A stretch of DNA of 64,000 nt. Source: a virus. Shown here piece by piece: positions 1 through 64,000 of this stretch. The stretch lies in the IMG/VR virus record IMGVR_UViG_3300028840_005911, positions 32,001-96,000 of that record; one strand, given 5' to 3'. The first letter of the stretch is position 1. Each line of letters starts with the position of its first letter. Below the pieces are notes generated by a model. The model did not search any database. It was not told the DNA's origin and worked only from the letters and a program-made list of their open reading frames with translations. Made by a program: the position numbers and the translations under genes.

Positions 1-743
1 GTCTCGAGGTAACCATTCGGTGTTGATACCTGGTCCGTCCCGTCACAATCAATGGTCTCCTCATCGATGATGTCCTCGCTACCACCAGAAGACTGGTATC
101 TGAGGAACCTGACCCGTAGGACGGTACCGACATCGAGCTCGGTGACATCCCCAGGGGTGGTGACCGTGTTCGAAGCCGATCTGGTGCCGGGATGGTTACT
201 TCCGTCGGCCCAGTCCCCGCTCTGCGAGAATGAGTAGAACGGCGTCCCGGGGCTGGTAGGTTCCGACACCAGCCCATCGGTCCCCGAGGGGAATGGCAGG
301 CGGGCGTCGGTGGCACCGTCCGTGGTCCCAAGATGAGAGGCGTATACCGGGACCGGCGTCTCGAAGAAGTGAGGTCTCACAATAATCTCATCGACATCGA
401 TAGCTACAGCCACTGGCTGCTCGTAGGCAGTCCCCGGGGGGCTCTGGATAGTGGTCCCATCTGTATCGACATAGCAAACTAATCTTGGGGTCAGACCAGA
501 GACACCCTTGAATGTGCCGGCATATTGAACGATGGCTTCTGTAGAGGAAGGCTTCGAGATTACGATACCGGCCGCAGGGACCTTGGCAGGGCTATCAGGG
601 TCAACAGTATCGACCTGGTATTTTCCTGACTTGGGGCCAGTGATGTAAACCCAATCAAGGACATCGGTCGCCGCAGGGCAATCTGCCTCGAACGTCTCCG
701 GAGCTGCAGGAACTCCGGCACCTGGTTCCTCGATCCGTGCCAT
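1..743 (-). CDS. Partial virion protein (runs off window start), absent from ORF track; N-terminus paralogous to 17969-18640
   Basis: Hand translation from ATG at 743: MARIEEPGAGVPAAPETFEADCPAATDVLDWVYITGPKSGKYQVDTVDPDSPAKVPAAGIVISKP..., no stop to position 1. Confidence 0.75.
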   Translation of the reverse strand, partial: MARIEEPGAGVPAAPETFEADCPAATDVLDWVYITGPKSGKYQVDTVDPDSPAKVPAAGIVISKPSSTEAIVQYAGTFKGVSGLTPRLVCYVDTDGTTIQSPPGTAYEQPVAVAIDVDEIIVRPHFFETPVPVYASHLGTTDGATDARLPFPSGTDGLVSEPTSPGTPFYSFSQSGDWADGSNHPGTRSASNTVTTPGDVTELDVGTVLRVRFLRYQSSGGSEDIIDEETIDCDGTDQVSTPNGYLE

Positions 744-746
744 CCA

Positions 747-1217
747 CTAACCCGACCTATCTCTTATAGCCTCTAGGCTGTCTGTGCCCTGGTTGTAAGT
801 CTTGGCGGAGTCCTTGTTCATCGTTCTATCCATTAGACTCCCATTTGTCACTGCCGCAGGGGCCAGGGTGGGCTTCAGGTCTATCTTGTCTACCTGGTTG
901 GCAATGTAATCGAGCTTGGATTCTATGGATCCGCCCAACGCTTGGGCTATCGCTTCCGACACCCAGATGTCCTTATTGAAATCCGCTAATACCTGGACGT
1001 TCCAGTACCCCTCTGTAGGGGGGGAGTACGACATCCTGTAGTTTCCGGTTGAGCCTATCTCGGTTATGGTAACGGTAAGGGAGGTTGACGCACCATCGAC
1101 ATACACAGATACGGTGAAATCTCCGGCTAGGAGTCCCGTTTTTGTGGTATATCCATCGTCATTGAACACCGGGAACTGGTCGATGATGGTCTCCCCTGGT
1201 GCGATAGAAAACATCAC
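747..1217 (-). CDS. Putative virion structural protein
   Basis: Beta-rich N-terminus, C-terminal TDSLEAI motif; structural operon. Confidence 0.6.
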   Translation of the reverse strand: MMFSIAPGETIIDQFPVFNDDGYTTKTGLLAGDFTVSVYVDGASTSLTVTITEIGSTGNYRMSYSPPTEGYWNVQVLADFNKDIWVSEAIAQALGGSIESKLDYIANQVDKIDLKPTLAPAAVTNGSLMDRTMNKDSAKTYNQGTDSLEAIRDRSG

Positions 1218-1220
1218 TCA

Positions 1221-1589
1221 TCATTCTCCCTCGGCGGGCTTCTCCTCTGGTTTCTCTTCCGGCTCCTCTGGGGCCTTGAGTATCTTGTCTCCGAGTACAG
1301 TCTGCTTCAAGATCTTGTGGAGATGCCCGGTGCCCCACCCAAGAAGAATGCCGAGAATAAGCATCCATCCCCATTCTACGCCTGCTGGTCGCAGCCCAGG
1401 AAGCCAGAGAAGGGCCATGCAGAGAAGGATAGGAAGAACAGGCAGGAGCCTGATCATGATCGGCTTCTTGAAGAGACTTGGAAACATCCTCCTAGACACG
1501 GCGATGATAGTCCAGGAAGCCACCATTATCCCCAGGTTCTGAGGAGTGAGTAGTATCTTAGAGAGAGCATTGAGCGCTTGCTGTTCCAT
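1221..1589 (-). CDS. Membrane protein, holin-like
   Basis: Three hydrophobic segments, charged C-terminal tail. Confidence 0.55.
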   Translation of the reverse strand: MEQQALNALSKILLTPQNLGIMVASWTIIAVSRRMFPSLFKKPIMIRLLPVLPILLCMALLWLPGLRPAGVEWGWMLILGILLGWGTGHLHKILKQTVLGDKILKAPEEPEEKPEEKPAEGE

Positions 1590-1731
1590 GGGTATCTCCT
1601 ATGGTGGGCTTGGTGGACTGCTCGTCGAGATCGTCACCGTTCTTCTCAAGGCGTTCGGCCAGGTCTTTGAGTCGATCAAGGTTAGATTGTGAGCACTCAA
1701 CCAGCTCCTGAACCACATCCTTGCTACGCAT
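1558..1731 (-). CDS. Small hypothetical protein (57 aa), not in ORF track
   Basis: AGGAGG RBS then ATG; MRSKDVVQELVECSQSNLDRLKDLAERLEKNG... Confidence 0.5.
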   Translation of the reverse strand: MRSKDVVQELVECSQSNLDRLKDLAERLEKNGDDLDEQSTKPTIGDTHGTASAQCSL

Positions 1732-1741
1732 GGCGATCCTC

Positions 1742-2176
1742 CTATTCCAGCATGGACTGGATTGAGGTTTCTATCCTGGTGAGCAGGTTGGCCTGCTCCC
1801 TGGTGATCTTATCCACCTCCACGATTGAGTCCTTGAGCTCGTGGATATTCCCCTTCAGCTCCTTGACTGCTTCCTTGAACTCCTTCTTGGTAACACTATC
1901 TTGGGCCACCTTGATACGGAGCTCTTTGAGCTCGTCATCGGTCTTGTCGAGCTTCTCCTCAAATTCCTTGGTCAGCTCAGCCTGTTTGGTAGAGATGCTG
2001 TCCTTGAAGGCGACGAAGTCCTTCACCAAGGACTCGACCTTGGACTTGATGTCTTCGGTCTTGTCAGTGAATTGCTTCAGAGCTACCTTGATGAATATCC
2101 ACAGAAGTGCCGATATCAGACTGATGATCAGCATAAGGATCGATACGAATTCGAGTGATGTCGGCTCCGCTTTCAT
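1742..2176 (-). CDS. Membrane-anchored coiled-coil protein (lysis/holin-like)
   Basis: N-terminal TM helix followed by long coiled coil. Confidence 0.6.
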   Translation of the reverse strand: MKAEPTSLEFVSILMLIISLISALLWIFIKVALKQFTDKTEDIKSKVESLVKDFVAFKDSISTKQAELTKEFEEKLDKTDDELKELRIKVAQDSVTKKEFKEAVKELKGNIHELKDSIVEVDKITREQANLLTRIETSIQSMLE

Positions 2177-2178
2177 AA

Positions 2179-2496
2179 CTACTCCCGAGAGAACTCACCC
2201 CCAGGCTCGGGCACAAATGCGATTTGCAAGTTTCCCCAAACCCATTTCACCTTTGGATTTTTACAATGAGGACACACCAACTCCCCAACACGGGAGACAA
2301 CAAAGAATTCCTGATTACACCTTTCACAAGTGCCCATGATCTGGGACTTGGTTACGGCCTTCGGCACTCCCCCAAAGTGCATCGTAAGCTTCATGATATC
2401 TGATGTGATGTCACGTAGCTTCTCGAGGTTCTCGTTCTTGCTCCTGAGAACCATCGCTAGGCTGTCTTCTATGTCTTCAGTCTTCGTCCGTACCAT
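2179..2496 (-). CDS. Zn-ribbon protein
   Basis: CERC and CPHC motifs; start moved to MVRTK. Confidence 0.6.
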   Translation of the reverse strand: MVRTKTEDIEDSLAMVLRSKNENLEKLRDITSDIMKLTMHFGGVPKAVTKSQIMGTCERCNQEFFVVSRVGELVCPHCKNPKVKWVWGNLQIAFVPEPGGEFSRE

Positions 2497-2935
2497 TTTC
2501 CAGCTCGATTCTCTTCGCCTGCTCAAGGATCATCTTCGGGGCAAGCTCCGCAGCCGCCCGGACTATCGAAGACGGGGTGGGGGCTGCCATCCTTTGTATG
2601 TCCTTCAGCTCCTTCTCGATCTCCGGGGTGCTGGCGTTGTCCTCTGCCAGATCCACTAACCTGTTGAGGCGGGCAGTTTGGACCATGTAGTTGTACTGCA
2701 TCTCTTCGAGATCGTCAGCTATCTGCATATTCCTGTTGACTGAGTAGACGGACACAGCCGTGAACACGACTATCATGGCGACCATGGCGATCAGGACCAG
2801 CTTCCTGGACTTGTTGGAGAGCTCGATCTCTTCCAGAACCTGGGCCATAGGCGGGGCGAGCTTGTTCCCGAGGATATCAGCGATCTTGTCCAGCTTCTCG
2901 TTCGTGTTTTCAGGTGGCATCTTCAACCTCTTCAT
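2477..2935 (-). CDS. Single-pass membrane protein
   Basis: One TM segment (LVLIAMVAMIVVFTAVSVY) plus coiled coil. Confidence 0.6.
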   Translation of the reverse strand: MKRLKMPPENTNEKLDKIADILGNKLAPPMAQVLEEIELSNKSRKLVLIAMVAMIVVFTAVSVYSVNRNMQIADDLEEMQYNYMVQTARLNRLVDLAEDNASTPEIEKELKDIQRMAAPTPSSIVRAAAELAPKMILEQAKRIELENGTDED

Positions 2936-3128
2936 TTCCGTCCAGTATACTCTGCGCTTCCTTCTGTATCAAAAGAATTTGATTTCTAGTCTCTTCCAGC
3001 AGCTGCTTCCTGGTCCGGATGGTCTTCATTGCCTCCTCATGCATGCTACGCGCTTCCTCGAGGTCCTCCGTGTTCGGTCTCTCGGCCTTTTCTTCCTTCT
3101 TCCCTCTGAGCCACGACAGCAGTCCCAT
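2910..3128 (-). CDS. Hypothetical coiled-coil protein
   Basis: Tightly packed in operon. Confidence 0.55.
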   Translation of the reverse strand: MGLLSWLRGKKEEKAERPNTEDLEEARSMHEEAMKTIRTRKQLLEETRNQILLIQKEAQSILDGNEEVEDAT

Positions 3129-3129
3129 G

Positions 3130-3402
3130 TTAGCTCCTGTTCAGGCTCGCCAGCACAGCCTCTTTGAGTGCGGTCATGGCCGCGCTGAGCTCGCCCAATG
3201 CCTGGTTACTGCTCTGCGAAAACTCCATGAGCTCTTTGCTTAGCTCCTTAGCCTCAGCCACTCTGAGATTCTGGAGATCAATTAGCTGCGACTGCTGCTC
3301 TTTGGTGTGCTTCCACAGGAACCATACTGCAGCGGCCAGTCCGAAGATTACGAGACCCGGGATCCCGTAATCAGAAAGTATCTTCAGTGCCGTCTCTCCC
3401 AT
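3130..3402 (-). CDS. Membrane protein, holin-like
   Basis: One TM helix then coiled coil; GAGGTG RBS before MGETALK. Confidence 0.55.
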   Translation of the reverse strand: MGETALKILSDYGIPGLVIFGLAAAVWFLWKHTKEQQSQLIDLQNLRVAEAKELSKELMEFSQSSNQALGELSAAMTALKEAVLASLNRS

Positions 3403-3409
3403 GTCCACC

Positions 3410-3766
3410 TCACCAGATATTCTGTGGCCACAACAAGTGCCCACATATGACGCCCACCAGGACTATCAGCATTGGGATGGTCCTTGGGATATAACCCCCC
3501 AGATCGAGTATGAGTACCCCTATGCAGAGTACTGCGAGAATAGGGATCGAGATCTTCAAATGATTGGGCTCGTGGTCAAGGGGCCACGACATGTGGCCTA
3601 TGAGGATTCCCAGAAAAAATGGAATGACGGGCCTCTTCCAGAAGTACTCCAGGCTGACGGTGCTAATTGTATCTCTTGGGGTTGGTTCTATGGCGGCAAT
3701 GATGTCCCATACGATGGCCGTCGCTATCACTGACCATATGAGTCCGATTGTGATGTACCTAGTCAT
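3410..3766 (-). CDS. Multi-pass membrane protein
   Basis: Four hydrophobic segments. Confidence 0.6.
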   Translation of the reverse strand: MTRYITIGLIWSVIATAIVWDIIAAIEPTPRDTISTVSLEYFWKRPVIPFFLGILIGHMSWPLDHEPNHLKISIPILAVLCIGVLILDLGGYIPRTIPMLIVLVGVICGHLLWPQNIW

Positions 3767-4328
3767 TCTCTTTCCTACTCAGTAAACATACTAGTGATTT
3801 TCTGTTGGGGACCGCAGTCAGACGTCCGTAAGGCTTCAGGTCCTCTTGCGTCCACGCTGACCTGTGCTCCTCGTGGGGGTTTCCGAAGGCTGACTTCTGG
3901 GCAGACGGTCTGATGGGAGTAACCACTAAGATGTTTTTCGAACGGGCTGAGCAAAGCCTGAGGAACCGGGCACCATCCTCCTTCTCGAAATGTTCTATGA
4001 CATCGACCATCAGTATCAGATCGTAATTGTCGAGCTTCTCAATCACCTCCAGGGCGTTACCAAAGAAGACAGCGTCGTAGGCCCAGTCGTAGATAGGATT
4101 GTGGTACTCTTCGAATACCTCTATCCCGTCTATTCTGCGCCTCCAGTCATCATACCTATCCCGGCCGTCCCAGAGTTCCAAGTACTCCCTAGCAAGGACA
4201 CCATACTTACCGAAGCCGACACCGACGTCCAACATAGACATCGGGTTAACTCTCTTGATCAACGAGATGACGTCGTCGATCTGTGTCCACGCACTAGAAG
4301 GCATTACAGGACATTCTCCTTCAGCCAC
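3759..4328 (-). CDS. Class I SAM-dependent methyltransferase
   Basis: Motif I MLDVGVGFGKYG; IDGIE; YDLILMVDVIEH. Confidence 0.85.
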   Translation of the reverse strand: MAEGECPVMPSSAWTQIDDVISLIKRVNPMSMLDVGVGFGKYGVLAREYLELWDGRDRYDDWRRRIDGIEVFEEYHNPIYDWAYDAVFFGNALEVIEKLDNYDLILMVDVIEHFEKEDGARFLRLCSARSKNILVVTPIRPSAQKSAFGNPHEEHRSAWTQEDLKPYGRLTAVPNRKSLVCLLSRKEND

Positions 4329-4585
4329 TTCTTCAGGGCGGGCTTCGGCTTCTCGGCACCCCGCGCAGAGGCGGAGTACTTCCTTCCGTGGCTAGAGCAT
4401 AGGAAGGCCATCCTGGTTGGTACCTTCTCCATGCAACCCTTGGCCTGGCACTTTCCACCCTTCTCGAGACGGTCGATGATCTCCTCCAAAGACTCGCTGG
4501 GCTCCCTAGTGATCTTCTCAGTGGTGTCCGCCTTCTCAGTCTTGGTGGTCTTCTTCACCTTCTTTTTCTTCTTTGTCCCGAACAT
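4304..4585 (-). CDS. Basic hypothetical protein with C/H motif
   Basis: CQAKGC...CSSH; operon packing. Confidence 0.5.
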   Translation of the reverse strand: MFGTKKKKKVKKTTKTEKADTTEKITREPSESLEEIIDRLEKGGKCQAKGCMEKVPTRMAFLCSSHGRKYSASARGAEKPKPALKKWLKENVL

Positions 4586-4594
4586 CGACGTCTC

Positions 4595-6628
4595 CTAGAG
4601 TTTGGATTCCCAAAATTTGATGTTGTTCAGCACCCTATCCTCGTCTGGTCTCTTCTCCAGCACTCTCCTCGCGCAGTTGATAGCGGCCCTGTAGTTACCC
4701 ACATGCGAGTATGCCATAGACAGTTTATCATACCTCTCCCAGTCGTACACAGAGCGGCGTACAAACAAACGAGCCCTCTTTGGGTAGGGCAGGGCACAGC
4801 CAAGCTCGTACCAGAGTACAGCGTCCTCATAACCCTTGCACTTGTAGAAGATGTCCCCCATCAGTACGAACGACTCGGCTCTGTCCCAGCGTTCTTTCAA
4901 TGATCGGTGGACGGCCTTCCTGGCATCGGAATATCTCCGGAGGCTAAGATGGCAAAGAGCCAGATCGAAGCATGCCTGCCACCTCTCTTCGTCCCACCCG
5001 CCTGTGACCAGGTAGTGGTTGTACCAGTGGACGGCCTCCCAGTGCTTGCCCATCTCTCTGTAGGCAATGGCGAGGTAGAACATGGAACGGGTGTCGTTCG
5101 GGTTCTTATCGATCTTCTCCCGGAAGATCTCGATGTTCGTGAACCTCTGCTCTGATCTGGCGGTCCTGATCTCTGTCTTCTTTATGCTCTTGTCGTCGAC
5201 TGACATGATGTTGCCGGACCAGGCTAATCTGCCTCTCTTCAGGGTAGAGGAATCCACGATATTGTGTCTCGGGTTCACCCACCTGACGTGGGACCTCATC
5301 AACCTGTCCGACTTCCAAGCCGATGCCACGTTGCCGTACTTGTCAGGGGTCATCCCGCTCGCAATCTCTACCACATCGTGATTCTTGGCGAGCTCGAGTA
5401 TCCTTGGCAGCTCCTCTGGGTGGTCCAGGTACTCATCGTCGTCCAGTACGAGAGCCCAGTCACAGGTGTTGGCGGAGTGTACCAGATTTCTCACATAGCT
5501 GAAGTCCCATGGGTCGGGGGCATCGAACTGCTGAACCTCCCCGTCGAGATTGAGCTCCTCGAGCAGACCCTTCGCGAAGTCTTCTGTGTCTCCAGTATCT
5601 CTGCTATCTACCCAAATGAACGCCGCGTCGATGTGTTTGCTACAAGATCTGATGGCCCGCTCTACCCCCTTCGGGCAATCCTTCGTAACCATGCAAACGG
5701 CTATGGATTCAAGCTCGGGCTTCTCTTCTACAGGGTGCGGCTTCGCGTTCCCAATGATGGTCTCCGCCAAGACTGGATACCTGTCCTTTGCATCATACCT
5801 ACTAGATACCCAGTTCCTGGCCTCTTCTGGGGACATCGGGCTATCGACCAGAGCCCTCAGGTCATCTATTGTTCTCCACGTGTGGGGCCACAACTCCTTT
5901 GCCCCCATCCAATTGTGTACCAATGGTGACAAGCCGCAGGCCATGCCCTCTGCCACAGCCAGGTGGAAACTCTCCAGCATACTGGTGCTGATGATGAACC
6001 CGAACTTCTGGTCCCTCATCACTTCTTCTGGGTTGTTGGTGCGGCCGTGTATGTGAAGGTTTGGGATGTCGATGTTGTCGAAGTAGATCTTCAACCGTGG
6101 GCGGGTTATTCCCCCGTAAGCATGGATCTCTCTGTTTGGGAAAGCCCCGGCCACTACACCAAGTAGCTGTGCCCCCTTCCTGAAGTTCATATCCCCCATG
6201 TACAGGATATCCGATCCAGCCGGAGACAGGGCGAAGCGGTCGAGGTCTATACCGTGAGGTGCGATCTTCACCTTGTCGGGGTCAATGTTCAGCATCTCAC
6301 GGCACAGCTCACGATAATGTGCGCTCGGAACAATGAGGGTATCCACAAATCTCCAGTCCACCTTGCCGGCGAAATGCTCGTGGAGCTCGTAAGCGTGCAG
6401 CCTTACTGTCACCCTCGGTCGGTCTTTAAAGCTCCCAAGGCGATCTACCCCCTCTGCGGTGTTGAGGTCTGCCCAATCGAAATGTACAACATCGAAGTCT
6501 GTCCGAGACATCGGCCAACTGGTGAACTTCACTACCTCGTGCCCGAGATCGGTCAAGGCCTTCTCTACCTGGTAGGAGAAGCCTTGACTACTCATACAGA
6601 ATCTATCTACCAGCGCTACACGCATCAC
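4595..6628 (-). CDS. Glycosyltransferase (GT4-like + GT2-like + TPR)
   Basis: ESFHLAVAEGMACG (GT4); VDSRDTGDT, DFSYVRN, WALVLDDDE (GT2 DxD); C-terminal TPR-like helices. Confidence 0.85.
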   Translation of the reverse strand: MMRVALVDRFCMSSQGFSYQVEKALTDLGHEVVKFTSWPMSRTDFDVVHFDWADLNTAEGVDRLGSFKDRPRVTVRLHAYELHEHFAGKVDWRFVDTLIVPSAHYRELCREMLNIDPDKVKIAPHGIDLDRFALSPAGSDILYMGDMNFRKGAQLLGVVAGAFPNREIHAYGGITRPRLKIYFDNIDIPNLHIHGRTNNPEEVMRDQKFGFIISTSMLESFHLAVAEGMACGLSPLVHNWMGAKELWPHTWRTIDDLRALVDSPMSPEEARNWVSSRYDAKDRYPVLAETIIGNAKPHPVEEKPELESIAVCMVTKDCPKGVERAIRSCSKHIDAAFIWVDSRDTGDTEDFAKGLLEELNLDGEVQQFDAPDPWDFSYVRNLVHSANTCDWALVLDDDEYLDHPEELPRILELAKNHDVVEIASGMTPDKYGNVASAWKSDRLMRSHVRWVNPRHNIVDSSTLKRGRLAWSGNIMSVDDKSIKKTEIRTARSEQRFTNIEIFREKIDKNPNDTRSMFYLAIAYREMGKHWEAVHWYNHYLVTGGWDEERWQACFDLALCHLSLRRYSDARKAVHRSLKERWDRAESFVLMGDIFYKCKGYEDAVLWYELGCALPYPKRARLFVRRSVYDWERYDKLSMAYSHVGNYRAAINCARRVLEKRPDEDRVLNNIKFWESKL

Positions 6629-6632
6629 TCAC

Positions 6633-6950
6633 CTATGAGACAGAGCCGTCAACTATGCCCTTGTTGACCAGGTAGTTGAGGGCCGCCCGCTTGACAGCGA
6701 CACCTACCTTCTCATCTGTCTGGGTGACAATGTCAGCCACGTTATCCCAATTGGAAACAGGGATCGTGGTCACACCTTTCTTCCTTCCACTTACCCATTC
6801 ACCGTCTGTATTTCCGTACTCATACCTAAGTTCGATAGTCTGGTTCTTTACACTGATGTTGATGTCTGTGACATCAACCTCCCCGTAGTTGGTTACACCA
6901 GAGTCATAGTCCCCTGGGTCGAATGGTGTCGTCAAAACTATGGTAGCCAT
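6633..6950 (-). CDS. Putative fibre-associated protein, paralogue of 10127-10537
   Basis: Shared LTTP..GD...YGEV...YGNT..G.W..G pattern. Confidence 0.6.
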   Translation of the reverse strand: MATIVLTTPFDPGDYDSGVTNYGEVDVTDINISVKNQTIELRYEYGNTDGEWVSGRKKGVTTIPVSNWDNVADIVTQTDEKVGVAVKRAALNYLVNKGIVDGSVS

Positions 6951-6959
6951 CGCTCACTC

Positions 6960-8186
6960 CTAAAAATTATCACCAAGCCACAATAGGCCCAGAACTTCTT
7001 CAACGGTGGTTTGTGGGTTTACCGTATACGTATCTATCTCCTCCCCAGCCACCGTGACTCGAAATCGGTAGCTCACATTTCTAGCCGCATCCTTAGCCTC
7101 AATAGACCAAGCCATCTCAGTATAATTATCAGTTGTGATATTGACAGCGTCAGCAGGATTCTCATCATCCTGAATACGCCCCGCATCGAAATCGCCTGTC
7201 GTCTTCCCAGAAGGCGGTGTGAGCCGCGCTGTAGTATTAGCTCCGCTCGCAGGAATGTCTGCTGATGCGGACATGACCCAACCTTGGGCACGATGCACTG
7301 TTATTTGGTGGGCAGGTCCTCGTGTACCCGTGCTGTCAGTAACCCACATCCACTTGGTACCTGGGCTCTGCGTCCCAAGATCAATGGCAGATATTGTAAT
7401 AGACGTAGCTGACCACGAACTGCGAGACTGACTAATTTTATTGGCGCTCGCGTAAACAGCGTTATCGCCTATTTCAACATCGGCGCTACCGGTATCAGTA
7501 GCCCCAAATAAAGTACCAGCAACTATAACCGAAGTCTGCTCGTCATCAACATCATCATCAGTATCAACACTACTGATCGTAGGACCTTTATCAGTCCCTA
7601 TAAACACGATCTCATCAAGACCGTAATCATTATGCCAGGAGGTACCGCTACTAGGAAAAGTGATTTTGATACGGATGCGCGTACTAGAGTGGCTAATCAG
7701 CCCGGTAAGATCGACAGAGCGTGATGCCCATATCTGAGTACCACCGGTATCTACCTTATTAGGATCCCCGCTACCACCAAACGTACTGCCACGTTCCACC
7801 CAACCAGCACCATTCTCATTCGTTTCCACGACGCACGTCGCATCGTTATTGTCGCCGCGCTGGTTGGTCTTAAACTGTACTTCGATATCATTCGTGGCAG
7901 CGTTCAGGGTAGTGTCAAACTCCAGATAAAACTCGTCATCGAATGCCGCAGGGCTTGACGCCTCTGTGTACAGGTACCCATCAGGGTCACCACCAGCCCC
8001 GGATGTTGGACCCACATCGGTCGATGTAGTATCGTCTGAGTCCCAGCACCAGCGCCTGGCAGTATTGGCTGCCTGCGGCAGCGTGGCATCCGTAGCAACA
8101 GGATCGGTGTAAAGAAACTGGTCAGCGTCCGATCCGGTTTGGGTATCGAACGTATACGTGCCAGCAGCTGGATATCTGAATGCCAT
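6960..8186 (-). CDS. Virion adhesion-like protein with MAM-like domain
   Basis: W...DTTSTDVGPTSG...GYLYTEASSP resembles the MAM motif; Ig-like C-terminal half. Confidence 0.55.
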   Translation of the reverse strand: MAFRYPAAGTYTFDTQTGSDADQFLYTDPVATDATLPQAANTARRWCWDSDDTTSTDVGPTSGAGGDPDGYLYTEASSPAAFDDEFYLEFDTTLNAATNDIEVQFKTNQRGDNNDATCVVETNENGAGWVERGSTFGGSGDPNKVDTGGTQIWASRSVDLTGLISHSSTRIRIKITFPSSGTSWHNDYGLDEIVFIGTDKGPTISSVDTDDDVDDEQTSVIVAGTLFGATDTGSADVEIGDNAVYASANKISQSRSSWSATSITISAIDLGTQSPGTKWMWVTDSTGTRGPAHQITVHRAQGWVMSASADIPASGANTTARLTPPSGKTTGDFDAGRIQDDENPADAVNITTDNYTEMAWSIEAKDAARNVSYRFRVTVAGEEIDTYTVNPQTTVEEVLGLLWLGDNF

Positions 8187-9055
8187 TAGCTCAATGGTAC
8201 CTTTCTATACTCAGCATCTGGATCTGAAGTCTCTTTATACTCCAATTGAAATTGTGATGAATCTGGATCACCAGTCGCATCAATCAGTACTCTTAGATGA
8301 ACCGTAACTCCACGTTCAACCGTATCCACTGTGTCCTGCGATTGTCGTGCTGAAGAACCACTCTCGGTGCCATCGTCATACCAACGATAGCCTTCTTGTT
8401 CCAGAGAGAAAACAGGGGCCGCCGCAAATTCAGCGCTCCCAGCAGAAGCACGATTCTGACTTGCCACCGTCGCTTCAATAGTGACATTGGCATTGGTGGT
8501 AGACAGCCGGTCAGCGAAGCTCATTGCGGACGATGCGTCCGCGAGATCCTCCTGTTCGGTCATGTCGGCCGCCCACGTGAACGTCGTAGCGTTACCGCAA
8601 GTAATCGCAGCCACGACCAAATTACCAGAGGCCTCTGTCAGGTCGATTGTCGTAAACGGGTTTGGCGTTGATTCGTTTGATTCTGCTGTGGCAGTCTCCA
8701 ACACAGTTGACGCACCGCCAGTCTGGTTAACGCCTGTATAAGATGCAGCCGTGATCATCTCATCAGCTGGAGTAGTTGAATAAGTAGGAGTAATAGTGTT
8801 ACCAGAAGCAGCTGTAATACCAGCATCGAGTAAATACCAACACGAGGTATTAGCAGCGTACCCAGAGTCTGCCGTTTGAATTGAGAACGCTTGCACCATT
8901 GCCTGGCCACCGTAGTCTACTGACGTAACAGATGTTGATCCGTTATACTCTGAGCCGAAGCATACAATGAGACATCGGTCAGACCCGGCGCTGACTGTAT
9001 AGTTCAGCGTGGATGCTGCCGCACTTGCACTGGCATCTAATCGTGCAACTGCCAT
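8186..9055 (-). CDS. Putative virion structural protein
   Basis: Ala/Ser/Thr beta-rich; C-terminal LEQEGYRWYDD motif. Confidence 0.55.
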   Translation of the reverse strand: MAVARLDASASAAASTLNYTVSAGSDRCLIVCFGSEYNGSTSVTSVDYGGQAMVQAFSIQTADSGYAANTSCWYLLDAGITAASGNTITPTYSTTPADEMITAASYTGVNQTGGASTVLETATAESNESTPNPFTTIDLTEASGNLVVAAITCGNATTFTWAADMTEQEDLADASSAMSFADRLSTTNANVTIEATVASQNRASAGSAEFAAAPVFSLEQEGYRWYDDGTESGSSARQSQDTVDTVERGVTVHLRVLIDATGDPDSSQFQLEYKETSDPDAEYRKVPLS

Positions 9056-9057
9056 CG

Positions 9058-9741
9058 TTATCCCTCTGTAACTTCAAAGTCTCGAACGGTCAATCCAGGA
9101 ATCAACTCCCCTGTGCGTCTGTAGAAATTTCCCTCCCCAGTCGGACTAAGCTTGAAATCTGCTTTGCGTACCCGCTCACCACCAATCGGCCAAAGATTAA
9201 TGTGGTACCTATTTCCAAGAACAGGTTCAATCCGCTGAGGCGATGCTGCACTCTTATTGATTGATGGAACCTCAACCTCTACCCTACTGATTGTGATATC
9301 AGGTACCTGCTGGGTACCAAGTACCTTGGTGATCTCAACACGCACCCATAGGTTTGTGAAATCCTCTCCCGATACATTTATCCAGTTTTCTTCTTCCTCA
9401 TAGTCATCGAAGGTAGAAGATAGCTTCTCCTCTTTAGTAGCCAGAATTTCAACTGGATCTATTGACGGATCTCCGATGTAAGCCGTAGCCTTGATCGTGA
9501 TATCGCGAGTGCTCGCCTCCTTCGCGCGCACTCGTATGAGTATCTCAAGGCCATCGGATATCTGACCAAAGGGGTTATCCATTTTGACATCGAAGTAGTC
9601 GCCCTCGGTCGCGACATCTAGTTCCAGACATTCAGAGTCACTATCAGTATCTACCGCATCAGCAATAGTAAGTGCGCCACCAACAGGATCCCAATCACCT
9701 TGACTGGTGCCCGTCTCCCATGGTCTCAGAATATCCGGCAT
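9058..9741 (-). CDS. Hypothetical beta-sandwich structural protein
   Basis: GAGG RBS before MPDILRPW; operon packing. Confidence 0.55.
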   Translation of the reverse strand: MPDILRPWETGTSQGDWDPVGGALTIADAVDTDSDSECLELDVATEGDYFDVKMDNPFGQISDGLEILIRVRAKEASTRDITIKATAYIGDPSIDPVEILATKEEKLSSTFDDYEEEENWINVSGEDFTNLWVRVEITKVLGTQQVPDITISRVEVEVPSINKSAASPQRIEPVLGNRYHINLWPIGGERVRKADFKLSPTGEGNFYRRTGELIPGLTVRDFEVTEG

Positions 9742-9749
9742 TGCAACCT

Positions 9750-10127
9750 CTACACAAACAGCCAGCCAAATAAACGGACGGCCAAGTGCGCGTACCAAGC
9801 ACGCCATAGAGGCATCTTGTCCTCAATCAAGATGTCGTAGAACAAGTCATCAGCACGCTTACGATGATCTTTGCTCAAGCCATAATCACGGATGAGCTGA
9901 TATAGTGCGTCATGCACAAGCGAGGCCCGCATGAAATCTGGAGTATCAATTGTAGGACCGCTTGGTCCGTCCCACTGATACCCCGTGGACAACATCAGCA
10001 GCCCGTCACGTTCGAGCGACACAAATTCATTACCACATCTACACCCTCGGATAATACCGGTGTCAATGGAATAATCAATGATTAGCTCATATCGCCACTG
10101 CGACTTGAGTACACGAAAAGCGAACAT
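9750..10127 (-). CDS. DUF1353-like protein
   Basis: GYQWDGPS, ASLVHDALY, RKRADDLF, AVRLFG. Confidence 0.75.
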   Translation of the reverse strand: MFAFRVLKSQWRYELIIDYSIDTGIIRGCRCGNEFVSLERDGLLMLSTGYQWDGPSGPTIDTPDFMRASLVHDALYQLIRDYGLSKDHRKRADDLFYDILIEDKMPLWRAWYAHLAVRLFGWLFV

Positions 10128-10537
10128 CAGACCACCGTGCCTGCATCAATGTATCCGTTGTCGTTTAGCCACTCATAGAGGCCACGCTTCACCGCGCTGT
10201 ACGTCTTCTCCACGTACACCGTCAGATCCCCGTGTGTCGAGTGGTTGATTACAACTGCGGAGTAATTAGGATCTGCTGACTTATCATCGAAAGTCACAGA
10301 GGGCTTCTCGGTCGTTGCAATAGCATCGTAATCGGCACCCTCAATCAAGACACCCGTATCCTTACCTACCGGCGTGTACCCAGCTTCCCAATTACCAGCA
10401 TTCGTGTTGCCGTAACTGAGGCGAAGTCGAAACTGAGCTTGTTCACTGTCATGCGTCATACGCACGAGCTTAACCTCACCATAATCCGATGAGGCCAGGT
10501 CACCAGTCGGTACTGGAGTAGTAAGATCCCAAGGCAT
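10127..10537 (-). CDS. Putative fibre-associated protein, paralogue of 6633-6950
   Basis: See paralogue; directly follows fibre gene. Confidence 0.6.
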   Translation of the reverse strand: MPWDLTTPVPTGDLASSDYGEVKLVRMTHDSEQAQFRLRLSYGNTNAGNWEAGYTPVGKDTGVLIEGADYDAIATTEKPSVTFDDKSADPNYSAVVINHSTHGDLTVYVEKTYSAVKRGLYEWLNDNGYIDAGTVV

Positions 10538-10549
10538 TCTATCCTCCTA

Positions 10550-18639
<8,090 letters not shown>

Positions 18640-18640
<1 letters not shown>

Positions 18641-18867
18641 TACTCAAATCCTATGTAGGCATCTATCTCAACCTGTACCAGGGCGGAGGCCTCCTGAAGA
18701 TTGACCGATCCGGTCTCCGATACCCCACGTCCTTGAAGGACAGCCCGGAGGAACTTGGTCTCGTTGTCCAGCCTGTTCGACTCCTCTTCGTAGTACTGGG
18801 CCATCGCCTGCTTGAGGTTCTGCAGGTTGGTATCCCGCTCGTCTTTGGTCGGTGGTACCTTGGCCAT
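18640..18867 (-). CDS. Hypothetical protein
   Basis: Overlapping start/stop packing. Confidence 0.55.
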
Positions 18868-19626
18868 CTACATATACTTCTTCGCCTTGTTGGCGATTGA
18901 TTTCCTAAGTTTCGACACGGTAGAGGGGCTCACCCCCATCCGCTGTGCTATCTGACTGGGCTTCAGCTGGGGCTTTCCTCCGTACCCAATCGTGTACTCA
19001 TATACCAGGAGCTCTTTCGGTGTGAGCTCGTACCGAAGGATATTCAGCTTCTCCGCCTCTGGAGAAGGGGCTATAGAGGATGGGTCCGACTCCCACGCAG
19101 AAGACGTCAAAGTCCTCCTTCTCTCGTTCTCTAGACGCGCCACCTCAGCCTCGGACCACTTCAGATACTCTGCGAGCTCCTGAGTGTTAGGCTCCCTACC
19201 GAGCTGCTCATCGAGGATGGACTTCGCGTTGTCGAACTCGCCTACCTTGTAGAACCTGGTCTCCGACATCCTGACCGGGTTGCGGTAGGTAGCCATCCAC
19301 CTGTTGGCCTGCTTGAGGTTGGTGTCCACCCATGTTCCTAGTGCGGCTCCCCTGTTGGGATCGTAGGTCTCTACGGCCTTCAGGAACTGCTTGTTGAACT
19401 CGGCATGGATGGCGGCCGGCGGGATGTCGACGTCAACGGAGGATACCCATCGGTTGGCTCGAGAGCGCAGAAGGCCACGGAAGTTCTGGAGTAGTGGTCT
19501 CAGGTCGTCTGGTTGTCTGCCGCCCTGGTCCCACTGCTTCCAGAGATCGTAGTCCGCCTGCTGGCGGGGCTTCGAGAAGTCCGCAGCGGTCTTCTCGACA
19601 TCCTCTGTGACGAAGAGATCGAACAT
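18868..19626 (-). CDS. Sigma70-family RNA polymerase sigma factor (FliA/WhiG-like, regions 2-3-4)
   Basis: FLKAVETYDPNRGAALGTW (r2); LGREPNTQELAEYL (r3); SQIAQRMGVSPSTVSKL (r4 HTH). Confidence 0.85.
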   Translation of the reverse strand: MFDLFVTEDVEKTAADFSKPRQQADYDLWKQWDQGGRQPDDLRPLLQNFRGLLRSRANRWVSSVDVDIPPAAIHAEFNKQFLKAVETYDPNRGAALGTWVDTNLKQANRWMATYRNPVRMSETRFYKVGEFDNAKSILDEQLGREPNTQELAEYLKWSEAEVARLENERRRTLTSSAWESDPSSIAPSPEAEKLNILRYELTPKELLVYEYTIGYGGKPQLKPSQIAQRMGVSPSTVSKLRKSIANKAKKYM

Positions 19627-19628
19627 GT

Positions 19629-20129
19629 CTACTTGAACTTCTGCTCAAACTTGTCACGGAACGCCTTGTTGTCGAACAACCGACCCAAATAGTCGGTATG
19701 CTTCTTCACGAATCCTCGAGTCACCTCCTCGGTGGGCTCTGGATCTTCATCAACCTGCGGCTCTTCCTTGCCGTCGCCCTGAGGCATTTCGTTGATGTTC
19801 GTCATCTCCTCAGCCTGCTTCTTGAGGTACTGTACCAACGGGTCTTCACTGTAGTTCATGACTCCTCCGATCTTTGGCAGCGAGCCTTTGTTTGATGGGA
19901 AACTGGGTGTCAGATCCTGAACGGTCGGCCCCTTCGGGTTGAGCTTCCCTACGGTCGGTGCCGGGCCAACCTCGGCGGCCTTCCTGGACTGGTTCAGCAG
20001 CCCCTTGGCCAAGGACTTGCTGTCCTGGGTAGGGAAGTTGGTGTGCATCCCCATGAATCCCTTCCTGAGGTCCTGCCCTCCCATGGAAGCTATCTTCTCG
20101 AGCTCGTCCAGTATAGCATTGGTGTCCAT
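19629..20129 (-). CDS. Hypothetical protein with N-terminal DELEKIA motif
   Basis: AILDELEKIAS; internal LKKQA. Confidence 0.6.
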   Translation of the reverse strand: MDTNAILDELEKIASMGGQDLRKGFMGMHTNFPTQDSKSLAKGLLNQSRKAAEVGPAPTVGKLNPKGPTVQDLTPSFPSNKGSLPKIGGVMNYSEDPLVQYLKKQAEEMTNINEMPQGDGKEEPQVDEDPEPTEEVTRGFVKKHTDYLGRLFDNKAFRDKFEQKFK

Positions 20130-20130
20130 C

Positions 20131-20331
20131 TTAATGTCCTATGATGACTTCGGGCTCATCTTCCGGAAGGAACGGAGGATAGTAAGTGCTCGGCTCCTCG
20201 TCCTGGGTCAGCCTGGACGAGTACGGCTTACCGTCCCTCTTGTAGTCCTTCCCCTCCTTCTCCCGCTTCTCCTTCTCAGAGATTTGGGAGAGCTCATCGA
20301 AGAATGCCCCGGTCTGGTCTTTGAAGTTCAT
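20131..20331 (-). CDS. Hypothetical protein, AFFDEL motif
   Basis: GAFFDELSQIS. Confidence 0.55.
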   Translation of the reverse strand: MNFKDQTGAFFDELSQISEKEKREKEGKDYKRDGKPYSSRLTQDEEPSTYYPPFLPEDEPEVIIGH

Positions 20332-20780
20332 ACCTGCGTCTTCCCCTCTTTGAAGGCCTTGATATGCTTACAGTCGTACCCCGGAGTCACGCTACCCTTG
20401 AACTTCCAGTCGTTGCAGGTACATCCCAGTCGGCCCGGAAGTTGAACGATCTCGTACCGCTTCCCCTTACCAACTGAGCTCGTGACCTTACCCAGGGTCT
20501 TACCCTTGGCCAGATTATGCAAAGACTCCGCATGGAGAATCAGCTTCTTGTCCGCCTCCGGGTGCTTCTTGAGCATGTCTAAGAACGGTTTGGATGTGAC
20601 GTGCTTGGCGAACTTGTCCCACTTCTCTTTGCCTGCCTTCGGGGAGAAGTGATACTCAACCCTTCTGGTAGACTTTGCCTTCTCACCCCGAAAGATATCC
20701 GCGATGCCTCTGAAGACATCCTTGAGGCCCGATATCTTCTCCAGCTCGTCGCTGAAGGCATGTAGGGTTATCTCGTTCAC
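20328..20780 (-). CDS. SWIM zinc-finger protein with DELEKIS motif
   Basis: CTCNDW...CKHI; AFSDELEKISG. Confidence 0.7.
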   Translation of the reverse strand: MNEITLHAFSDELEKISGLKDVFRGIADIFRGEKAKSTRRVEYHFSPKAGKEKWDKFAKHVTSKPFLDMLKKHPEADKKLILHAESLHNLAKGKTLGKVTSSVGKGKRYEIVQLPGRLGCTCNDWKFKGSVTPGYDCKHIKAFKEGKTQV

Positions 20781-21022
20781 ATCCCGCTCTGTTTCCTGAT
20801 TCGCCTTCCCAGAAGCCAGTCCTGAAATGCCTGCTCACCTGTGATCGCGGTGGCCCCGCCGGCACCGAGGAGAGCGGGAACCTTCCAGTGCTTTGCGATG
20901 GCTCCTCCAGGAATCTTCCCGGCAATCTCCTTGGTGGCCCTCAGGGCTGCTCCCACTGGTGCTTGGGCAATCTTCTCGAGCTCGTCAAAGAAGGCAAGCT
21001 TCTCATGTACCGAGTAATCCAC
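20777..21022 (-). CDS. Hypothetical protein with DELEKIA motif
   Basis: EKLAFFDELEKIAQ. Confidence 0.6.
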   Translation of the reverse strand: MDYSVHEKLAFFDELEKIAQAPVGAALRATKEIAGKIPGGAIAKHWKVPALLGAGGATAITGEQAFQDWLLGRRIRKQSGM

Positions 21023-24000
21023 GGCTGACCTCCAACTCTCTTACGTAGTTGAGGACCCTTGCCCGTGATCTTCCACGGGGGTCCAAATGCTGAGGTATCT
21101 CAACGTTTTCCTGCCTTCTCCCTCGTGGGATGATCGGCTTCAAGGTGCCTTCTGGTAGGTCGCCGAGGGCATTGTCCCCAGCCACCATCCTACCATCATC
21201 GGCTAACCTCACATTAGTATTGTAGTCTCCGAAGGCCCTAGAATGGAACCCTTCTACCATAGTCTCAGTGTCAGCCACCTCTCCCCCCGAGAACTCAAGG
21301 TTCTGACTCCCAAGGACCTCTACCAAGTTGGCTATCGGGCGGGTGGTGAACTGTTGGATGAACTCGTGGACGTCGAGGTCCCTCTCCTTGTAGATGCTGT
21401 ACACAGCCGCCAGGCCATCTATGGCCTTCTCGAGGGTATCAACATCTACGTCCAGGACGGTGACCGTGGTCCCGTCATCAGTCTGTACCTCCTGCTCGTT
21501 GACTCCTGCATAGATGTTCTTGGTCTTGTCGTAGTTGCTCCGGATGCTGGAATCGTACCCTTCGGTGTTGACCTGGTCCGCTAGATTGTCCTCGTACAGC
21601 GACTCGTCATCGGTAATGGCGCGGGTGCCTAAGAGAGGGAGGTAGACCTTCTCACTGATGTTCTCTTTCCACCAGACATCCGAATACCAGCCGGGCATCA
21701 GCGCGTCTTCGATGGCAATGTTGGACCTGACAAACTCTCCGGTACCGATGAAGTACTCGACAGTTACGGTGAGACTGTCCGGGACACTGATATAGTTCTT
21801 GTCGGGGTCTGTGCTGATGCCATCGAATTCCTCAGAGCTTACACCGATGTTTTTTGCGCTGATACGGGATACCCTGGTTGTGCTCTGAGAGGCTTCCACT
21901 GAAGATACCTTGCCACTGATCTTCCCGACCCTGATCTTGATGCCCGTATTCAGGCTGTCCGTGAGGTACATGAGGAGCAGATTCTCGAGCTGCTTTCTGC
22001 GATTTCCTCCTGCCCTAAGATTCCTGGACATCTCGACCGGGTACATGACGATCTTCCTTCGTCGCTTCCCCACCTTCTCTCTGGTCAGTACACCGAGGAA
22101 CTCGTCGTCTACTCCTCTGTGAGTTCTGCAGTGAGTGTAGTTGACCGATGTCAAACCACCTGACTGGCTGAGATTGTGGACCAAGGAGTGTACCTTACCG
22201 ATGAACTGAGTAGGTCTCAGCTCTCTGCCGAGTTCTATCTCCATCGGCTTCCTGACTTCAGTCGGGAGCACAGGCTTGTCAATGATGAGCCCTGGGAATC
22301 CGATCACCATGTTCGGATTGAAGTAGGTCTGGGCGCTCATCGTTCTCGAGGCCCACCTGTGGAGATAGAACTGGAAGTGGGCCAGACGCTGAATATATCC
22401 GACCTTCCCTGCCTGGAAAAATTGGTCTTCCCGTCCACGCTCCTTGGCCGCCTTGGTGGCCCATCTGTGACCGCTGGTAACCCACTCGAACTTCGGCACG
22501 ATACCGGAATGCGTCTCGTGGGGAAGGATCACCCTGTGGCCATAGTTCATCGTAGCGTACAGTGTCTTTCCCTGCGTATCCCTGATGCTGGGAGCGAAGT
22601 ACTTCCTTGCCAGGAGCTTGGACCCCCTACCTCCGGCTATGAACCCGAGCCCGCTGTGGCAACTCAGCCTAGTGACCTCCCGCATGAAGTTCCGGCTGTA
22701 GCTGAAATTGTATATCTGGTCCGGGAACAACACATTGCACCGTGGTGGGGCAACGAAGAATGTCTCAGGCAACACAAGCTGGTTGTACATGTGCGTGCCA
22801 ACCTCCACACTGGTTGACACTCTTCTCCTATTTCTACCGGATGACACCTCGTTGGAGATGTCGTTGATAGCCTTTATAGCCCCACCTTCGTACCCATTAC
22901 TTGTCTTCGCTCCACCGATCTTCTCATTTATGGCCGCTGCGGACGTTAGGATTTCTGAAACAGGACTAGCCGGTATAGCCCCTATGGCCGCATCAATATA
23001 CCCCTTGGCCTCCTCAATCTTGCTCTTGACTCTGGATACGTCCGATGTTCTTACAGATCGCAAGTTCTCATTGGCCACATCCACAGCTATGCTTGCAAAA
23101 TTGAGTTGTCTCTCCACACCTTTGAACGTCTCTCCGGGGTCGTCGAGATTCACCTTCTCGTTCATAGTGTAGGCCGCCTCAAGATTGTCGTAGGCATCCC
23201 CAAGGTTCTTAATGACTATCTTCCCTGCTGCAGTGTCGCTGAAAATGGCTGTGGTTGTGCTGACTCTCTTAGACCTCGGAGGGGCCAAGTAAGGAGCCGG
23301 GTTCGGGTAGATATCGTGGAAGATGTAACGGCCGACGTGCCTGAGAATGTCCCTGAAAGAGATGAGGTTGCCCATAGAGGACATTCCAGACCTGATCCAA
23401 TCCCTGAAGGCCTTGGCTGCATAGATCCTCGTTGAGGTCTTATCCTCCTCAACCGCACCCAACATCCCCAGGATGTTGTACCGGAGCTCGGCCAGGGTGA
23501 AGAGCTCGTTCACTCCAGAGTATCCCCGTCCAGATACCGGCCTGACTCCGCCCACCGCCTCGAGCAGGTGGATGAGGCCTCCGAGGAGACCCTTGGTCTG
23601 GCTATATTCCTGACTCTTCGGCCGGGAATTGAGCAGCTGAGAGATGACCCACTTATGCCCGCCGGCGATGTTGTCGAACAGGCCAGATCCTGCCCCCACA
23701 AAGTTCTGAGACCTGTCAGTGAGAGCATCGCCGCCGACCGAATAGTCCGCATACCACTGGTAGCAGGTGTCCCAGTAGATAGACCAGTCCATACACTGCA
23801 GGACGAGCTGGCGTTCATTTGCACCCCTGACGTATTGGTAGCCTATCACCTCACCGCCGAAGATGAGCTTGTAGCTTTCGTCTGCCGCTTCTATCCTATT
23901 CAACACGTTGCGGTCCTGAATCTGATTATTCTCGAGCTGCTTAAAGAAGGTCAGATCCTGCTCGGAGAGCGTGTTGTCCAGGGCAAACAGGTGAACCAGG

Positions 24001-24152
24001 GTCCTGGGTAGCATCTCAGTGGCTGTGTCGGTCGGGATGATCTGGATGGCAGATGTCACCGGCTGGCTAGGGGCAATATTGATCTGTGCCGATATTGCCG
24101 GCACCTCTATACCTTCCATGAACAGCCTGAGGCCGAGTGGTGCTGCTTTCAT
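21003..24152 (-). CDS. Putative baseplate hub protein
   Basis: Second gene downstream of tape measure; LRLFMEGIEVP...FGGEVIG...LVLQCMDW hub-like N-terminus. Confidence 0.6.
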   Translation of the reverse strand: MKAAPLGLRLFMEGIEVPAISAQINIAPSQPVTSAIQIIPTDTATEMLPRTLVHLFALDNTLSEQDLTFFKQLENNQIQDRNVLNRIEAADESYKLIFGGEVIGYQYVRGANERQLVLQCMDWSIYWDTCYQWYADYSVGGDALTDRSQNFVGAGSGLFDNIAGGHKWVISQLLNSRPKSQEYSQTKGLLGGLIHLLEAVGGVRPVSGRGYSGVNELFTLAELRYNILGMLGAVEEDKTSTRIYAAKAFRDWIRSGMSSMGNLISFRDILRHVGRYIFHDIYPNPAPYLAPPRSKRVSTTTAIFSDTAAGKIVIKNLGDAYDNLEAAYTMNEKVNLDDPGETFKGVERQLNFASIAVDVANENLRSVRTSDVSRVKSKIEEAKGYIDAAIGAIPASPVSEILTSAAAINEKIGGAKTSNGYEGGAIKAINDISNEVSSGRNRRRVSTSVEVGTHMYNQLVLPETFFVAPPRCNVLFPDQIYNFSYSRNFMREVTRLSCHSGLGFIAGGRGSKLLARKYFAPSIRDTQGKTLYATMNYGHRVILPHETHSGIVPKFEWVTSGHRWATKAAKERGREDQFFQAGKVGYIQRLAHFQFYLHRWASRTMSAQTYFNPNMVIGFPGLIIDKPVLPTEVRKPMEIELGRELRPTQFIGKVHSLVHNLSQSGGLTSVNYTHCRTHRGVDDEFLGVLTREKVGKRRRKIVMYPVEMSRNLRAGGNRRKQLENLLLMYLTDSLNTGIKIRVGKISGKVSSVEASQSTTRVSRISAKNIGVSSEEFDGISTDPDKNYISVPDSLTVTVEYFIGTGEFVRSNIAIEDALMPGWYSDVWWKENISEKVYLPLLGTRAITDDESLYEDNLADQVNTEGYDSSIRSNYDKTKNIYAGVNEQEVQTDDGTTVTVLDVDVDTLEKAIDGLAAVYSIYKERDLDVHEFIQQFTTRPIANLVEVLGSQNLEFSGGEVADTETMVEGFHSRAFGDYNTNVRLADDGRMVAGDNALGDLPEGTLKPIIPRGRRQENVEIPQHLDPRGRSRARVLNYVRELEVSRGLLGT

Positions 24153-26065
24153 ACGACAGGCTCGATTTCTACATCTACGTCGTCACGGCCACGGATACCC
24201 TGGGTATCTTCACTGGTCTGGTACCCATCCCCGAGAACCGCCTTGAGGATAGCAAGAATCTCTTCCGGACTTCTAGCCTGCGAGCTCGCGACTCCGGTGC
24301 CGTATGTCTGCGCCAGCTCCGTGCCTTGGACATCTGAACCCTCTGGGGCGGCGTCACTCGATCCGAAGACCTCATCCAGAGTATCAAACTGTGAGACATC
24401 CGTCACGGCGCTGTAGTCGTCATCCTCGTACACCGGCTCGAAGTTCAGGGAGTTGGGCCTGTCCGCATTGGGGACGTACGTGTTCGAGTTGTACACGTCT
24501 CCGAGCCCGGCCGGGGATGGGTCCGGAGACAGAGCGGTGATCTCCTGAAGCTTGCTGCTCAGAGAGCTCTGGAATGTCAACCCCGCCGACCCGGCATTCG
24601 CCCCTAGGTAGTTTTTTGTCTCAGGTCCCTTGTTGCCCGGAGCCAGATATTTGTAGAGGTTCTTGTAGCTGTTGACCGTCTGCGTGGCAGCGTCATAGTA
24701 TACGCCAAGCTGGAAAGTTTGTAGGATGGTTCCGGCCGGATCCCCAAGAAGCTGGTTGGTGAAGGCTGCCCCCGAAGTTATCATGGCAAACCCTGTCTTG
24801 ATCCCGTCGACCACATCTCCCACTGTATCCAGAACACCTAACTTCTCGGCGAGAGTGTTCCACAGAGCGAGCGCCTCTTGTTCCTTGGTAACGGCAGCCA
24901 CCCTCTTTGCAGCCCGAGCCTCGAGCTCGGCAAGTTGTGACGTTGTCAGAAGATCTGCTAGTTTACTCGGTTGCTGCGCCAGGGGGTACTCATCGGTGTT
25001 ATCACTCTTGAACCCTCTGATGATATTCGGCACCAAGAACTCCGGGTCCCTCGGCATCCTGAGTTTAACCGACCCGGTCAGTGTCTCCAGATTCCCTGTC
25101 GCGGAGTCGTAGGCATCATACTCGAACGTGCTTCCAAGACTCCCACCGGCTACTTGAGCCGCACCAACAGATGTGAAATACCCAGCGATTCCTATCGGCA
25201 TCCTCACCGCCCGACCGCTGATGACATCATGGGCGGAATCCACCAGACCGCCCAGCTTGGACTTGGCATCGTTGATACCTCTCGCAACGTTCTTGATAAG
25301 ACCCCCGGTCTGGCCGAACGACTTCTTTAGGTTCTCGAACCTGACGTCTGCCGTAGTCGACGAGTACTTGTCCCTGGCCTGTGCAAGCTGCTGGTTCAGG
25401 ACCGCCACATTTGGAGAATCATTTAGATACCCTGGGAACCTGACGTCCCCGATGTTCGTGTAATCGAAGTAGTTCGTCACGAACATGGTCAGAGAAAATG
25501 AGATCAGGTTTGGGGCTTCGGCATTATCAGACGCCTGGGCCTGGACCGGGTACCCTTCGATCACGATGGAGTCGTAGGAGATATATGCCCTGGCGTTCCT
25601 CTGGACAAGCTTCGTGCCCCGAAAGTACTTCTCGTAGTTGTCCCAGAACTGAGCCCTCCAGTTGAAGTCCTCTGAGCTCACCAGGACGCCCTGGAAGGTA
25701 GTGAACCTGGGCTTCTCCCCGTAAAAGTAGATGTACGGAAGGCCAAAGGTGTCGATGATCTGGGTCTTCTCTTGCCTGACGTCCTCGACCGCCTGAAGGA
25801 TGAAGTCGGAGTACTCATTTACCAGGCCGGTCTCAGATTCGTAAGATCGCTGATCCACAACCTCACTCTCCGACACCAGAGGGATATAGTCCCCGCTCGC
25901 GTCAATCACGCTCAGAGAAGAGTAGGTGTCTTCCTTGATCTGGATCCCACGATAAGGTCTTCGAACTGCTATATCGCTCCCTTTTTCGGCCGCACTCTTC
26001 TGGATATTAGCTCCACGCTCCTTGGACTTCTCGTCTATGGAATCTGTTCGGAGGAATAGGAACAT
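24149..26065 (-). CDS. Putative tail tube initiator/baseplate protein
   Basis: TFG..YIYFYGEKPRF..FQG.L, FSLTMFVT; position after tape measure. Confidence 0.5.
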   Translation of the reverse strand: MFLFLRTDSIDEKSKERGANIQKSAAEKGSDIAVRRPYRGIQIKEDTYSSLSVIDASGDYIPLVSESEVVDQRSYESETGLVNEYSDFILQAVEDVRQEKTQIIDTFGLPYIYFYGEKPRFTTFQGVLVSSEDFNWRAQFWDNYEKYFRGTKLVQRNARAYISYDSIVIEGYPVQAQASDNAEAPNLISFSLTMFVTNYFDYTNIGDVRFPGYLNDSPNVAVLNQQLAQARDKYSSTTADVRFENLKKSFGQTGGLIKNVARGINDAKSKLGGLVDSAHDVISGRAVRMPIGIAGYFTSVGAAQVAGGSLGSTFEYDAYDSATGNLETLTGSVKLRMPRDPEFLVPNIIRGFKSDNTDEYPLAQQPSKLADLLTTSQLAELEARAAKRVAAVTKEQEALALWNTLAEKLGVLDTVGDVVDGIKTGFAMITSGAAFTNQLLGDPAGTILQTFQLGVYYDAATQTVNSYKNLYKYLAPGNKGPETKNYLGANAGSAGLTFQSSLSSKLQEITALSPDPSPAGLGDVYNSNTYVPNADRPNSLNFEPVYEDDDYSAVTDVSQFDTLDEVFGSSDAAPEGSDVQGTELAQTYGTGVASSQARSPEEILAILKAVLGDGYQTSEDTQGIRGRDDVDVEIEPVV

Positions 26066-26068
26066 CTG

Positions 26069-26278
26069 TTACCTCCCCTGGTATAGTGGTCGAGTAACGA
26101 AGTCCCGGAACTTCCTGTTCACGTCCGCGCCCCTGTCCTCTCCGGTGATGATGCTGCTGAGCTCCCCATGGATGAGATGTAGAAAGACGTCATCGACTGA
26201 GATCCTGTCTATGGCACGCAGCCTGACCCGGACCCCGTCGATGGTATTGATCGTGACCTCTTCTTCTTGTCTAGCCAT
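26069..26278 (-). CDS. Hypothetical protein
   Basis: Operon packing. Confidence 0.5.
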   Translation of the reverse strand: MARQEEEVTINTIDGVRVRLRAIDRISVDDVFLHLIHGELSSIITGEDRGADVNRKFRDFVTRPLYQGR

Positions 26279-29200
26279 CAGTTTTGTCCATATCCCTTAG
26301 ACTTCATGGAAGTCACTTCGGTTTGCAGCTCTTTCAGCTTGTCTGTGATGTCTTCTCCCTTACCCTGCATCGCTGCCACACTGGCGCCGACTGCCCATAC
26401 AAACTTCTGGTGAGACTCTGCGTAGGATCCGAGAAGACCAAGTAGCTTTTCGTTTTGTGCCTCTCTTCCGCCTGGTGTAGCAACTGGGCCACGAGCTCCC
26501 ACTTCCCTACCCAAAGCGCCACGTATCCTGCGGAGCTCGGTGAAAGTGAGACCACCCTCCATCGCCTCTTTTATCATCTTCTGGGTTTCCGAGCTCGAGC
26601 TCCGAAGAACGTCGTACCCCAGTGTTCTGGAGATCTCCCGCATCCTCTTCTTGAGTTGCTGGGCGCTCATCCCTGAGGTAGATGAGAGACCTTCGAGCAT
26701 GGCCATGCCCACAGTGTGTCCGGCCACGGCACCGCCGGTTCTTCGCAGGGCGTCCATGGCCTCTGTGTCGCCAGATATCTCAGCGGCCAGGGCCTGGGCT
26801 CTATCTTGGGTCCTTTCTCCTGTTGGGTCCTCTGTGTAGGCCTCAAGAAGCTGCCGGTATTTGGTGGTCAACCGTGTGCTTAGAGGCCCTGCTCCCCTCT
26901 TGGTCAACGCAGCAAGCTCTTTTCCGGCCAGGGTCTTCCTTTCCTCCTGAGCCTCCATCGTGGTCTGGTATCTCTTTATGTCATCTACCAGATTGGTCTT
27001 CGAAGCCAGCTTAGATAACGCAGCAGGATTCCTAGCTTTGAGCGCGGCGATCTGGTTGTATATCTTTCGAGCTTTCGGGTCATTCTTCTTGAAGACGGCC
27101 TCGATGAACTTCTTACCGCCCTCTGAGTTCTCATCCGCCCTATCCCGGATCCACTGACTGAGCGAGTGACCCCAATCAGAGTTCTCGAGGGCATTGAGCA
27201 GATCCTTGGAGCTGACCATGTCCTCGTCGAACATCTCTCTGTCTATGGCACCAGTAACCCCGTATGCCCCGGTAAATGCTTTTGTAAGGGCCTCCCCCAC
27301 CCCAGCCTTTCCGGTCACTATCTCGTAGATTCCCTGACCTGCGGTCCAGGCAACATGGGGGGCAAATGCCGCCATAGACAGGCTAGCAATGGTCCTGGCT
27401 GCTGTCCCTACTACAGTGGGAGGTTCTTTAAGCATCTCTGCTGCTTCGTCCGCCAGCGTATTTTTGTACTCCAGAACCTTTGCGGTGTCCTGAAGATCCA
27501 GTGCGCCTAGACCAGCATCCTGTGCCCATCCCTGCAAGTTGGCGGACAGGAAGCTGTTATCCCACCCGGACTCTTTCTGGGCGAGAGCCAGCATGTCCAT
27601 CTGATTCTCAGCACTAAAAACAGACTTTCCTCCGGCCTTCATCAGACTCCTGGCAGCTTCGGCATACTCGGGGTCTTTCATCAGCTCTTCGTTGAGCATG
27701 GCGGCGTAGGCCCCTCTATTCCCTCTGGACTCCTCTCTCAGCTTGGCTAGCCTTCTGGCATTTGTGGTATTGCTCATGAACTTCTTCATAGCGAGAGATA
27801 GCTTGTTGAGTTTCGGCTGGGCTTCTTCTCTGGATATGTTGTATCCCAGCCGCTCTAGTGTAGGTTCTTGAGCTCTCCTGGACACCCCTCCAGCCTCAAA
27901 ACCTCCAAGGGCCCCAAGCCGTGAATAGGGGTCGGCGTTCTCCATACCCAGGGCCGATGCAGCTAATCCCCCAGTAAACCTTGCTGTTCCCCAAAAGAGG
28001 CCAGCACCTTCACTACTGTATGACCGGACAAACCTCTCACCTATTGGGGTTCCTCTAGTCCCGCCCCCTATCCGCTGAGCCATACTGGCCATCTCAGCAG
28101 CGCCCATCATCCCGCCACGGCCACCACGCATGATCTCCATGCGCTCACCCTGGGTAACCACTGTGCCGCCGGTCCTCCCGAAGAATTGGTTCACCAGGTC
28201 GTCCATATCCTCCCCGATCCTGGTGACCGCTGTGGATGCAACGTCTTCTATTGGTGCGAGAGTCTGTTCCCAGGCATGTTCCAGGGCCCGCTTCATACCC
28301 TCGAAGCTGCGGTACTTCTTCCTATCCAGATCTCTTGCGGCATCCTCAATAGCTTGTCTCTGCCTCCGCAGACGCTGGTCCCTGATCCTGGGCATCTCGT
28401 CTCCGAGTCTGCGCCAGATATCAGCTTCTCGAGCCTCAACCCCCATGAGCTTTTGAATGAAGAGATTCTGGATATCTTCTCCGGCTTCACCGTATCCGGC
28501 CCGCTCCATGACCGACCGGACAGCCTGGCCCACTGACTCCATCCCACCCTCGGCCATCATCCTCTGGCCTATCTGACCTTGCTGCACGGCAAAAGAGGCG
28601 GCCCCTCCTCTGGTACCTATTCTGGATCTGCCCCGGGCTTGTAGCTGACCAATATCAAGTTGACCAGCTGTGAATCTCTGCATGGCTCTTGGGTCTATCT
28701 TGCCGGTGAACCTTCCTTCTTCGAATTCACCAAGGCCGGCAACCATCAGGCGCCCCATACCACTTTGAGCAAACTGGGCGGCAGTTCCGGTAAGCTGTTG
28801 AGCCACCATCTGCTGCCCTGCCGCTCCCCCAACACCTCCGGTCATCTCTCTGATATCCCGAGACGTCAGAACACCGGCCTGTCCTGCGGCCTGAATGTTC
28901 ATGAAGGCTTCTTGGCCCATCATAGCCCCGGCCCCCAGTGGGCCTCCCATCCGATGCGCCATCGTTGCCCCAGCCTGCATCGCCCCCATAAGCTGTGGGG
29001 CCGCTGGGCCGGCTGCCCTCATAGCCCCGGCCATACCCATGATATCGTTGGCCCGCCACAAGCCCATCCTCTGAGCCTGACCGAACAGGGGCATAGCCTC
29101 TTCTATGGTAGAGCCCATGACATCGGAGATGTTCCGGACCTGGTTGATGATCTCCCTGAACCGGGTCTTGAATTGCTGAGCATTCATAACCCCGGAGAGC

Positions 29201-29901
29201 ATCCCGGAGCGTTGGGCAACGTCTGTGAGGTTAATTGCCTCTTTCATGGAGAGCATCACGTCCTCACTGGCAAACTCCCTGAGGATCCCAGTGATCTCCC
29301 TAATCTGTCCCCGGGACATCTGCCCGCCCGGCCTAACCCCGGCCTGCCCATAGAACGGCCCCTGCCGACCCATGATGTCACCGACCTGAGAGACATTTTG
29401 CGCACCTTGGTAGATAGATTCTCCGATTGTCTGGATACCCATCCCAACAGCGGCGTAAGGGAGAGCAGTCATGGCTGCCGCCCCGATGCCCCCACCAAGG
29501 GCCCCGAGCCCTCCCATGAGTCCTCGCTGAGCAAAAGCCCCACCAATGTGTCCAATCGTGCCAAGAACCCCCGCCCCTCGGGCAGCTCCGCTACCGTAGC
29601 CAAAGGCTCGAGCTCCCATGGTCCACGGATCTAAGATACCGGCTGGGCCTCCCATGAGACCCCCGGCAATGGACGCCGCACCCGCCAGCCCGGGCAGGGC
29701 CATTCCAACACCACCCACCATAGCCCCGGCCATCCCTGCGGAGGGCTCGGACTGGGGGAATGGGTTCTGCATCTGGGAGACCTGCATCTGTGGGCCGGTA
29801 CCGTACATGTTGCTGATCTGCTGAGCATGACCAGCATAGTTGGAAAACATTACATGTTGTCCGCCAACGGCCCCAGAGATCTGATAGGAGGTCATTACCA
29901 T
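26278..29901 (-). CDS. Tape measure protein
   Basis: 1207 aa, Gly/Ala/Met-rich, helical, precedes baseplate genes. Confidence 0.75.
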   Translation of the reverse strand: MVMTSYQISGAVGGQHVMFSNYAGHAQQISNMYGTGPQMQVSQMQNPFPQSEPSAGMAGAMVGGVGMALPGLAGAASIAGGLMGGPAGILDPWTMGARAFGYGSGAARGAGVLGTIGHIGGAFAQRGLMGGLGALGGGIGAAAMTALPYAAVGMGIQTIGESIYQGAQNVSQVGDIMGRQGPFYGQAGVRPGGQMSRGQIREITGILREFASEDVMLSMKEAINLTDVAQRSGMLSGVMNAQQFKTRFREIINQVRNISDVMGSTIEEAMPLFGQAQRMGLWRANDIMGMAGAMRAAGPAAPQLMGAMQAGATMAHRMGGPLGAGAMMGQEAFMNIQAAGQAGVLTSRDIREMTGGVGGAAGQQMVAQQLTGTAAQFAQSGMGRLMVAGLGEFEEGRFTGKIDPRAMQRFTAGQLDIGQLQARGRSRIGTRGGAASFAVQQGQIGQRMMAEGGMESVGQAVRSVMERAGYGEAGEDIQNLFIQKLMGVEAREADIWRRLGDEMPRIRDQRLRRQRQAIEDAARDLDRKKYRSFEGMKRALEHAWEQTLAPIEDVASTAVTRIGEDMDDLVNQFFGRTGGTVVTQGERMEIMRGGRGGMMGAAEMASMAQRIGGGTRGTPIGERFVRSYSSEGAGLFWGTARFTGGLAASALGMENADPYSRLGALGGFEAGGVSRRAQEPTLERLGYNISREEAQPKLNKLSLAMKKFMSNTTNARRLAKLREESRGNRGAYAAMLNEELMKDPEYAEAARSLMKAGGKSVFSAENQMDMLALAQKESGWDNSFLSANLQGWAQDAGLGALDLQDTAKVLEYKNTLADEAAEMLKEPPTVVGTAARTIASLSMAAFAPHVAWTAGQGIYEIVTGKAGVGEALTKAFTGAYGVTGAIDREMFDEDMVSSKDLLNALENSDWGHSLSQWIRDRADENSEGGKKFIEAVFKKNDPKARKIYNQIAALKARNPAALSKLASKTNLVDDIKRYQTTMEAQEERKTLAGKELAALTKRGAGPLSTRLTTKYRQLLEAYTEDPTGERTQDRAQALAAEISGDTEAMDALRRTGGAVAGHTVGMAMLEGLSSTSGMSAQQLKKRMREISRTLGYDVLRSSSSETQKMIKEAMEGGLTFTELRRIRGALGREVGARGPVATPGGREAQNEKLLGLLGSYAESHQKFVWAVGASVAAMQGKGEDITDKLKELQTEVTSMKSKGYGQN

Positions 29902-30110
29902 TGTGAGGCGGGCTCCTCTGGTAGTTCTTTATGAAGTCTACCTGAAAAATCGAGCCAAAACAATGGTGTAGAGAGGAAGGTAAAAATGAAGGGTCTTTTC
30001 GTTACAAGAATAGTGAGTCAAAGGAGTCCTGTGATGCCGAGGAGCGCCAGAAATGGAAGCAAGACCCATCGCAGGAGAGCTCGAGGTCCGGACCACTCCG
30101 GAGATTCATT

Positions 30111-30371
30111 TTACTCCTGAGCCTTCTGCTTGTCCGGTGGCGGGGTGACCTTCTTGGACTTCTTCCCGGGCGTGTCCTTCTTCACGATGCGGTCACGGTA
30201 GTTCTTGATGGTCTTCTCGCAGGTAGAACAGAGATCCTCGTACCGGATTGTCTCCCCGAGGAACTTCATTTCCAGAGCGTAGCTGGCCTTCGTATCCTCC
30301 TTCGGGACCGGCATGACGGTAACCTTCTTGCACCTGTCGCACTGTACCTCGAGTACTTTCCTTGTAGCCAT
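30111..30371 (-). CDS. Zn-ribbon protein
   Basis: CDRC...DLCSTC. Confidence 0.65.
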   Translation of the reverse strand: MATRKVLEVQCDRCKKVTVMPVPKEDTKASYALEMKFLGETIRYEDLCSTCEKTIKNYRDRIVKKDTPGKKSKKVTPPPDKQKAQE

Positions 30372-30592
30372 TAGAATCTCTCTCTCAGCTTCTGGTAGAG
30401 GTAGCTCCCCACAGCGTCCAGCTCCCAGTCGGTCAGACCGTCTGCCGTGGGGTCATTTTCGTGGGCCGTACTTACGAGGAAGCTGCTGAAAGTTTCGGCC
30501 TCTTTTCGACATAAGGAGAATAGAGGCTTACCCCCCTCCTGTAGTTCTTCGTCGCCGCCTTCCAAGGTGACTTTGATCTTCGGTTCGGACAT
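30371..30592 (-). CDS. Hypothetical protein (73 aa; true part of track ORF 30371-31039)
   Basis: GGAGG RBS before MSEPKIK; upstream part overlaps plus-strand genes. Confidence 0.6.
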   Translation of the reverse strand: MSEPKIKVTLEGGDEELQEGGKPLFSLCRKEAETFSSFLVSTAHENDPTADGLTDWELDAVGSYLYQKLRERF

Positions 30593-30620
30593 ATAGGCCT
30601 CCGTATCGTTGTTGTGGTAA

Positions 30621-30642
30621 CTATACATATGCTGTATGTATG
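30621..30642. promoter_or_regulatory. Inverted-repeat operator candidate CTATACATA-N5-TATGTATG
   Basis: In divergent intergenic gap; second copy at 46535-46556. Confidence 0.55.
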
Positions 30643-30658
30643 CGTCAAGGAGAAGCAG

Positions 30659-30880
30659 ATGCCAAGACCCAGAGCGAAAAGATTCAAAGTTGTAAGGGGC
30701 GATGCCGAGTGCTGGTTTCCCTATGACCGTGAGCTCACGGAGAAGAAGCTCACGGATCTGTGTAATGCCCGTGAACAGAGCTTCGACAAGGTATTCCCCG
30801 GCCTCCTCCTGAAGGATGACGACGGTAACATCCTCGAGCCCGAGCTGAAGATCACCTTCAAAGAGTCTGACGATGAATGA
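30659..30880 (+). CDS. Hypothetical protein
   Basis: AAGGAG RBS before MPRPRAK. Confidence 0.6.
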   Translation: MPRPRAKRFKVVRGDAECWFPYDRELTEKKLTDLCNAREQSFDKVFPGLLLKDDDGNILEPELKITFKESDDE

Positions 30881-31064
30881 CAAGCCGAAATTCAAGCTCA
30901 AGTACTGGTACCGTGGGGCTCCAGAATCAAGACCCGGAGGTCCGTACTGGTATAGATATTTCAAGGATGAAGACACTATGAACTCGTTCATAAACAGCCA
31001 CATAGAATTTTGGAATGACCACCAAATCACGGAGATCAATGATGAGAGAGTTCAGGCAGACTAA
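30873..31064 (+). CDS. Hypothetical protein
   Basis: Overlapping packing. Confidence 0.5.
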   Translation: MNDKPKFKLKYWYRGAPESRPGGPYWYRYFKDEDTMNSFINSHIEFWNDHQITEINDERVQAD

Positions 31065-32361
31065 AGGACGGACATCGAAGCCAGTCGTCTGGATGGTTGA
31101 TGTAGAGGACAATGCCGTTCACACCACCTGGGGCCAGCTCGATGGTAAGATGCAAGGTACCACACAGACCTTCAAGGCGGTCAACGTCGGCAAGTCCAAC
31201 GAGAAGTCACCTCAGCAGGTCGCCCAGGAGTTCGCCGACCGGCAGGTCCTGAAGAAGACCAGGGAAGGGTTCAAGGAGTTCGACCACGAGACCGGAGAGC
31301 TCATCGGTGAATCTGCGGACTCCATCGAGTCGTTTATCGAGCTGCCGCCCAACATGCGGCTGTACAAGCCACAGAACTCGCTGCCAAAGTACCTCATCAA
31401 CCTGGCCGAGAAGGGCAAGGCCTGGTTCGTCAGGAAGCGGAACGGCGAGATGATGGTGGCTTCGAAAGGCGAGGACGGACACTTCAGGTTCTACTCGTCC
31501 AAGCTCCTCCCAAGCCACAAGGATGAGGCTGACGAAGGTATCCCATGGTCTGACCGCTTCCCGCACCTCCTGGGTGTTCTCAAGCGGTATGACATACCGG
31601 ACAGATCTGTACTTGCCGGCGAGCTCGTGTCAGGAAGATACGAAGATGACCTGTACCGGGTCGGCAGCGTCATGAAGAGCCTGACCCCTCGGGCTCTCGA
31701 GCTCCAACAGAAGGAAGGGCCCCTGTGGTACTGCATCTGGGACGTCATCTTCTGGAGCGGTAAGAACCTGCTGGAGACTATGACCTACCGGGAACGTCTC
31801 CAGGTACTGAAGCGTGCGATAGCTACCCCCTTCCCGGACTACCTCACCCTCCCAGAAAGGGAGGCACCTGCCGCAGATGAATCTGTCATCGACGCGATGA
31901 AGGAGCAGGCAAAAGACAAGGGCTGGGAAGGCTACGTGGTTGTAGACCCAGAGGTCCCCTACGGAGAGAAGGGTGTCAGCTTCCACGGCAAAGCGGAGCG
32001 GCCCAAGTACTGCGGTAAGCTCAAACCGACCCTCGAGGCGGATTTCATCGCCATGTGGGACCCCGACAACGATATCGGGACCTGGGGCAAGGGTAAGAAG
32101 TCCGGCGGTGTTGGCGCGCTGTTCCTCTATCTCCTAGACGAGGAGACCGGAGAGAACGTCTACATCTCCAAGTGCGGCGGAGGTCTGACAGACGAGGACG
32201 TCTTCAAGCTCGCCGATCCTTCTCTGTACCCGCTCGTGGTCGAGGTGGAGTTTGCTGCCTGGACACCCAAGGGCTCCATCCAGTTCCCGGAACTCAAGAG
32301 GGTTCGTCACGATAAGGATCCTGAGGATTGCACTCTGTCCCAGAGACCGGAGGTGGAATGA
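31039..32361 (+). CDS. lig: ATP-dependent DNA ligase with N-terminal WGR-like domain
   Basis: Motif I KRNG, III GEL, IIIa IWDV, IV EGYVV, V KLKP, OB-fold FPELKRVRHDK; TWGQLDG N-terminus. Confidence 0.85.
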   Translation: MMREFRQTKGRTSKPVVWMVDVEDNAVHTTWGQLDGKMQGTTQTFKAVNVGKSNEKSPQQVAQEFADRQVLKKTREGFKEFDHETGELIGESADSIESFIELPPNMRLYKPQNSLPKYLINLAEKGKAWFVRKRNGEMMVASKGEDGHFRFYSSKLLPSHKDEADEGIPWSDRFPHLLGVLKRYDIPDRSVLAGELVSGRYEDDLYRVGSVMKSLTPRALELQQKEGPLWYCIWDVIFWSGKNLLETMTYRERLQVLKRAIATPFPDYLTLPEREAPAADESVIDAMKEQAKDKGWEGYVVVDPEVPYGEKGVSFHGKAERPKYCGKLKPTLEADFIAMWDPDNDIGTWGKGKKSGGVGALFLYLLDEETGENVYISKCGGGLTDEDVFKLADPSLYPLVVEVEFAAWTPKGSIQFPELKRVRHDKDPEDCTLSQRPEVE

Positions 32362-32600
32362 TGGCAAAGATAGGTGATATAGCCGTTGTCCCGGAAGGGA
32401 CCAAAAACCCATACAAATCTGAACAGATTATCGGCAAACTTCGGGAGGAACTTCTACGAAAATTCCTGACCGGGGAAGAGACTGCTGGATACGAATTCTG
32501 GGATGCCCCTATATGTGGTGGGGCCAAGAAGCTGAGGGATAAAGAAGAAGCCAGAGTCGACCAAGAATTCATCGACTATCTAGTTGGGAGATCAAAATGA
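32358..32600 (+). CDS. Hypothetical protein
   Basis: Operon packing. Confidence 0.55.
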   Translation: MMAKIGDIAVVPEGTKNPYKSEQIIGKLREELLRKFLTGEETAGYEFWDAPICGGAKKLRDKEEARVDQEFIDYLVGRSK

Positions 32601-32902
32601 AGTGGCTATCTGCCCTGAAGACAGGTCAATATTCCGATACCTATATCTTCATTGTCGGGGCCTACGACACTAAGGATCAGGCTACCCATGCTGCAGAAGA
32701 TGTTCTCTCGAAGGCCAGAGAACTGCGGAAGAGATACGAAGAGGTACAGAGCCACGATGATCCATTCGAAGAGGAACTGACGATAGATAGAGAACATGAG
32801 AAGCTCTTCAACCAGGAAGGGGATTGGTTCCCGACTAGAGACCCAGAGGATTGGGATATTATCGTAGAGCAGGTAGGCGATAAACTGGTAAGGATATTCT
32901 AA
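32597..32902 (+). CDS. Hypothetical protein
   Basis: ATGA overlap. Confidence 0.6.
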   Translation: MKWLSALKTGQYSDTYIFIVGAYDTKDQATHAAEDVLSKARELRKRYEEVQSHDDPFEEELTIDREHEKLFNQEGDWFPTRDPEDWDIIVEQVGDKLVRIF

Positions 32903-32935
32903 TGAAATACAGAACATTCATCCCGTGGAGGAAAC

Positions 32936-33178
32936 ATGAACGGTAAACTGTATGTACTGATTGGGGAGTACAAGGGAGATTATGACGATTTCTACGAACG
33001 CCCAACCGAGTCTATCGCCGCCTCCAAGAATCTTAAAAAAGTAGAGAAACAAAAAGAGATACTCAACTCGGAAGGACACGACTTCGTTGACTTCCGAGTT
33101 GAAGAAGTCGAAGACCTAGACTACGACATCACCCAAAAGGCCAGGGCCCACTACGGATGGCCTACGGAGCAAAAATGA
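32936..33178 (+). CDS. Hypothetical protein
   Basis: GGAGG RBS. Confidence 0.6.
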   Translation: MNGKLYVLIGEYKGDYDDFYERPTESIAASKNLKKVEKQKEILNSEGHDFVDFRVEEVEDLDYDITQKARAHYGWPTEQK

Positions 33179-33393
33179 GCACAGCCGGAGAACGTGTAGA
33201 TATTGTCTCCAGGGCCGTCCTTGACGAGACATCTGGAGAGGTGCATCTCACAGTCAGAGCATATGAAGATAATGGGACCACATTTCGTGGAATCGTCTTC
33301 AAGTTCAGTCTTGAGGATCTTCCCCAATATCCGAATGGCGGTCATCTCATTCATAGAAAACTCAGCAAGAAGGACATCAGGGACACGAGGTAG
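33175..33393 (+). CDS. Hypothetical protein
   Basis: ATGA overlap. Confidence 0.55.
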   Translation: MSTAGERVDIVSRAVLDETSGEVHLTVRAYEDNGTTFRGIVFKFSLEDLPQYPNGGHLIHRKLSKKDIRDTR

Positions 33394-33394
33394 A

Positions 33395-33679
33395 ATGATG
33401 GACATACGACCTGAAGGCTGGCTGTTTAACATCCTAGACATAGAACATCATCCCATAGTCCGCCGTTGGCTTGACAGAGGAGATGGTGTAGCCGTATATC
33501 GTAATGTGGCTCTGGATTCTGGTAATCTAGGCCATCGAAAGTTCGTGAGCTTCGGATCCGAAGCGGCTCAGCTCGAGACTGATGATCCTCCAAAGAAACT
33601 TCCCGATATCGGAGGACAGATCAATTGGAGATACCAACTCGAAGCTGTAGTTAGGAGAGCTTTCGTGGAGGGAGAATAA
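33395..33679 (+). CDS. Hypothetical protein
   Basis: GAGG RBS before MMDIRP. Confidence 0.6.
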   Translation: MMDIRPEGWLFNILDIEHHPIVRRWLDRGDGVAVYRNVALDSGNLGHRKFVSFGSEAAQLETDDPPKKLPDIGGQINWRYQLEAVVRRAFVEGE

Positions 33680-33873
33680 TGTCCTACACAAAGCGTGTTG
33701 ATATCTGGTGCGATGGTCCGGAATGCGGAGACTGGATATCCCCAGAGGATCCTACCCAATACGTGAACAGGGCCAGGGAAAGGGTAGCTCCGTATGGGTG
33801 GATATACTACGGCGGTAAGGATTACTGCCCTTACTGTGCAGAGAAAATTAAGGGAGTACAAGATGAAGATTAA
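33679..33873 (+). CDS. Small Zn-binding protein
   Basis: CDGPEC...CPYC. Confidence 0.65.
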   Translation: MSYTKRVDIWCDGPECGDWISPEDPTQYVNRARERVAPYGWIYYGGKDYCPYCAEKIKGVQDED

Positions 33874-34075
33874 CACAAGTCTATCTTTGGCCGAAGACGA
33901 ATGGCGCGAGATGTGCGACCTCTCCTACGGACTGTGTATCTCCTGCGGATCGGAGAGGGAATGCACGGAGCCGGATGCCGAAGGGTATGATTGTCCGGGG
34001 TGCGGGGAAAACTCAGTGGTCGGGGCAGAGCAACTTCTGTTTGTGGCGCCGGACATCATACAATTTGGTGACTGA
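33863..34075 (+). CDS. Small Zn-ribbon protein
   Basis: CISCG...CPGCG. Confidence 0.65.
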   Translation: MKINTSLSLAEDEWREMCDLSYGLCISCGSERECTEPDAEGYDCPGCGENSVVGAEQLLFVAPDIIQFGD

Positions 34076-34279
34076 ATGACTACGGTATATGATCTCGGCT
34101 CCGGGAAAGAGGCGGCAGTATACTCTCTGCCTCCAAAAGAAGCTTTGATAGCTTGCTGGGAACAGCATCACAAGAACCACAGTACCTGGGAGTACGCCAA
34201 GAAACTCGAAGAAGAGTTCTATCCTCTTGAGGAAGGAGAGTACGGTTACACCCTCGGGAAGCTCTGGGTAAGGAAATGA
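34076..34279 (+). CDS. Hypothetical protein
   Basis: Operon packing. Confidence 0.6.
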   Translation: MTTVYDLGSGKEAAVYSLPPKEALIACWEQHHKNHSTWEYAKKLEEEFYPLEEGEYGYTLGKLWVRK

Positions 34280-34731
34280 GGCATGTAACTGTAGGAGGAG
34301 ACGGGTTTAGTAGGCGGTGTAACGTCACCGCCAAGAAGGTCTATTGCCCAAATTCTTCCTCCATTGGATATAGCAAAGTGCATGCTGATCCGGGAGACTG
34401 GATTGTTTGGAGAACACTTCTGGACGATGACAATTACCTGTTAGAGAGCGGGAGGGTTCTAGGCCATATATCATCTTGCGACTCTGACGGAGAAGACTGC
34501 ACAGGTTGGCTGTTCGTCCTATGGGTGTTCAGATGGGGAGGATGTGGAATACGGTGGATAAATCCGAAGGATGTCGTTGAATGTTGCCCTCCCTTTCCGG
34601 AGCTCATGCACTTCATAATGTCGTTTGACGTGAGCGCTGAAAACATCAAAGAAGTTTGTAGAGCGGTCCACAGGGGTGAGCTGTCTGAACCCTACATCGA
34701 ACAGGTGAAGAGCCGCCTAAAGGAGTATTAG
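34276..34731 (+). CDS. Hypothetical protein
   Basis: ATGA overlap. Confidence 0.6.
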   Translation: MRHVTVGGDGFSRRCNVTAKKVYCPNSSSIGYSKVHADPGDWIVWRTLLDDDNYLLESGRVLGHISSCDSDGEDCTGWLFVLWVFRWGGCGIRWINPKDVVECCPPFPELMHFIMSFDVSAENIKEVCRAVHRGELSEPYIEQVKSRLKEY

Positions 34732-34977
34732 ATGGAACCTGGAGATTGGACAATAGATGATATACTTCAAGTTCTCGACCGTGCAGATATCGATGCTGAA
34801 CAGCTGGACGATCTGGTGCTTGATATGCATATCAAAGATGCCTCCCTGGTCAGCGCCTCGGGACTTCGCGGACAGGTAGAGTATCTATCCGAGCTAACCG
34901 GGGACCCAAGGGAGACTCTGAGGATGATAGCGAGGCACACCAAGAATCCGGTCATTACGGCCCCCGAGGATATATGA
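34732..34977 (+). CDS. Hypothetical protein
   Basis: AAGGAG RBS. Confidence 0.6.
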   Translation: MEPGDWTIDDILQVLDRADIDAEQLDDLVLDMHIKDASLVSASGLRGQVEYLSELTGDPRETLRMIARHTKNPVITAPEDI

Positions 34978-35168
34978 GCGACAACTACGAGCTCGCCCGA
35001 TCCGATACCAAACTGGACGGCGTGACCGGGCATATGGAGATCACAGTCCGCATCATAGACCACAAGAACGAGGTCGTCAGGGCGACGGTCTTTCTACTAG
35101 ACGCCGGCGACCTAGAGATACAACACCAAGGCTTCAAGCCTCACGTGGCAAATCTGAGGAGGGAATAG
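34974..35168 (+). CDS. Hypothetical protein
   Basis: ATGA overlap. Confidence 0.55.
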   Translation: MSDNYELARSDTKLDGVTGHMEITVRIIDHKNEVVRATVFLLDAGDLEIQHQGFKPHVANLRRE

Positions 35169-35172
35169 AAAA

Positions 35173-35487
35173 ATGGGAATGTGGACCGACATAAAAGCGT
35201 ACAAGAAGTCAGATGAGCACGACAAGCACGTCAGGATTTGGAGGATGTGCCAAGAAGAGGGTGTAGGCCTACCACCAGAAACTGCAGCATACTTCTCAAA
35301 ATTGGGGGACTACATAAAGGACAACCCAGATAATCTATGTGATGATGAAGTAAGGGACCTTCTCGAGACGGACCTCCAAGATAGTGTGCGGAAGATCGAG
35401 GGCGAGGAGATGGTCGACGGCTACGAGATAGACGTCGCCAAGCTCCCAAAGGATGTGGCGATCATCAGATTCGCGAACCACTACTAA
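35173..35487 (+). CDS. Hypothetical protein
   Basis: GGAGG RBS. Confidence 0.65.
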   Translation: MGMWTDIKAYKKSDEHDKHVRIWRMCQEEGVGLPPETAAYFSKLGDYIKDNPDNLCDDEVRDLLETDLQDSVRKIEGEEMVDGYEIDVAKLPKDVAIIRFANHY

Positions 35488-35498
35488 GGTGCATACAG

Positions 35499-36053
35499 AT
35501 GGTATATAGCGATAAAATCGGAAAGGTGAAAGAGACCAGGCTGGGAGAGTTCGAAGTCACCTCTGGAGCCTTGAGGGTCACCGACCCTTGCTACGACGAG
35601 GTGGTATGGTGCTCAGGTACCGTGGACAACGTCAAGAACGGTACCTGGGAAGCTTTCATCATGACCAGCGACTTCTCCTCCTGGGGGAACAGGGTCATCA
35701 AGCTTCTCGCGAACCACAAAGACTATGAAGGGATCAGCAAATTCGAGCACGAGGACGTGGGATTCGAAGTCGGTGTCGACTCCGGCCAGGCTGGCATCTT
35801 CGATCTCGAGGAATGGAGGAAGATGCGGCATGACTTCAAGGATGAGTGGTACGGTGATATCTGCGGGGTAACCAACCCTGCCGGAGTCATCCCCTGGGGA
35901 GTGGCTACCAGGTCAGGATTCGGAGACGGAGGATACTTCGCAGAGAAGTACCTCAAGGATGGCAAGGTAGTAGGTATCGAGGTTGTCTTCATCGTCAACG
36001 AAGACGCAGAAAAGTGCGAGTACGGAGAGGAAGACTGCGGGTGTGTGGGATGA
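35499..36053 (+). CDS. DUF4241-like protein
   Basis: SGALRVTDPCY, VGVDSGQAGIFD, SGFGDGGY. Confidence 0.75.
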   Translation: MVYSDKIGKVKETRLGEFEVTSGALRVTDPCYDEVVWCSGTVDNVKNGTWEAFIMTSDFSSWGNRVIKLLANHKDYEGISKFEHEDVGFEVGVDSGQAGIFDLEEWRKMRHDFKDEWYGDICGVTNPAGVIPWGVATRSGFGDGGYFAEKYLKDGKVVGIEVVFIVNEDAEKCEYGEEDCGCVG

Positions 36054-36146
36054 AGCTCGTACTGCTGGCCACGCTGGTGGCGATAATAATCTTGTCCGGC
36101 CTGATCATCCGTGGAATAACCAAGGCCCTGAACGAGGAGCTCAGAG

Positions 36147-37304
36147 ATGGAACTGATAAAGACGAACTTCCGTGACAAGGAGTGCAAGATCTCCATCGAC
36201 AAGGACATGGAGGTCGAGAGGGTATCCGGTGACTGCGACCTCATGGAATGGACGGAGCTGGATTCCTATCGCGACTACTCCGGATACCACGTCTCAAAGA
36301 CCTTCTCCACTCCTGACGGCCTTCGGTACAGGCTGGTCATCGAAGACGAGGACCTCAGCCAGTTTGACGCTGAATGGGAGAAGGAGGAAGGCGATAAGGA
36401 ACTGCACAAGTTCGTCGTGACTCTATACGTCGTCCCCGTCTCAGTCACCGAAGAGGTCGCCGCTGAGTGCCTCGGTGACAGCATAGAGATGGTCGAAGAG
36501 ATCGTGGGGAAAGACCCTGAGGACTACAGTGAGTTGGTCCTTGATATCGCCAGCCACGGACATAGGGTGCGGATCTGGGCAGAGACGGTCTGGGCCACGA
36601 TGCCGGAACAGCCAGAGGTCAAGGATCTCATCGAGGAGGCAAAGAAGCAAGCCGAACCAGTTCCGGACCTGATCAAGCTCTACATGAATAGACCTATCAA
36701 CCGTGCAGGGTGGACAGGATGGTGGGTCATGAGAAACGCGAAGGCATACCCCGGTCAGCACATCAACACCAACGATGCAGAAGAGGAGATCACCGACTGC
36801 GGGGACTGCGGGGAGGAAAGACGCTGTCAGAGGTTCGATACCACCGAGGGGGACAGGTGGCTCTGTGAGCGCTGCCTGAGCTTCTGGACCGACTGCAAGA
36901 AGTGCGGCATCCTCATGCTGCATTCTCCCAAAGGATATGAGGGGGCAGAGTGGGTCAAGATCGATGGCAAGAAGTACTGCGACGACTGCGCTCTGAAGAT
37001 CATGGAGACCGATCCCCCACGGATCATGAAGGGCGGGACCCATTACTCAGATGAGGAGCTCGCAGAGAACATCCTCGACCTGGCCGCTCTAGGCCGGGAT
37101 AACATCTACGGGGATTTCAAGGTCGACAAAATCTGGAGGCTGAGGTTCGACGAAGACCCGAAGAAGATGTACGAACACTTCGCCCGGCACATCATCAGCA
37201 AACCTGGTGACGAGTTCTTCCTGGCCATTGTATCCAAAGGCCAGTTCGACATGGATCTCAGCTTGTACGTGAACGTCAAAAAGAGGAATGATAGTAGTAC
37301 TTGA
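36147..37304 (+). CDS. Hypothetical multi-domain protein with Cys clusters
   Basis: CGDCG, CERC, CKKCG, YCDDC. Confidence 0.65.
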   Translation: MELIKTNFRDKECKISIDKDMEVERVSGDCDLMEWTELDSYRDYSGYHVSKTFSTPDGLRYRLVIEDEDLSQFDAEWEKEEGDKELHKFVVTLYVVPVSVTEEVAAECLGDSIEMVEEIVGKDPEDYSELVLDIASHGHRVRIWAETVWATMPEQPEVKDLIEEAKKQAEPVPDLIKLYMNRPINRAGWTGWWVMRNAKAYPGQHINTNDAEEEITDCGDCGEERRCQRFDTTEGDRWLCERCLSFWTDCKKCGILMLHSPKGYEGAEWVKIDGKKYCDDCALKIMETDPPRIMKGGTHYSDEELAENILDLAALGRDNIYGDFKVDKIWRLRFDEDPKKMYEHFARHIISKPGDEFFLAIVSKGQFDMDLSLYVNVKKRNDSST

Positions 37305-37312
37305 GGCAACGC

Positions 37313-37909
37313 CTACAGTACTCCCCCTTCTTGCCGGTCTTCGGGTTCACCTTCGTCGTCGTCACCAACTTGCATTTCGGGCAGCGCATCTTCCGTCCCT
37401 TCCCGGACGTCTCTATCGCTCTGCTTCCCAGACTTCTCACCATAGTCGCCTCCAAAGATCACGGCTCCCTCGGGGTACTCTTCCTCGGGGGAGCCGTGCT
37501 CCTCTTGTTTCTCTTCTTTAGGTAGCTCCGGGAGCTCTGACAGGTCCTTCCCGAGATACCAATGATGATAGTGTTGTGCCGAGTCCGGCCGCTGCCTGAA
37601 CTCGTCGAACTGGTTGAAGAGGTCGTTGATGGTCTCCACCGTGACCTCCGGGATGGCAGTACCGAAGTTCTCGTTGTGGTACTCCGTCAAGGTGTTGAGC
37701 CTCGAGACCGTCATCCTTACCAAGACCGCCAGCTGAGCGTTAATGCCCTGCTCGTTCTCCTGGAGCTTGGACTGGTTGTTCCACAGGATCTTCAGATCCT
37801 GCTCAAGCTGCTGAACCCTTTGAACGAGCCCCTCTACGAATTTGGCGAGACGCTTTACCGTTGGTCTTGACCTTGGCAGCTTTACCACTTTCTTTCTTGG
37901 CTGCGCCAT
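37313..37909 (-). CDS. Hypothetical coiled-coil protein
   Basis: GGAGG RBS; convergent with plus-strand block. Confidence 0.65.
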   Translation of the reverse strand: MAQPRKKVVKLPRSRPTVKRLAKFVEGLVQRVQQLEQDLKILWNNQSKLQENEQGINAQLAVLVRMTVSRLNTLTEYHNENFGTAIPEVTVETINDLFNQFDEFRQRPDSAQHYHHWYLGKDLSELPELPKEEKQEEHGSPEEEYPEGAVIFGGDYGEKSGKQSDRDVREGTEDALPEMQVGDDDEGEPEDRQEGGVL

Positions 37910-38183
37910 TCTTGCCCTCCTTGATCTCCACTGTGCTGTCCATGATGGTCGATATCTGGTCCGACAACGGGGCGATGTGATCAGATACCACCTGGTCCCG
38001 GATGGTCACTACCGTATCTGATCCGACCTTGCCGACATTATCGGTCCAGATCTCCTTACCTTCCAGCTCGATTCCCTCATCGGGGATGAACGTATTCAGG
38101 AAGTTTACCACCTCCTGCCAGACTGCCCGCTCTTCTTGAGCGAACCTCAAATCTGTCAGGGCCTGCGAGAGTTTCTGCTTCAT
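37803..38183 (-). CDS. Hypothetical protein
   Basis: GGGAG RBS; overlaps next gene by about 100 nt. Confidence 0.55.
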   Translation of the reverse strand: MKQKLSQALTDLRFAQEERAVWQEVVNFLNTFIPDEGIELEGKEIWTDNVGKVGSDTVVTIRDQVVSDHIAPLSDQISTIMDSTVEIKEGKNGAAKKESGKAAKVKTNGKASRQIRRGARSKGSAA

Positions 38184-38326
38184 GGTAAAATTTCTCCCGT
38201 CTTTCGGTACAAGGACTTTGTCGGACCTTCGATGGTGAGTGACGGCCAGCTCACCAGGGATGTCCTGGAGACAACCCGGCCAGGGTCAGTAGCCGAATCC
38301 TCATCTTGGTCGAGGCGACCATCCTG

Positions 38327-39067
38327 TTACGCCGTCACCAGGGCAAAGAACCTCTTGTTCAGAGAGGCACCCGCTGAGGTGTCCTTGATGATATTTTTTA
38401 GCGGGTAGATGGTCGGAGTCCTCCGCTCCTCCCGCGCCTTGTTCAAGAGGTCGATGGTCTTCGTCGACTCGTGCTTCATGTCGTACCGGATGTCAGTGGG
38501 ATGGTACTTCAAGTAGATGTCAGCCGATCCGCCGAGCTCCCACCAGAGCTTCTCCAGGAGGTCCGCGATCTTCTGCGGAGGGAGCTTGAACAGCCTCTCC
38601 CCAACGATGCACGGCATCATGGACATTTCCTTGGTCGGCCTGTTCTCCTTCTGGAGGTAGTCGATGTGCTTCTTCTTGGACCCTGGGTCCAGGAACTGTT
38701 CTCTCGAGCATGACGGGCAGACCGTGTGGAAGTGGGCGAAGTTGCTCTCCATGATCGGCTTCTTGCAGTCATCGTACCCACACCAGTACATCTTCTGGTC
38801 CCCACCGCCATGAAACCGCCTGCCGGACTCCCAGATGGTGATGATCCCTGTCGAGGGCTTCAGTGCCGATATGGATCTATCCTTGCCGAACATGATCTCG
38901 ATCTTGTACTTTGCCCGGATCTCTTGTGACTGGATGATGTCGAGCTGGCGCTTCTTGTCCTCCTCGGCCATCTTGTTGACCTGGTCCAGGAGAACCCTGC
39001 GCTTCTGGGGGGAATCCCCATACCTCTCCAGGATGTCCTCTTCTACATTTACCGGGTTGACTGGCAT
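38327..39067 (-). CDS. Hypothetical Zn-finger protein
   Basis: CGYDDC...CPSC. Confidence 0.65.
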   Translation of the reverse strand: MPVNPVNVEEDILERYGDSPQKRRVLLDQVNKMAEEDKKRQLDIIQSQEIRAKYKIEIMFGKDRSISALKPSTGIITIWESGRRFHGGGDQKMYWCGYDDCKKPIMESNFAHFHTVCPSCSREQFLDPGSKKKHIDYLQKENRPTKEMSMMPCIVGERLFKLPPQKIADLLEKLWWELGGSADIYLKYHPTDIRYDMKHESTKTIDLLNKAREERRTPTIYPLKNIIKDTSAGASLNKRFFALVTA

Positions 39068-39068
39068 A

Positions 39069-39557
39069 TCAACCCCTCACCAGGGAGGCGCCCTTGCCAA
39101 CGTTCACACCGCCCGAGGGAGTCCCAGGACCGAGCAGGGGAGCCTCCAAGACCTCCATCCGGGGTGATACCTCATCTATGGCTCCGCAAATGGCGTGAGC
39201 GGCATTCTTGAGGTCATTGGACCCGAAGCTGAAGGCCCACCCGTAGACCATCTTGTTGCCCTTGAGGAAATAGTTCTTCCCGATATGGCTATCACAGATG
39301 TCTCGGGTCCGGACGAGGATGGTCTTGGCCAGTTGGTGAACCACGGCCCGCTCGTTCTCCTTCTTCACCCTGGCGAGGATGTGTACCTGCCCGGCCACAG
39401 CCCTGACCTCGGCCACCTCTACGAGGCTCGTCTTCTCCAAGGCCCCGGCGATGAGCTGCGCTATGTGCTCGGCTTCGCCCTGGGGGGAGATATCCGGGGC
39501 ATCGAAGTCGCTGATGTCCTGGCCTACTTCGTTCTTCCCGGTCGATGTGAAATCCAT
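39069..39557 (-). CDS. Hypothetical protein
   Basis: AAGGA RBS, GC3-rich codons. Confidence 0.65.
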   Translation of the reverse strand: MDFTSTGKNEVGQDISDFDAPDISPQGEAEHIAQLIAGALEKTSLVEVAEVRAVAGQVHILARVKKENERAVVHQLAKTILVRTRDICDSHIGKNYFLKGNKMVYGWAFSFGSNDLKNAAHAICGAIDEVSPRMEVLEAPLLGPGTPSGGVNVGKGASLVRG

Positions 39558-39567
39558 TCCTTAGCTC

Positions 39568-39933
39568 CTAGTTCATGTTGAGTTTCTCGAGCTCCGCCTC
39601 GTAGTCCTCGATGAGGCCTTCACACCTTACCCGGCACAGAACGAGAATGTTCATCAGAGCCTGAGTCGCGGCCCAGTACAGGAACTTGTCCCGCCGGGTG
39701 GGATTGTTATCCAGCTCCTGGAGACGTTCCTGTATGGCATCCTGGGCCTTGTTGAAGGTCCTGAGGTCTCTCCGCACATGCCAGAGTTCCTCGGTGATCT
39801 CTTTCCTACTGGCCAATGACTTCCTCGAGAGCTTTGGCTCCTCTATCGGTGTCCATAGAGGGCCTTGATTCCGCCGTCTTCTCTTGTTCATCCTCCACCC
39901 AAGTGAGGTATTTGCACGGCTCTCCGCCGCCAA
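39568..39933 (-). CDS. Hypothetical helical protein (start uncertain)
   Basis: 5' part overlaps upstream ORF. Confidence 0.45.
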   Translation of the reverse strand: MAAESRANTSLGWRMNKRRRRNQGPLWTPIEEPKLSRKSLASRKEITEELWHVRRDLRTFNKAQDAIQERLQELDNNPTRRDKFLYWAATQALMNILVLCRVRCEGLIEDYEAELEKLNMN

Positions 39934-40135
39934 CGTGTGGCATTGGCGCCCCTCCGGGCTCTCCCCCTACCCGAGGGATGGCACAGCACGCTCCTACTCC
40001 ACAGTTGCATTCACCTTTGCGCTCTCCGCCGGCGAAGTAGTAGGTACACTCGTCGGGGAGGTAGTGCCCAATTGTAGGGTAGTCCCGACACACCTTCGGC
40101 CGGGTCTCGTAGATACTGCACCTGGCGATGAGCAT
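39806..40135 (-). CDS. YkgJ/UPF0153-like cysteine-cluster protein
   Basis: CSIYETRPKVCRDYP; CNCGVGACC. Confidence 0.65.
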   Translation of the reverse strand: MLIARCSIYETRPKVCRDYPTIGHYLPDECTYYFAGGERKGECNCGVGACCAIPRVGGEPGGAPMPHVGGGEPCKYLTWVEDEQEKTAESRPSMDTDRGAKALEEVIGQ

Positions 40136-40143
40136 GACTTCCC

Positions 40144-40329
40144 TCAGATGACCCTATCCAGCTCGGCGTAGGCCTTTTTGACGTCTCCCCACGAGACGTC
40201 GATGTTGAGGACGATGTCCTCGTTCTTGAGCTCCCCCTTCACGCCCTCCTTGTCCACTGAGACGAAGGACCTGTCATTTCCCAGTTTGGCGTGAGGGTTC
40301 TTCGTGTCCAGATTGACGTCGATCTTCAT
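40144..40329 (-). CDS. Hypothetical protein
   Basis: GAGG RBS before MKIDV. Confidence 0.55.
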   Translation of the reverse strand: MKIDVNLDTKNPHAKLGNDRSFVSVDKEGVKGELKNEDIVLNIDVSWGDVKKAYAELDRVI

Positions 40330-40814
40330 AGCTTTCCTCCTTCTTTTTCCATGTAGCAGACCCAAGCAGATACTTCTTGTCCCGTGTACCTGGGTTCTAC
40401 CCTGTGAACTTTCGTGATTGCCTTGACTCCCAGTTTGCCGGCAAGTATCACGTGTGTAGCCTTCGAGAATTTGTCGTCGGGCGGAAGGATGACCCTACCC
40501 ATGACATCGATGCTCGCCTCGACCGGAAACTCGGTGTCCATTCCCTTTACTTTGACCCACATCTCGATGGGGGCGCTGGGGCGGTTGAGGTCTGTCTCCT
40601 TCACAGATCCCATCTCATCGGCGATGGCCAGGCCGAGGTCCTTGATGAACTTGTTGATCTCGTCAAGGCCGCTGTCCAACGAGACCTTGCGGGACCCAAC
40701 CAGATCCGACGCCTCCTCCGGGAGCTGCTTCCACCCGATCATCTGGTTGACTGCGTCCTTCGGGATCAGACCCGATTCCAGCATCAGCTTCACTGTCGGC
40801 TTGATTTCTTCCAT
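40326..40814 (-). CDS. Hypothetical protein
   Basis: ATGA overlap, RBS. Confidence 0.6.
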   Translation of the reverse strand: MEEIKPTVKLMLESGLIPKDAVNQMIGWKQLPEEASDLVGSRKVSLDSGLDEINKFIKDLGLAIADEMGSVKETDLNRPSAPIEMWVKVKGMDTEFPVEASIDVMGRVILPPDDKFSKATHVILAGKLGVKAITKVHRVEPRYTGQEVSAWVCYMEKEGGKL

Positions 40815-41358
40815 CGCCTATCTCCATTGTGGCCTTTACCACGTAACTGATATCCCTGTATTCTGCCTCGACGTAGGGAGCCCCACACAGAAGAAGTGTC
40901 TCTGGGGGAAGGAACCCCACGATCTCGACCGGTACCCCGAAGATGGTCTCAACCCCTTCAGATGCCGGTAGCCCTTTACCCTCTAGATCCAGCCACATGT
41001 CCAATACGGGGGTCGAGGTCGTATAACCGGTGACAAAGCATAGAGGTAGTAGCTTCTTCGCGTGGACGAGCTGCATCATGTCGAACAGAACCTCCGGCGG
41101 GCTCGGCTCGCTGTTCAGGTACTCATCCACGTAGGCATTGTTCATGGCCGCTTCGAGGTCCAGATCGCCTTCCTCGCAGTACGTCAGAGGGGCCATCCGG
41201 TACGCAAAGACCGGCTTCCCGAGCTCGATGACGATCTTGTGGATAGCTCCGCCGTCGATGATGTTCCTGACGAGCTCGACTATCCCGTCCTTCGTGGAAG
41301 GAAGATTGTAGTCCTCCCTGACCAGCTTGACCCGGTCCTCATCAAATCTGTTCGACAT
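40663..41358 (-). CDS. Hypothetical protein
   Basis: GGGAG RBS; 3' end overlaps next gene by about 150 nt. Confidence 0.6.
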   Translation of the reverse strand: MSNRFDEDRVKLVREDYNLPSTKDGIVELVRNIIDGGAIHKIVIELGKPVFAYRMAPLTYCEEGDLDLEAAMNNAYVDEYLNSEPSPPEVLFDMMQLVHAKKLLPLCFVTGYTTSTPVLDMWLDLEGKGLPASEGVETIFGVPVEIVGFLPPETLLLCGAPYVEAEYRDISYVVKATMEIGDGRNQADSEADAGIGSDPEGRSQPDDRVEAAPGGGVGSGWVPQGLVGQRP

Positions 41359-41536
41359 CGACTCCCTTTTCCCTTTCTCTCAAGTCAACGAAGTGACTCA
41401 CGATGATGTTCGTGATGGTAGTGCAGTGCCGGTCCGCATAGTCACGCGCCCACACCTTGAGATCCCCGGGGATCAGGAGATTGAGCCTGGCCTTGCCTTC
41501 GGGCTCAGGAGCCTCTTTTGTCTTTCCCTTCTTCAT
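41342..41536 (-). CDS. Ribbon-helix-helix DNA-binding protein
   Basis: ARLNLLIPGDLKVWARDYADRHCTTITNII fits the Arc/CopG strand-helix-helix pattern. Confidence 0.7.
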   Translation of the reverse strand: MKKGKTKEAPEPEGKARLNLLIPGDLKVWARDYADRHCTTITNIIVSHFVDLREREKGVDVEQI

Positions 41537-42231
41537 GCCGGGTGAGTCCGCCTGTTTTTGTCCGCACCGTCTTGTGCTCCCATCTTGGCGTGGAACTCGT
41601 TCCAGTCCCACAGAGGTCCTGGGTCGGACTTCCTACCCTGAGGGATAGCGATGTCCTCGTGCCCAACGATCCTATCGATGGGAATCTTGAGAAGATCGGA
41701 TAGGTACGCGCACAGGGTTACGCATGCCCCCATCTGCCTCTCGGAGTACGGCTCCCAGTAACCTTCGATGGCATACCCGGAGTCATATACCAAGGTAGCC
41801 GGGACAGGTTCCCCGTATTGCTCTCTTTTGTACCGCTTGACGTATCTTCCTCGACCAAGATAGTACTCATCCCCGGACTTGTGTAAGAGTCCGAAGTTGG
41901 CCATCTCGATTCCGATTGAGAATTCTCCGACATCTGATGTCATCTCCCCTTTATGCATCATCTCGGAGATCCCGGCGTGCCACGCCTTATGCTCGAGATC
42001 GACACATTGAACTATCTCCCCACCCCTGCCGATGATGAAATGCGCAGAGGCCCTGGACTCTTCCATGTTGAACCAGGTCCAGGTGCTTCTCAGGAAATGC
42101 CCTCCGGCGGTGTAGTGCAGGACGATAGCATCCGCGTGTGGGAATGCTTCCAGCTCACTTCCCCGCCGGAGACTGTAGTTGAACTCGACAGGCCTGTGGC
42201 TAAGCCAGTACTGTTCTATCCAGCAGCTCAT
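41533..42231 (-). CDS. N-acetylmuramoyl-L-alanine amidase (Amidase_2/AmpD-like)
   Basis: IVLHYTAG, SAHFII, AWHAG, SIGIEM, GHEDI...RKSDPG. Confidence 0.9.
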   Translation of the reverse strand: MSCWIEQYWLSHRPVEFNYSLRRGSELEAFPHADAIVLHYTAGGHFLRSTWTWFNMEESRASAHFIIGRGGEIVQCVDLEHKAWHAGISEMMHKGEMTSDVGEFSIGIEMANFGLLHKSGDEYYLGRGRYVKRYKREQYGEPVPATLVYDSGYAIEGYWEPYSERQMGACVTLCAYLSDLLKIPIDRIVGHEDIAIPQGRKSDPGPLWDWNEFHAKMGAQDGADKNRRTHPA

Positions 42232-42485
42232 AGCTTCACCTTCGTCACCCCTGCGAGGTAGTCCCTGAGTCCTTCGAACTTGTACTTCTCGCAGATGAGG
42301 TCGAGGACCATCTCGTGCATCTTGTCCTCAATGTCCGGGGTAGGATTCTTCCCGCTGAACTCCTCAGCGAGCTTCTTGTCCACCTCGGCGATGAGGTCCG
42401 CGTTGGCCGCAATGATGAACGGCATCCAAGCCCAGTCCACTTCGTAGGCCCCTGGCTTGTCCTTTATCGGCATTACGAGCTTCAT
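42228..42485 (-). CDS. Hypothetical protein
   Basis: ATGA overlaps. Confidence 0.6.
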   Translation of the reverse strand: MKLVMPIKDKPGAYEVDWAWMPFIIAANADLIAEVDKKLAEEFSGKNPTPDIEDKMHEMVLDLICEKYKFEGLRDYLAGVTKVKL

Positions 42486-42811
42486 TCCTGGACCCCTATG
42501 ATGTCGTCCATGTGGATGAGGGCATGGTCCTTGTCCATCGGGCCCGGGCGGTTGGCCTCCTGCAGGAAGCCTCGGAAGACGACCCGGTCACCCTCTTTGA
42601 TCCCGGAGTGGGTGTACTTGGCCCTGATGGCTTTCTTGCCCTCGTTGAGCTTCCCTTCTCCCACCGAGAGGGCAATGCCCGTGGCATTACCGAACCGCTC
42701 CTCAGCGTTCCCGGCGGGCATGTAGATCCCGCCTTCCGTCTTCTCCGGTGGCTTGTCCACCTTGATCAAAATCCATGGGCCCTTGGCCTTGATCTTCGAG
42801 ATGTCGGTCAT
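42482..42811 (-). CDS. groES: Co-chaperonin GroES (Cpn10)
   Basis: KTEGGIYMP mobile loop, G..LSVGEG, GDRVVF, DDIIGV. Confidence 0.85.
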   Translation of the reverse strand: MTDISKIKAKGPWILIKVDKPPEKTEGGIYMPAGNAEERFGNATGIALSVGEGKLNEGKKAIRAKYTHSGIKEGDRVVFRGFLQEANRPGPMDKDHALIHMDDIIGVQE

Positions 42812-43143
42812 ACCTGCGCCACTCCCTCTTCGTCGATCTCGACACCCTCTTCGAACTGGACGATGCCGACATTCTCCAGGTGATCGCCCAGGGACTTGGT
42901 GAACCAGTCGCTGGGGTTCGAGCAGACGTTCAGTCCGGTGATCTTCTCCCGGAGGATGAAGAACTGCGAGAGACCCGGGATACGGAACACGACCTGGACC
43001 TTGGTCTTGCCCTCATGGTCGATGTATTCCACCAGAAGGGGTTCGAGACCTGCCACCCTCTTCACTTCTCGGACTCGGCCGGCATCCTTGTCGGCGGTCG
43101 CCATGACGAACTGAGGGGACACTGTCTGTGCTGATTCTGCCAT
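42808..43143 (-). CDS. Hypothetical protein
   Basis: ATGA overlap. Confidence 0.6.
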   Translation of the reverse strand: MAESAQTVSPQFVMATADKDAGRVREVKRVAGLEPLLVEYIDHEGKTKVQVVFRIPGLSQFFILREKITGLNVCSNPSDWFTKSLGDHLENVGIVQFEEGVEIDEEGVAQV

Positions 43144-43153
43144 CTTGTACTCC

Positions 43154-43402
43154 TTACGTTGGCGGTCTTTGTGTGAGCTCTTGCGTCACTGGGACGCACC
43201 CGCATGTCCGAACGATGGTGCTTACGGCACCGTCAGACACCGGGGTGTACTTGACTGGTTGGTTACACAGTGGGCAAATCTGCCCGCTATAGTTCAGAGG
43301 CTGCATAGGGGGGTCGGTATCCGACCGTCTCTTCAGCAGCTCGTCGAGCTTCTTCTCAATCCTGAGCGCGGACTTCAGGATTTCCATCAGGATCCAGTGC
43401 AT
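43154..43402 (-). CDS. Small Zn-ribbon protein
   Basis: CPLC...CGC. Confidence 0.55.
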   Translation of the reverse strand: MHWILMEILKSALRIEKKLDELLKRRSDTDPPMQPLNYSGQICPLCNQPVKYTPVSDGAVSTIVRTCGCVPVTQELTQRPPT

Positions 43403-43817
43403 CTGGTCCCTCCACGTAGTACAGGCACGCTCCCTTACTCGAGGCGGCGAAGTGCATCTTCGTCCCGTCCTCGAGGGTCAGATTCTCCAGGATCACCCTC
43501 TTCGGGTCACCTGTCTCCTCCGCCTTCACCTCGACGACGTTCTTCGTCAGGAAGTTCCTCATGACGTTCTCGAGAGTTGCCGTGTCTTTGTCTGACGGGT
43601 GCCCGAAGCCCATCAATGAGCGGTAAAAAACAGAAAGGGGGATGTCTTCTGCCCCGGATTCCGGGGGTTTTCTATGTCTAACCATCCTGCCATTACACAG
43701 AGGAGTTATACATGGGAAGTTGATCCTCCACTCGTCCCTGTCCAGGATCTGGAACTCCTCCTTCTTCAAAGAGGTCATCCTGTAGGCTTTCCCACATGTC
43801 TGGCAGGACACGATCAT
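43356..43817 (-). CDS. Zn-ribbon-containing protein
   Basis: CQTC...CITPLC. Confidence 0.6.
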   Translation of the reverse strand: MIVSCQTCGKAYRMTSLKKEEFQILDRDEWRINFPCITPLCNGRMVRHRKPPESGAEDIPLSVFYRSLMGFGHPSDKDTATLENVMRNFLTKNVVEVKAEETGDPKRVILENLTLEDGTKMHFAASSKGACLYYVEGPDALDPDGNPEVRAQD

Positions 43818-44110
43818 ATCGAGTCCACCTCGAGCTCGTCCGTGTACTCATCGTTGATCGGCAGGGAGCTGTAGTCGTCTATGTCGTCATCCTCCCCATT
43901 CTGCTCGGGCTCTTCGTAGGTCGGTTCTTGGGTATCCGCCTTGGCAGGGAGGGACTCCGACCACAGATAGATGGCCGCCTGGGTGAAATCCTCAGAGACC
44001 TCCACCATGAGCTCTTCCTTGCCGTTGGTGAGGATCACAGCCCTGGGGATCTCCGCCCCGGAATCCAGATCGAAGGTGTCTCCGATGATTCTTGATACGA
44101 TGACGCTCAT
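43814..44110 (-). CDS. Acidic hypothetical protein
   Basis: ATGA overlaps. Confidence 0.6.
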   Translation of the reverse strand: MSVIVSRIIGDTFDLDSGAEIPRAVILTNGKEELMVEVSEDFTQAAIYLWSESLPAKADTQEPTYEEPEQNGEDDDIDDYSSLPINDEYTDELEVDSI

Positions 44111-44298
44111 TGTCTGATCTCCGGCGGCTCTGCGCTCTCAGGGAACAGGATCGTGGAGCGCTTCGAGCAGATGTCGTCGCGGATGTCCTTTATGGACTCG
44201 ATTCCTTCCACGATCTTGCATCCGTTGGTCTTGTTGTTGAAGGCCTGGCAGGTCTCTACACATCGAGCCCCTACCAGTATGCACGTCTTGTCTGTCAC
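44107..44298 (-). CDS. Small Cys-rich protein
   Basis: GTGA overlap. Confidence 0.5.
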   Translation of the reverse strand: MTDKTCILVGARCVETCQAFNNKTNGCKIVEGIESIKDIRDDICSKRSTILFPESAEPPEIRQ

Positions 44299-44735
44299 CC
44301 GATTCTCCTATGCTTGTGGATTCTCCTGGACATCTCGGCTTCCTTGATCTTCTGAGCACCCTTTTTGAGCCTCGAATAGATGCTCTTGTGCTCGTTTGCC
44401 CTCCACAACGGCTTCACGTTAAATGCAACCTGGGAAGTCCACCGTTCCAGAGCCTGTTTGACGTCCTGCTCCTCTCTCGTCGTCATCTTCTGCATGTAGG
44501 GGAAGACCGAATCCGAATAGTCTTGGAATGCCTCTTGGAGGTTGCTCTTCTCCACATGCGGGGCTTGTATGGCCTCTATCAAGGCCCTGGTTTTCAGAAA
44601 TTCCGCTTCTTGCCTCCGCTTCGTGATGACCATGAAGACGGACTCCAGCAGGCTTCCGGGCGGTGGAGGGCCGTCCGATAAGTCGTATAAGGTGTTGGCG
44701 CGCAGCCATCCTACTGGAGTCTCTAGCCATTTTTT
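44295..44735 (-). CDS. Tail-chaperone T-like ORF reached by -1 frameshift
   Basis: -1 frame relative to 44723-45793; no early RBS/ATG; begins at slippery site. Confidence 0.55.
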   Translation of the reverse strand, partial: KKWLETPVGWLRANTLYDLSDGPPPPGSLLESVFMVITKRRQEAEFLKTRALIEAIQAPHVEKSNLQEAFQDYSDSVFPYMQKMTTREEQDVKQALERWTSQVAFNVKPLWRANEHKSIYSRLKKGAQKIKEAEMSRRIHKHRRIG

Positions 44736-45793
44736 ACGTTCTCGAAGGTCAGGAGTTTGTTGACACGCTCGTTGAACCAGTTGCACTGGATTCCGAGATC
44801 GGCAACGATCTGGACCGGCAGGCTGGTCAGTACCCGCATCTTGTTCTCGAAGCTGTCCCTGGTGATACTCTCGTCCTTCTGCCCGACCTTCTCCCTGTGC
44901 TCGGGCAGAGGGGCGCCGTTGATGGCCACCGTCGAGCAGACCAACTTGCAGGTGTTGAGGAGCTCTTCCACATACGCCTGGGAGCCCTGCTCCTCAAAGA
45001 CGTACTGCAGACAGAACAGATGCTCTCTCTGTCCGAAGGTCCGGAAGGTGGCTGTGAACTTTCCGGGGATGATCTCCACCATCTGCTGGATCTCCCGGCT
45101 AACGATGAGATCGGCAAGGTCCAGCTCCTCGAGGTTGTCCTCGATCTTCTTTCGGCGCTCGGGGCTGTAGAGCTGCTGCTGGACCCTTGACATGGTCCCG
45201 AAGTTGATGGGCAGATCGGATTCCGGCTCCATCACCGCACGCTCTACCTCCTCGAGGTCGTGCTTCTGGAACTCTGTCTCCTCGGAGACCTCTACCTTCT
45301 CCATGAGCTCGAGCGTCTCTTTGGAAAGTCCCTTCTCTTTCTCGCCCTGCTCAGCGCCCAGCTTCTTGGCCTGTGCCATGGTGATGGGCTTCTCGAGCTC
45401 TCCCCGGGCCATGGCCTGGTTCACTTCGTAGGCCGAGCCGATGCCCGGGATATTGGGCTGTTCGACCATGTCAGGGTGATTCGGAGGGGAAACCATCGGG
45501 AGCTCACTCGGAGGGAGCTCTTCGGGGGGACTGTCATCGAACTGCGGTCTGGGGACGAGCTTGTCCATCTTACCCGGCTCGATTGGATCGGCACCGCCCA
45601 AGGGGCCCTCCTTGCCCTTGATCTTGGATGCTTGCCTCTTCTTCTCCTTCACACGCTCCGCGTAGGACTCTGCCGTCTTCATCGGCCTGTCGGCCGGCTT
45701 CTCATTGGTCTCCATGATACCCAAGTTCTCCTTGATCTCCTCGGTGGTAGGACCAAACATGGTCGCACCCTGTTTACTGTCCTCCATATCCAT
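44723..45793 (-). CDS. Putative tail assembly chaperone (G-like)
   Basis: Pro/Glu-rich N-terminus; ends GTA AAA AAT GGC TAG containing A AAA AAT. Confidence 0.55.
   Translation of the reverse strand: MDMEDSKQGATMFGPTTEEIKENLGIMETNEKPADRPMKTAESYAERVKEKKRQASKIKGKEGPLGGADPIEPGKMDKLVPRPQFDDSPPEELPPSELPMVSPPNHPDMVEQPNIPGIGSAYEVNQAMARGELEKPITMAQAKKLGAEQGEKEKGLSKETLELMEKVEVSEETEFQKHDLEEVERAVMEPESDLPINFGTMSRVQQQLYSPERRKKIEDNLEELDLADLIVSREIQQMVEIIPGKFTATFRTFGQREHLFCLQYVFEEQGSQAYVEELLNTCKLVCSTVAINGAPLPEHREKVGQKDESITRDSFENKMRVLTSLPVQIVADLGIQCNWFNERVNKLLTFENVKNG
44729..44735 (-). other. Putative -1 ribosomal frameshift heptamer A AAA AAU
   Basis: X XXY YYZ one codon before the stop; -1 frame open for more than 140 codons. 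Confidence 0.6.
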
Positions 45794-46070
45794 CCTCGTC
45801 GTCGGTGTCGTACAGTGGGCTCAGATCCAGAGGGATGAGAGATTTCTTGGACACTCCTCTCCCTGGCGTGGGGGGTACTATAGGGGAGACAGGACCGCTA
45901 ATCGGCCAGTCCTTCTTGCAACCGGCGCAGACGGCCCTCCGACCAGAGTGATTGGATATGATCCTTGCTTCCTTCCCGCACTCGCTGCAGTAGAACGCAG
46001 AGACCGGTATCCTCTCCTGGGCCTTTGCAGGTGCCGGTCCTGGAAGACCGTCTGGATCTTTGTCAGTCAT
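45774..46070 (-). CDS. Zn-ribbon protein
   Basis: CSECG...CAGC. Confidence 0.6.
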   Translation of the reverse strand: MTDKDPDGLPGPAPAKAQERIPVSAFYCSECGKEARIISNHSGRRAVCAGCKKDWPISGPVSPIVPPTPGRGVSKKSLIPLDLSPLYDTDDEDGYGGQ

Positions 46071-46542
46071 CTTCCCCCACGATGTACCTATGCTTGAGGG
46101 TCACGGTCACGATGCCTTCGGCAATCAGCTTGACCTTGATGATGAGACCGTCGATCAGGGAGAGGGGCCTCCCTTTGGTGGTGTGCAGGATGAGTCCGAC
46201 CAAACCCTCTACAGCCCATCCAAGATCTTCGGCGATGCACTCTATGGCGGGATCGCCCTTGATGAACCGGTCGATTGCTACTGAGTAGTTGGCTATCCTG
46301 ATGGACATCCGGTTCTTGAGTAAAAAAATGTTGGCTTCTTCGTCGTCGGAATTGATGCGCTTGAAGTCGGTACCCTTGATACTCTCTGCAAACTTCCTCT
46401 TGAGGTGGCCCGTCAGGAGGTCCTCTCCAAGCTGAGGATTCTCCAAGGTCAGCCTGAGTACTTCCGTGAAGTCAGGTATATTGACAGGGTCTGCGGCTTT
46501 CGGCTTTTCGCTTGAGAACTGCATGCTTGGAAGTCTATACAT
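46063..46542 (-). CDS. Hypothetical protein
   Basis: Operon packing. Confidence 0.6.
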   Translation of the reverse strand: MYRLPSMQFSSEKPKAADPVNIPDFTEVLRLTLENPQLGEDLLTGHLKRKFAESIKGTDFKRINSDDEEANIFLLKNRMSIRIANYSVAIDRFIKGDPAIECIAEDLGWAVEGLVGLILHTTKGRPLSLIDGLIIKVKLIAEGIVTVTLKHRYIVGEDD

Positions 46543-46556
46543 ACGTCATATGTATG
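46535..46556. promoter_or_regulatory. Second copy of CTATACATA-N5-TATGTATG
   Basis: Arms identical to 30621-30642; covers start of 46063-46542. Confidence 0.55.
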
Positions 46557-46814
46557 TCAAATCTTTTGTGGCTGTTCTTTAATAACCTGCCGTAGTAACT
46601 GACCTTTCTTGTCGTAGACGGAACCACAGACCTGGCACTCGTACTCGTCACCGAGCTCGATCTCGTGGTCCACCATCCCACAGGCAGGGCACCTGACCAC
46701 GTGGCCCTTGTTCCCGCAGTGCCAGCACCCTACTCCCTGACACTTGGGGCAGGACTGGTAGCCGTCCTTCTGTCTCATCACCGACAACATCTCTCGCTCC
46801 AACGTCGGCACCAC
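46557..46814 (-). CDS. DnaJ-type/Zn-finger protein
   Basis: CPKCQGVG, CWHCGNKG, CPACG, CQVCG. Confidence 0.7.
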   Translation of the reverse strand: MVPTLEREMLSVMRQKDGYQSCPKCQGVGCWHCGNKGHVVRCPACGMVDHEIELGDEYECQVCGSVYDKKGQLLRQVIKEQPQKI

Positions 46815-46866
46815 GACCCGGGTTGCCCCAGGCCGTGGTGCCGCTCAGAGGGGGAAAGGAAGATCG

Positions 46867-47829
46867 CTAGCTATTGTCTACAGATTCGACCAACCTGTCA
46901 ATGATTTCATCTCGAAGACTGGGGTTTCTCTCAAGGGTCTCGATAGACTGCTTCGTGCCGGTCCCGATCCACCTGCCGTCGAAGTATATCTTGCCCCGGT
47001 CGTTTTCGAGCACTCCATAGGACACGGCCACGGAGACTATGTCATCCTGGAGCTCGATGCCCTTCCCCTTCACTACCCGGACATCCACCCAGCACGACGG
47101 CTTACCCACCAGAGACTTCATCACCTCAATGGACAGGGTGTAGCCTTTGACCCCGATGGGGCTCCTATCGGCCTTGGTGAGCCTCAGAATGGCGCTCATG
47201 AGACTATCGAACCTCTTCAAGTCACTGCGTATCTCCTTGGTGTACGTTTCGTCCTTGTAGGCCGATCTGAGCTGTCTGACCTGTGATGTGAGGACAAGGG
47301 AGCACCCCTTTTTGGCGGACCCCATGTCACTCACTATCTCCTCTACCAAGTCGGCCCAGTCCCAGTAATCGGTCCTATCGATGTGGAGGGCGGATATCGA
47401 ATCGATGACCGCTACGGAGTTCTCCTCTGAGAAGAAGTCCCTCAGGAACTCGAGGAGCTCCTTCTTGGTCTTCCACGGGACCAGTGGCAGGGCATCTAGA
47501 TCCACACCTATCTCTTTGAGGTACCACCCATCCCAGTACTCGGCAGCCACCATGGCTGTCCGATACCCGGTCTTTTGGGCTGTGGTCAGGATATGGCCGG
47601 CCATGAGGGTCTTGCCGGCCGCTGGCCCTCCGTAGATACACGTTGCCCCGGCGGGTAGAGCTCCGCCAAGTAGGATATCCAGACTGAGGATGCCTGTCCT
47701 CGATGACAGGTCGCTGACTATCTGTCTTTCCTCTGTCAATTTGTCAATTTGTCTACCTGACAGGCGCCCAAGGGCTTCTGAAGCCGCCGGGAACTCATCC
47801 AAAAATTGGTCTTCTAGCTTGGAACCCAT
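46867..47829 (-). CDS. Divergent RecA/UvsX-like ATPase
   Basis: TGILSLDILLGG, Walker A GPAAGKT, AAE, Walker B VIDSIS, SQVR; AAGGAGGTG RBS before MGSKLE. Confidence 0.8.
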   Translation of the reverse strand: MGSKLEDQFLDEFPAASEALGRLSGRQIDKLTEERQIVSDLSSRTGILSLDILLGGALPAGATCIYGGPAAGKTLMAGHILTTAQKTGYRTAMVAAEYWDGWYLKEIGVDLDALPLVPWKTKKELLEFLRDFFSEENSVAVIDSISALHIDRTDYWDWADLVEEIVSDMGSAKKGCSLVLTSQVRQLRSAYKDETYTKEIRSDLKRFDSLMSAILRLTKADRSPIGVKGYTLSIEVMKSLVGKPSCWVDVRVVKGKGIELQDDIVSVAVSYGVLENDRGKIYFDGRWIGTGTKQSIETLERNPSLRDEIIDRLVESVDNS

Positions 47830-47855
47830 AGTAATCACCTCCTTTTGTTTCATAT

Positions 47856-47894
47856 TCCTTATAGCAAAAACCCGGTCCGTTTTCGTCATAAGTA
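47856..47894. promoter_or_regulatory. Overlapping divergent promoter pair (degenerate consensus on both strands)
   Basis: Minus: GAAAAC-N13-GCTATAAG; plus: AAAAAC-N13-GTCATAAG. Confidence 0.5.
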
Positions 47895-47936
47895 AATTGT
47901 GGAGAGAAACCTTTACACCCATAGGAGGGAAGACGC

Positions 47937-48782
47937 ATGGAAATGGCAGAACAAGCTCGGAGGGTAATTTCATGTGACGAGGGGGACCTCGAGTCAGTTG
48001 CAGAAGAGCTGGGTATCGATTTCGAGGTGGCCCAAAACACCAGAGAGTACTGGCGTGCGCGAATGGAGGGACGCTGTGTACTGTGTGGGACGGTATCCAA
48101 GACGGAGATGTGCAAGAAGTGTGCGCCAGATGGGGTAGAGCCCCTCGCAGAGTTCCCTGACATCCTCAAGGACATGAACGGGAACAGGACACTGATCTCC
48201 AAGACGTGCTCGGGGTGCAAGAAGACCAGGAATCTACGTGTGCGGTACGTCCTGGACATGCACGAAAAGTACGGATCCAAGTTCTTCAGGAACCCGAAGT
48301 GGCTATGCAAGGAGTGCTTCAGGAAGAAAGCGAAGGAACGGAACCTCAACCTCAAACACCAACCTTTCAAGTGTCTCGAAGGCAAAATAGCCGCGAAAAT
48401 GGAAAAAATCGAGGGCAATACTGGTATAAGAAAAGTGGAAGGAAAGTGCACCCTTAACACCCCCTCTGAGGAGGGGAAGGAGGAAGTCATGGCAGCAACC
48501 GCAACGAAAGCAAGTCCAGTGTCAGAACACTTCGAGGCCGCCCTCGAGAACCTCAAGTCGGACAACGACGAGGTCCGCAAGATGGCACGCGCCGAGTGCC
48601 GTCAGAGCCTGAACTACGTCGAGCAGGGCATGTCCCTGGCTCCGCGCCTCTGCCACAAGGCCGAGTTCAGCACCCCCATCGTGTCCGACATCATCTCGGT
48701 CGGCAAGCCCCTCGCCTACGCCGGCGGCATCTACGCGGGTGTCAAGGGCATCATGACCGTCGTCGAGTGGCTCCGCGCCTGA
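47937..48782 (+). CDS. Zn-finger protein with in-frame nested C-terminal gene (48489-48782)
   Basis: CVLC, CKKC, CSGC, CKEC; internal promoter and RBS at 48404-48489. Confidence 0.6.
   Translation: MEMAEQARRVISCDEGDLESVAEELGIDFEVAQNTREYWRARMEGRCVLCGTVSKTEMCKKCAPDGVEPLAEFPDILKDMNGNRTLISKTCSGCKKTRNLRVRYVLDMHEKYGSKFFRNPKWLCKECFRKKAKERNLNLKHQPFKCLEGKIAAKMEKIEGNTGIRKVEGKCTLNTPSEEGKEEVMAATATKASPVSEHFEAALENLKSDNDEVRKMARAECRQSLNYVEQGMSLAPRLCHKAEFSTPIVSDIISVGKPLAYAGGIYAGVKGIMTVVEWLRA
48404..48432 (+). promoter_or_regulatory. Phage consensus promoter
   Basis: AAAAAT-N13-GGTATAAGAA. Confidence 0.7.
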
Positions 48783-48818
48783 CCCCCTCCTTCCCGGACA
48801 TCTCCGGAAAATCCCACT

Positions 48819-48844
48819 AAAGAGAGCCCACCAGCTCTCTTTTT
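48819..48844 (+). terminator. Hairpin terminator
   Basis: AAAGAGAGC-CCACCA-GCTCTCTTTTT. Confidence 0.7.
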
Positions 48845-48851
48845 AGCCTTC

Positions 48852-48881
48852 GAAAATACGAGCACCTTTCTGGTATAAGAA
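48852..48881 (+). promoter_or_regulatory. Phage consensus promoter
   Basis: GAAAAT-N14-GGTATAAGAA. Confidence 0.75.
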
Positions 48882-48974
48882 CTATGGAGAGGTGACTTTC
48901 TCCTATGGGTGGGCGAGGAGCGGATCCACAACGGACCGCTCCTTTGCCTTACTATTCATCTTCCGGAGGGTACT

Positions 48975-49469
48975 ATGCGAGAATCTTGGGACCGATACTT
49001 CATGAACATCGCCGAGCTCGTATCTACGAGGGCGACCTGCGTGCGCAGGAAGGTCGGCGCGGTCATCGTAAGGGACAAGAACATTTTGGCGACAGGGTAT
49101 AATGGAGCTCCTCGAAGAGTGGAACACTGCACAGACGAGACCTGTCTTAGGCAGAAGCTCAACATCCCATCCGGTGAGAGGCATGAGATTTGCCGGGCCG
49201 TCCATGCCGAACAGAATGCCATCATCCAGGCCGCCCGCCATGGTGTAGCAGTCAATGGCGCGTCTTTGTACATCACAGTCTTCCCGTGCTCCATTTGCGC
49301 AAAGATGATCATCAACTCTGGGATCTCGAAGATCTACTTCGAAGGCGACTATGGAGATGCCAGGTCTACGAGCCAATCGTACGAATATCTCTGGCAGTAC
49401 AGCTCTTGTGAGCTTTACCGGGTTAAAGAGGACGGTACTACCGTACTGACGTTCCCGAAACCCAAGTAA
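48975..49469 (+). CDS. dCMP deaminase (ComEB/deoxycytidylate deaminase family)
   Basis: [22 protein letters not shown]. Confidence 0.9.
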
Positions 49470-49497
49470 AATCCGGCGTGGTCTTCCGATATAAGAA
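49467..49497 (+). promoter_or_regulatory. Phage consensus promoter
   Basis: TAAAAT-N15-GATATAAGAA. Confidence 0.7.
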
Positions 49498-49574
49498 CTA
49501 TGAACAGAAGGGCAGTGCAGCAAAACCGGGAAGGTAGGGCGCTGCAAAAGGTTACGCACCCAAAGGAGGATCAA

Positions 49575-50393
49575 ATGAAAGACTTCAGAGTGAAGGTGAG
49601 AGCCTACAATAATAGGTTGCTCGAGAGGCGGGAAAAGTTAGGACTATCTCAAAAGGCCTTGGCAGCGCAGGCTGGGATACCTGCCGGAGAGTACAACAAG
49701 TACGAGAATATGCGGAAGACGGCGTGGAACCCAAAAAAGAATAACTGGAGGCCGGATGCGGTTAAACTGGCTGCATTCCATGATGTATCCGAGTTCGATC
49801 TATTTCCCGAATCTCTCAAGATGATCGAAGCGCGTCCTGTGGAGATGGAGGTAGATGCCTGCGAGGTAGAGGCCTTGATGGGAGCCTCCATACCAACCCC
49901 ACATAAAGCTCTCGAATCTTCCGACCTGAACACAAAGGTCAGAGAAGTCATCTCTACACTCACCCCAAGAGAAGAAAAGGTAATCAGGGCACATTTCGGG
50001 ATAGGAGAGGATGAGCGGACATTTGAGGAGATCGGTGAAGAATTCGGTGTTGGCAGAAACAGAATACGTCAGATAGAGTGCAAAGCCCTTCGTAAACTAC
50101 GTCACCCACACCGGGCTAAACGTCTGATAGATTACTGTGAAGAAGGACCAGCGCCAAAGCCCAAAGAACCAAAACCTAGACCTCCTACTCCAAAAGAGCT
50201 GGCTCTAGAAAAGTTTCACGCATACGGACACAAAGAACGTAGTATGGGGTGGGCCTATCACTTCCGCTTCAGAAACTTCTATTTTCTGAAGTGCCGAACG
50301 TGCGGACGCAGGGCTTATGCAAAACGGAGAAATGGAAGGATGATGATCTTTGGGGAAGCCCTCAACGTCAAATGTGGTAAGTACCTTCCGTAA
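49575..50393 (+). CDS. XRE-HTH + sigma70 region-4 fusion
   Basis: REKLGLSQKALAAQAGI; LTPREEKVIRAHFGIGEDERTFEEIGEEFGVGRNRIRQIECKALRKLRHP. Confidence 0.8.
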   Translation: MKDFRVKVRAYNNRLLERREKLGLSQKALAAQAGIPAGEYNKYENMRKTAWNPKKNNWRPDAVKLAAFHDVSEFDLFPESLKMIEARPVEMEVDACEVEALMGASIPTPHKALESSDLNTKVREVISTLTPREEKVIRAHFGIGEDERTFEEIGEEFGVGRNRIRQIECKALRKLRHPHRAKRLIDYCEEGPAPKPKEPKPRPPTPKELALEKFHAYGHKERSMGWAYHFRFRNFYFLKCRTCGRRAYAKRRNGRMMIFGEALNVKCGKYLP

Positions 50394-50395
50394 TC

Positions 50396-50474
50396 GGTGG
50401 ATAGCTTGAGAGTTTGTTGGTGGGTCGATTGGACTAGCGAACGGTTAGATGCTGGTTCGCTGGGAAGAGAGCCT
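50396..50474 (+). repeat. G-NNN period-4 tract (18/20 units, one 3-nt unit)
   Basis: ggtg gata gctt gaga gttt gttg gtgg gtc gatt ggac tagc gaac ggtt agat gctg gttc gctg ggaa gaga gcct. Confidence 0.75.
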
Positions 50475-50487
50475 TGTGCTCTCTTTT
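50465..50487. terminator. Bidirectional terminator between convergent genes
   Basis: AAGAGAGC-CTTGT-GCTCTCTTTT. Confidence 0.7.
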
Positions 50488-50490
50488 ACC

Positions 50491-50766
50491 TCAGAGCTGC
50501 GCCTTGAGGGTCGGTGAGGGCCGGAAGCCGACGGTCTTGGAGGCCTTGACCTTGATGATCTCGCCGGTCTGCGGATTGCGGCCCTTGCGGGCCTTGCGCT
50601 TGCGCAGATTGAAGACACCGAAGCCGGCGTAGCTGAAGCGGCCTTCCTTCTTCACCGTCTTGGTGATGGTGCTGAAGACGCTGTCCACGATATCGGTCGC
50701 GGCCTTGGTCGTCATCTCGTACCCCGCCGTCTTCTTGATCTGCTCGATGAATTCCTTCTTGGTCAT
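50491..50766 (-). CDS. hup: Histone-like DNA-binding protein HU
   Basis: MTKKE, GFGVF, RKARKGRNPQTGEII, VGFRPSPTLK. Confidence 0.93.
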   Translation of the reverse strand: MTKKEFIEQIKKTAGYEMTTKAATDIVDSVFSTITKTVKKEGRFSYAGFGVFNLRKRKARKGRNPQTGEIIKVKASKTVGFRPSPTLKAQL

Positions 50767-50862
50767 GTCTGAACTCCTACAAAAGGGTTAAAGAAAACAC
50801 AGGCAGAATAAGCATAGTAGAGACAATAGTCAACAACTTTCGCCAAAATACGGCCATTATTG

Positions 50863-50893
50863 GAAATTCTGGGTGACAGTTTCGGTACAAGAA
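50863..50893 (+). promoter_or_regulatory. Phage consensus promoter
   Basis: GAAATT-N15-GGTACAAGAA. Confidence 0.65.
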
Positions 50894-50942
50894 TACTGAG
50901 GAGGAAATCCGCATTTTAACCAGCCGGGACTGGGAGAAAACC

Positions 50943-51326
50943 ATGAAGAAAGGAGTAGTCAAGATCGTAGAGGCTAAGGAGAAGTTTCCTGGAAAGGTTC
51001 CCGCAGTCGTGTACGCCGCACTGCTGGAACACAAAACAATGGCGGAGAATTTTGACTGGGCCGCTTGGCTCTACAATCCTATTCTTGGCTCGAGGTTCTT
51101 GCTGGACTCTGACGTAAACCGGCAGAACATCCTAAGAAGAACTGAGTACAACCCGTCATTCCACAAGTGGGGATATGTAGACGGGTCATGCGTCATAGTA
51201 CTAGGCGACTCAGAAGACTACGTTCTCACGACACTCGATTCTCTGCTTCCGCATGTAACGGTGCAAACACTGGACATCTGCGAGGAGAGGATGCTCATGA
51301 AACATCTGATGCGGCCGGGAGGCTAG
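50943..51326 (+). CDS. Hypothetical protein
   Basis: GGGAG RBS; between promoter and terminator. Confidence 0.6.
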   Translation: MKKGVVKIVEAKEKFPGKVPAVVYAALLEHKTMAENFDWAAWLYNPILGSRFLLDSDVNRQNILRRTEYNPSFHKWGYVDGSCVIVLGDSEDYVLTTLDSLLPHVTVQTLDICEERMLMKHLMRPGG

Positions 51327-51327
51327 G

Positions 51328-51355
51328 AATAAAGGAGGCTCCGGCCTCCTTTATT
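51328..51355 (+). terminator. Hairpin terminator
   Basis: AATAAAGGAGGC-TCCG-GCCTCCTTTATT. Confidence 0.75.
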
Positions 51356-51360
51356 ACCTG

Positions 51361-51390
51361 TAAAATACTGGACTTTCTCAGGTATAAGAA
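51361..51390 (+). promoter_or_regulatory. Phage consensus promoter
   Basis: TAAAAT-N14-GGTATAAGAA. Confidence 0.8.
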
Positions 51391-51435
51391 AAATGTGAAG
51401 AGATCATCTTAACCACCACAAGGAGGAGGAATCAC

Positions 51436-52692
51436 ATGAACATCGATCTCAACATGTTCGAGAAGGACGAGAAGACGGGACTCTACATCATCGAGGACCA
51501 GGTAGTCCTCGGTATCATCCTGGTCTACGTCATCCAGAAGCTCGGACAGTGCAACGACAACCTGCTGCGGGATACCCTCCGTGACAAACTGGGCATCTAC
51601 GTACGCAAGTGGAAGACCGTCTTCCGCAACGCCCTCAACGCTCTCAAGAAGCTGGACCTCATCGCCATCAACCAGCTCCCCGGAGAGGGGGACGTACAGG
51701 AAGAGCACTACTCCCTGAAGAACGTGGAGTTCGCCTCCCCGCCGCATCTGGCCCACTTCAAGGACGTTCTTCCCAAACTGCTTGCAGACGGGACGTCCGC
51801 AGCTATCAAGGTGGCTTTCGACTCCGGGGAAGAAGCGGAGCCAGGGGAGACCACCAAGCCCAAGAGGGGAGCAAACATCAAAGAGAGCCACGTCTACTCA
51901 GTCCGGTTCGAGAGTGAGGAGAAGTTCCTTGCTGGTAGGTCAATCTGTCCGACCATGAGGGACGGCCTGGAGAAATCTCCGTACCAACCGAACATCGATG
52001 GCTATATCAAGCAGGAAGAAGAAGAGCCCAGGAAGACCAAGAAAAAGAAGGCGGCCGATAGGGCAGACGCTAAGATCGACCGCTTCTTCGAGCGAGCCAC
52101 TGACGGCGGGATCCTGATCCACGGTGGTATCACCAAGGGCATGTTCTGCTCTGCCATACCGCGCTTGTACGGCCTCGCCCCGGCAACCGCGAGGGACAAC
52201 GGCGGGTACCCGTCGATCATCGTCTACCCGAACAATCACGGTATCCAACTGACCACACTTCCGGTCCAGGCCTCCAACGGCAAGTCAGCCGCACCGCAAA
52301 CCTACGAGACAATCATGCCTGGAGAGGAGATCCTGCTCAGGTTCTGGGCCCCGACCAAAGGGTTCCTGGACGCGGACATCATCGTTGAGTATCTCGAGTT
52401 CATCGGCCTCTTCCCAAAACGCACCCTTTCGCCCGGTCGTGGCACCGAGACTGGGAAGATGAGGATGACTCACTTCGTTGACCATGGCCTTGTTCCGGAG
52501 ATATTCGAGAAGCGCAAGAAGAACAGGAAGAAGCTTCCCATAGATGCATACCTCGACTGGGAGTTCGAAAAGGAGACCGGGGTAACGCTCCAAAAAGTCG
52601 GCGGTGCCCCGAAGACTAAGAAGGCCCGCATGCGGGTCGACGGCAACAAGATGCTCCTCTTCAAGACGAAGGGAGACCAGGCTCAGGCGTAG
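51436..52692 (+). CDS. Winged-helix + stand-alone RAMP/Cas7-like protein (Vipr-like)
   Basis: VRFESEEKFLAG; FFERATDGGILIHGGITKGMFCSA; IIVYP...LPVQASNG...YETIMPGEEI; EYLEF...PGRGTETGKM match the motif order of phage solo Cas7-like proteins as I recall them. Confidence 0.65.
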   Translation: MNIDLNMFEKDEKTGLYIIEDQVVLGIILVYVIQKLGQCNDNLLRDTLRDKLGIYVRKWKTVFRNALNALKKLDLIAINQLPGEGDVQEEHYSLKNVEFASPPHLAHFKDVLPKLLADGTSAAIKVAFDSGEEAEPGETTKPKRGANIKESHVYSVRFESEEKFLAGRSICPTMRDGLEKSPYQPNIDGYIKQEEEEPRKTKKKKAADRADAKIDRFFERATDGGILIHGGITKGMFCSAIPRLYGLAPATARDNGGYPSIIVYPNNHGIQLTTLPVQASNGKSAAPQTYETIMPGEEILLRFWAPTKGFLDADIIVEYLEFIGLFPKRTLSPGRGTETGKMRMTHFVDHGLVPEIFEKRKKNRKKLPIDAYLDWEFEKETGVTLQKVGGAPKTKKARMRVDGNKMLLFKTKGDQAQA

Positions 52693-52713
52693 TTCCTCCC
52701 CCTGGGTGCGCCT

Positions 52714-52752
52714 GGAGAGAGGGTGGGTCGCGCATCACCCCACCCTCTCTTT
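52714..52752 (+). terminator. Hairpin terminator
   Basis: GAGAGGGTGGG...CCCACCCTCTC followed by TTT. Confidence 0.75.
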
Positions 52753-52757
52753 AGCCG

Positions 52758-52788
52758 TAAATTTGACGACCCCTTTTGGGTATAAGAA
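52758..52788 (+). promoter_or_regulatory. Phage consensus promoter
   Basis: TAAATT-N15-GGTATAAGAA. Confidence 0.8.
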
Positions 52789-52830
52789 TACTGGAGAAGG
52801 ACAACCTTATATCCATAGGAGGGGAAAGCC

Positions 52831-53193
52831 ATGGATCACGTCAGCAAGCACACCAAAGGAGTCATGAACTCAATCGCCAGGTTCGCTCTCAAGCACCAGG
52901 AGAGAAACGGAATCGAAACGAAGTGGGTCTCCAAGAGCAGGATCCACGTCGTGTTCGGGAAGGAGTTCGGGGTCGACCTGAACACCATCAACTGGACCGG
53001 TGAGATCTATAAGCTCAAGCGCCGCTACGGAAAGTCAATTCGAGAACGTCTCGAGTACATTGTCCCCGGGGCCGATCTCAAGTACGACTTCTACTACCAG
53101 CTGGCAAAGATGATCTGGAGAGATCGCTACAAGAGGAAATTGACGAAGACACCAGGGTCCTGTATCATCGACGATACGTCACACACTTCTTGA
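52831..53193 (+). CDS. Hypothetical basic protein
   Basis: AGGAGGGG RBS. Confidence 0.7.
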   Translation: MDHVSKHTKGVMNSIARFALKHQERNGIETKWVSKSRIHVVFGKEFGVDLNTINWTGEIYKLKRRYGKSIRERLEYIVPGADLKYDFYYQLAKMIWRDRYKRKLTKTPGSCIIDDTSHTS

Positions 53194-53318
53194 CCGGTTT
53201 ACAGCATCCCTGTACCGGTCTACCAAAAATGACAGGTTCCTCCCGAGGGCTTCGCTGGGAGGGTCATTGAACGTGGTGAATGGGGGTCGCCCTCGCCCCC
53301 TAGTAACCGGAGGTCCTC

Positions 53319-53570
53319 ATGTACCAGCTGAAGAAGCACGTGAACCAGACCGTCCGCAAATTTCTTATATCCAAAGGGGCCTATATGCACCCGGAGGCGA
53401 TAAAGAAGCTGAAGAAGTTATCTGCAGACAGGCCGTACAACTACATCTACCAGATCAAGAGAAGATACCGGAAGATAGTGAGGAAGGCTCGCAAGAAATA
53501 CCCGAACATCGTCCACGACTGGATGGCAATCTATTACGCCTACAGGCTAGGGAGAGGAAGATGGACATAG
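53319..53570 (+). CDS. Hypothetical basic protein
   Basis: GGAGG RBS. Confidence 0.65.
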   Translation: MYQLKKHVNQTVRKFLISKGAYMHPEAIKKLKKLSADRPYNYIYQIKRRYRKIVRKARKKYPNIVHDWMAIYYAYRLGRGRWT

Positions 53571-54076
53571 AGAAGAAATTCTATCTGACACAGAGGATAG
53601 AGAAGCAGTGGAATGCTCCTCGGGACGATAAGGAAGGCGTCGACGCTTATTTCGCCTTCGACTACATGGGATCTTCAGAGTTCGAGTGGGGAGCGCTCCC
53701 TAAGGCTCTGCGAGACATGCGCAAGGGCTGGAAGGAAGAAGAGCCAGTCATTGTGAGGATCAACGCATACATCCCCCTGGATGATATTGAAGAAAAAGAT
53801 AATGGGGTCACCTGTCATGTCTGGTTTGTAGGCAATAGAGAAGACCTCGAGGACGCTACTGATTTCTTCAACGACCAACTCACTGATAGGAAGATCCGAA
53901 TCCATGAGAGGACCTGCATGTCACAGGCCTACGGTATCCCTGAGGGGCCATATGACAAGGCATCAAGCTTCTACGACAGGCTGATAGGGTGGTGGGCTCT
54001 GAATGGTCTGATATGTCTCTTCCGGGACGAGGAGGACGCAAAAATCTGGAAAAGGGAGGTTCTCAATGGACAATAA
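53561..54076 (+). CDS. Hypothetical protein
   Basis: GAGG RBS before MDIEKK; FDYMGSSEFEWG. Confidence 0.7.
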   Translation: MDIEKKFYLTQRIEKQWNAPRDDKEGVDAYFAFDYMGSSEFEWGALPKALRDMRKGWKEEEPVIVRINAYIPLDDIEEKDNGVTCHVWFVGNREDLEDATDFFNDQLTDRKIRIHERTCMSQAYGIPEGPYDKASSFYDRLIGWWALNGLICLFRDEEDAKIWKREVLNGQ

Positions 54077-54105
54077 GAAACGTACTGCAAGAGCTGGAGC
54101 TTGCA

Positions 54106-54135
54106 TAAAATCTAGCTGTGAATACGGTATAAGGA
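54106..54135 (+). promoter_or_regulatory. Phage consensus promoter
   Basis: TAAAAT-N14-GGTATAAGGA. Confidence 0.8.
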
Positions 54136-54196
54136 TACTGTAGGAGATCGTTAGGTCTCCATGTTACAATCTCAGCTTCACAAGGAGGGAAATCCC

Positions 54197-54952
54197 ATGG
54201 GTAAGATGCACGAACTGCTGGCAGTCGAGTCAGACCGCGAGGCGGTCTTCAAGAAGGTCGTCACCGAGGCCGGCGATACGTTCCGTAAACGCTCCGACCA
54301 CTTCCTCGGGCACCACAAGACGCTCGAGATGAAGGAAGAGGGCAAGGAGATGGCAGAGGCCGCTGCCGAAGACCACAAGGCCATGGTCACGACTGTCGGC
54401 AAGAAGCTCGACTACGTCTCCAACCCGGTCGTCACATACCTGGACGCGGTCCTGCAGAAGGAATGCACCAACCAGGTGGCGAAAGCCGATCTCGTTCTTC
54501 CGGACGGCACCGTGCTCGGCAAAGACCTGCCGGCCACCTTCTTGCTAGGGCTCGAGTCCAAGCTCAAGTTCCTCCGTCAGATGTACGAGAACATCCCGAC
54601 CTTGTCCCCTGGGACAGAGTGGGTCGCAGATGATCAGATGGGCGAAGGGGTCTACAAGTCCAAGCATCTCGAGACCAAGGCCAAGACGGAGACGACTGTC
54701 GAACACAAGGTCATCGTCGAAGCCACCGAGCACCACCCGGCCCAGATCGGCGAGGCATCCATCACCGAGGTCGTCGGTGTCTTCAAGACCAAGCACTGGA
54801 GCGGGATGATCTCTCCTGCCCGGAAGTCGGAGCTCCTGGGACGGTTGGACGTACTCATGCAGGCCGCCAAGCAAGCAAGGATGAGGGCCAACTCAGCGGA
54901 CACCATCGACAGGAAGATCGGCAAGGAGCTGGTGGACTACATCAACGCATAG
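54197..54952 (+). CDS. Conserved helical protein (recalled as DUF7873-like, unverified)
   Basis: K.HELLAVE, LPATFLLGLE, IPTL, HPAQ, WSGMISP, AAKQARMRAN. Confidence 0.65.
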   Translation: MGKMHELLAVESDREAVFKKVVTEAGDTFRKRSDHFLGHHKTLEMKEEGKEMAEAAAEDHKAMVTTVGKKLDYVSNPVVTYLDAVLQKECTNQVAKADLVLPDGTVLGKDLPATFLLGLESKLKFLRQMYENIPTLSPGTEWVADDQMGEGVYKSKHLETKAKTETTVEHKVIVEATEHHPAQIGEASITEVVGVFKTKHWSGMISPARKSELLGRLDVLMQAAKQARMRANSADTIDRKIGKELVDYINA

Positions 54953-55111
54953 GAGAACAGAGGTTTGACAAGTGGGTCAGCATTGGTGTTCCTGAAGCGG
55001 AGTCCCGGTTTGACACCCGGAACAAGGCCCGCAGACAGGGGTACTGAGCTTCAGAGTGAGCGTCAGCTTATCGAACCCACAGCGTCAATAGCCGTAATAC
55101 AACCCTGATGA

Positions 55112-55244
55112 GGATCTTCTGGCATGAACCACAATCACCGTGGTCGCAGGTTCAAGTCCTGCCATCCCCTCCAACCTATGGGGATGTAGCTCAGTGGTAA
55201 GAGCGACGGGTCGTTGTTGTAACGGTTCTTGGGTAGATGATTCC
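55112..55244 (+). ncRNA. Circularly permuted tRNA-like RNA (YrlA/Y-RNA-like)
   Basis: T arm GCAGG-TTCAAGT-CCTGC, then CATCCCC-TCCA-ACCTAT-GGGGATG, then D arm GCTC-AGTGGTAA-GAGC, closed by a long imperfect stem. Confidence 0.7.
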
Positions 55245-55328
55245 AAGGGTGGCGGCGCTGGGTGACTGGGAGACGATGTGTATCTATGGAGATTTGGCAC
55301 GTCAATGTCTTCCAGTCACTCCATCATT

Positions 55329-55373
55329 AGGGCCGGGAGGCCGCAAATAGCCGGCCTCCCGGCCCTCTCTTTT
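55329..55373 (+). terminator. Hairpin terminator
   Basis: AGGGCCGGGAGGCCG...CGGCCTCCCGGCCCT followed by CTCTTTT. Confidence 0.75.
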
Positions 55374-55482
55374 GAGGAGATTTAATGGGCGATCCAATGT
55401 TCGGGTACATGGTAGGCTCACTGATCGTTATCGTGCTCGTGGTTGTGATCTTCTCCTGTACTCCAGATAGGAGGAGGAAACG

Positions 55483-55776
55483 ATGAGAGAACCAATAGAC
55501 TACGACGGATACATGTGGGATCGAGACCCAGAGGCCGTAGAGGAACACAAAGAGCTCGAGCCCGCACTGGAGGTACTCGACGCCTTCATCTCGGACTGGG
55601 TCGAGCCGTGCTACAATTTCCTGGACTTCCAACGAGAGGCTCTGGTAACAATCGAAGCCTACATCAAATTCCTCGAGGGCCCAAACATGGCAGAAGGCGA
55701 TCTGAAGGCACTCAGGGAGAGGTTCCGAAATGAGCGAGAAAGAAGCCAAGAAGAGAGAGCTCCTGAACAGGGCTGA
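55483..55776 (+). CDS. Hypothetical protein
   Basis: GGAGG RBS. Confidence 0.6.
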   Translation: MREPIDYDGYMWDRDPEAVEEHKELEPALEVLDAFISDWVEPCYNFLDFQREALVTIEAYIKFLEGPNMAEGDLKALRERFRNERERSQEERAPEQG

Positions 55777-55930
55777 GAATACCCTAACGGAGCTCATGGA
55801 TGTTGTCGAGAAGGACAGCAAGAAGATCCTCACGATGGATACCATCAACGGGGTCCGCAAGCTCCGGACATATCTCGTCGGCGGACATTACACGCCGTTT
55901 CTTGGCATAAAAGATCGAACAGGCCAGTAG
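55730..55930 (+). CDS. Hypothetical protein
   Basis: GAGG RBS; stop lies inside tRNA 5' end. Confidence 0.55.
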   Translation: MSEKEAKKRELLNRAENTLTELMDVVEKDSKKILTMDTINGVRKLRTYLVGGHYTPFLGIKDRTGQ

Positions 55931-56001
55931 CTCAATTGGTAGAGCACCCGCAATCTGAAACATGCGGGAGGTTTGGGGTTCAAGTCCTTGCTGGCCTACC
56001 A
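55921..56001 (+). tRNA. Atypical tRNA, possibly Phe(GAA), with enlarged anticodon arm
   Basis: AGGCCAG/CTGGCCT acceptor, ACCA end, D arm, TTCAAGT loop; 22-nt anticodon arm; three G-U pairs in T stem. Confidence 0.7.
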
Positions 56002-56133
56002 GTTCCGGGCCATAGTGGTCCGGTGAAGCTTCTAGGATGGCCCCTGGAGCTTCAAGGCCCTGGGCGCGGGGAAGGAAAAGGATTCCTCCTTTTGGGTGCT
56101 CCCCGCGCCCGGGCAATCTCTCAAGGAGCGCCG

Positions 56134-56394
56134 ATGCACAAATTTAAGTGTCCCCACTGTGGAGACGATTCCTATATCTGCCGCAACGAGACGGTGTACC
56201 TACAGACGCCGGTGAAACCAACAGACACCTCATGGACATACGACGAGGACAGGATGGCATTTGACGGGGCGATCCTGTGGGATACCTGCGGACGGTACGA
56301 TCTCGATGACCAGGAATTCAAGTGTGTGAACTGCCTGACCGACTTCGACTGGTCCATCATCGACGGGCCAACGAACGTCGTTCTACCTGACTAG
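56134..56394 (+). CDS. Zn-ribbon protein
   Basis: CPHCG...CVNC; AAGGAG RBS. Confidence 0.7.
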   Translation: MHKFKCPHCGDDSYICRNETVYLQTPVKPTDTSWTYDEDRMAFDGAILWDTCGRYDLDDQEFKCVNCLTDFDWSIIDGPTNVVLPD

Positions 56395-56402
56395 GAACAA
56401 CA

Positions 56403-56642
56403 ATGAAATGCCAAAGATGTGAAAGCGAGAGGATCCTGAAATTCTCCGGGAAGACCTCTGACCTCTTTTCCTGCTACTACATGGGCAAAGAGCACCAAGG
56501 GTATGTGCCGAAAGGCATCGGTATCAACGATAAGTACAGGGACTATCTACAAGGACGTCTGTGCATGGAGTGCGGACAAGTCCAAGGAGAATTCCCCGTA
56601 CCCGGGCCAGACATCGAAGACGATGAAGAAGAGGAGTTGTAA
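56403..56642 (+). CDS. Zn-ribbon protein
   Basis: CQRC...CMECG. Confidence 0.7.
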   Translation: MKCQRCESERILKFSGKTSDLFSCYYMGKEHQGYVPKGIGINDKYRDYLQGRLCMECGQVQGEFPVPGPDIEDDEEEEL

Positions 56643-56643
56643 C

Positions 56644-57027
56644 ATGTTCGAAGAGCTGACCTTCAAGAAAGAGGAAGTCCTCAATAGGCTGAAGATCAAT
56701 CGCGAGGAGCATCTGAAGATCGTACGCGAAGCCCAGGAGGGTTACCGGGAGCAGTACGAGAAGCTCCTGGTCAAGACCCTCGATGATCTCCGGTCCGGGA
56801 AAGAGGTTCCTAACCACGTAGGTCTGACAGTCCCGTCGAACCACGTGGATGATTATGACCGTGCTATCGAGATGCTCGAGATGTGCACCGAGAAAGAGAT
56901 CATCCTCGACGAGAACCAGTTCCAGGAGCTCATGCGTAACAAGTGGAACTGGATGAGCGGGTTCCTGGTCAGCAACGCTGGTTACAGCGCCACTGCCCAC
57001 AACATCACCACGACAGCCGACGTGTAA
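56644..57027 (+). CDS. Hypothetical protein
   Basis: GAGGAG RBS before MFEELT. Confidence 0.7.
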   Translation: MFEELTFKKEEVLNRLKINREEHLKIVREAQEGYREQYEKLLVKTLDDLRSGKEVPNHVGLTVPSNHVDDYDRAIEMLEMCTEKEIILDENQFQELMRNKWNWMSGFLVSNAGYSATAHNITTTADV

Positions 57028-57054
57028 AATACTGAAATCATTCGGTTATAAGAA
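57025..57054 (+). promoter_or_regulatory. Phage consensus promoter
   Basis: TAAAAT-N14-GTTATAAGAA. Confidence 0.75.
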
Positions 57055-57175
57055 CTTCGAGGAGAAGTTTACACACCTGGTCCCCTCACTCCCCTCCGAG
57101 GGGACCAAACTCCTACACCTTGGGCCTGCCGGCAGGTATCCCTCCCCCTCCTGCCGGCAGGCCCCTTCAAAAACT

Positions 57176-57235
57176 GGATGTTAGGTGGAACTGCCGTGCG
57201 CATGTCCGGGAGTCCGTAGGAATGGGTAGGTGAGG
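57176..57235 (+). repeat. G-NNN period-4 tract (13/15)
   Basis: ggat gtta ggtg gaac tgcc gtgc gcat gtcc ggga gtcc gtag gaat gggt aggt gagg. Confidence 0.7.
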
Positions 57236-57236
57236 T

Positions 57237-57265
57237 AAGAAGGGGAGCCCTGTTCCTCTTCTTTT
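57237..57265 (+). terminator. Hairpin terminator
   Basis: AAGAAGGGGAGC-CCT-GTTCCTCTTCTTTT. Confidence 0.7.
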
Positions 57266-57271
57266 AGCCCA

Positions 57272-57302
57272 TGAATTCTAAGGTCTTCTTGCGGTATAAG
57301 GA
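57272..57302 (+). promoter_or_regulatory. Phage consensus promoter
   Basis: TGAATT-N15-GGTATAAGGA. Confidence 0.7.
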
Positions 57303-57338
57303 TACTGAGGAAGAACCTTAGCACCACAGGAGGAAGCC

Positions 57339-57683
57339 ATGAAATATCTTGAGAGAGCGGCGATAAGCCTGCAATCTGTTCTACACAAAGGGAGCACCGA
57401 TCTCGAGAAGATCGGCATCTTGCTGGCCAACATCCATACCATCATCGATCTGTGGATCCCCATCGGCCGGGCTGTTCAGATCATGGGTCGGGAGCGTTCG
57501 GCCCCGGTTCTGCGCTCGAGGGCCGAGAAGCTCATCAGGGATATCCGTAGAGAGGACGAGGATGCCGTCAGAGAGGATATCTCGGTCATAGAGGACATAG
57601 TATACCAGTACACCGGAAAACGTCCCGTAGGGGGCAAGGAGTACGCTAGCAGGGAGACTATCCAGTTTGTCGACGCCCCCTGA
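57339..57683 (+). CDS. Hypothetical protein
   Basis: AGGAGG RBS. Confidence 0.7.
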   Translation: MKYLERAAISLQSVLHKGSTDLEKIGILLANIHTIIDLWIPIGRAVQIMGRERSAPVLRSRAEKLIRDIRREDEDAVREDISVIEDIVYQYTGKRPVGGKEYASRETIQFVDAP

Positions 57684-57813
57684 GTCTGATACACTGGCCT
57701 CGGCCCTGCCGGATAGTTCATCCATGTGAGCTCCTACCAAGTCCAGCAGGGTCATTTATTTTGGAGAAGGAAATGGACAGACCAACATACAGGAGCAGAA
57801 GAAGAGTGGACTG

Positions 57814-58032
57814 GTGGCTATCACCACCGGTCTGTTCATCGACAGGGCATCTTCACGAAAACAGATAGAGGAGGCATGGCCCAGCCTCTGCAAGGATCTC
57901 GGGCTGGTTGATGACAAAACCGGGACGAACACGTACACCATTCAGGGGTTCGATCTCTACAAGTGGGTTGAGGAGAAGCACCAAGAGAAGTTCAACTCTG
58001 AGCCGGACCCTGTACCAAAACCCCATTCTTGA
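57814..58032 (+). CDS. Hypothetical protein (start uncertain)
   Basis: GTG start; strong-RBS ATG at 57773 is out of frame. Confidence 0.45.
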   Translation: MAITTGLFIDRASSRKQIEEAWPSLCKDLGLVDDKTGTNTYTIQGFDLYKWVEEKHQEKFNSEPDPVPKPHS

Positions 58033-58160
58033 CATGCGCGATCACCTCTTTGCAGTGATCACAGACAATGCACACATATCCGTCAATGACCTGAACGGAG
58101 AGGATATGGAACATGTGTTTCTCGAGATCCATTTCTAGATTGTAGCACAGGAGCAAAGTT

Positions 58161-58409
58161 ATGGGAGATTTGTCAGACGACCTCCGCGAGATGGGTATAG
58201 CCGAGGAAGGTATACCCCAGACGGAGATGATCTGTGAAATATTCGCACCGGTGATTGACGAGCTCATCGAACATCGCCTCGACGCGGCTACTACTGAAAA
58301 AGAGAAGAGGAATGCTCCCTACGATGTGAGGGACTACCTGTTCCGTCTGATAACCGCGATAGCCACTCAGAAAAAATACATCAGGAGGGCAAACGAATGG
58401 AAAGAGTAA
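58161..58409 (+). CDS. Hypothetical protein
   Basis: AGGAG RBS. Confidence 0.65.
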   Translation: MGDLSDDLREMGIAEEGIPQTEMICEIFAPVIDELIEHRLDAATTEKEKRNAPYDVRDYLFRLITAIATQKKYIRRANEWKE

Positions 58410-58639
58410 GCGCGTGGGTCATCGTCTGCGGGACTGGCGCCTTATACCCTATAGGGTCAGGTGGAGGGAAGGCCGCCTACATCCACAAAGAGGTCGCCGA
58501 GGATGTAATGATGGCCATCGCTGATCACGATAAGGCCTACGTCAAAGGTCGCGGAGGTCTTCACCTCGAAGAAATAACTGCAGAGGCCGGCCTGTTCAAG
58601 CAGCTAGGCCTCAATCTTGTCACGCAGGAGAAAGAGTAA
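58397..58639 (+). CDS. Hypothetical protein
   Basis: GGAGG RBS. Confidence 0.6.
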   Translation: MERVSAWVIVCGTGALYPIGSGGGKAAYIHKEVAEDVMMAIADHDKAYVKGRGGLHLEEITAEAGLFKQLGLNLVTQEKE

Positions 58640-58881
58640 TGGCCTACGTAGTCGGACTTCTCACAGATGAGGAGATGGAGATTCTCGAAGAGCGCGGATG
58701 GGATTTCGAGGAACCTCCCGCAGAGCTCAAGCTGGGGAGGTGTCCCCCGGGAAAGGTCCAGAAGATGGTCTGGGTCGACAGTGATATGTTCGAGATCATC
58801 GGCCCCTGGGAAGACAGGTCGTTCAGTGACGGTCCTCCCTACGATGCCGCAACTGCTACGGGGATGTACGACCGGTACTAA
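58639..58881 (+). CDS. Hypothetical acidic protein
   Basis: TAATG overlap. Confidence 0.6.
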   Translation: MAYVVGLLTDEEMEILEERGWDFEEPPAELKLGRCPPGKVQKMVWVDSDMFEIIGPWEDRSFSDGPPYDAATATGMYDRY

Positions 58882-58900
58882 ACACGGCCGGTTGAATGGC

Positions 58901-59040
58901 GATAGATTGAATGAGTTACTGATAGTTTGCGAGGGAGTTGGGAAGGACGGAGTCTGGAAAGCAGTGAGGAAAGGGCGGAAGGTTGTTCGATCTCACGAGG
59001 GATAGGCAGCCAGTGGGCCTGTGGGGAGGAGCGAACGGAA
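58901..59040 (+). repeat. G-NNN period-4 tract (31/35)
   Basis: gata gatt gaat gagt tact gata gttt gcga ggga gttg ggaa ggac ... gagc gaac ggaa. Confidence 0.85.
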
Positions 59041-59066
59041 AAGAGACTGATCTGGTCTCTTTTCTT
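59039..59066 (+). terminator. Hairpin terminator
   Basis: AAAAGAGAC-TGATCTG-GTCTCTTTT. Confidence 0.75.
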
Positions 59067-59074
59067 ACTTATGA

Positions 59075-59104
59075 AAAAATAACGCGATCCTTTGGGTATA
59101 AGAA
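59075..59104 (+). promoter_or_regulatory. Phage consensus promoter
   Basis: AAAAAT-N14-GGTATAAGAA. Confidence 0.8.
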
Positions 59105-59146
59105 AAGTGAAGAGGAATCGATAACTTTCACCCTTAGGAGGAAGCC

Positions 59147-59854
59147 ATGGGTAACGGTCGTCAAGGATTCGGACCAATAAATGGTGCGAAGGTGGTCAAG
59201 AAAGAAGCAGAGAATATGTGCGAATTTGGGTGGGTGGTGGATTCGATATGGTACAAGATAGAAAATGAAAAACTCAACCTGGCCATGAAAGGGCAATTCC
59301 CACAGCATCCATACTATTCCAAAAAGACGCAGTGCCTGCGAAAATCGACACGAACCAAAACAGGTCCTGTCAGGCCGGAAGATGTTGGCAAAAAGTGGCT
59401 GTTGAGGAAACTTGACGGGACACGTACAACCCTCTCGATCGTCGATGAGAAACCAGAAGGGTACAAACTCTTGTGCTCTCCAAAGAGGAAGAAACAGCTG
59501 GACCGCCTCAAACCGGCACCGGTCATCACCCAAGGGATGTTGGAAAACAAAGGCGCCACGGCAGCGATGAGCGCAGAAAAGGTCTGTCGTCTCTATCGGA
59601 CAATGGCGAAAGAGGAGTTCATCTTCGATAACCCTCCCACTATCGAATCCCCGGTCCCGGATTCGATGATCACCATTATCGCATTGAATGGTGGTGAGAT
59701 GCAGTCCTTTCAGGTTCCTGCGACTCAGATAGCCATCATGAAGGATGGTGTCGTAGGTGTCCTCGATGAGGAGTTCGAGTTCCAGAAATCGAACCTCCCA
59801 ACCTCGATGACAAATCTGCTCCGCGCAGCCGCAGAAAATGTCAGCTCGACATAG
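59147..59854 (+). CDS. Hypothetical protein
   Basis: AGGAGG RBS. Confidence 0.65.
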   Translation: MGNGRQGFGPINGAKVVKKEAENMCEFGWVVDSIWYKIENEKLNLAMKGQFPQHPYYSKKTQCLRKSTRTKTGPVRPEDVGKKWLLRKLDGTRTTLSIVDEKPEGYKLLCSPKRKKQLDRLKPAPVITQGMLENKGATAAMSAEKVCRLYRTMAKEEFIFDNPPTIESPVPDSMITIIALNGGEMQSFQVPATQIAIMKDGVVGVLDEEFEFQKSNLPTSMTNLLRAAAENVSST

Positions 59855-60554
59855 GCTGACTCCGAAAGAGGCCCTTGGTGAAGTACAAGAAATAGATCTG
59901 TACAGAACTCCGCTCGAGAAAAGAAAGTTCCCAGTTCCAAGCTGGGTACCAACGACGAATACGAACCTGGAGTTCCGGTATGAGCTCAAGGACTTCGTGT
60001 ACGACGTAATCTTGAGCGCCGCCAAGGACATCGGAGTTCGAGGGAACATGATCAGTCTGGCGGCCGGTAGGGGGCCTCAAATCTACTGCCGGCTCGCCAG
60101 CGTGATCAAAGGGTCGTTTCTGTGCTGCGAGTGGGACTGGGACAGATATCGAGAGCTGGTAAATCTGTACCGCCTTCTGGACAGTAAAGAGGCGGACAAC
60201 ATCTCAATCAGTCCTCACGACATCTTCACCGAGATTGGATGGGCGGCTGATGCTGGGGTCTCGTACTCAATCCTGGACTTCGATCTGATGACCTCTCTAT
60301 CCGTGAACAATACAGTCAACTCTTTGGTGGAGGCCATAGAACGCGGAGCATCTGACAAATCTGTGGTTGCTATCTGGAGTCTACACGGAAGGAAAATCAC
60401 CAAGAGCGAGAGCAGCAAAAGATATCGGGAGGTGGGCGGACTGCTAGCCAGAAAGTTCAACGTCGAGAAGGTCACCAAACTGGTGTACCCGAGTAAGTCT
60501 CTAAAGTCTCACTATGTCATCAGATCTAGAATTTACAGGCTGGAGAGGAAATGA
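59838..60554 (+). CDS. Methyltransferase-fold protein (possible TcmP-like partner of DUF5131)
   Basis: ISLAAGRGP, LCCEWD, HDIF, ILDFD in Rossmann order; adjacent to DUF5131. Confidence 0.55.
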   Translation: MSARHRLTPKEALGEVQEIDLYRTPLEKRKFPVPSWVPTTNTNLEFRYELKDFVYDVILSAAKDIGVRGNMISLAAGRGPQIYCRLASVIKGSFLCCEWDWDRYRELVNLYRLLDSKEADNISISPHDIFTEIGWAADAGVSYSILDFDLMTSLSVNNTVNSLVEAIERGASDKSVVAIWSLHGRKITKSESSKRYREVGGLLARKFNVEKVTKLVYPSKSLKSHYVIRSRIYRLERK

Positions 60555-61261
60555 GTCGCACCAAAATACCATTTGCCGATGAAGTGTGGAACCCAATCAC
60601 CGGTTGTACAAAGATCAGCCCAGGATGCCAACGTTGCTATGCGGAGAACATGGCCCATCGTATCGCCGGGCGATGGCCCCAAGCTGGCTACAGCAAGGGT
60701 GACCCGTTCGGAATCACCTACCACTGGGATAAGCTGCAGGAGCCGTTCAAGTGGAAGACGGAAAGGAGGGTATTCGTCTGTTCGATGGGCGATTTCTTTC
60801 ATCCGCACATACCGGACAGCTACCGAGACGTTGTTCTGTCAATAGTACAGGCTCGGCCCCACATCACCTTCATCTTCATGACCAAAAGAGCAGAGGAGGC
60901 ATACAGGTATTTCCGGAAGGGGACCCCATACAATGTGTGGATAGGAGCATCCGTAGAAAACCAGGTGATGGTCGAAGAAAGGACAGAGTGGATAATCCGG
61001 ATACCGAGCCTGGTCAGATTCGTGAATGTCGAACCCATACTCGGCCCTGTTGACTTGGCGAGGTACCTACCGCACCTCAGTTGGGTCATTGCCGGAACGG
61101 AGACCGGAAAACACAAACGTGAGGCGGACACGAACTGGCTACGAGCTACCCGCGACCAATGTAGGTCTTGGGACGTGCCATTCTTCTTGATGCAGGCGGG
61201 GGAGAACAACCATTTGGACGGTAAGCTGCACAGACAGTTACCGATAGGAGAAATATCATGA
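60551..61261 (+). CDS. DUF5131 family (Gp37/Gp68, radical-SAM-like)
   Basis: WNPITGCTKISPGCQRCYA, FVCSMGDFFH, TKR, WIGASVENQ, EPILG, WVIAGTETG. Confidence 0.9.
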   Translation: MSRTKIPFADEVWNPITGCTKISPGCQRCYAENMAHRIAGRWPQAGYSKGDPFGITYHWDKLQEPFKWKTERRVFVCSMGDFFHPHIPDSYRDVVLSIVQARPHITFIFMTKRAEEAYRYFRKGTPYNVWIGASVENQVMVEERTEWIIRIPSLVRFVNVEPILGPVDLARYLPHLSWVIAGTETGKHKREADTNWLRATRDQCRSWDVPFFLMQAGENNHLDGKLHRQLPIGEIS

Positions 61262-61611
61262 GCAAAGAGCTATACAACCAGCTATTGAAAATGATGTTGT
61301 TGGCCGATGTCCGGAACCCCATGTCTGCGACAGATCAGGTGGACTGGATCATAGAGATACTGGACGCGCTCTTGAACAGAACCAATGTGCAGTATATGGA
61401 TTTGGAAGACGGCCTTACGTTCTTTGAAGACAGGTCAACATACCATTTGACAACAATGTGCATCAACGAGGTGTACAGAGTGTACGTCTTGGAGGAGTTT
61501 GGTGGCGAGTTCGCCCTTATCACACCCAAACTCCTTCCGGACCATATCAAAGAAAAGATCCTGGATGTTCTGAAGGACTTCATTTCGAAGTGCGCCTCAG
61601 AAGGGACTTGA
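61258..61611 (+). CDS. Hypothetical protein
   Basis: ATGA overlap, AGGAG RBS. Confidence 0.6.
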   Translation: MSKELYNQLLKMMLLADVRNPMSATDQVDWIIEILDALLNRTNVQYMDLEDGLTFFEDRSTYHLTTMCINEVYRVYVLEEFGGEFALITPKLLPDHIKEKILDVLKDFISKCASEGT

Positions 61612-61701
61612 GTGACGGTTCGTACGGTCGGCTGTATGGTCGGGAGCGCGTCTGGATAGTGTGGGGTTTGTGGGACGGCCCGCAGGGATGTCGGAACGGT
61701 G
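61610..61701 (+). repeat. G-NNN period-4 tract (21/23)
   Basis: gagt gacg gttc gtac ggtc ggct gtat ggtc ggga gcgc gtct ggat agtg tggg gttt gtgg gacg gccc gcag ggat gtcg gaac ggtg. Confidence 0.85.
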
Positions 61702-61706
61702 TGGAC

Positions 61707-61735
61707 AAGAAAGAGGGCCTTCTGTCTTCTTTCTT
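61707..61735 (+). terminator. Hairpin terminator
   Basis: AAGAAAGAGGGC-CTTCT-GTCTTCTTTCTT. Confidence 0.7.
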
Positions 61736-61746
61736 ACATATTTTCG

Positions 61747-61777
61747 GAAAATTTGAAGGTGTTTTTCGGTATAAGAA
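61747..61777 (+). promoter_or_regulatory. Phage consensus promoter
   Basis: GAAAAT-N15-GGTATAAGAA. Confidence 0.8.
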
Positions 61778-61779
61778 TT

Positions 61780-62117
61780 GTGAGGAAAAGGGACGCTTTT
61801 TCCTTGTGTCGAGAAGGTCACCGGTAGGCGCCCACCGACACCTGAATATCCGCTACCGGGTGAAACTTGAGAAGTTAGAGTGCGCATTCTCAAGTTTCAT
61901 GGAATGGAGACGTGTTCGTGACGTCCCTGCACTCATGGTTTGGGAAACCAGGGGATGGTGATGGGATTAGTCCCCGGCTGGTAACAGCGCAGCTGTCGGG
62001 AAGGCGCCGCCAGGGATGGCACCCTGGCCGTTCGGGAGCTAGATCAGTTTTGGGCTATGAAGCAGCTGCCCCGAATCTGATCCGGTACCAAGAAGAGGGT
62101 ATCCCGCCTCTCTTCTT
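61780..62117 (+). ncRNA. Candidate structured ncRNA (about 340 nt)
   Basis: Promoter-to-terminator unit with several hairpins including 13-bp TGAAACTTGAGAA/TTCTCAAGTTTCA; no RBS-supported ORF. Confidence 0.55.
62090..62117 (+). terminator. Hairpin terminator
   Basis: AAGAAGAGGGT-ATCCC-GCCTCTCTTCTT. Confidence 0.65.
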
Positions 62118-62127
62118 ACCTATTTAG

Positions 62128-62158
62128 TAAAATCCAACACCTCTGTTGGGTATAAGAA
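62128..62158 (+). promoter_or_regulatory. Consensus promoter with palindromic operator in spacer
   Basis: TAAAAT-N15-GGTATAAGAA; CCAACAC-CT-CTGTTGG at 62134-62149. Confidence 0.8.
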
Positions 62159-62204
62159 TAGTGACAGGAGAATGCAGTCTTTTCAACACCCAAAGGAGGA
62201 GACC

Positions 62205-62393
62205 ATGTTCATCAAGGTTCTGACCATGCTGCCGACCAGGTGGCAGATCGTAGTCTTGAAGTGGATGCTCAGGACTGCGGAGAAGATCTCCGATGCTCAG
62301 CGGAGCGACGGGGAGTATCATCTGTCAACAGAACTCGATAGTGCGCGGGTCAGCTTCACAAGGAAGATCCGCGAGCTCGAGGAAAGGAGATAA
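62205..62393 (+). CDS. Small hypothetical protein
   Basis: AAGGAGG RBS before MFIKV. Confidence 0.65.
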   Translation: MFIKVLTMLPTRWQIVVLKWMLRTAEKISDAQRSDGEYHLSTELDSARVSFTRKIRELEERR

Positions 62394-62396
62394 GTC

Positions 62397-62540
62397 ATGG
62401 GACTGTTTCTGTTCGTAGTCGCGGTCGGCGCGGCGATATCGTTTCTCGGGGTTGTGATCGCCTTCGCGATGAACCCGCAGGGCCAAATCGAGGAGTTCAA
62501 GAAAGGCTATCGCGGCGAGTACACCAGAAAGGATGACTAA
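62397..62540 (+). CDS. Small membrane protein (47 aa), not in ORF track
   Basis: AAGGAG RBS; MGLFLFVVAVGAAISFLGVVIAFAMNPQG... Confidence 0.6.
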   Translation: MGLFLFVVAVGAAISFLGVVIAFAMNPQGQIEEFKKGYRGEYTRKDD

Positions 62541-62541
62541 T

Positions 62542-62557
62542 CCAACAGGTCTGTTGG
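62542..62557. promoter_or_regulatory. Palindrome CCAACAG-GT-CTGTTGG
   Basis: Perfect 7-bp arms; one of four copies. Confidence 0.6.
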
Positions 62558-62562
62558 ACACT

Positions 62563-62678
62563 GATTGGCTGGGAGTACGAGGGGTATATGGGATGGTAGT
62601 GAGATCTGACGTGTGAGCGGATGTCGTCTGGCTCGTACGGAGGGTTGGTCGGGAACGCGGACGTGGGCGAGAATGAAT
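62563..62678 (+). repeat. G-NNN period-4 tract (25/29)
   Basis: gatt ggct ggga gtac gagg ggta tatg ggat ggta gtga gatc ... gtgg gcga gaat gaat. Confidence 0.85.
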
Positions 62679-62698
62679 TCTGAGCCGAAGGAGTTCAT

Positions 62699-62724
62699 GG
62701 AGGAGGGCTATATGCCCTCTTCTT
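62699..62724 (+). terminator. Hairpin terminator
   Basis: GGAGGAGGGC-TATAT-GCCCTCTTCTT. Confidence 0.7.
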
Positions 62725-62745
62725 ACATGTATACTATATATAAGT

Positions 62746-62791
62746 CCAACAGGGCTGTTGTAAATTACTTACCGCGATTCTGGTATAAGAG
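62746..62791 (+). promoter_or_regulatory. Operator CCAACAG-GG-CTGTTGT abutting consensus promoter
   Basis: Palindrome 62746-62761; TAAATT-N15-GGTATAAGAG. Confidence 0.75.
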
Positions 62792-62912
62792 ATCTATGGG
62801 AGCGTGTTTCGCTCCTTCGCATTGAGCTGGTCCTGGAGTAGGTAACGGGTAACCGTGTGGCGCGCGACATGTCTACTCCAGGACCGCAAGACATTATCCC
62901 GGCCTTCGGCCG

Positions 62913-63160
62913 GTTTGATTGTGTTGTGGGTGGAATGTCGGGAGTATCGGACGCTTGAACGAATGTGGGAGAGTAAATCAGACAGGGGAGCAGGTTGATC
63001 GAAGAGAGGCAAGGGCGGTCGCCGGTATGAGTGTTCGCGGGTCTGGTAGCGAGAGGGTACGTTTGTCCGTGGTGCGGAATCATGGGGCGTTTGTCAAAAG
63101 GAAGGTACGAGCGTGAGTGGGAACATGCGTCTGCACGGTGGCCCGAGCGAAAGCTCGAGA
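62913..63160 (+). repeat. G-NNN period-4 tract (53/62, unbroken phase)
   Basis: gttt gatt gtgt tgtg ggtg gaat gtcg ggag ... gccc gagc gaaa gctc gaga. Confidence 0.9.
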
Positions 63161-63185
63161 AGAGGATACCCCCTATCCTCTTCTT
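63158..63185 (+). terminator. Hairpin terminator
   Basis: AGAAGAGGATA-CCCCC-TATCCTCTTCTT. Confidence 0.75.
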
Positions 63186-63190
63186 ACCTG

Positions 63191-63221
63191 TAAAATACAA
63201 CAGCACTGTTGGGTATAAGTA
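63191..63221 (+). promoter_or_regulatory. Consensus promoter with palindromic operator in spacer
   Basis: TAAAAT-N15-GGTATAAGTA; ACAACAG-CA-CTGTTGG at 63197-63212. Confidence 0.8.
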
Positions 63222-63263
63222 TTGTGACAGAGAAATGCACCCATTTTATAGGAGGAACAAACA

Positions 63264-63773
63264 ATGGAGCCCAAGAAGAAACCAAGAAGAAAGTTTAGAA
63301 GCCCGTACAAGTGTTATCGAGAGCTTGCCATCGCAGTGGTCGGGTCCCGTGACGGTAAATACCCGCACAACGTTCGCGGGAAAGACATCAAGAACGCTGT
63401 ACTTGCTGTGATGATGGAGCTCAACCTAAAACTGCGTGTCATTCTCAGGCTCCGATTCGGGATCGGAACCAAGAAGCTGACCCTCAAAGAAGTCGGAGCA
63501 ATATTTGGGGTAGGCGCAGAGCAAATCCGCAGGCTGGAAGCCAGAGGGCTAAGGGTCATGAGAAAGCACTGGCGCATTCTAGTGGACCCCTCGAACGTTC
63601 GACATCTCTGCTACGATGAACCCGACTTGGAAGAGATGATAAAGAGATGCGGAGACATGCCTCGAGCTGTATCCCACCCCGTTCTGCGGAAAACCCACCG
63701 AAGAAAATTCTCGGATGGCACTGAGTCGGTATATGTAGAGTATACCAAGATGGACAGTGACAGATATATCTGA
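63264..63773 (+). CDS. Sigma70 region-4-only HTH protein
   Basis: LRVILRLRFGIGTKKLTLKEVGAIFGVGAEQIRRLEARGLRVMR. Confidence 0.8.
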   Translation: MEPKKKPRRKFRSPYKCYRELAIAVVGSRDGKYPHNVRGKDIKNAVLAVMMELNLKLRVILRLRFGIGTKKLTLKEVGAIFGVGAEQIRRLEARGLRVMRKHWRILVDPSNVRHLCYDEPDLEEMIKRCGDMPRAVSHPVLRKTHRRKFSDGTESVYVEYTKMDSDRYI

Positions 63774-63807
63774 TTCCAAAAGCACCCACTTTTATAGGAG
63801 GGCAATC

Positions 63808-63957
63808 ATGAGAAACTACGAGAAGTATTACCATCCAGAAGTAGGAGAGATATGTTGGAGGTGGCGTTATCTGCGCCGACCAAGACGTCGTCCACGGAGA
63901 AAGCGCTATTCCCCTTACTGGCTGCTCAGTCTGTACCTGGCAGCTACATGGGATTGA
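63808..63957 (+). CDS. Small Arg-rich protein
   Basis: AGGAGG RBS before MRNYEK. Confidence 0.55.
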   Translation: MRNYEKYYHPEVGEICWRWRYLRRPRRRPRRKRYSPYWLLSLYLAATWD

Positions 63958-64000
63958 GGGCTGAACAACGCGGAGCTGGCCGCTGAATCCAGCAATGATT

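What the first reader, a model, noticed from the sequence alone, without database searches (positions are those of the whole stretch)
50396..63160. Candidate new RNA-guided system: six dispersed G-NNN (period-4) tracts plus a solo RAMP/Cas7-like protein
Seen: six intergenic plus-strand tracts (50396, 57176, 58901, 61610, 62563, 62913) have G at every 4th base (161/184 units by hand; roughly a quarter of the other positions in the longest tract are G). The NNN triplets are non-repetitive, so repeat and CRISPR finders would miss them. Each tract starts just after a stop codon or hairpin and ends at a terminator-like hairpin, so each would be transcribed at an RNA 3' end; two sit in stand-alone promoter-driven non-coding units. 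A RAMP/Cas7-like gene lies among them. Knowledge: RAMP/Cas7 filaments bind RNA with a fixed per-subunit register, and recently reported phage VIPR systems (my recollection; verify) pair a Cas7-related protein with GGY-NN pentamer guides whose variable bases specify a gapped DNA target. Inference: this is a variant with a 1+3 register, one G gripped per subunit and three bases read out.
Basis: partly seen in the sequence, partly recalled or inferred. Interest (0 to 1): 0.96.

Follow-up and report, generated by a model that had tools for sequence, protein, structure and literature searches.

The report
Phage RAMP protein with every-fourth-G RNAs
A 192-kb uncultured phage carries seven non-coding tracts with a G at every fourth base plus a lone Cas7-like protein, and distant relatives of that protein in other phage contigs sit next to the same kind of tract, so this looks like a 4-base-register cousin of the newly described VIPR guide-RNA systems, though no targets were found.

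Summary
The window has six plus-strand tracts with G at every fourth base (163/190 units; about 29% G at other positions). A seventh starts at 63997. None lies on the minus strand or elsewhere in the 192-kb genome.

The gene at 51436-52692 has no Pfam or PHROG match. Its AlphaFold model (pLDDT 85.8) is a PadR-like winged helix fused to a Cas7/Csm3-type RAMP domain (Foldseek probability 1.0; VIA Z up to 11.7).

The main new evidence is co-occurrence. Homologues at 27-37% identity in unrelated metagenomic phage contigs are flanked, on the gene's strand, by period-4 G tracts. One locus (L004) has a 1-kb array of tracts alternating with a conserved hairpin repeat. Five of 12 loci show this clearly, three weakly, four not at all.

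All published VIPR guide RNAs have period 5, and a survey of 376 million intergenic regions reported no period-4 class. The protein shows no sequence similarity to type II Vipr.

I read this as a VIPR-like RAMP-RNA system with a 4-nt register. The protein-tract link is likely (about 0.85). Guide function is unproven (about 0.5), because I found no targets in the phage genome or in IMG/VR. Another agent of this scan, studying the seventh tract, reported no evidence of guide function.

The parts
51436..52692 (+). Gene for a 418-aa protein (P0001). Residues ~12-126 form a PadR-like winged helix. Residues ~149-360 form a Cas7/Csm3-type RAMP domain with a Gly-rich loop (S332-P-x-R-G...G340). The C-terminus is a Lys-rich disordered tail. 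The gene has its own GGTATAAG promoter at 51381 and a Shine-Dalgarno sequence.
   Evidence: No Pfam or PHROG hit. AF2 model pLDDT 85.8. Foldseek top hits are Csm3/Cas7, probability 1.0, E 1.7e-6. VIA Z 11.7 to Cmr and 10.2 to Csm3; PadR/Pex Z 8.9. 88 family representatives. Nearly invariant S332, P333, R335, G336, G340.
50396..50471 (+). Tract T1. It has 18 G-NNN units in two phases, starts 3 nt after the stop of the sigma-like gene 49500-50393, and ends at hairpin ~50465-50489.
57176..57247 (+). Tract T2. It has 14 units (12 G), follows two hairpins downstream of gene 56503-57027, and ends at hairpin ~57237-57265. Promoter at 57293.
58901..59051 (+). Tract T3. It has 35 units (31 G), lies after gene 58639-58881, and ends at hairpin 59037-59065. 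Promoter at 59095.
61610..61701 (+). Tract T4. It has 23 units (21 G), starts at the stop of gene 61258-61611, and ends at hairpin 61707-61735. Promoter at 61768.
62563..62707 (+). Tract T5. It has 36 units (29 G), lies after gene 62397-62540 and the palindrome at 62543-62556, and ends at hairpin ~62700-62724. Promoter at 62782.
62782..63185 (+). Stand-alone RNA unit. It runs from promoter GGTATAAG (62782) through a structured leader (13-bp stem, then a GGCC-TTC-GGCC hairpin at 62899-62913) to tract T6 (62909-63168; 64 units in one phase, 54 G) and terminator hairpin 63157-63185.
63997..64000 (+). Start of tract T7. It runs to window coordinate 64187 (genome 95997-96187), with 46 units (43 G) in two phases, downstream of gene 63264-63773.

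Best explanation
The tracts are the RNA partners of the winged-helix-RAMP protein encoded at 51436-52692.

Shown: the protein has a Cas7-type RAMP fold. Period-4 G tracts co-occur with divergent members of its family, on the gene's strand, either dispersed in 3' untranslated regions or as tract-hairpin arrays directly after the gene.

Inferred: the tracts are transcribed from the phage's early GGTATAAG promoters as the 3' ends of early transcripts or as dedicated RNAs, each capped by a terminator hairpin. RAMP protomers then polymerise along them in a fixed 4-nt register, each gripping one phased G, as Vipr grips GGY and Cas7 flips every sixth base.

More speculative: as in VIPR, the exposed variable bases direct the filament to complementary nucleic acid outside the phage's own genome, in a competing mobile element or the host. 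These bases are most likely unit positions 2-3, with position 4 behaving like a wobble or skip base. The fused winged helix would supply the DNA contact that separate Vap proteins supply in some VIPR types.

My estimate for the protein-tract link is about 0.85, and for RNA-guided targeting about 0.5. The stated confidence refers to the whole chain.
For: Fold: (viral RAMP hits of 194-252 aa). A few family members give weak Csm3 HMM hits and there is a weak Csm5 profile hit.

Co-occurrence by locus:
- L004/L005 (37% identity): a ~1-kb array at 3151-4106 begins 14 nt after the stop codon. It has 6-8 tracts separated by five copies of a ~48-nt hairpin (-31 to -46 kcal/mol, z -5.6 to -7.4, with compensatory changes).
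- L026 (27%): tracts lie on both flanks of the gene plus one more.
- L009/L010 (29%): one tract directly after the gene and four more intergenic.
- L006-8 (30%): tracts after and upstream of the gene.
- L027, L001 and L011 show weaker phasing.

Controls: the HMM finds no tract in 50 kb of phage SUSP1 and one 55-nt call in 79 kb of unrelated viral contigs.

Strand: the tracts are strictly on the transcribed strand.

Positional composition is the same in the phage and in L004: positions 2-3 are C-poor and A-rich, and position 4 is background-like.

Paralogous L004 tracts at 3335 and 3575 have identical positions 2-3 over 7 units (14/14). Over 9 units, 5 of the 7 changes are at position 4, 2 are at position 1 and none at positions 2-3 (p about 0.004).

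No self-target was found, as reported for VIPR. No neighbouring gene is conserved across loci, which fits a self-contained protein.
Against: No target was found under any rule, in the phage genome or in IMG/VR.

Four of 12 homologue loci (L024, L029, L032, L033) show no phased tract.

Tract lengths in the phage (14-65 units) far exceed the 9-16 repeats of vrRNAs, and no processing sites are evident.

Most tracts in the phage are 3' UTRs of protein-coding early operons, up to 11 kb from the gene. That would also suit an RNA-stability or regulatory role.

The 3' hairpins are generic terminators, not a dedicated handle.

The wobble-like signal rests on one tract pair that partly overlaps the semi-conserved repeat flank.

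There is no sequence similarity to type II Vipr.

A 4-nt footprint for a 418-aa protomer is untested.

Nothing here shows transcription or binding.
Confidence: 0.5

Rival explanations
1. The RAMP protein coats the G-NNN tracts, but the RNA is not a guide. The filament would protect or mark the 3' ends of early transcripts, for example by blocking 3'-5' exonucleases or Rho, timing mRNA decay, or titrating the protein as an autoregulatory sink. Only the phased G would matter.
For: In the phage, five of the six tracts in the window, and also the seventh, lie in 3' UTRs directly before ordinary terminators. Lengths are irregular at 14-65 units. No targets were found. The tracts are G-rich and C-poor, the opposite of a Rho loading site.
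Against: L004 and L011 have dedicated non-coding arrays with hairpin or short repeats after the gene rather than mRNA tails. One phage tract is a stand-alone RNA. Positions 2-3 and position 4 differ consistently in composition across loci, and positions 2-3 are conserved in a paralogous pair while position 4 drifts, which implies that the N bases carry information. The fused winged helix suggests DNA contact.
Confidence: 0.27
2. The tracts act at the DNA or transcription level independently of the RAMP protein, for example as R-loop-promoting G-phased non-template strands, pause signals for the phage polymerase, or binding sites for another factor. On this view the co-occurrence with the RAMP gene is shared ancestry of related phages.
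For: The tracts cluster in the early region together with phage-specific promoters, terminators and CAACA-N4-TGTTG palindromes. The phage encodes its own transcription factors.
Against: Apart from the RAMP gene, the loci share no detectable protein with the window region and range from 50 to 64% GC, yet the tracts follow the gene. In three loci the tract begins within tens of bases of its stop codon. RAMP proteins are periodic RNA binders by fold.
Confidence: 0.08
3. The phasing is a compositional or chance artefact.
For: Block shuffles that keep the G-richness still give 0-2 short HMM calls.
Against: In-phase G is 86-88% against 29% out of phase over about 250 units. For one tract p is about 4e-12. 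There are no minus-strand tracts. The signal recurs in independent loci.
Confidence: 0.01

Closest known systems
VIPR systems (Vipr RAMP protein plus vrRNA; bioRxiv 10.64898/2026.04.26.720920 and 10.64898/2026.04.26.720927)
   Same: Both are phage-encoded and have a lone RAMP-fold protein with no other cas genes. Both have non-coding RNAs made of very short tandem units with conserved G and hypervariable other bases, followed by a 3' hairpin or tail. In both, arrays lie next to the gene or on both flanks, and there are no self-targets. I confirmed the SUSP1 reference locus by eye in KT454805.
   Different: The period here is 4, not 5, with one conserved G instead of GGY; all seven VIPR types and their NNNGG, YNNNG and NNNNG variants have period 5. 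The protein is 418 aa with an N-terminal winged helix, against about 190 aa for Vipr. It has no profile similarity to type II Vipr. No vap partner gene is conserved. Tracts are much longer (up to 65 units) and in this phage are dispersed as 3' UTRs over 14 kb. Targets and a targeting rule are unknown.
Type III CRISPR Cas7 backbone proteins (Csm3/Cmr4)
   Same: These are the best structural matches to residues 149-360 (Foldseek E 1.7e-6; VIA Z 9-11.7). They also form periodic filaments on RNA with one base flipped per protomer.
   Different: They use a 6-nt register and CRISPR repeat-spacer arrays, and they need Cas10, Cas6 and other partners. None of those features is present in any of the loci.
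TRAP-type periodic RNA-binding sites (Bacillus trp leader (G/U)AG repeats)
   Same: The RNA has a short conserved element repeated at a fixed spacing with variable spacers, read by an oligomeric protein.
   Different: TRAP sites are 9-11 triplets with 2-3-nt spacers in 5' leaders, bound by an 11-mer ring of a different fold. Here there are up to 65 units, a single conserved G and a RAMP partner.

Membership tests
VIPR | Stand-alone RAMP-fold protein (RRM core, Gly-rich loop, thumb) outside a CRISPR-cas locus | tested here: met
   The AF2 model matches Csm3/Cmr4. A nearly invariant SPxRG...G loop lies before the last strand and a long beta-hairpin spans 270-293. No cas genes are among the neighbours.
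VIPR | Protein belongs to the Vipr clade by sequence (PSI-BLAST from X1U2U4, or phylogeny) | tested here: inconclusive
   hhalign of the family profile A1 against a type II Vipr profile A3 gave probability 0.5%. tblastn of P0001 against the 50,697 phage records gave no match. Sequences of types I and III-VII were not available to test.
VIPR | vrRNA built of pentanucleotide repeats (GGY/NN or other 5-nt variants) | tested here: not met
   The period is 4 in the phage and in L004, L006, L009 and L026. No period-5 G signal appears in these tracts.
VIPR | Repeat tract followed by a conserved structured 3' tail | tested here: inconclusive
   L004 tracts are each followed by a conserved, covarying hairpin. 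In the phage, however, the 3' hairpin is the generic early terminator, which is also present without tracts.
VIPR | RNA genes flank the protein gene | tested here: met
   Tracts are directly adjacent in L004, L026, L009 and L006. In the window the nearest tract is 965 nt upstream and the others are 4.5-11 kb downstream.
VIPR | Gapped target rule (NN plus one skipped base) with natural targets in competing elements | tested here: inconclusive
   Ten rules tested against the phage's own genome scored no better than shuffles. Three rules for one L004 tract pair against IMG/VR gave 0-2 hits, at chance level. The host and competitor genomes are unknown.
VIPR | RNA co-purifies with the protein and forms a one-protomer-per-repeat filament | not testable with these tools
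   This needs pull-down plus RNA sequencing, and cryo-EM.
CRISPR-Cas type III | CRISPR repeat-spacer array plus Cas10 and other Cas subunits | tested here: not met
   No such array or genes occur in the window region or in the 12 loci. The L004 array has about 48-nt hairpin repeats, but its 'spacers' are phased G-NNN tracts of 50-130 nt.
TRAP-like attenuation sites | 9-11 (G/U)AG triplets spaced 2-3 nt apart in a 5' leader that controls a downstream terminator | tested here: not met
   A single G recurs with period 4 over up to 65 units, positioned in 3' UTRs or in dedicated RNAs.

The most novel reading that the evidence does not exclude
A second, sequence-unrelated lineage of phage RAMP proteins, fused to a winged helix, uses guide RNAs with a 4-nt register. 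One G per unit would be gripped, two bases read, and one wobble-like base skipped or tolerated. The guides would be encoded either as hairpin-separated arrays or as the 3' tails of the phage's own early mRNAs. This would show that the register of noncontiguous RNA-guided recognition is evolvable, and would add a new programmable code.
Probability: 0.4. Interest if true: 0.9.

Novelty: new variant of a known kind. Interest (0 to 1): 0.8.

Why it matters
VIPR was described only in 2026, and every reported example, across seven types and 99 clusters in an independent survey, has a 5-nt repeat. A RAMP family with a 4-nt repeat, a single conserved G and a fused DNA-binding domain would show that the protomer footprint and the read-out code are not fixed. 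It would widen the set of RAMP-RNA systems that predate or parallel CRISPR, and could give a second programmable gapped code.

The arrangement in this phage is also unusual: guide-like tracts ride on the 3' ends of early mRNAs instead of sitting in a dedicated array. This offers a testable route by which such RNAs could arise.

The family is almost absent from named sequence records. Of the contigs fetched, all but one MAG contig (NCBI assembly GCA_041643195.1) came from ENA, JGI or Logan metagenome assemblies. That may explain why PSI-BLAST-based VIPR surveys did not report it.

Tried and rejected
1. 'G plus sense codon' idea. In-frame stop triplets are depleted in the NNN frame: 5 against 14 expected, p 0.001, in the phage, and 6 against 13 in the other loci. 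However, the depletion follows from general TA avoidance (TAT and TTA are also low), and the decoded peptides are about 5% Trp. This is not evidence that the tracts copy coding sequence.

2. Self-targeting. Ten decoding rules on both strands scored no better than unit shuffles.

3. IMG/VR exact-pattern scans for the conserved core of L004 tracts A and B. I tried NN plus skip (20 and 18 specified bases), NNN contiguous, and collinear period 4. They gave 0, 2, 0 and 0 hits. The two hits are at chance level, and the better one lies antisense to the likely gene.

4. Cross-locus sharing of tract content. Only the L004 internal pair exceeds shuffles.

5. Higher-order periods of 8 or 12 and regular spacing of the non-G units. 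None was found.

6. Rfam. No family matches the tracts or the L004 and L011 repeats.

7. Relatives in IMG/VR or GTDB genomes by peptide patterns. None was found. The L004 repeat motif in IMG/VR gave only single chance matches.

8. megablast of the region and tblastn of the protein against cultured phages gave no match.

9. Near-identical contig pairs (L004/L005, L006-8, L009/L010) are too similar to show tract hypervariability.

10. Host identification failed; a RecA-like protein gave only distant hits.


Full report
**Observation**

No C runs appear, so there are no minus-strand tracts. An HMM with four phased states calls seven tracts in the whole 192,446-bp genome. All seven lie between genome 82.4 and 96.2 kb (window 50396-64187), all on the plus strand, and none lies on the minus strand.

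The in-phase position is G in 86-88% of about 250 units, and the other three positions are about 29% G. The longest tract holds one phase for 64 units (54 G), with p about 4e-12. Shuffling inside 100-nt blocks, which keeps the G-rich, C-poor composition, yields 0-2 short calls against 7 observed.

The variable part uses 58 of 64 triplets. Unit positions 2 and 3 are C-poor (14%) and position 4 matches the genome background.

Each tract runs into a hairpin with a purine 5' arm, followed by TTAC or TTAGCC and, 25-40 nt later, GGTATAAG. That promoter-like octamer occurs 18 times in the genome; 11 plus-strand copies cluster at window 48.4-63.2 kb. Operons without tracts have the same hairpins, so these are the phage's ordinary early terminators and not a dedicated RNA handle.

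Only the tract at 62913 sits in a stand-alone promoter-to-terminator unit. The other stand-alone unit (61790-62125) has no phased tract.

**The protein**

The 418-aa product of 51436-52692 has no Pfam or PHROG match and no tblastn match in 50,697 phage records. An exhaustive HMMER search found 88 cluster representatives.

An AlphaFold model built on 64 of them has mean pLDDT 85.8. Residues 149-360 match type III Cas7 proteins:
- Foldseek against the PDB gives Csm3 at probability 1.0 and E 1.7e-6, with more than 100 CRISPR backbone chains at E < 1e-3.
- An all-against-all structural search gives Z 11.7 (Cmr-beta), 10.2 (Csm3) and 9.4 (Csm3 crystal structure).
- In the viral structure library the top hits are 194-252-aa viral proteins, one of them named as RAMP superfamily.

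Residues 12-126 are a PadR-type winged helix (Z about 9; profile hits to PadR chains at E 0.0025). This domain also gives weak matches to the winged helices of Csa3 and of retron II-A effectors.

The nearly invariant S332-P-x-R-G...G340 segment, between the second long helix and the last strand, has the position of a RAMP Gly-rich loop. That assignment, and the reading of the 270-293 hairpin as a thumb, are inferences from the model.

**Link between protein and tracts**

This is the main new evidence. I fetched contigs for 11 other family members, at 26-37% identity by tblastn, from ENA, JGI, Logan and one NCBI MAG. Together with the phage itself these make the 12 loci counted here.

- **L004/L005** (64% GC). 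The gene ends at 3137 and a non-coding array runs from 3151 to 4106. It has six to eight period-4 G tracts separated by five copies of a ~48-nt hairpin that folds at -31 to -46 kcal/mol and keeps pairing through compensatory changes.
- **L026.** Tracts lie immediately upstream and downstream of the gene, and a third lies 3 kb away.
- **L009/L010.** A tract starts at the stop codon and four more occupy intergenic gaps over the next 7 kb, the same dispersed layout as in the window.
- **L006-8.** Tracts lie after and upstream of the gene.
- **L027, L001/2 and L011.** These have long non-coding stretches after the gene with weaker phasing. L011 is punctuated by a GGCCGTGATGGTG repeat every 100-160 nt.
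- **L024, L029, L032 and L033.** No phased tract is seen.
- **L003** is too short (1.5 kb) to judge and is not counted among the 12.

All tracts are on the gene's strand. Apart from the RAMP gene, no protein of the window region is shared with these loci. Controls gave no tract in 50 kb of phage SUSP1 and one 55-nt call in 79 kb of unrelated viral contigs. I could not run a formal odds ratio on all 88 members.

**Comparison with VIPR**

Two 2026 preprints describe VIPR: a roughly 190-aa phage RAMP (Vipr) that polymerises one protomer per repeat on vrRNAs of 9-16 YNNGG units followed by a 3' tail. Vipr sequesters GGY and uses NN to read DNA with one skipped base. The methods list variant repeats NNNGG, YNNNG and NNNNG, and the supplementary legend calls the motif pentanucleotide across all seven types.

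A later survey of 376 million intergenic regions found periodic arrays at 60-79, 18 and 5 nt, with minor classes at 10, 8 and 7 nt, and no period 4.

I located the SUSP1 reference locus in KT454805. It has a 195-aa Vipr, a 146-aa partner and GGYNN runs on both flanks. I built a 37-sequence type II Vipr profile from it. Profile-profile comparison with the present family gave no relationship (probability 0.5%).

The present system therefore works like VIPR in its visible anatomy. It fails the defining 5-nt feature, and its membership of the Vipr clade could not be shown.

**Guide function**

The evidence for guide function is indirect. The positional composition is the same in the phage (55% GC) and in L004 (64% GC): positions 2-3 are A-rich and C-poor, and position 4 is background-like. 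In the SUSP1 vrRNAs the NN bases also looked C-poor by eye; I did not tally this.

Two L004 tracts (starting at 3335 and 3575) are paralogous. Over seven units positions 2-3 are identical (14/14). Over nine units five changes fall at position 4, two at position 1 and none at positions 2-3, which has probability about 0.004 if changes were spread evenly. This suggests that positions 2-3 carry information and position 4 is wobble-like. It is one pair, and its 3' end overlaps the semi-conserved flank of the hairpin repeat.

Target searches failed:
- Ten rules against the phage's own genome gave nothing above shuffles. This mirrors the absence of self-targets reported for VIPR.
- Four exact-pattern scans of IMG/VR with the conserved A/B core gave only chance-level hits.
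- The host is unknown.

An apparent depletion of in-frame stop triplets is explained by TA avoidance.

**Verdict**

The tracts are real and are specifically associated with a new winged-helix-RAMP family. The most likely mechanism is a RAMP filament assembled in a 4-nt register on these RNAs. Whether the filament is a programmable guide complex, which is my leading reading, or a non-guide RNA coat on early transcripts remains open.

An earlier agent of this scan, looking only at the seventh tract, found no evidence of guide function (e1-5772300). The homologue loci examined here add evidence for a protein partner but do not settle targeting.

Noticed in passing
window 62135-62148, 62543-62556, 62747-62760, 63198-63211 (and 64238 just past the window): The palindrome CAACA-N4-TGTTG occurs four times within 1.1 kb, where 0.03 copies are expected; the whole genome has only 8. 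The copies lie just upstream of GGTATAAG promoters or at the start of tract T5. They look like operators for a dimeric DNA-binding protein, possibly the winged helix of the RAMP protein.
   Followed up: partly
window 55122-55235 and 55921-55998: A permissive Rfam scan finds a tRNA-like element (50.8 bits, not called by ARAGORN) and a YrlA/Y-RNA-like match (37 bits, below the family threshold of 69) in the same early region.
   Followed up: no
window 61790-62125: A stand-alone promoter-to-terminator unit with no credible ORF and no phased tract. The predicted fold is -139.5 kcal/mol (z -3.4), so it is possibly another structured RNA.
   Followed up: partly
L011:2695-4211: A 1.5-kb non-coding stretch lies after a RAMP homologue. 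It is punctuated about every 100-160 nt by GGCCGTGATGGTG, with only weak G phasing between copies. This may be a different array style in the same family.
   Followed up: partly
window 48423-63212: Eleven plus-strand GGTATAAG sites, each 25-40 nt after a purine-arm hairpin ending in TTAC or TTAGCC, define the phage's early promoter-terminator grammar. They do not match the sigma-70 consensus. The related contig L001 uses the same grammar.
   Followed up: partly
window 49500-50393 and 50491-50766: A protein combining an HTH_3 domain with sigma-70 region 4 precedes tract T1. A convergent HU-family gene ends at the T1 hairpin, which may therefore terminate transcription in both directions.
   Followed up: no
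P0001 residues 5-118 and homologues: The N-terminal winged helix gives weak HMM matches to the winged helices of Csa3 and of retron type II-A (St85-family) effectors: 13 of 64 members, best E 2.7e-5.
   Followed up: partly

What the first reader, a model, noticed from the sequence alone, without database searches (positions are those of the whole stretch)
51436..52692. Winged-helix fused to a stand-alone Cas7/RAMP-like domain in its own transcription unit
Seen: residues about 150-350 carry in order VRF.SEE.FLAG, F.R..DG.I.I....KG.F..A, I.V.P...P.QA.NG....YETI.PG..I and EYLEF...GRG..TGKM, which I match from memory to phage solo Cas7-like proteins (FPRD.DG.P..WDYQIKGFFKDAC; SETIPAG; EWLDYG...G.GRF). 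The first about 110 aa look like a wHTH (TLRDKLGIY...FRNALNALKKLDLI). It has its own promoter and terminator, and no cas1, cas2, cas5, cas6 or CRISPR array is in the window. Inference: an RNA-guided DNA-binding or transcription-modulating effector with an added DNA- or RNAP-contacting domain.
Basis: inference. Interest (0 to 1): 0.85.

Follow-up and report, generated by a model that had tools for sequence, protein, structure and literature searches.

The report
Phage wHTH–RAMP protein with GNNN RNAs
A complete 192-kb phage encodes a winged-helix DNA-binding domain fused to a lone CRISPR-type Cas7/RAMP domain, beside non-coding tracts with G at every fourth base; together they look like a new relative of the recently described VIPR RNA-guided systems, using a 4-letter instead of a 5-letter repeat code.

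Summary

The complete genome has no Cas1, no Pfam-recognisable RAMP and no CRISPR array. It also lacks VIPR's YNNGG pentamer RNAs; the same scan found them in phage SUSP1.

G fills 90% of phase-0 positions over 205 units, the triplets are non-repetitive, and chance expectation is 1e-8 to 1e-16. Nearly all run into a hairpin. Two lie in promoter-to-terminator units without an ORF.

Similar tracts directly flank the homologous gene in at least six other lineages, on the gene's strand only.

Best reading: a VIPR-like RNA-protein system with a period-4 code and a built-in DNA-binding domain. RNA binding, guide function and targets are not shown.

The parts
51325..51359 (+). Terminator hairpin of the upstream gene (50943-51326)
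   Evidence: RNA fold -23.2 kcal/mol, z -6.2
51360..51390 (+). Promoter of the wHTH-RAMP gene: -35-like GTAAAAT (51360-51366) and extended -10 GGTATAAGAA (51381-51390)
   Evidence: One of 14 plus-strand copies of the same two-box motif; 15 hits vs 2.1 expected. Function as a promoter is inferred.
51420..51429 (+). Shine-Dalgarno AAGGAGGAGG
   Evidence: Sequence
51436..52692 (+). wHTH-RAMP gene, 418 aa
   Evidence: ORF; family of 88 clusters at 50% identity, mostly full-length matches; AF2 model pLDDT 86.8, pTM 0.72
51469..51825 (+). PadR/Pex-type winged helix plus C-terminal helices (residues ~12-130)
51880..52521 (+). Cas7/RAMP-fold domain (residues ~149-362), with a Lys-rich flexible insert at ~195-212
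   Evidence: Foldseek and VIA-align matches to Csm3, Cmr, Csf2, Cas7-11 and type VII Cas7; viral solo RAMPs in BFVD and ESM Atlas
52429..52455 (+). G-rich loop S332-P-G-R-G-T-E-T-G340, between helix 313-325 and strand 342-352
   Evidence: Best-conserved motif of the family: S 98%, P 93%, R 95%, G336 90%, G340 100%; position from the model's secondary structure
52711..52755 (+). Terminator hairpin of the gene (13-bp stem, 11-nt loop)
   Evidence: -35.5 kcal/mol for the 68-nt stretch, z -4.3
50396..50424 (+). (GNNN)8 tract, marginal (at the chance level for its length)
   Evidence: 8/8 G in phase, but shuffled genomes give 2-7 such short tracts
57045..57265 (+). ORF-less transcription unit: promoter (57045-57054), two 5' hairpins, (GNNN)13 tract 57176-57224, terminator hairpin
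   Evidence: the only overlapping ORF is 37 aa without an SD
58901..59037 (+). (GNNN)35 tract, 31 G in phase, in the 3'UTR after the 58639-58881 gene; runs directly into a terminator hairpin
   Evidence: chance E 1.5e-8
61610..61698 (+). (GNNN)12 and (GNNN)9 tracts (21/21 G) after the 61258-61611 gene, followed by a terminator hairpin
62563..62675 (+). (GNNN)29 tract, 25 G in phase, after the 62397-62540 gene and the palindrome at 62543-62556
   Evidence: chance E 1.8e-5
62782..63184 (+). ORF-less transcription unit: promoter (62782-62791), 5' hairpins, (GNNN)63 tract 62909-63157 (54 G in phase), terminator hairpin 63158-63184
   Evidence: chance E 1.3e-16
63997..64000 (+). Start of (GNNN)10 and (GNNN)35 tracts that run to 64171, beyond the window (genome 95997-96171); a 1-nt phase slip lies between them; a terminator hairpin follows
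   Evidence: chance E 2.3e-11

Best explanation
The gene encodes a two-domain protein. A PadR/Pex-type winged-helix module (residues ~12-130) is joined by a flexible linker to a minimal Cas7-type RAMP domain (~149-362). That domain has a conserved G-rich loop, and a basic disordered tail follows it. I propose it is the protein half of a CRISPR-independent, VIPR-like RNA-protein system. The RNA half would be the (GNNN)n tracts transcribed from the same strand 1-12.7 kb away; in relatives they lie directly beside the gene. Proposed mechanism, by analogy with Cas7 and Vipr filaments and inferred rather than shown: RAMP domains line up along a tract. Each grips the invariant G of a 4-nt unit with the G-loop and neighbouring conserved residues (aromatic/His at 151, Y290, E291, R335) and leaves the three variable bases exposed. 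The 3' hairpin caps the RNA. The fused winged helix supplies DNA contact and/or dimerisation, the job that separate WH-like/HTH-like Vap proteins are predicted to do in VIPR types II, VI and VII. The complex would then bind nucleic acid specified by the NNN triplets, most likely to silence transcription of a rival element or a host gene. Shown here: the ORF, the fold, the family, the absence of cas genes and CRISPR arrays, the tracts and their statistics, and gene-tract co-occurrence in several lineages. Inferred: RNA binding, stoichiometry, guide function, DNA targeting and biological role.
Against: There is no experimental or RNA-seq evidence that the tracts are expressed as discrete RNAs or bind the protein. 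In this phage the tracts are not adjacent to the gene: the nearest long one is 4.5 kb away. Four lineages (L001, L014, L018, L139) show no tract within the few kb in hand. L011 has only degenerate tracts, and L140's 2-kb gap has at best a weak T-anchored period-4 signal. No target was found for the triplets in the phage's own genome under 0-, 1- or 2-nt skip rules, and the longest tract has no match in 50,697 phage genomes. There is no detectable sequence homology to SUSP1-type Vipr or Vap. Tracts of up to 63 units are far longer than VIPR's 9-16. Most lie in 3'UTRs, which also fits a cis-regulatory role. The two VIPR papers are preprints.
Confidence: 0.6

Rival explanations
1. RNA-binding regulator without guide function. 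The RAMP domain coats G-periodic tracts in the phage's own transcripts (mostly 3'UTRs just before terminators) to control their stability, termination read-through or translation, much as TRAP-type proteins read spaced triplets. The winged helix separately regulates promoters. Only the G matters, and the NNN positions are free to drift.
For: Four of the six long tracts lie between a stop codon and a terminator. Tract length varies 8-63 units. The triplets look random and find no target. An operator-like palindrome CAACAG-NN-CTGTTG sits in promoter spacers in the tract-rich zone.
Against: Two tracts have dedicated ORF-less transcription units. In relatives the tracts form arrays beside the gene with conserved 3' hairpin tails, like vrRNA arrays and unlike UTR elements. 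The only characterised phage solo RAMPs are guide-using.
Confidence: 0.2
2. Anti-CRISPR decoy. A Cas7 look-alike poisons assembly of the host's type I, III or IV effector or soaks up crRNA. The N-terminal HTH acts as a built-in Aca-type autorepressor, as in HTH-fused anti-CRISPRs (from my own knowledge of AcrIIA1-type proteins).
For: A phage-encoded Cas7 fold without any cas partner; early-type promoter and its own transcription unit.
Against: There is no sequence similarity to any CRISPR Cas7: Pfam RAMPs gives no hit for any of 66 members. The nearest shapes are viral solo RAMPs rather than a particular host Cas7. This reading does not explain the co-occurring GNNN tracts across lineages. No operator-like palindrome lies at the gene's own promoter.
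Confidence: 0.1
3. The gene and the tracts are unrelated. The tracts belong to another function of these phages, and the RAMP-fold protein is a DNA-binding transcription factor whose C-terminal domain has lost RNA binding.
For: In this genome the gene is not adjacent to any long tract. Four lineages lack tracts in the DNA at hand.
Against: In five other lineages tracts start within ~35 nt of the stop codon or end within 15 nt of the start codon, on the gene's strand only. The G-loop, the RNA-binding hallmark, is the family's best-conserved motif.
Confidence: 0.08

Closest known systems
VIPR systems (Vipr RAMP + vrRNA; bioRxiv 10.64898/2026.04.26.720920 and 10.64898/2026.04.26.720927)
   Same: A phage-encoded solo RAMP with a G-loop and no cas genes or CRISPR array. 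It is associated with non-coding RNAs built from many short tandem units that combine an invariant G-containing anchor with hypervariable positions, followed by a structured 3' element. In relatives, arrays flank the gene on its own strand. A winged-helix/HTH DNA-binding function is part of the system.
   Different: The repeat period is 4 (G+NNN), not 5 (GGY+NN or the NNNGG/YNNNG/NNNNG variants named in the paper). There is one anchor base instead of three, and three variable bases instead of two. Tracts reach 63 units versus 9-16. The RAMP is fused to the winged helix (418 aa versus ~195 aa) instead of having a separate vap gene. There is no detectable sequence homology to the SUSP1-type clade (hhalign 0.6%). 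In this phage the RNAs are dispersed over 14 kb, several in 3'UTRs. RNA binding, DNA targeting and function are untested.
CRISPR Cas7-family RAMPs (Csm3, Cmr4/Cmr6, Csf2, Cas7-11 domains, type VII Cas7)
   Same: The same fold by two aligners; a G-rich loop in the canonical position; a helix-1 motif of the F-x-R...G...I....(K/R)-G-(W/F) type.
   Different: No Pfam RAMP match. No conserved acidic residue in the loop after strand 1, where Csm3 and Cmr4 carry their catalytic Asp. No cas partners and no CRISPR array in a complete genome. An extra N-terminal winged helix.
PadR / Pex family winged-helix regulators
   Same: The N-terminal ~120 residues superpose on Pex and PadR, including the helices after the wing. 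Weak profile hits to LmrR/PadR chains.
   Different: No Pfam PadR hit. Here it is an N-terminal module of a larger RNA-binding-type protein. Dimerisation and an operator are not shown.

Membership tests
RAMP / Cas7 superfamily | RRM-like core fold superposable on Cas7-family subunits | tested here: met
RAMP / Cas7 superfamily | Glycine-rich loop between helix 2 and the last core strand | tested here: met
   S332-P-G-R-G-T-E-T-G340 between H313-325 and E342-352; 90-100% conserved in 66 members
RAMP / Cas7 superfamily | Thumb beta-hairpin | tested here: inconclusive
   Strands 270-278 and 284-293 lie between core strands and carry P276 (98%), Y290 and E291 (100%). The order fits a thumb, but I could not inspect coordinates.
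RAMP / Cas7 superfamily | Sequence match to curated RAMP models (Pfam PF03787) | tested here: not met
   No hit for the protein, for any of 66 members, or in the six-frame genome search
Type III Csm3/Cmr4 target RNases | Conserved catalytic Asp in the loop after strand 1 | tested here: not met
   The only column in residues 150-360 with 75% or more acidic residues is E291. The post-strand-1 loop is L-G-S-Q-like.
CRISPR-Cas system | cas partners and a CRISPR array in the genome | tested here: not met
   Complete 192-kb genome: no Cas1, no other RAMP; self-BLAST finds no regularly spaced repeats. Cas2, Cas5 and Cas6 models were not run.
VIPR | Solo RAMP in a phage, minimal locus, not CRISPR-associated | tested here: met
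VIPR | vrRNA of YNNGG (or NNNGG / YNNNG / NNNNG) period-5 tandem repeats | tested here: not met
   No run of 4 or more units in the window. The tolerant scan of the whole genome stays at the shuffled level. No period-5 spectral signal in the genome or in relatives' gaps. The same scans recover SUSP1's arrays of 12, 6, 5 and 4 units and its top period-5 power.
VIPR | Short-period repeat RNA with an invariant anchor, hypervariable positions and a structured 3' tail, linked to the RAMP gene | tested here: met
   Met in a variant form, (GNNN)n followed by a hairpin. The conserved tails in L012 and L011 show covariation.
VIPR | Sequence homology to Vipr proteins | tested here: inconclusive
   hhalign of the family (66 sequences) against the SUSP1-clade Vipr family (29 sequences): probability 0.6%, though the elements align in the same order. 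Only one of the seven Vipr types was available to me. RAMPs are known to diverge beyond sequence detection.
VIPR | Protein-RNA filament and RNA-guided dsDNA binding with a skip rule | not testable with these tools
   Needs biochemistry or structures. No natural target was identified.
VIPR | Accessory vap gene | tested here: inconclusive
   No neighbour is conserved across the loci. A winged helix is fused to the RAMP instead. The paper predicts WH-like/HTH-like Vap proteins.
PadR-type wHTH | Winged-helix fold with C-terminal helix | tested here: met
PadR-type wHTH | Match to Pfam PadR (PF03551) | tested here: not met
   No Pfam hit; only weak PDB-profile hits, E 0.003

The most novel reading that the evidence does not exclude
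This family and its (GNNN)n RNAs form a second natural non-contiguous RNA-guided recognition system. It would have a 4-nt register (one sequestered G, three read-out bases), very long guides (up to 63 units) and a RAMP naturally fused to a DNA-binding winged helix. That makes it a sister to, or an undescribed type of, VIPR with a different code.
Probability: 0.45. Interest if true: 0.9.

Novelty: new variant of a known kind. Interest (0 to 1): 0.8.

Why it matters
VIPR, described in two 2026 preprints, showed that a lone phage RAMP can read a 5-nt repeat code and bind DNA through gapped pairing. A related protein family that goes with a 4-nt G+NNN code would show that the register of such codes is evolvable. 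It would give a second geometry for working out how RAMP filaments present bases, with three read-out bases per unit instead of two. It would also offer a natural example of a RAMP fused to a DNA-binding domain, something the VIPR authors propose to engineer. The family is invisible to Pfam, PHROGs and deposited phage genomes, so it would extend the known diversity of CRISPR-independent RAMP systems. The claim is directly testable with two small transcription units and one gene.

Tried and rejected
- **Family and structure libraries.** Pfam, PHROGs and a PDB sequence search of the single protein gave nothing.
- **Deposited phages.** tblastn and megablast found no match.
- **More loci.** Searches of IMG/VR and of representative prokaryote genomes found no relatives. 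The metagenome scan gave only L012/L013.
- **YNNGG, NNNGG and YNNNG scans, and period-5/6 spectra.** Absent here, present in the SUSP1 control.
- **Same-loop hairpin arrays.** A motif-free search of our genome gave only chance-level repeats. Genome self-BLAST found only collagen-like repeats, promoter copies, repeated leaders of minus-strand genes and the 144-bp terminal repeat.
- **Covariance models.** Models of the L011 hairpin (R1) and the L012 hairpin (R2) have no copy outside their own lineage or in the window.
- **Rfam.** No family matches any of the arrays.
- **Comparison with SUSP1 Vipr and Vap.** hhalign against SUSP1 Vipr, SUSP1 Vap and the Vipr family profile was not significant.
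- **Targets.** A search of the phage's own genome under skip 0, 1 and 2 rules stayed at control level. The longest tract has no match among phage genomes in distant mode.
- **Reciprocal test.** None carried the family gene, so the test was uninformative.
- **First palindrome pattern.** It had the wrong spacer and was corrected.
- **Complex prediction.** Three copies of the RAMP domain gave no verdict (median score 0.31, mark 0.42). This is neither support nor evidence against.

Full report
**Observation.** The ORF at 51436-52692 (+) is real: 418 aa, an ATG start and a strong SD. The gene has a two-box promoter, GTAAAAT then 16 nt then TATAAG within GGTATAAGAA. It is bracketed by strong hairpins. 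This promoter recurs 14 times on the plus strand between 48 and 64 kb, so a private transcription unit is the norm in this part of the genome.

**Genome.** The window lies in a complete viral genome of 192,446 bp with direct terminal repeats and a CheckV estimate of 100%. It carries collagen and beta-helix tail-fibre genes, an ATP-dependent ligase, a RecA-like gene, a dCMP deaminase, an HU protein and an HTH/sigma-region-4 protein.

**What the protein is.**
- Pfam, PHROGs, PDB sequence search and 50,697 deposited phage genomes give nothing.
- An exhaustive HMMER search finds 88 clusters at 50% identity, 51 of them below 1e-10. Most are 340-440 aa and match over the whole length. The two-domain architecture is therefore an old, conserved family, known only from metagenomic phage-like contigs.
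- With a 66-sequence alignment, AlphaFold2 gives a confident model (pLDDT 86.8, pTM 0.72).
- Foldseek against the PDB returns only Cas7-family RAMPs at the top (Csm3, Cas7-11, type VII Cas7, Cmr): E about 1e-6, probability 1.00, TM by target 0.5-0.6.
- The nearest predicted structures among viral and metagenomic proteins are small (about 190-300 aa) viral solo RAMPs.
- The most conserved family motif is S-P-x-R-G-x3-G (residues 332-340), exactly where RAMPs carry their glycine-rich RNA-binding loop. Other conserved positions are F218, R220, G224, G235, an aromatic at 236, P276, Y290, E291 (invariant), G296, P306 (invariant) and R329.
- No acidic residue is conserved where Csm3 and Cmr4 have their catalytic Asp, so a Csm3-type RNase activity is not expected.
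- The genome has no Cas1, no Pfam-recognisable RAMP, only one copy of this family and no CRISPR-like repeats.

**Comparison with VIPR.** Two 2026 preprints describe VIPR. A roughly 195-aa phage RAMP (Vipr) polymerises on vrRNAs made of 9-16 YNNGG units followed by a structured tail. It binds dsDNA through gapped pairing and silences rival phages. Separate Vap proteins are often predicted WH-like or HTH-like DNA binders.

I tested VIPR's defining RNA directly. There is no YNNGG run of four or more units in the window. The whole genome shows nothing above shuffled level for YNNGG, NNNGG or YNNNG. There is no period-5 spectral signal. The same scripts recover the vrRNA arrays of phage SUSP1 (12, 6, 5 and 4 units flanking its vipr-vap pair) and rank them first by period-5 power.

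Profile-profile comparison of our family with SUSP1 Vipr, its Vap, or a 29-member Vipr family profile is not significant (probability 0.5-0.6%). The proposed alignment does keep the order strand 1, Lys-rich insert, helix 1.

**The RNA candidate.** Earlier first-stage notes of this scan claimed G at every fourth base in several intergenic tracts. I tested this and it holds.
- On the plus strand there are tracts at 57176-57224 (12 of 13 G), 58901-59037 (31 of 35), 61610-61698 (21 of 21 in two runs), 62563-62675 (25 of 29) and 62909-63157 (54 of 63). Another at 63997-64171 (43 of 45, with one phase slip) runs past the window's end. A marginal 8-unit tract lies at 50396.
- Over 205 units, phase 0 is G 90%, T 6%, A 3% and C 0%. 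The other three positions are unbiased. Sixty of the 64 triplets occur and there is no period-8 or period-12 substructure. Chance expectation per genome is 1e-8 to 1e-16 for the long tracts.
- A period of four cannot be coding, and ORFs that overlap the tracts lack SD sequences.
- Nearly all tracts run within 0-25 nt into a strong hairpin.
- Two sit in promoter-to-terminator units with no ORF (57045-57265 and 62782-63184). The others lie between a stop codon and the terminator.

**Family-level link.** The same scan on contigs carrying homologues finds tracts on the gene's strand, usually touching the gene.
- L016 has 36 units (32 G) 34 nt after the stop, 32 units ending 9 nt before the start, and a third tract 3 kb upstream.
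- L009/L010 has 35 units beginning at the stop codon, plus three more downstream.
- L012/L013 has eight tracts in the 940 nt after the gene. Most of them run into one of five copies of a conserved two-tier hairpin that shows compensatory changes.
- L017 has tracts at the stop and 186 nt after it.
- L141 has nine plus-strand tracts against none on the minus strand. One ends 15 nt before the start, one begins 2 nt after the stop, and six fill the following 1.2 kb.
- L006 has a 14-unit tract at the stop.
- L011 has a 1.5-kb array of about nine units, plus one unit upstream of the gene. Each unit ends in a hairpin with a 9-bp variable stem and a conserved 12-nt loop: 98.8% of cells paired, 8 of 9 pairs compensatory, 0 of 500 shuffles as good. 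Its tracts are only about 70-75% G.
- L001, L014, L139 and the 2.2-kb L018 contig show no tract in the DNA available. L140 has a 2-kb gene-free gap with, at best, a weak T-anchored period-4 signal.
- SUSP1 has none beyond chance.
- The 3' hairpins are lineage-specific and match no Rfam family.

**Interpretation.** The fold, the conserved G-loop, the solo status in a complete phage genome and the repeated association with anchor-plus-variable repeat RNAs capped by hairpins all point one way. This looks like a VIPR-like RNA-protein system with a period-4 code and a RAMP fused to a winged helix.

The steps from there are inference by analogy: one protomer per unit, the G sequestered, the triplets read out on DNA, and transcription silenced. 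A serious rival is that the protein merely coats G-periodic stretches of the phage's own transcripts as a cis-regulator. Most tracts are in 3'UTRs, and I found no target for the triplets in the phage itself or, for the longest tract, in deposited phages. An anti-CRISPR decoy and pure coincidence are less likely.

**Limits.**
- All evidence is computational.
- Expression data could not be obtained.
- The homo-oligomer prediction gave no verdict.
- A reciprocal search from tracts to genes in IMG/VR was swamped by simple repeats.
- Only one of the seven Vipr types was available for comparison, so I cannot exclude that this family falls inside a described type. However, the paper names only period-5 codes.

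Noticed in passing
window 48423-63221 (+): Fourteen plus-strand copies of a two-box promoter (GTAAAAT, about 16 nt, TATAAG within GGTATAAGAA). Most are preceded by a purine-arm/pyrimidine-arm terminator hairpin ending TTAGCC or TTACC, which gives a string of small terminator-promoter cassettes.
   Followed up: partly
window 62135, 62543, 62747, 63198 (and 64238, 64323 just past the window): The palindrome CAACAG-NN-CTGTTG occurs 4 times in the window (0.16 expected) and 6 times within 2.2 kb, all in the tract-rich zone. Two copies lie exactly between the -35 and -10 boxes of promoters, one abuts a -35 box and one immediately precedes the 62563 tract. It is operator-like, but which protein binds it is unknown.
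   Followed up: partly
L011:1262-1310 and L011:2836-4125: An array of about 9 hairpins, plus one upstream of the homologous gene, with a conserved 12-nt loop GGCCGUGAUGGU and a fully covarying 9-bp stem (98.8% paired, 8 of 9 pairs compensatory). No Rfam match.
   Followed up: yes
L012:3247-3987 (same in L013): Five copies of a ~50-nt two-tier hairpin (6-bp outer stem, internal loop, 13-bp inner stem, variable apical loop). Most of the GNNN tracts in the array run into one of them, so it may be a 3' handle.
   Followed up: yes
L140:7076-7228: In the 2-kb gene-free gap after another family member, the best periodic signal is T at every fourth base on the gene's strand (score 14 against a shuffled maximum of 11). 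This may be a U-anchored variant, or it may be chance.
   Followed up: no
window 49500-50393 (+): A 297-aa protein combining an XRE-type HTH (HTH_3) with sigma-70 region 4, next to a convergent HU gene (50491-50766, -). It is a candidate phage transcription factor for the repeated promoter.
   Followed up: no
window 55921-55998 (+): A tRNA gene (Rfam RF00005, 50.8 bits) inside the accessory region.
   Followed up: no
genome 98357-98799 (window coordinates 66357-66799, outside the window): A repeated leader on minus-strand small genes (reverse complement of CCATCTCACTCCTCCCTCGCCGCGCG, i.e. SD plus start codon) in three copies. It is not an RNA array.
   Followed up: partly
window 10550-17972 (-): Two very large tail-fibre-like proteins (931 and 1539 aa) with collagen triple-helix repeats plus pectinesterase or right-handed beta-helix domains. 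They account for most internal DNA repeats of the genome.
   Followed up: no

What the first reader, a model, noticed from the sequence alone, without database searches (positions are those of the whole stretch)
58901..59040. G-NNN tract in the 3' UTR of a small-gene operon; all four exceptions start with T
Seen: 31/35 units start with G and the exceptions are tact, tctg, tgag, tcac. Three more units (58886-58897) precede it after one 3-nt unit. It begins right after the stop at 58881 and runs into the terminator. Inference: U may be tolerated in the G pocket or may mark guide boundaries.
Basis: partly seen in the sequence, partly recalled or inferred. Interest (0 to 1): 0.72.

Follow-up and report, generated by a model that had tools for sequence, protein, structure and literature searches.

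The report
Four-base-step guide-like phage RNA tail
The tail of an early phage transcript has a G at every fourth base for 35-39 steps, most likely as the RNA partner of the phage's lone CRISPR-type (Cas7-like) protein. The four T-start steps look like ordinary tolerated slack at the G position, not punctuation.

Summary
In detail: window 58901-59040 is 35 four-base units, 31 starting with G and 4 with T. Three more in-phase units and one 3-nt unit lie upstream.

It is one of seven same-strand (GNNN)n tracts in a 192-kb uncultured phage. That phage encodes a winged-helix + Cas7-like (RAMP) protein at 51436-52692.

I checked the link independently:
- The protein's model matches Cas7/Csm3.
- Long period-4 G tracts lie directly beside homologous genes, on the same strand, in four other phage lineages.
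- In one strain pair the tract is the mutational hot spot, with the G kept and the next two bases scrambled.

The closest known system is VIPR (2026 preprints), but every described VIPR RNA has a five-base step, so this is a new variant.

The T-only exceptions are local. Over 13 tracts the exceptions are A 41, T 43, C 19, so C is avoided and T mildly enriched. The first G of the SUSP1 VIPR RNAs shows the same spectrum (A 7, T 6, C 0). Tolerance is supported; guide boundaries are not.

No target and no RNA data were found.

The scan had already noted this system on this genome and on two other genomes.

The parts
57293..57300 (+). GGTATAAG promoter-like motif (extended -10 type) at the head of the small-gene operon
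   Evidence: The same motif precedes 11 + strand transcription units between 48.4 and 63.2 kb. The generic sigma-70 scan does not call it, so this is an inference.
57339..58881 (+). Operon of small ORFs: 114 aa, an uncertain 72/76-aa ORF, then 82, 80 and 80 aa with overlapping stop and start codons
   Evidence: ORF list. No PHROG family matched any of these ORFs, and the three ORFs scanned against Pfam (82, 80, 80 aa) had no match.
58886..58900 (+). Three in-phase GNNN units (GGCC GGTT GAAT) plus one 3-nt unit (GGC), that is a one-base phase slip before the main tract
58901..59040 (+). Main (GNNN)35 tract: 31 G-start and 4 T-start units. No stable fold of its own.
   Evidence: Fold z-score -0.9 against shuffles. 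No Rfam match.
58917..58920 (+). T-start unit TACT (unit 5)
58953..58956 (+). T-start unit TCTG (unit 14)
58965..58968 (+). T-start unit TGAG (unit 17)
58993..58996 (+). T-start unit TCAC (unit 24)
59037..59065 (+). 12-bp purine-arm/pyrimidine-arm hairpin (terminator-like) that ends the transcript and overlaps the last unit
   Evidence: Predicted in both the MFE and the centroid fold. The same hairpin type ends every early unit, including units without a tract. The generic terminator scan does not call it.
59095..59102 (+). GGTATAAG promoter-like motif of the next operon
51436..52692 (+). Candidate protein partner: 418 aa, N-terminal winged helix plus C-terminal Cas7-like RAMP domain with a glycine-rich loop motif (LSPxRG)
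   Evidence: No Pfam or PDB sequence match. 88 representative homologues. AF2 model with pLDDT 84. Foldseek best matches are Csm3/Cas7 of type III and VII and Cas7-11, E about 1e-6. BFVD matches are phage RAMP proteins and wHTH/PadR proteins. Conserved motif shown.
50396..50474 (+). Sister tract, 20 units, 18 G
57176..57250 (+). Sister tract, 19 units, 17 G
61610..61701 (+). Sister tract, 23 units, 21 G
62563..62678 (+). Sister tract, 29 units, 25 G
62909..63160 (+). Sister tract, 63 units, 54 G, in a transcription unit of its own with no ORF
63997..64000 (+). Start of a sister tract that runs beyond the window to 64190: 49 units, 46 G, one 2-nt slip

Best explanation
The tract is the 3' part of an early phage transcript. 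I read it as the RNA partner of the phage's winged-helix-RAMP (Cas7-like) protein at 51436-52692.

The mechanism is inferred by analogy with VIPR and Cas7 filaments:
- One RAMP protomer binds each 4-nt unit.
- The phased G is held by the protein as an anchor.
- The following bases are left exposed to read a nucleic-acid target. Positions 2-3 are the main candidates; position 4 is semi-constrained in relatives.
- The fused winged helix may help DNA engagement.

The four U-start units are sites of weaker anchoring that the filament tolerates. U and A are accepted at the anchor and C is disfavoured. They are not punctuation.

Shown here: the periodicity, the strand and transcript context, the RAMP fold, the gene-tract co-occurrence, the hypervariability of the N positions in one strain pair, and the exception spectrum.

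Inferred only: binding, the filament, the G pocket, guide function and any target.
For: Periodicity and strand.
- The periodicity is far beyond chance, and all seven tracts lie on the + strand within window 50.4-64.2 kb.

Transcript context.
- The tract lies between a stop codon and the unit-ending hairpin. One sister tract has its own promoter-like motif and no ORF.
- The tract folds no better than shuffles (z = -0.9). That is compatible with, but not evidence for, a single-stranded, protein-bound RNA.

The protein.
- The 418-aa protein has a Cas7/Csm3-like fold: Foldseek E about 1e-6, TM-score by target length 0.55-0.60. It also matches phage RAMP proteins.
- It carries a conserved glycine-rich loop motif.

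Co-occurrence.
- Homologues at 29-40% identity in metagenome contigs have long period-4 G tracts directly beside the gene, on the gene strand, in four further lineages: the L045 group with 115 units, L049 with 92 + 60, L052 with 46 + 143, and L053 with 14 + 36.
- Period-5 and period-7 controls give nothing above score 10, and the opposite strand gives no period-4 tract above score 12.

Variability.
- Between L045 and L048, strains about 98% identical, 55 of 65 variable columns in 8.7 kb (four strains aligned) fall in the tract.
- Mismatches by unit position are 1/16, 12/16, 10/16 and 4/15 (Fisher p = 3e-5).

Exception spectrum.
- It is A 41, C 19, T 43 against an expected 35/39/29.
- It parallels the first anchor G of the SUSP1 vrRNAs: A 7, T 6, C 0.

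Literature.
- The VIPR papers show a RAMP filament with one protomer per repeat and anchored G bases. They describe vrRNA repeats as frequently degenerate internally (10.64898/2026.04.26.720920 and .720927).
Against: - There is no direct evidence of transcription, processing or binding. No RNA run holds this phage.
- In this phage the tracts are dispersed 1-13 kb from the RAMP gene instead of adjoining it.
- This tract has no relatives, so its own N positions cannot be shown to be variable.
- Four homologue lineages with several kb of flank show no strong tract: L042, L043/L044 (only a 17-unit, score-11 tract) and L054, plus the 172-kb phage G001 scanned whole. L051 also shows none, but holds only about 0.8 kb downstream of its gene.
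- No target was found under any rule tried.
- The family has no significant sequence similarity to the SUSP1 Vipr protein (hhalign probability 0.4%).
- The hypervariability rests on one strain pair. Aligning periodic G bases inflates the apparent conservation of position 1.
- The A/T-rich, C-poor exception spectrum could partly reflect mutation bias: G>A and G>T are commonly more frequent than G>C (background knowledge, not tested here).
Confidence: 0.55

Rival explanations
1. The RAMP protein, or another phage RNA-binding protein, coats the GNNN tail in cis. This would control the fate of the early mRNA, for example by protecting it from 3' exonucleases or by setting its timing or location. 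The tract is then a scaffold and not a guide, and the N positions carry no information.
For: Five of the seven tracts are 3' UTRs of early operons that end at the common hairpin. Tract lengths vary from 19 to 63 units, unlike the 9-16 repeats of VIPR RNAs. No target was found.
Against: In the L045/L048 strain pair, substitutions concentrate on unit positions 2-3 while the rest of 8.7 kb is nearly invariant. A pure scaffold would not be expected to show this. One tract is a dedicated non-coding transcript. In relatives the tracts follow the RAMP gene itself and not assorted mRNAs.
Confidence: 0.17
2. The T-start units, and phase slips, are punctuation. They mark where a long tract is cut into separate guides or where separate filaments begin.
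For: In L045/L048 the junction between the hypervariable and the conserved module coincides with an A-start unit in one strain and a 3-nt slip in the other. Irregularities lie 4-5 units apart more often than an algorithm-matched simulation predicts: 35 observed against about 20 expected, p = 0.002 uncorrected and chosen after seeing the data.
Against: In this tract the T units are 9, 3 and 7 units apart, which would give guides as short as 3 units. Nothing is conserved around the T units. Exceptions elsewhere are A as often as T. In the SUSP1 vrRNA regions, A- or U-start units lie inside the phased repeat stretches. The VIPR authors describe internal degeneracy as frequent.
Confidence: 0.1
3. 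The tract acts as DNA. It would be a phased array of contacts for the winged-helix domain or another DNA-binding protein, or a structural signal for replication or packaging.
For: The partner protein carries a winged-helix domain. The tracts cluster in one 14-kb region.
Against: All tracts lie on the coding strand, between a stop codon or a promoter-like motif and the unit-ending hairpin. In relatives they are always on the gene strand. A 4-bp period does not match the roughly 10.5-bp repeat of the double helix (inference from B-DNA geometry).
Confidence: 0.05
4. There is no dedicated function. The tract would be a by-product of composition or mutation in non-coding DNA.
For: None beyond the lack of experimental data.
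Against: P is about 4e-8 after correction for the whole genome. The same feature recurs beside homologous genes in unrelated GC-rich phages. Tandem Repeats Finder finds no repeat that could have decayed into it.
Confidence: 0.03

Closest known systems
VIPR systems (Vipr RAMP protein + vrRNA; types I-VII; type II of Escherichia phage SUSP1). bioRxiv 10.64898/2026.04.26.720920 and 10.64898/2026.04.26.720927
   Same: - The system is phage-encoded, with a lone RAMP-fold protein and no other cas genes.
- The RNA is a phased repeat in which only the anchor base(s) are conserved and the bases between them vary.
- The tract lies on the gene strand, next to the gene in relatives.
- The repeats are degenerate internally, with A or U but not C at the first anchor G.
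- A DNA-binding winged-helix module is associated. It is a separate vap gene in VIPR types II, VI and VII, and is fused here.
- No self-target is found.
   Different: - The step is 4 nt with one conserved G. Every described vrRNA is pentanucleotide (GGY/NN, NNNGG, YNNNG, NNNNG).
- Tracts reach 63 units here and 143 in relatives, against 9-16 repeats.
- In this phage the tracts are dispersed as 3' UTRs of unrelated early operons.
- The 3' end is the phage's general hairpin and not a dedicated pseudoknot tail.
- The protein is twice as long (418 against 195 aa) and has no significant sequence similarity to SUSP1 Vipr. The loop residues that hold G1 and G2 in SUSP1 (D177, W178) appear not to be conserved: a short, non-significant local alignment places the family's SPAR against SUSP1's GDWR.
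- The pairing rule and the targets are unknown.
Cas7 backbone filaments of class 1 CRISPR effectors (Csm3/Cmr4, type VII Cas7, Cas7-11)
   Same: These are the best structural matches of the C-terminal domain. They are filaments with one protomer per fixed number of RNA bases and one flipped base per protomer.
   Different: The step is 6 nt and the flipped base has no sequence preference. The RNA comes from a CRISPR array with repeats and spacers, and the effector works with other Cas proteins. None of this is present here.
TRAP binding sites in Bacillus trp leader RNAs: (G/U)AG triplets spaced by 2-3 nt (from my own knowledge, not checked in a paper here)
   Same: A phased, otherwise non-repetitive RNA is read by an oligomeric protein, and U is accepted in place of G at the first position.
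   Different: There the period is about 5 with a conserved AG, there are 9-11 repeats, and the protein is a ring of a different fold with a role in attenuation. Here only one base is conserved, the period is strictly 4, and the associated protein is a RAMP.

Membership tests
VIPR | Lone RAMP-fold protein (RRM core, glycine-rich loop, thumb) encoded by a phage with no other cas genes | tested here: met
   AF2 model with pLDDT 84. Foldseek against PDB gives Csm3/Cas7 at E about 1e-6, and against BFVD gives phage RAMP proteins. A conserved glycine-rich motif is present. The genome is a 192-kb virus record.
VIPR | The protein belongs to the Vipr clade by sequence or phylogeny | tested here: inconclusive
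   The family profile against SUSP1 Vipr gives hhalign probability 0.4%. BLASTP finds only a short loop similarity (RFGRF.V) at E = 7. The authors themselves needed structure searches to find the family. No Vipr structure is in the PDB copy, and no tree was built.
VIPR | vrRNA made of pentanucleotide repeats (GGY/NN, or NNNGG, YNNNG, NNNNG) | tested here: not met
   The period is strictly 4 with one conserved G. No period-5 G tract lies beside any family member.
VIPR | Repeat RNA encoded beside the RAMP gene on the same strand | tested here: met
   It is directly adjacent in L045-L048, L049, L052 and L053. In this phage it is on the same strand but 1-13 kb away.
VIPR | Anchor bases conserved and the bases between them hypervariable among relatives | tested here: inconclusive
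   Met in one strain pair of a related phage. It cannot be tested for this tract, because no relative of this phage was found and the two runs that hold it are identical.
VIPR | Conserved structured 3' tail (a pseudoknot in the SUSP1 clade) capping each vrRNA | tested here: inconclusive
   A 12-bp hairpin follows the tract. The same hairpin type also ends units without any tract, so it is not specific.
VIPR | Protein-RNA complex that binds DNA through a gapped code (1-nt skip) | not testable with these tools
   Only searches were possible. There is no self-match above shuffles for skips 0-3. There are no exact matches in IMG/VR or in the genome collection for the rules tried.
Class 1 CRISPR-Cas effector | CRISPR array of direct repeats and spacers, with further cas genes | tested here: not met
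   No tandem or direct repeat lies in or near the tracts. The ten proteins scanned against Pfam, including the RAMP protein and several of its neighbours, have no Cas family.
TRAP-type binding site | (G/U)AG triplets with 2-3 nt spacers | tested here: not met
   Positions 2-4 of the unit are near-unbiased and the period is 4.

The most novel reading that the evidence does not exclude
The wHTH-RAMP/(GNNN)n pairs would be a distinct RNA-guided system whose filament reads RNA in steps of four. One anchored G and two or three presented bases would place it geometrically between the 5-nt VIPR code and the 6-nt Cas7 code. In this phage the guides would be carried as the 3' tails of early mRNAs, so that early transcription itself arms the system against competitors or the host.
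Probability: 0.3. Interest if true: 0.8.

Novelty: new variant of a known kind. Interest (0 to 1): 0.6.

Why it matters
VIPR was described only in 2026 as a RAMP-based, non-contiguous RNA guide code that is said to predate CRISPR. All of its known RNAs step by five bases.

A sister family that steps by four, uses a single G anchor and has its DNA-binding domain fused to the RAMP would do three things:
- show that the step length of RAMP filaments is evolvable;
- give a second natural code to compare with the GGY/NN rule;
- offer a more compact programmable scaffold.

For this tract specifically, the exception spectrum (U and A accepted, C avoided, the same as at G1 of the SUSP1 vrRNAs) is a concrete and cheap prediction for binding assays.

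Tried and rejected
Relatives and variants
- No relative of this phage region or of the protein is in the cultured-phage collection. A single-protein scan of IMG/VR found nothing.
- The broad family alignments were too divergent for locus scans.
- No RNA holder is listed for this DNA. The two DNA runs that hold it carry one identical contig, so there are no variants in the tracts.
- The 172-kb phage G001 (homologue at 30% identity) shows no strong tract by my criteria. Its best score is 12, no better than its opposite strand.

Known RNA families
- Rfam finds nothing in the tracts or in relatives' tracts. The repeated structured heads in L049 are not recognised as hammerheads.

Target searches
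- All came back empty: the phage's own genome under skips 0-3, IMG/VR exact patterns for NNN with no skip, NNN with one skip and positions 2-3 with one skip on units 25-33/35, the variable module of L045, and the same two gapped patterns in the genome collection.
- These searches need perfect matches over 9-13 units, so they have low power and do not argue against guide function.

Rejected readings
- A decayed microsatellite.
- A TRAP-like site.
- A hidden ORF: I saw no support for one, since the only ORF inside the tract is a 51-aa TTG frame.
- A stable RNA structure of the tract itself.

Full report
**1.

Window 58901-59040 reads as 35 four-base units. Thirty-one start with G and four with T: TACT at 58917, TCTG at 58953, TGAG at 58965 and TCAC at 58993. 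None starts with A or C. The other three unit positions are near-unbiased.

The stop codon of the last ORF of a small-gene operon is at 58879-58881. Three more in-phase units (58886-58897) and a 3-nt unit (58898-58900) precede the tract. Its last unit overlaps a predicted 12-bp hairpin at 59037-59065.

The chance of at least 31 of 35 at the off-phase G frequency is 2.5e-14. That is about 4e-8 after allowing for every position, strand and base of the genome. Tandem Repeats Finder sees no repeat, so only one base is phased.

**2. Setting**

The window is part of a single 192,446-bp virus record. A slip-tolerant scan of the whole genome finds seven such tracts, all with G, all on the + strand, all within window 50.4-64.2 kb. 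The opposite strand gives nothing comparable.

Each tract ends at a hairpin with a purine-rich 5' arm and a pyrimidine-rich 3' arm, followed by a GGTATAAG promoter-like motif. The same hairpin type also ends early units that have no tract, so it is the phage's general unit end and not a tract-specific tail.

The generic scan calls neither terminator nor promoter here, so these labels are inferences. The tract folds no better than shuffles (z = -0.9) and matches no Rfam family.

**3. The protein partner**

Earlier notes of this scan pointed to the 418-aa ORF at 51436-52692 and to the VIPR preprints. I tested both.

The ORF has no Pfam, PHROG or PDB sequence match, but it has 88 representative homologues. 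With 50 of them, AlphaFold gives pLDDT 84.

The best PDB matches of the model are Csm3 and Cas7 of type III and VII effectors and Cas7-11 (E about 1e-6). In BFVD the best matches are phage RAMP proteins, and wHTH/PadR proteins for the N-terminus. A glycine-rich motif, RGLSPARGxRxG, is the most conserved stretch.

**4. Gene-tract co-occurrence**

Sixteen metagenome loci encode homologues at 29-40% identity. In four further lineages, long period-4 G tracts lie directly beside the gene on the gene strand:

| Lineage | Tract length (units) |
|---|---|
| L045-L048 | 115 |
| L049 | 92 and 60 |
| L052 | 46 and 143 |
| L053 | 14 and 36 |

Period-5 and period-7 controls give nothing above score 10, and the opposite strand gives no period-4 tract above score 12. 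Period-3 and period-6 hits reflect coding sequence.

Four lineages with several kb of flank show no strong tract: L042, L043/L044 (only a 17-unit, score-11 tract), L054 and the 172-kb phage G001. L051 also shows none, but only about 0.8 kb downstream of its gene is held.

**5. Variability**

L045-L048 are strains of one phage, 97.9-99.9% identical. Of 65 variable columns in 8.7 kb, 55 fall in the first part of the tract.

Between L045 and L048, mismatches by unit position are 1/16, 12/16, 10/16 and 4/15 (Fisher p = 3e-5). In the GC-rich relatives, position 4 is mostly G or C. The unit therefore looks like G-N-N-s: one anchor and two freely varying bases.

Two cautions apply. This is one strain pair, and aligning periodic G bases favours position 1.

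**6. The T question**

In this genome (six tracts) the non-G starts are T 14, A 8, C 2. Over 13 tracts of five lineages they are A 41, C 19, T 43, against 35.4, 39.0 and 28.6 expected from the other unit positions (p = 1e-4).

I read the VIPR locus of phage SUSP1 from KT454805.2 and phased its four vrRNA regions. The first G of GGY is G 41, A 7, T 6, C 0. The VIPR authors call internal degeneracy frequent.

So U and A are tolerated at the anchor and C is avoided. Four T of four is unremarkable once the family spectrum is used (p = 0.03-0.06). Mutation bias could contribute to the spectrum.

On boundaries:
- The T units here are 9, 3 and 7 units apart and share no context.
- Irregularities 4-5 units apart are over-represented (35 against about 20), but that bin was chosen after seeing the data.
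- In L045/L048 the junction between the variable and the conserved module coincides with an A-start unit or a slip. That is a single case.

**7. Comparison with what is known**

VIPR RNAs are pentanucleotide in all seven types, including the variants NNNGG, YNNNG and NNNNG. One Vipr protomer binds one repeat and holds the G bases.

The present system shares the logic but not the step. Its protein shows no significant sequence similarity to SUSP1 Vipr. I therefore file it as a new variant that works like VIPR, not as a demonstrated member.

**8. Gaps**

No target was found. No RNA data exist. There are no sequence variants of this tract.

Noticed in passing
window 62133-62150, 62541-62557, 62742-62757, 63197-63212 (and 64238-64254, just beyond the window): A palindrome CAACAG-N3-CTGTTG recurs at or just upstream of the -35 region of several GGTATAAG promoter-like motifs, and once right after a stop codon before a tract. 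It looks like an operator for a phage repressor.
   Followed up: no
window 55921-55998 and 55122-55235: A tRNA gene (Rfam 50.8 bits), and a tRNA-like or YrlA-like element below its gathering score (37 bits). Short pieces of both regions match contigs of other organisms in the laid runs.
   Followed up: no
window 61800-62130: A transcription unit with a promoter-like motif (61768) and the usual end hairpin (about 62100-62128), but with no convincing ORF and no GNNN phase. It is GC-rich with several hairpins, so it may be a different non-coding RNA.
   Followed up: no
L049:1590-1680, 2055-2135, 2465-2530: In a relative, each GNNN tract is preceded by a repeated structured element of about 80 nt: a GC stem enclosing a small hairpin, then a CTCCGGAG palindrome stem around GTCGAAAGC. 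It recalls the ribozyme-interspersed VIPR arrays, but Rfam reports no hammerhead.
   Followed up: partly
L051:1380-7510 (- strand): Another family member lies next to a block of about 28 tRNA genes, as expected of a large phage.
   Followed up: no
all tracts (13 tracts, 5 lineages): Non-G units and phase slips lie 4-5 units apart about 1.7 times more often than in an algorithm-matched simulation (35 against about 20). In this phage a gap of exactly 5 units occurs 5 times against about 1.8 expected. The bin was chosen after seeing the data and the excess is unexplained.
   Followed up: partly
window 58884-58897, 62892-62920, 63975-64005: Tracts A, E and G start with similar words: GGCCGGTTGAAT, GGCCGGTTTGATT and GGCCGCTGAATCC. 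In E the word is part of a CCGGCC-TTCG-GGCCGG hairpin. This may be a 5' start signal, but it rests on three cases.
   Followed up: no

Follow-up and report, generated by a model that had tools for sequence, protein, structure and literature searches.

VIPR systems consist of a phage-encoded solo RAMP protein (Vipr, ~20 kDa, ~195 aa) and of vrRNAs, in which a run of 9-16 YNNGG repeats is followed by a conserved 3' tail (bioRxiv 10.64898/2026.04.26.720920, 10.64898/2026.04.26.720927). Vipr polymerises with one protomer per repeat, such that GGY is sequestered and NN is exposed, and the NN bases then pair with double-stranded DNA, with every third target base being skipped; in this manner, competing phages and satellites are silenced (10.64898/2026.04.26.720920, 10.64898/2026.04.26.720927). 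Seven types have been described, with the repeat variants NNNGG, YNNNG and NNNNG, all of them pentanucleotides, and with accessory genes that often encode winged-helix/HTH DNA binders (10.64898/2026.04.26.720920, 10.64898/2026.04.26.720927). When it was presented in 2026, the system was regarded as both a novel principle of programmable nucleic-acid recognition and a possible ancestor of CRISPR, and the same reports point out that RAMPs diverge beyond sequence recognition and that, in Class 1 CRISPR filaments, the thumb periodically disrupts the bound RNA, giving a fixed register (10.64898/2026.04.26.720920, 10.64898/2026.04.26.720927). In a survey of 376 million intergenic regions for periodicity, bands appeared at 5, 18 and 60-79 nt; periods 10, 8 and 7 were described among the few outliers, and period 4 went unmentioned (10.64898/2026.10.21.760802). 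A tetranucleotide unit is unmentioned in the VIPR papers (10.64898/2026.04.26.720920, 10.64898/2026.04.26.720927, 10.64898/2026.10.15.759431), as is a natural winged-helix fusion in the VIPR discovery paper.

Our analysis considered a stretch of 64,000 nucleotides (the window), namely positions 32,001 to 96,000 of the IMG/VR record IMGVR_UViG_3300028840_005911, a virus record of 192,446 bp with phage-type genes around the locus in question. The locus resembles VIPR in that a solo RAMP-fold protein is encoded by a phage that lacks a CRISPR array or other cas genes there, and in that the non-coding RNA is made of very short tandem units, with fixed G positions alternating with hypervariable ones. 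As in VIPR, the RNAs lie in intergenic DNA on the same strand as the gene, a head-to-tail polymer is formed (here a predicted one), a DNA-binding winged helix is involved (encoded by separate vap genes in some VIPR systems and fused to the protein here) and no self-target is seen. The differences are, however, substantial. The unit here is 4 nt long (G+NNN), whereas those of VIPR are 5 nt long (GGY+NN, NNNGG, YNNNG, NNNNG), the tracts contain 13-63 units rather than 9-16, and they are dispersed over 14 kb and found mostly in mRNA 3' UTRs, not as separate small genes. VIPR RNAs end in a conserved pseudoknotted 3' tail, while the tracts of this phage share only the terminator hairpin at their 3' side, with no separate conserved 3' tail or pseudoknot identified behind them. 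The protein, at 418 aa and with a fused winged helix, differs from the ~195-aa Vipr and is, by fold, closest to Csm3/Cmr4. When we compared a 39-sequence profile of its family by hhalign with the Vipr of phage SUSP1 and with a 28-sequence alignment (SUSP1 and 27 relatives, type II), the probability was at most 0.2%. As the unit is not a pentanucleotide and no sequence link to type II Vipr was found, we did not file the system under any described VIPR type, although, by analogy, it most likely works like VIPR.

The VIPR locus of SUSP1 (KT454805, 27.5-29.5 kb) served as a control for our periodicity analysis, and its vrRNA region gave peaks at lags 5 and 10, not 4. This locus can be recognised by sequence alone (27500-29560, -, in our copy, L139): YNNGG runs at 29170-29229 and 27890-27949 flank its two genes, of 195 and 146 aa, and PADLOC has no model for either protein.

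The backbones of Class 1 CRISPR complexes (Csm3, Cmr4, type VII Cas7 and Cas7-11 on crRNA) share the head-to-tail polymer that is predicted here. They differ in that their register is 6 nt rather than 4, and in that the system described here is phage-encoded, has no repeat-spacer array, gives no Cas match for the 418-aa protein in PADLOC and has its periodic base specified by the RNA sequence itself. A likeness of another kind is offered by TRAP, a closed-ring protein multimer that recognises a short, regularly spaced motif (in the trp leader, 11 (G/U)AG triplets spaced at 5-6 nt) within sequence that is otherwise free, just 5' of an intrinsic terminator. Its fold is unrelated, however, and the motif here is a lone G at every fourth position over up to 62 units, with a RAMP-fold protein as the candidate partner.

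The 62-unit tract and the gene-less unit around it

The tract at 62913-63160 (+) spans 248 nt and 62 tetramers, 53 of which begin with G, compared with 14, 17 and 18 G in the other three phases. Given the off-phase G frequency of 0.263, the binomial probability of at least 53 of 62 is 2.7e-22, and a correction for all possible starts, phases and strands in the 192-kb genome still leaves ~4e-16. A maximal-segment scan returned a single phase across 62909-63160 (54/63 G), such that the register contains no indel, and the autocorrelation of G has maxima at lags 4, 8 and 12. The NNN positions are near random and slightly C-poor, so the tract is best written as a non-repetitive (GNNN)62. The triplets have zero residual similarity within or between tracts, while G is retained at 89%. 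The minimum free energy of the tract equals that of shuffles (z ~0), and the tract is thus neither specially structured nor specially unstructured.

A first-pass annotation of the window had singled out this tract as the longest of its kind, in unbroken phase and without indels, and had taken this to imply selection against indels. The length and the phase are both borne out (the remaining tracts measure 52-156 nt), and a register that is conserved while the NNN positions are free is what selection for G and against indels predicts. That chance, base composition or a decayed tetranucleotide microsatellite made the tract is hardly credible. The region is G-rich, and nothing else speaks for such an origin; against it stand a probability of ~3e-22, the 0-1 tracts obtained in shuffled sequences and the fact that repeat decay would erode all four positions equally, whereas here G stands at 89% and NNN keeps no residual similarity. 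As the triplets are dissimilar within and between tracts and there is no off-phase similarity, we also rejected recent duplication between tracts. Quadruplet decoding or hidden coding was rejected on the basis of stops in all + frames, and a tRNA-like gene was ruled out as an explanation for GNNN, since the only such gene has a 12-nt anticodon loop.

The features of the unit in which the tract lies are listed in Table 1. Three hairpins form its 5' domain, at 62798-62815, 62829-62885 (with a 13-bp outer stem) and 62899-62913 (CCGGCC-UUC-GGCCGG), and the minimum free energy of the whole RNA is -154.9 kcal/mol (z -2.2 relative to shuffles). The next gene's promoter follows directly after the terminator. 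Unlike the real genes of the cluster, the unit contains no ORF led by a Shine-Dalgarno sequence and has stops in every + frame, and it has no match in Rfam at gathering or permissive thresholds. Judged from its sequence, it looks like a dedicated non-coding gene with its own promoter and terminator and without a credible ORF, in support of the first-pass annotation, whose strong hairpins upstream of the tract, GAGC-GAAA-GCTC tetraloop and closing terminator we likewise found in place. Its consensus promoter at 62761 needs to be qualified: promoter-like -35 and -10 elements are indeed present, the latter (TATAAG) at 62784-62789, but they do not correspond to the sigma-70 consensus and were missed by a consensus scan.

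Table 1 Features of the tract-bearing cluster and of related loci. Positions are those of the window unless a locus handle precedes them.
Feature	Position	Strand	Details
G-NNN tract, two phases	50396-50474	+	3' UTR of HTH/sigma-region-4 gene 49500-50393, then terminator
Candidate partner, 418 aa	51436-52692	+	PadR-like winged helix ~20-130; Cas7/Csm3-like RAMP ~147-382 (predicted)
Gaps after DUF7873 gene	L121:10756-11177; L123:10765-11253; L125:10783-11223; window equivalent 54952-55483
Second putative dedicated ncRNA	57059-57268	+	promoter 57024-57052, two strong 5' hairpins, tract, terminator; z -3.7
G-NNN tract in second ncRNA	57176-57227	+	12/13 G; layout like the unit of the 62913 tract
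G-NNN tract	58901-59040	+	31/35 G; 3' UTR of gene 58639-58881, abuts terminator
G-NNN tract	61610-61701	+	21/23 G; begins at stop codon of gene 61258-61611, abuts terminator
G-NNN tract	62563-62678	+	25/29 G; 3' UTR of small-gene pair 62205-62540; terminator 62700-62727
Palindrome CCAACAGGGCTGTTG	62746-62760		operator-like; overlaps -35 region of the unit's promoter
Putative unit promoter	62760-62789	+	-35-like GTAAAT 62760-62765, 18-nt spacer, G-TATAAG; from sequence only
5' structured domain	62798-62913	+	three hairpins
G-NNN tract (62 units)	62913-63160	+	53/62 G, one phase
GAGC-GAAA-GCTC tetraloop hairpin	63145-63156	+	in register, within the tract's last units
Intrinsic terminator	63157-63187	+	11-bp stem AGAAGAGGATA/TATCCTCTTCT, loop CCCCC, U-rich tail (UUCUU); family D4
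Tract crossing window end	63997-64036 + 64035-64190 (window-equivalent)	+	46/49 G, one phase shift

Seven tracts in one transcription cluster

The tract belongs to a family of seven, all on the + strand and within 18 kb of the 192-kb genome, in which 209 of 234 in-phase positions are G. When a uniform threshold was applied, six tracts were found in the 18-kb cluster and none in the other 174 kb on either strand, with shuffles yielding 0-1. Every tract ends 0-22 nt from an intrinsic terminator, and five of the seven lie in mRNA 3' UTRs, between the stop codon and the terminator. The surrounding + strand cluster of small genes (~48-64.6 kb) is organised such that genes, alone or in pairs, are nearly always equipped with a promoter and an intrinsic terminator of their own.

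This arrangement bears on whether the tracts act at the level of DNA, for example as a strand-specific lattice for a replication or recombination protein on a displaced G-rich strand, comparable to the period-3 DnaA-trio. The strand-specific periodicity of G would exist in single-stranded DNA as well, and a G-rich non-template strand favours R-loops, which lends such an element some appeal. We nonetheless consider it very improbable, as the tracts exactly fill the space between the stop codon or the 5' hairpins and the terminator, along the direction of transcription, as seven copies lie inside one transcription cluster and as the tracts associate with an RNA-binding fold.

The candidate protein partner and a VIPR-like reading

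The gene for the 418-aa protein lies ~10 kb upstream of the 62-unit tract, in the same cluster. The protein has no match in Pfam, PHROG or PADLOC, and an exhaustive HMMER search identified 88 cluster representatives that are related to it. The 39-sequence family profile gave weak matches to a PadR-type winged helix N-terminally (E 8e-4) and to Csm5 in the C-terminal half (E 0.05). An AlphaFold model based on the family alignment has a mean pLDDT of 85, and a Foldseek search of the PDB with this model placed only Cas7-family RAMPs among the best matches, namely Csm3, type VII Cas7 and Cas7-11 (E 2e-6 to 6e-5); among viral models, ~200-aa solo RAMP proteins matched best (E 3e-8), with PadR regulators matching the N-terminus. 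The family-invariant motif S332-P333-x-R335-G336...G340 is likely the G-loop, and the model also presents a long beta-hairpin at residues 270-293.

For the RAMP domain (145-385), a homotrimer was predicted with an ipSAE of 0.60, as compared to 0.00 for the best control. Among the proteins in the tool's calibration, 20 of the 30 solved as pairs and 1 of the 23 solved as single chains reached this value. Because Cas7 filaments have already been solved, the prediction may reflect likeness to these filaments. Three runs had at least 85% of contacts in common, with a partner pLDDT of at least 79. As the interface is formed by two different faces, the modelled assembly would be open-ended, and the RAMP domain is thus predicted to self-associate head to tail.

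The proteins of the cluster that we scanned include sigma-r4/HTH proteins, a deaminase, HU, DUF7873 and DUF5131. Pfam and PHROGs returned no Cas family among them, companion cas genes (Cas10/Cas5/Cas6/Cas11) are not among the scanned neighbours, and no CRISPR-type repeats or repeat-spacer array were found at 47-64 kb.

Further to this, we compared six other lineages in which homologues of the protein are found, all of them distant; where tracts are present in them, these are non-homologous to those of this phage. In L138 (29% identity; integrase on the contig), two tracts with 30/32 and 32/36 G flank the gene region on the gene's strand, the latter in the RAMP gene's own 3' UTR, with both long tracts followed by a terminator and with an additional 13/15 tract just 5' of the start codon. 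In L134 (30% identity; a 111-kb phage contig), tracts of 15/17, 11/11 and 14/14 occupy three successive 3' gaps, 80-100 nt upstream of terminators, and L129 (32% identity) contains two borderline period-4 tracts. In all three lineages, the tracts show period-4 G, lie on the gene's strand and are located in intergenic gaps. No tract above threshold was found in L127, L136 and L137 within their fetched DNA. Loci that neighbour a DUF7873 gene belong to other phage types without tracts and were thus used as controls; no period-4 tract was seen in five control loci without the RAMP gene, including 50 kb of phage SUSP1. It should be noted that the lineages in which both tract and protein occur may also have a common ancestry, and that the co-occurrence is thus no proof of partnership. 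Close relatives of this phage were not found in INPHARED, IMG/VR, JGI metagenomes or GTDB genomes, and an IMG/VR pattern scan for (GNNN)16 had simple repeats among the matches listed.

A separate observation concerns L136, where a 1.5-kb non-coding array of hairpins lies downstream of the RAMP homologue (L136:2694-4212), with a spacing of 85-210 nt. The array comprises eight hairpins with variable stems and the near-identical loop GGCCGTGATGGT, as well as more degenerate copies, and has no period-4 tract; it may represent an alternative RNA architecture belonging to the same family of proteins.

One could argue from these comparisons that the tracts are real and selected but are read by another factor, such as RNA polymerase itself or an RNA-binding protein of the host or phage, with the RAMP gene co-occurring through shared descent. 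Three of the seven homologue loci are without tracts, the tract-bearing lineages are also alike in that each promoter-terminator unit contains one gene, and the partnership of RAMP and tract is proposed from co-occurrence and predicted structure. Still, we regard this explanation as rather improbable, as the two long tracts of L138 directly flank the RAMP gene, as homologues of only 29-32% identity are accompanied by the same unusual RNA feature and as the 24 cluster proteins scanned include no other candidate RNA-binding family.

Our preferred reading, which we consider somewhat better supported than its competitors taken together, is that the 62-unit tract supplies the RNA of a ribonucleoprotein that resembles VIPR but has a repeat of four bases. 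This reading is suggested by the RAMP fold, the predicted polymer, the co-occurrence across lineages and a published mechanism of a related kind. The periodicity, the anatomy of the unit, the fold and predicted self-association of the protein and the joint presence of tracts and the protein family in distant lineages are what we observed; from these, we infer transcription, binding, a ratio of one protomer per unit and the reading of a target. The unit would be transcribed from its own promoter and stop at its own terminator, and the winged-helix/Cas7-like protomers would then polymerise on the RNA head to tail, one per GNNN unit. Each protomer would sequester the invariant G, in the manner in which Cas7 and Vipr use their thumb and G-loop to flip or hold bases at fixed positions, leaving the three variable bases exposed. 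The exposed triplets could then either read a gapped nucleic-acid target, as in VIPR, or form a sequence-neutral scaffold, and the shorter 3'-UTR tracts may be released, or used, as 3'-end-derived RNAs of a like kind. The protein would carry the winged helix itself, in place of obtaining it from an accessory gene. The first-pass annotation had proposed several concatenated guides or a long filament scaffold for this tract, and both ideas would fit a Cas7-like RAMP in the cluster that is predicted to polymerise, the tracts beside homologues and the precedent of VIPR.

That the triplets guide target recognition is less certain than the ribonucleoprotein reading as such. When skips of 0-3 nt were allowed, no self-target was found in the phage genome, with the best matches (20-23 of 30 positions) equalling those of shuffled controls; this absence agrees with VIPR. 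The external sequence covered, in which the relevant hosts and competitors are probably not represented, comprised INPHARED and 1.3 Mb of fetched loci, along with three exact pattern scans of IMG/VR, and it gave no target match. Antisense matches of the tract elsewhere in the genome reach 13-15 nt at the longest exact length, which is the level expected by chance.

The negative outcome of all target searches is compatible with the main alternative, according to which the tracts are cis-regulatory: a multimeric RNA-binding protein (the RAMP or another) would coat G-NNN 5' of terminators and control termination, read-through or 3'-end stability, and the 62-unit RNA would be a titrating sponge with no guide role. 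The proximity of each tract to an intrinsic terminator (0-22 nt), the location of five of the seven in mRNA 3' UTRs and the order of stop codon, tract and terminator, which recurs in L138, all agree with such a role, for which TRAP and the CsrB-type sponges, themselves a precedent for a titrating RNA, can be cited as models. However, the downstream genes each have their own promoter, such that control of read-through is not obviously needed, the L134 tracts lie 80-100 nt upstream of terminators, and fully variable NNN positions together with a RAMP partner suit published guide systems better. We judge the cis-regulatory explanation unlikely.

Should the VIPR-like ribonucleoprotein indeed use its triplets as guides, it would represent a second, separately evolved noncontiguous guide code, in which a winged-helix-fused Cas7-like RAMP on (GNNN)n holds the G while 3-nt words read a gapped DNA or RNA target, with filaments of up to 62 protomers and with guides drawn from the 3' UTRs of early mRNAs and from dedicated genes. 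We put this forward tentatively, as a serious possibility that falls somewhat short of being probable. If true, both the period of RAMP-read repeat codes and the length of their words would be evolvable (2-nt words in VIPR, 3-nt here and 5-nt in CRISPR), and the design space of such codes would be widened, with three programmable bases per protomer. The system would then be an intermediate between VIPR and the backbones of Class 1 CRISPR, and guide-like RNAs could hide in mRNA 3' UTRs, outside the places where repeat finders look.

Other signals in the + strand cluster

The promoters of the cluster form a family of an unusual type, GTAAAAT-N17/18-GGTATAAGAA, with 11 copies at 48419-63213 (+), each directly after a terminator. 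The terminators behind tracts are also similar, being hairpins of the form RAGAGG...CCTCTTCTT, and no direct repeats other than these promoter and terminator families occur at 47-64 kb. The cluster also encodes two sigma-70 region 4 proteins, at 49500-50393 (also HTH) and at 63264-63773.

Four related palindromes of 14-16 bp were seen, with CAACAGnnCTGTTG at 62543, 62747 and 63198 and CCAACACCTCTGTTGG at 62134. Three of them overlap the spacer or the -35 region of cluster promoters, and thus appear to be operator-like sites for a putative dimeric regulator, while one sits after a stop codon. A third gene-less unit (61780-62118, +) of ~340 nt is hairpin-rich, with a promoter at 61769 and a terminator at 62090-62118; it contains no G-NNN tract and has no Rfam match at the gathering threshold.

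In the tRNA-like gene at 55921-55998 (+), the anticodon loop is 12 nt long (AATCTGAAACAT) and the CCA is encoded; the gene scores 50.8 bits with the Rfam tRNA model, but ARAGORN calls no tRNA there. Wherever the DUF7873 gene was seen in unrelated phages, 420-490 nt without a called gene come after it (Table 1). A single gene within the + cluster lies on the minus strand, namely that for an HU/IHF-type DNA-binding protein at 50491-50766 (-; Pfam Bac_DNA_binding, E 2e-27), and it points towards the terminator behind the first G-NNN tract.
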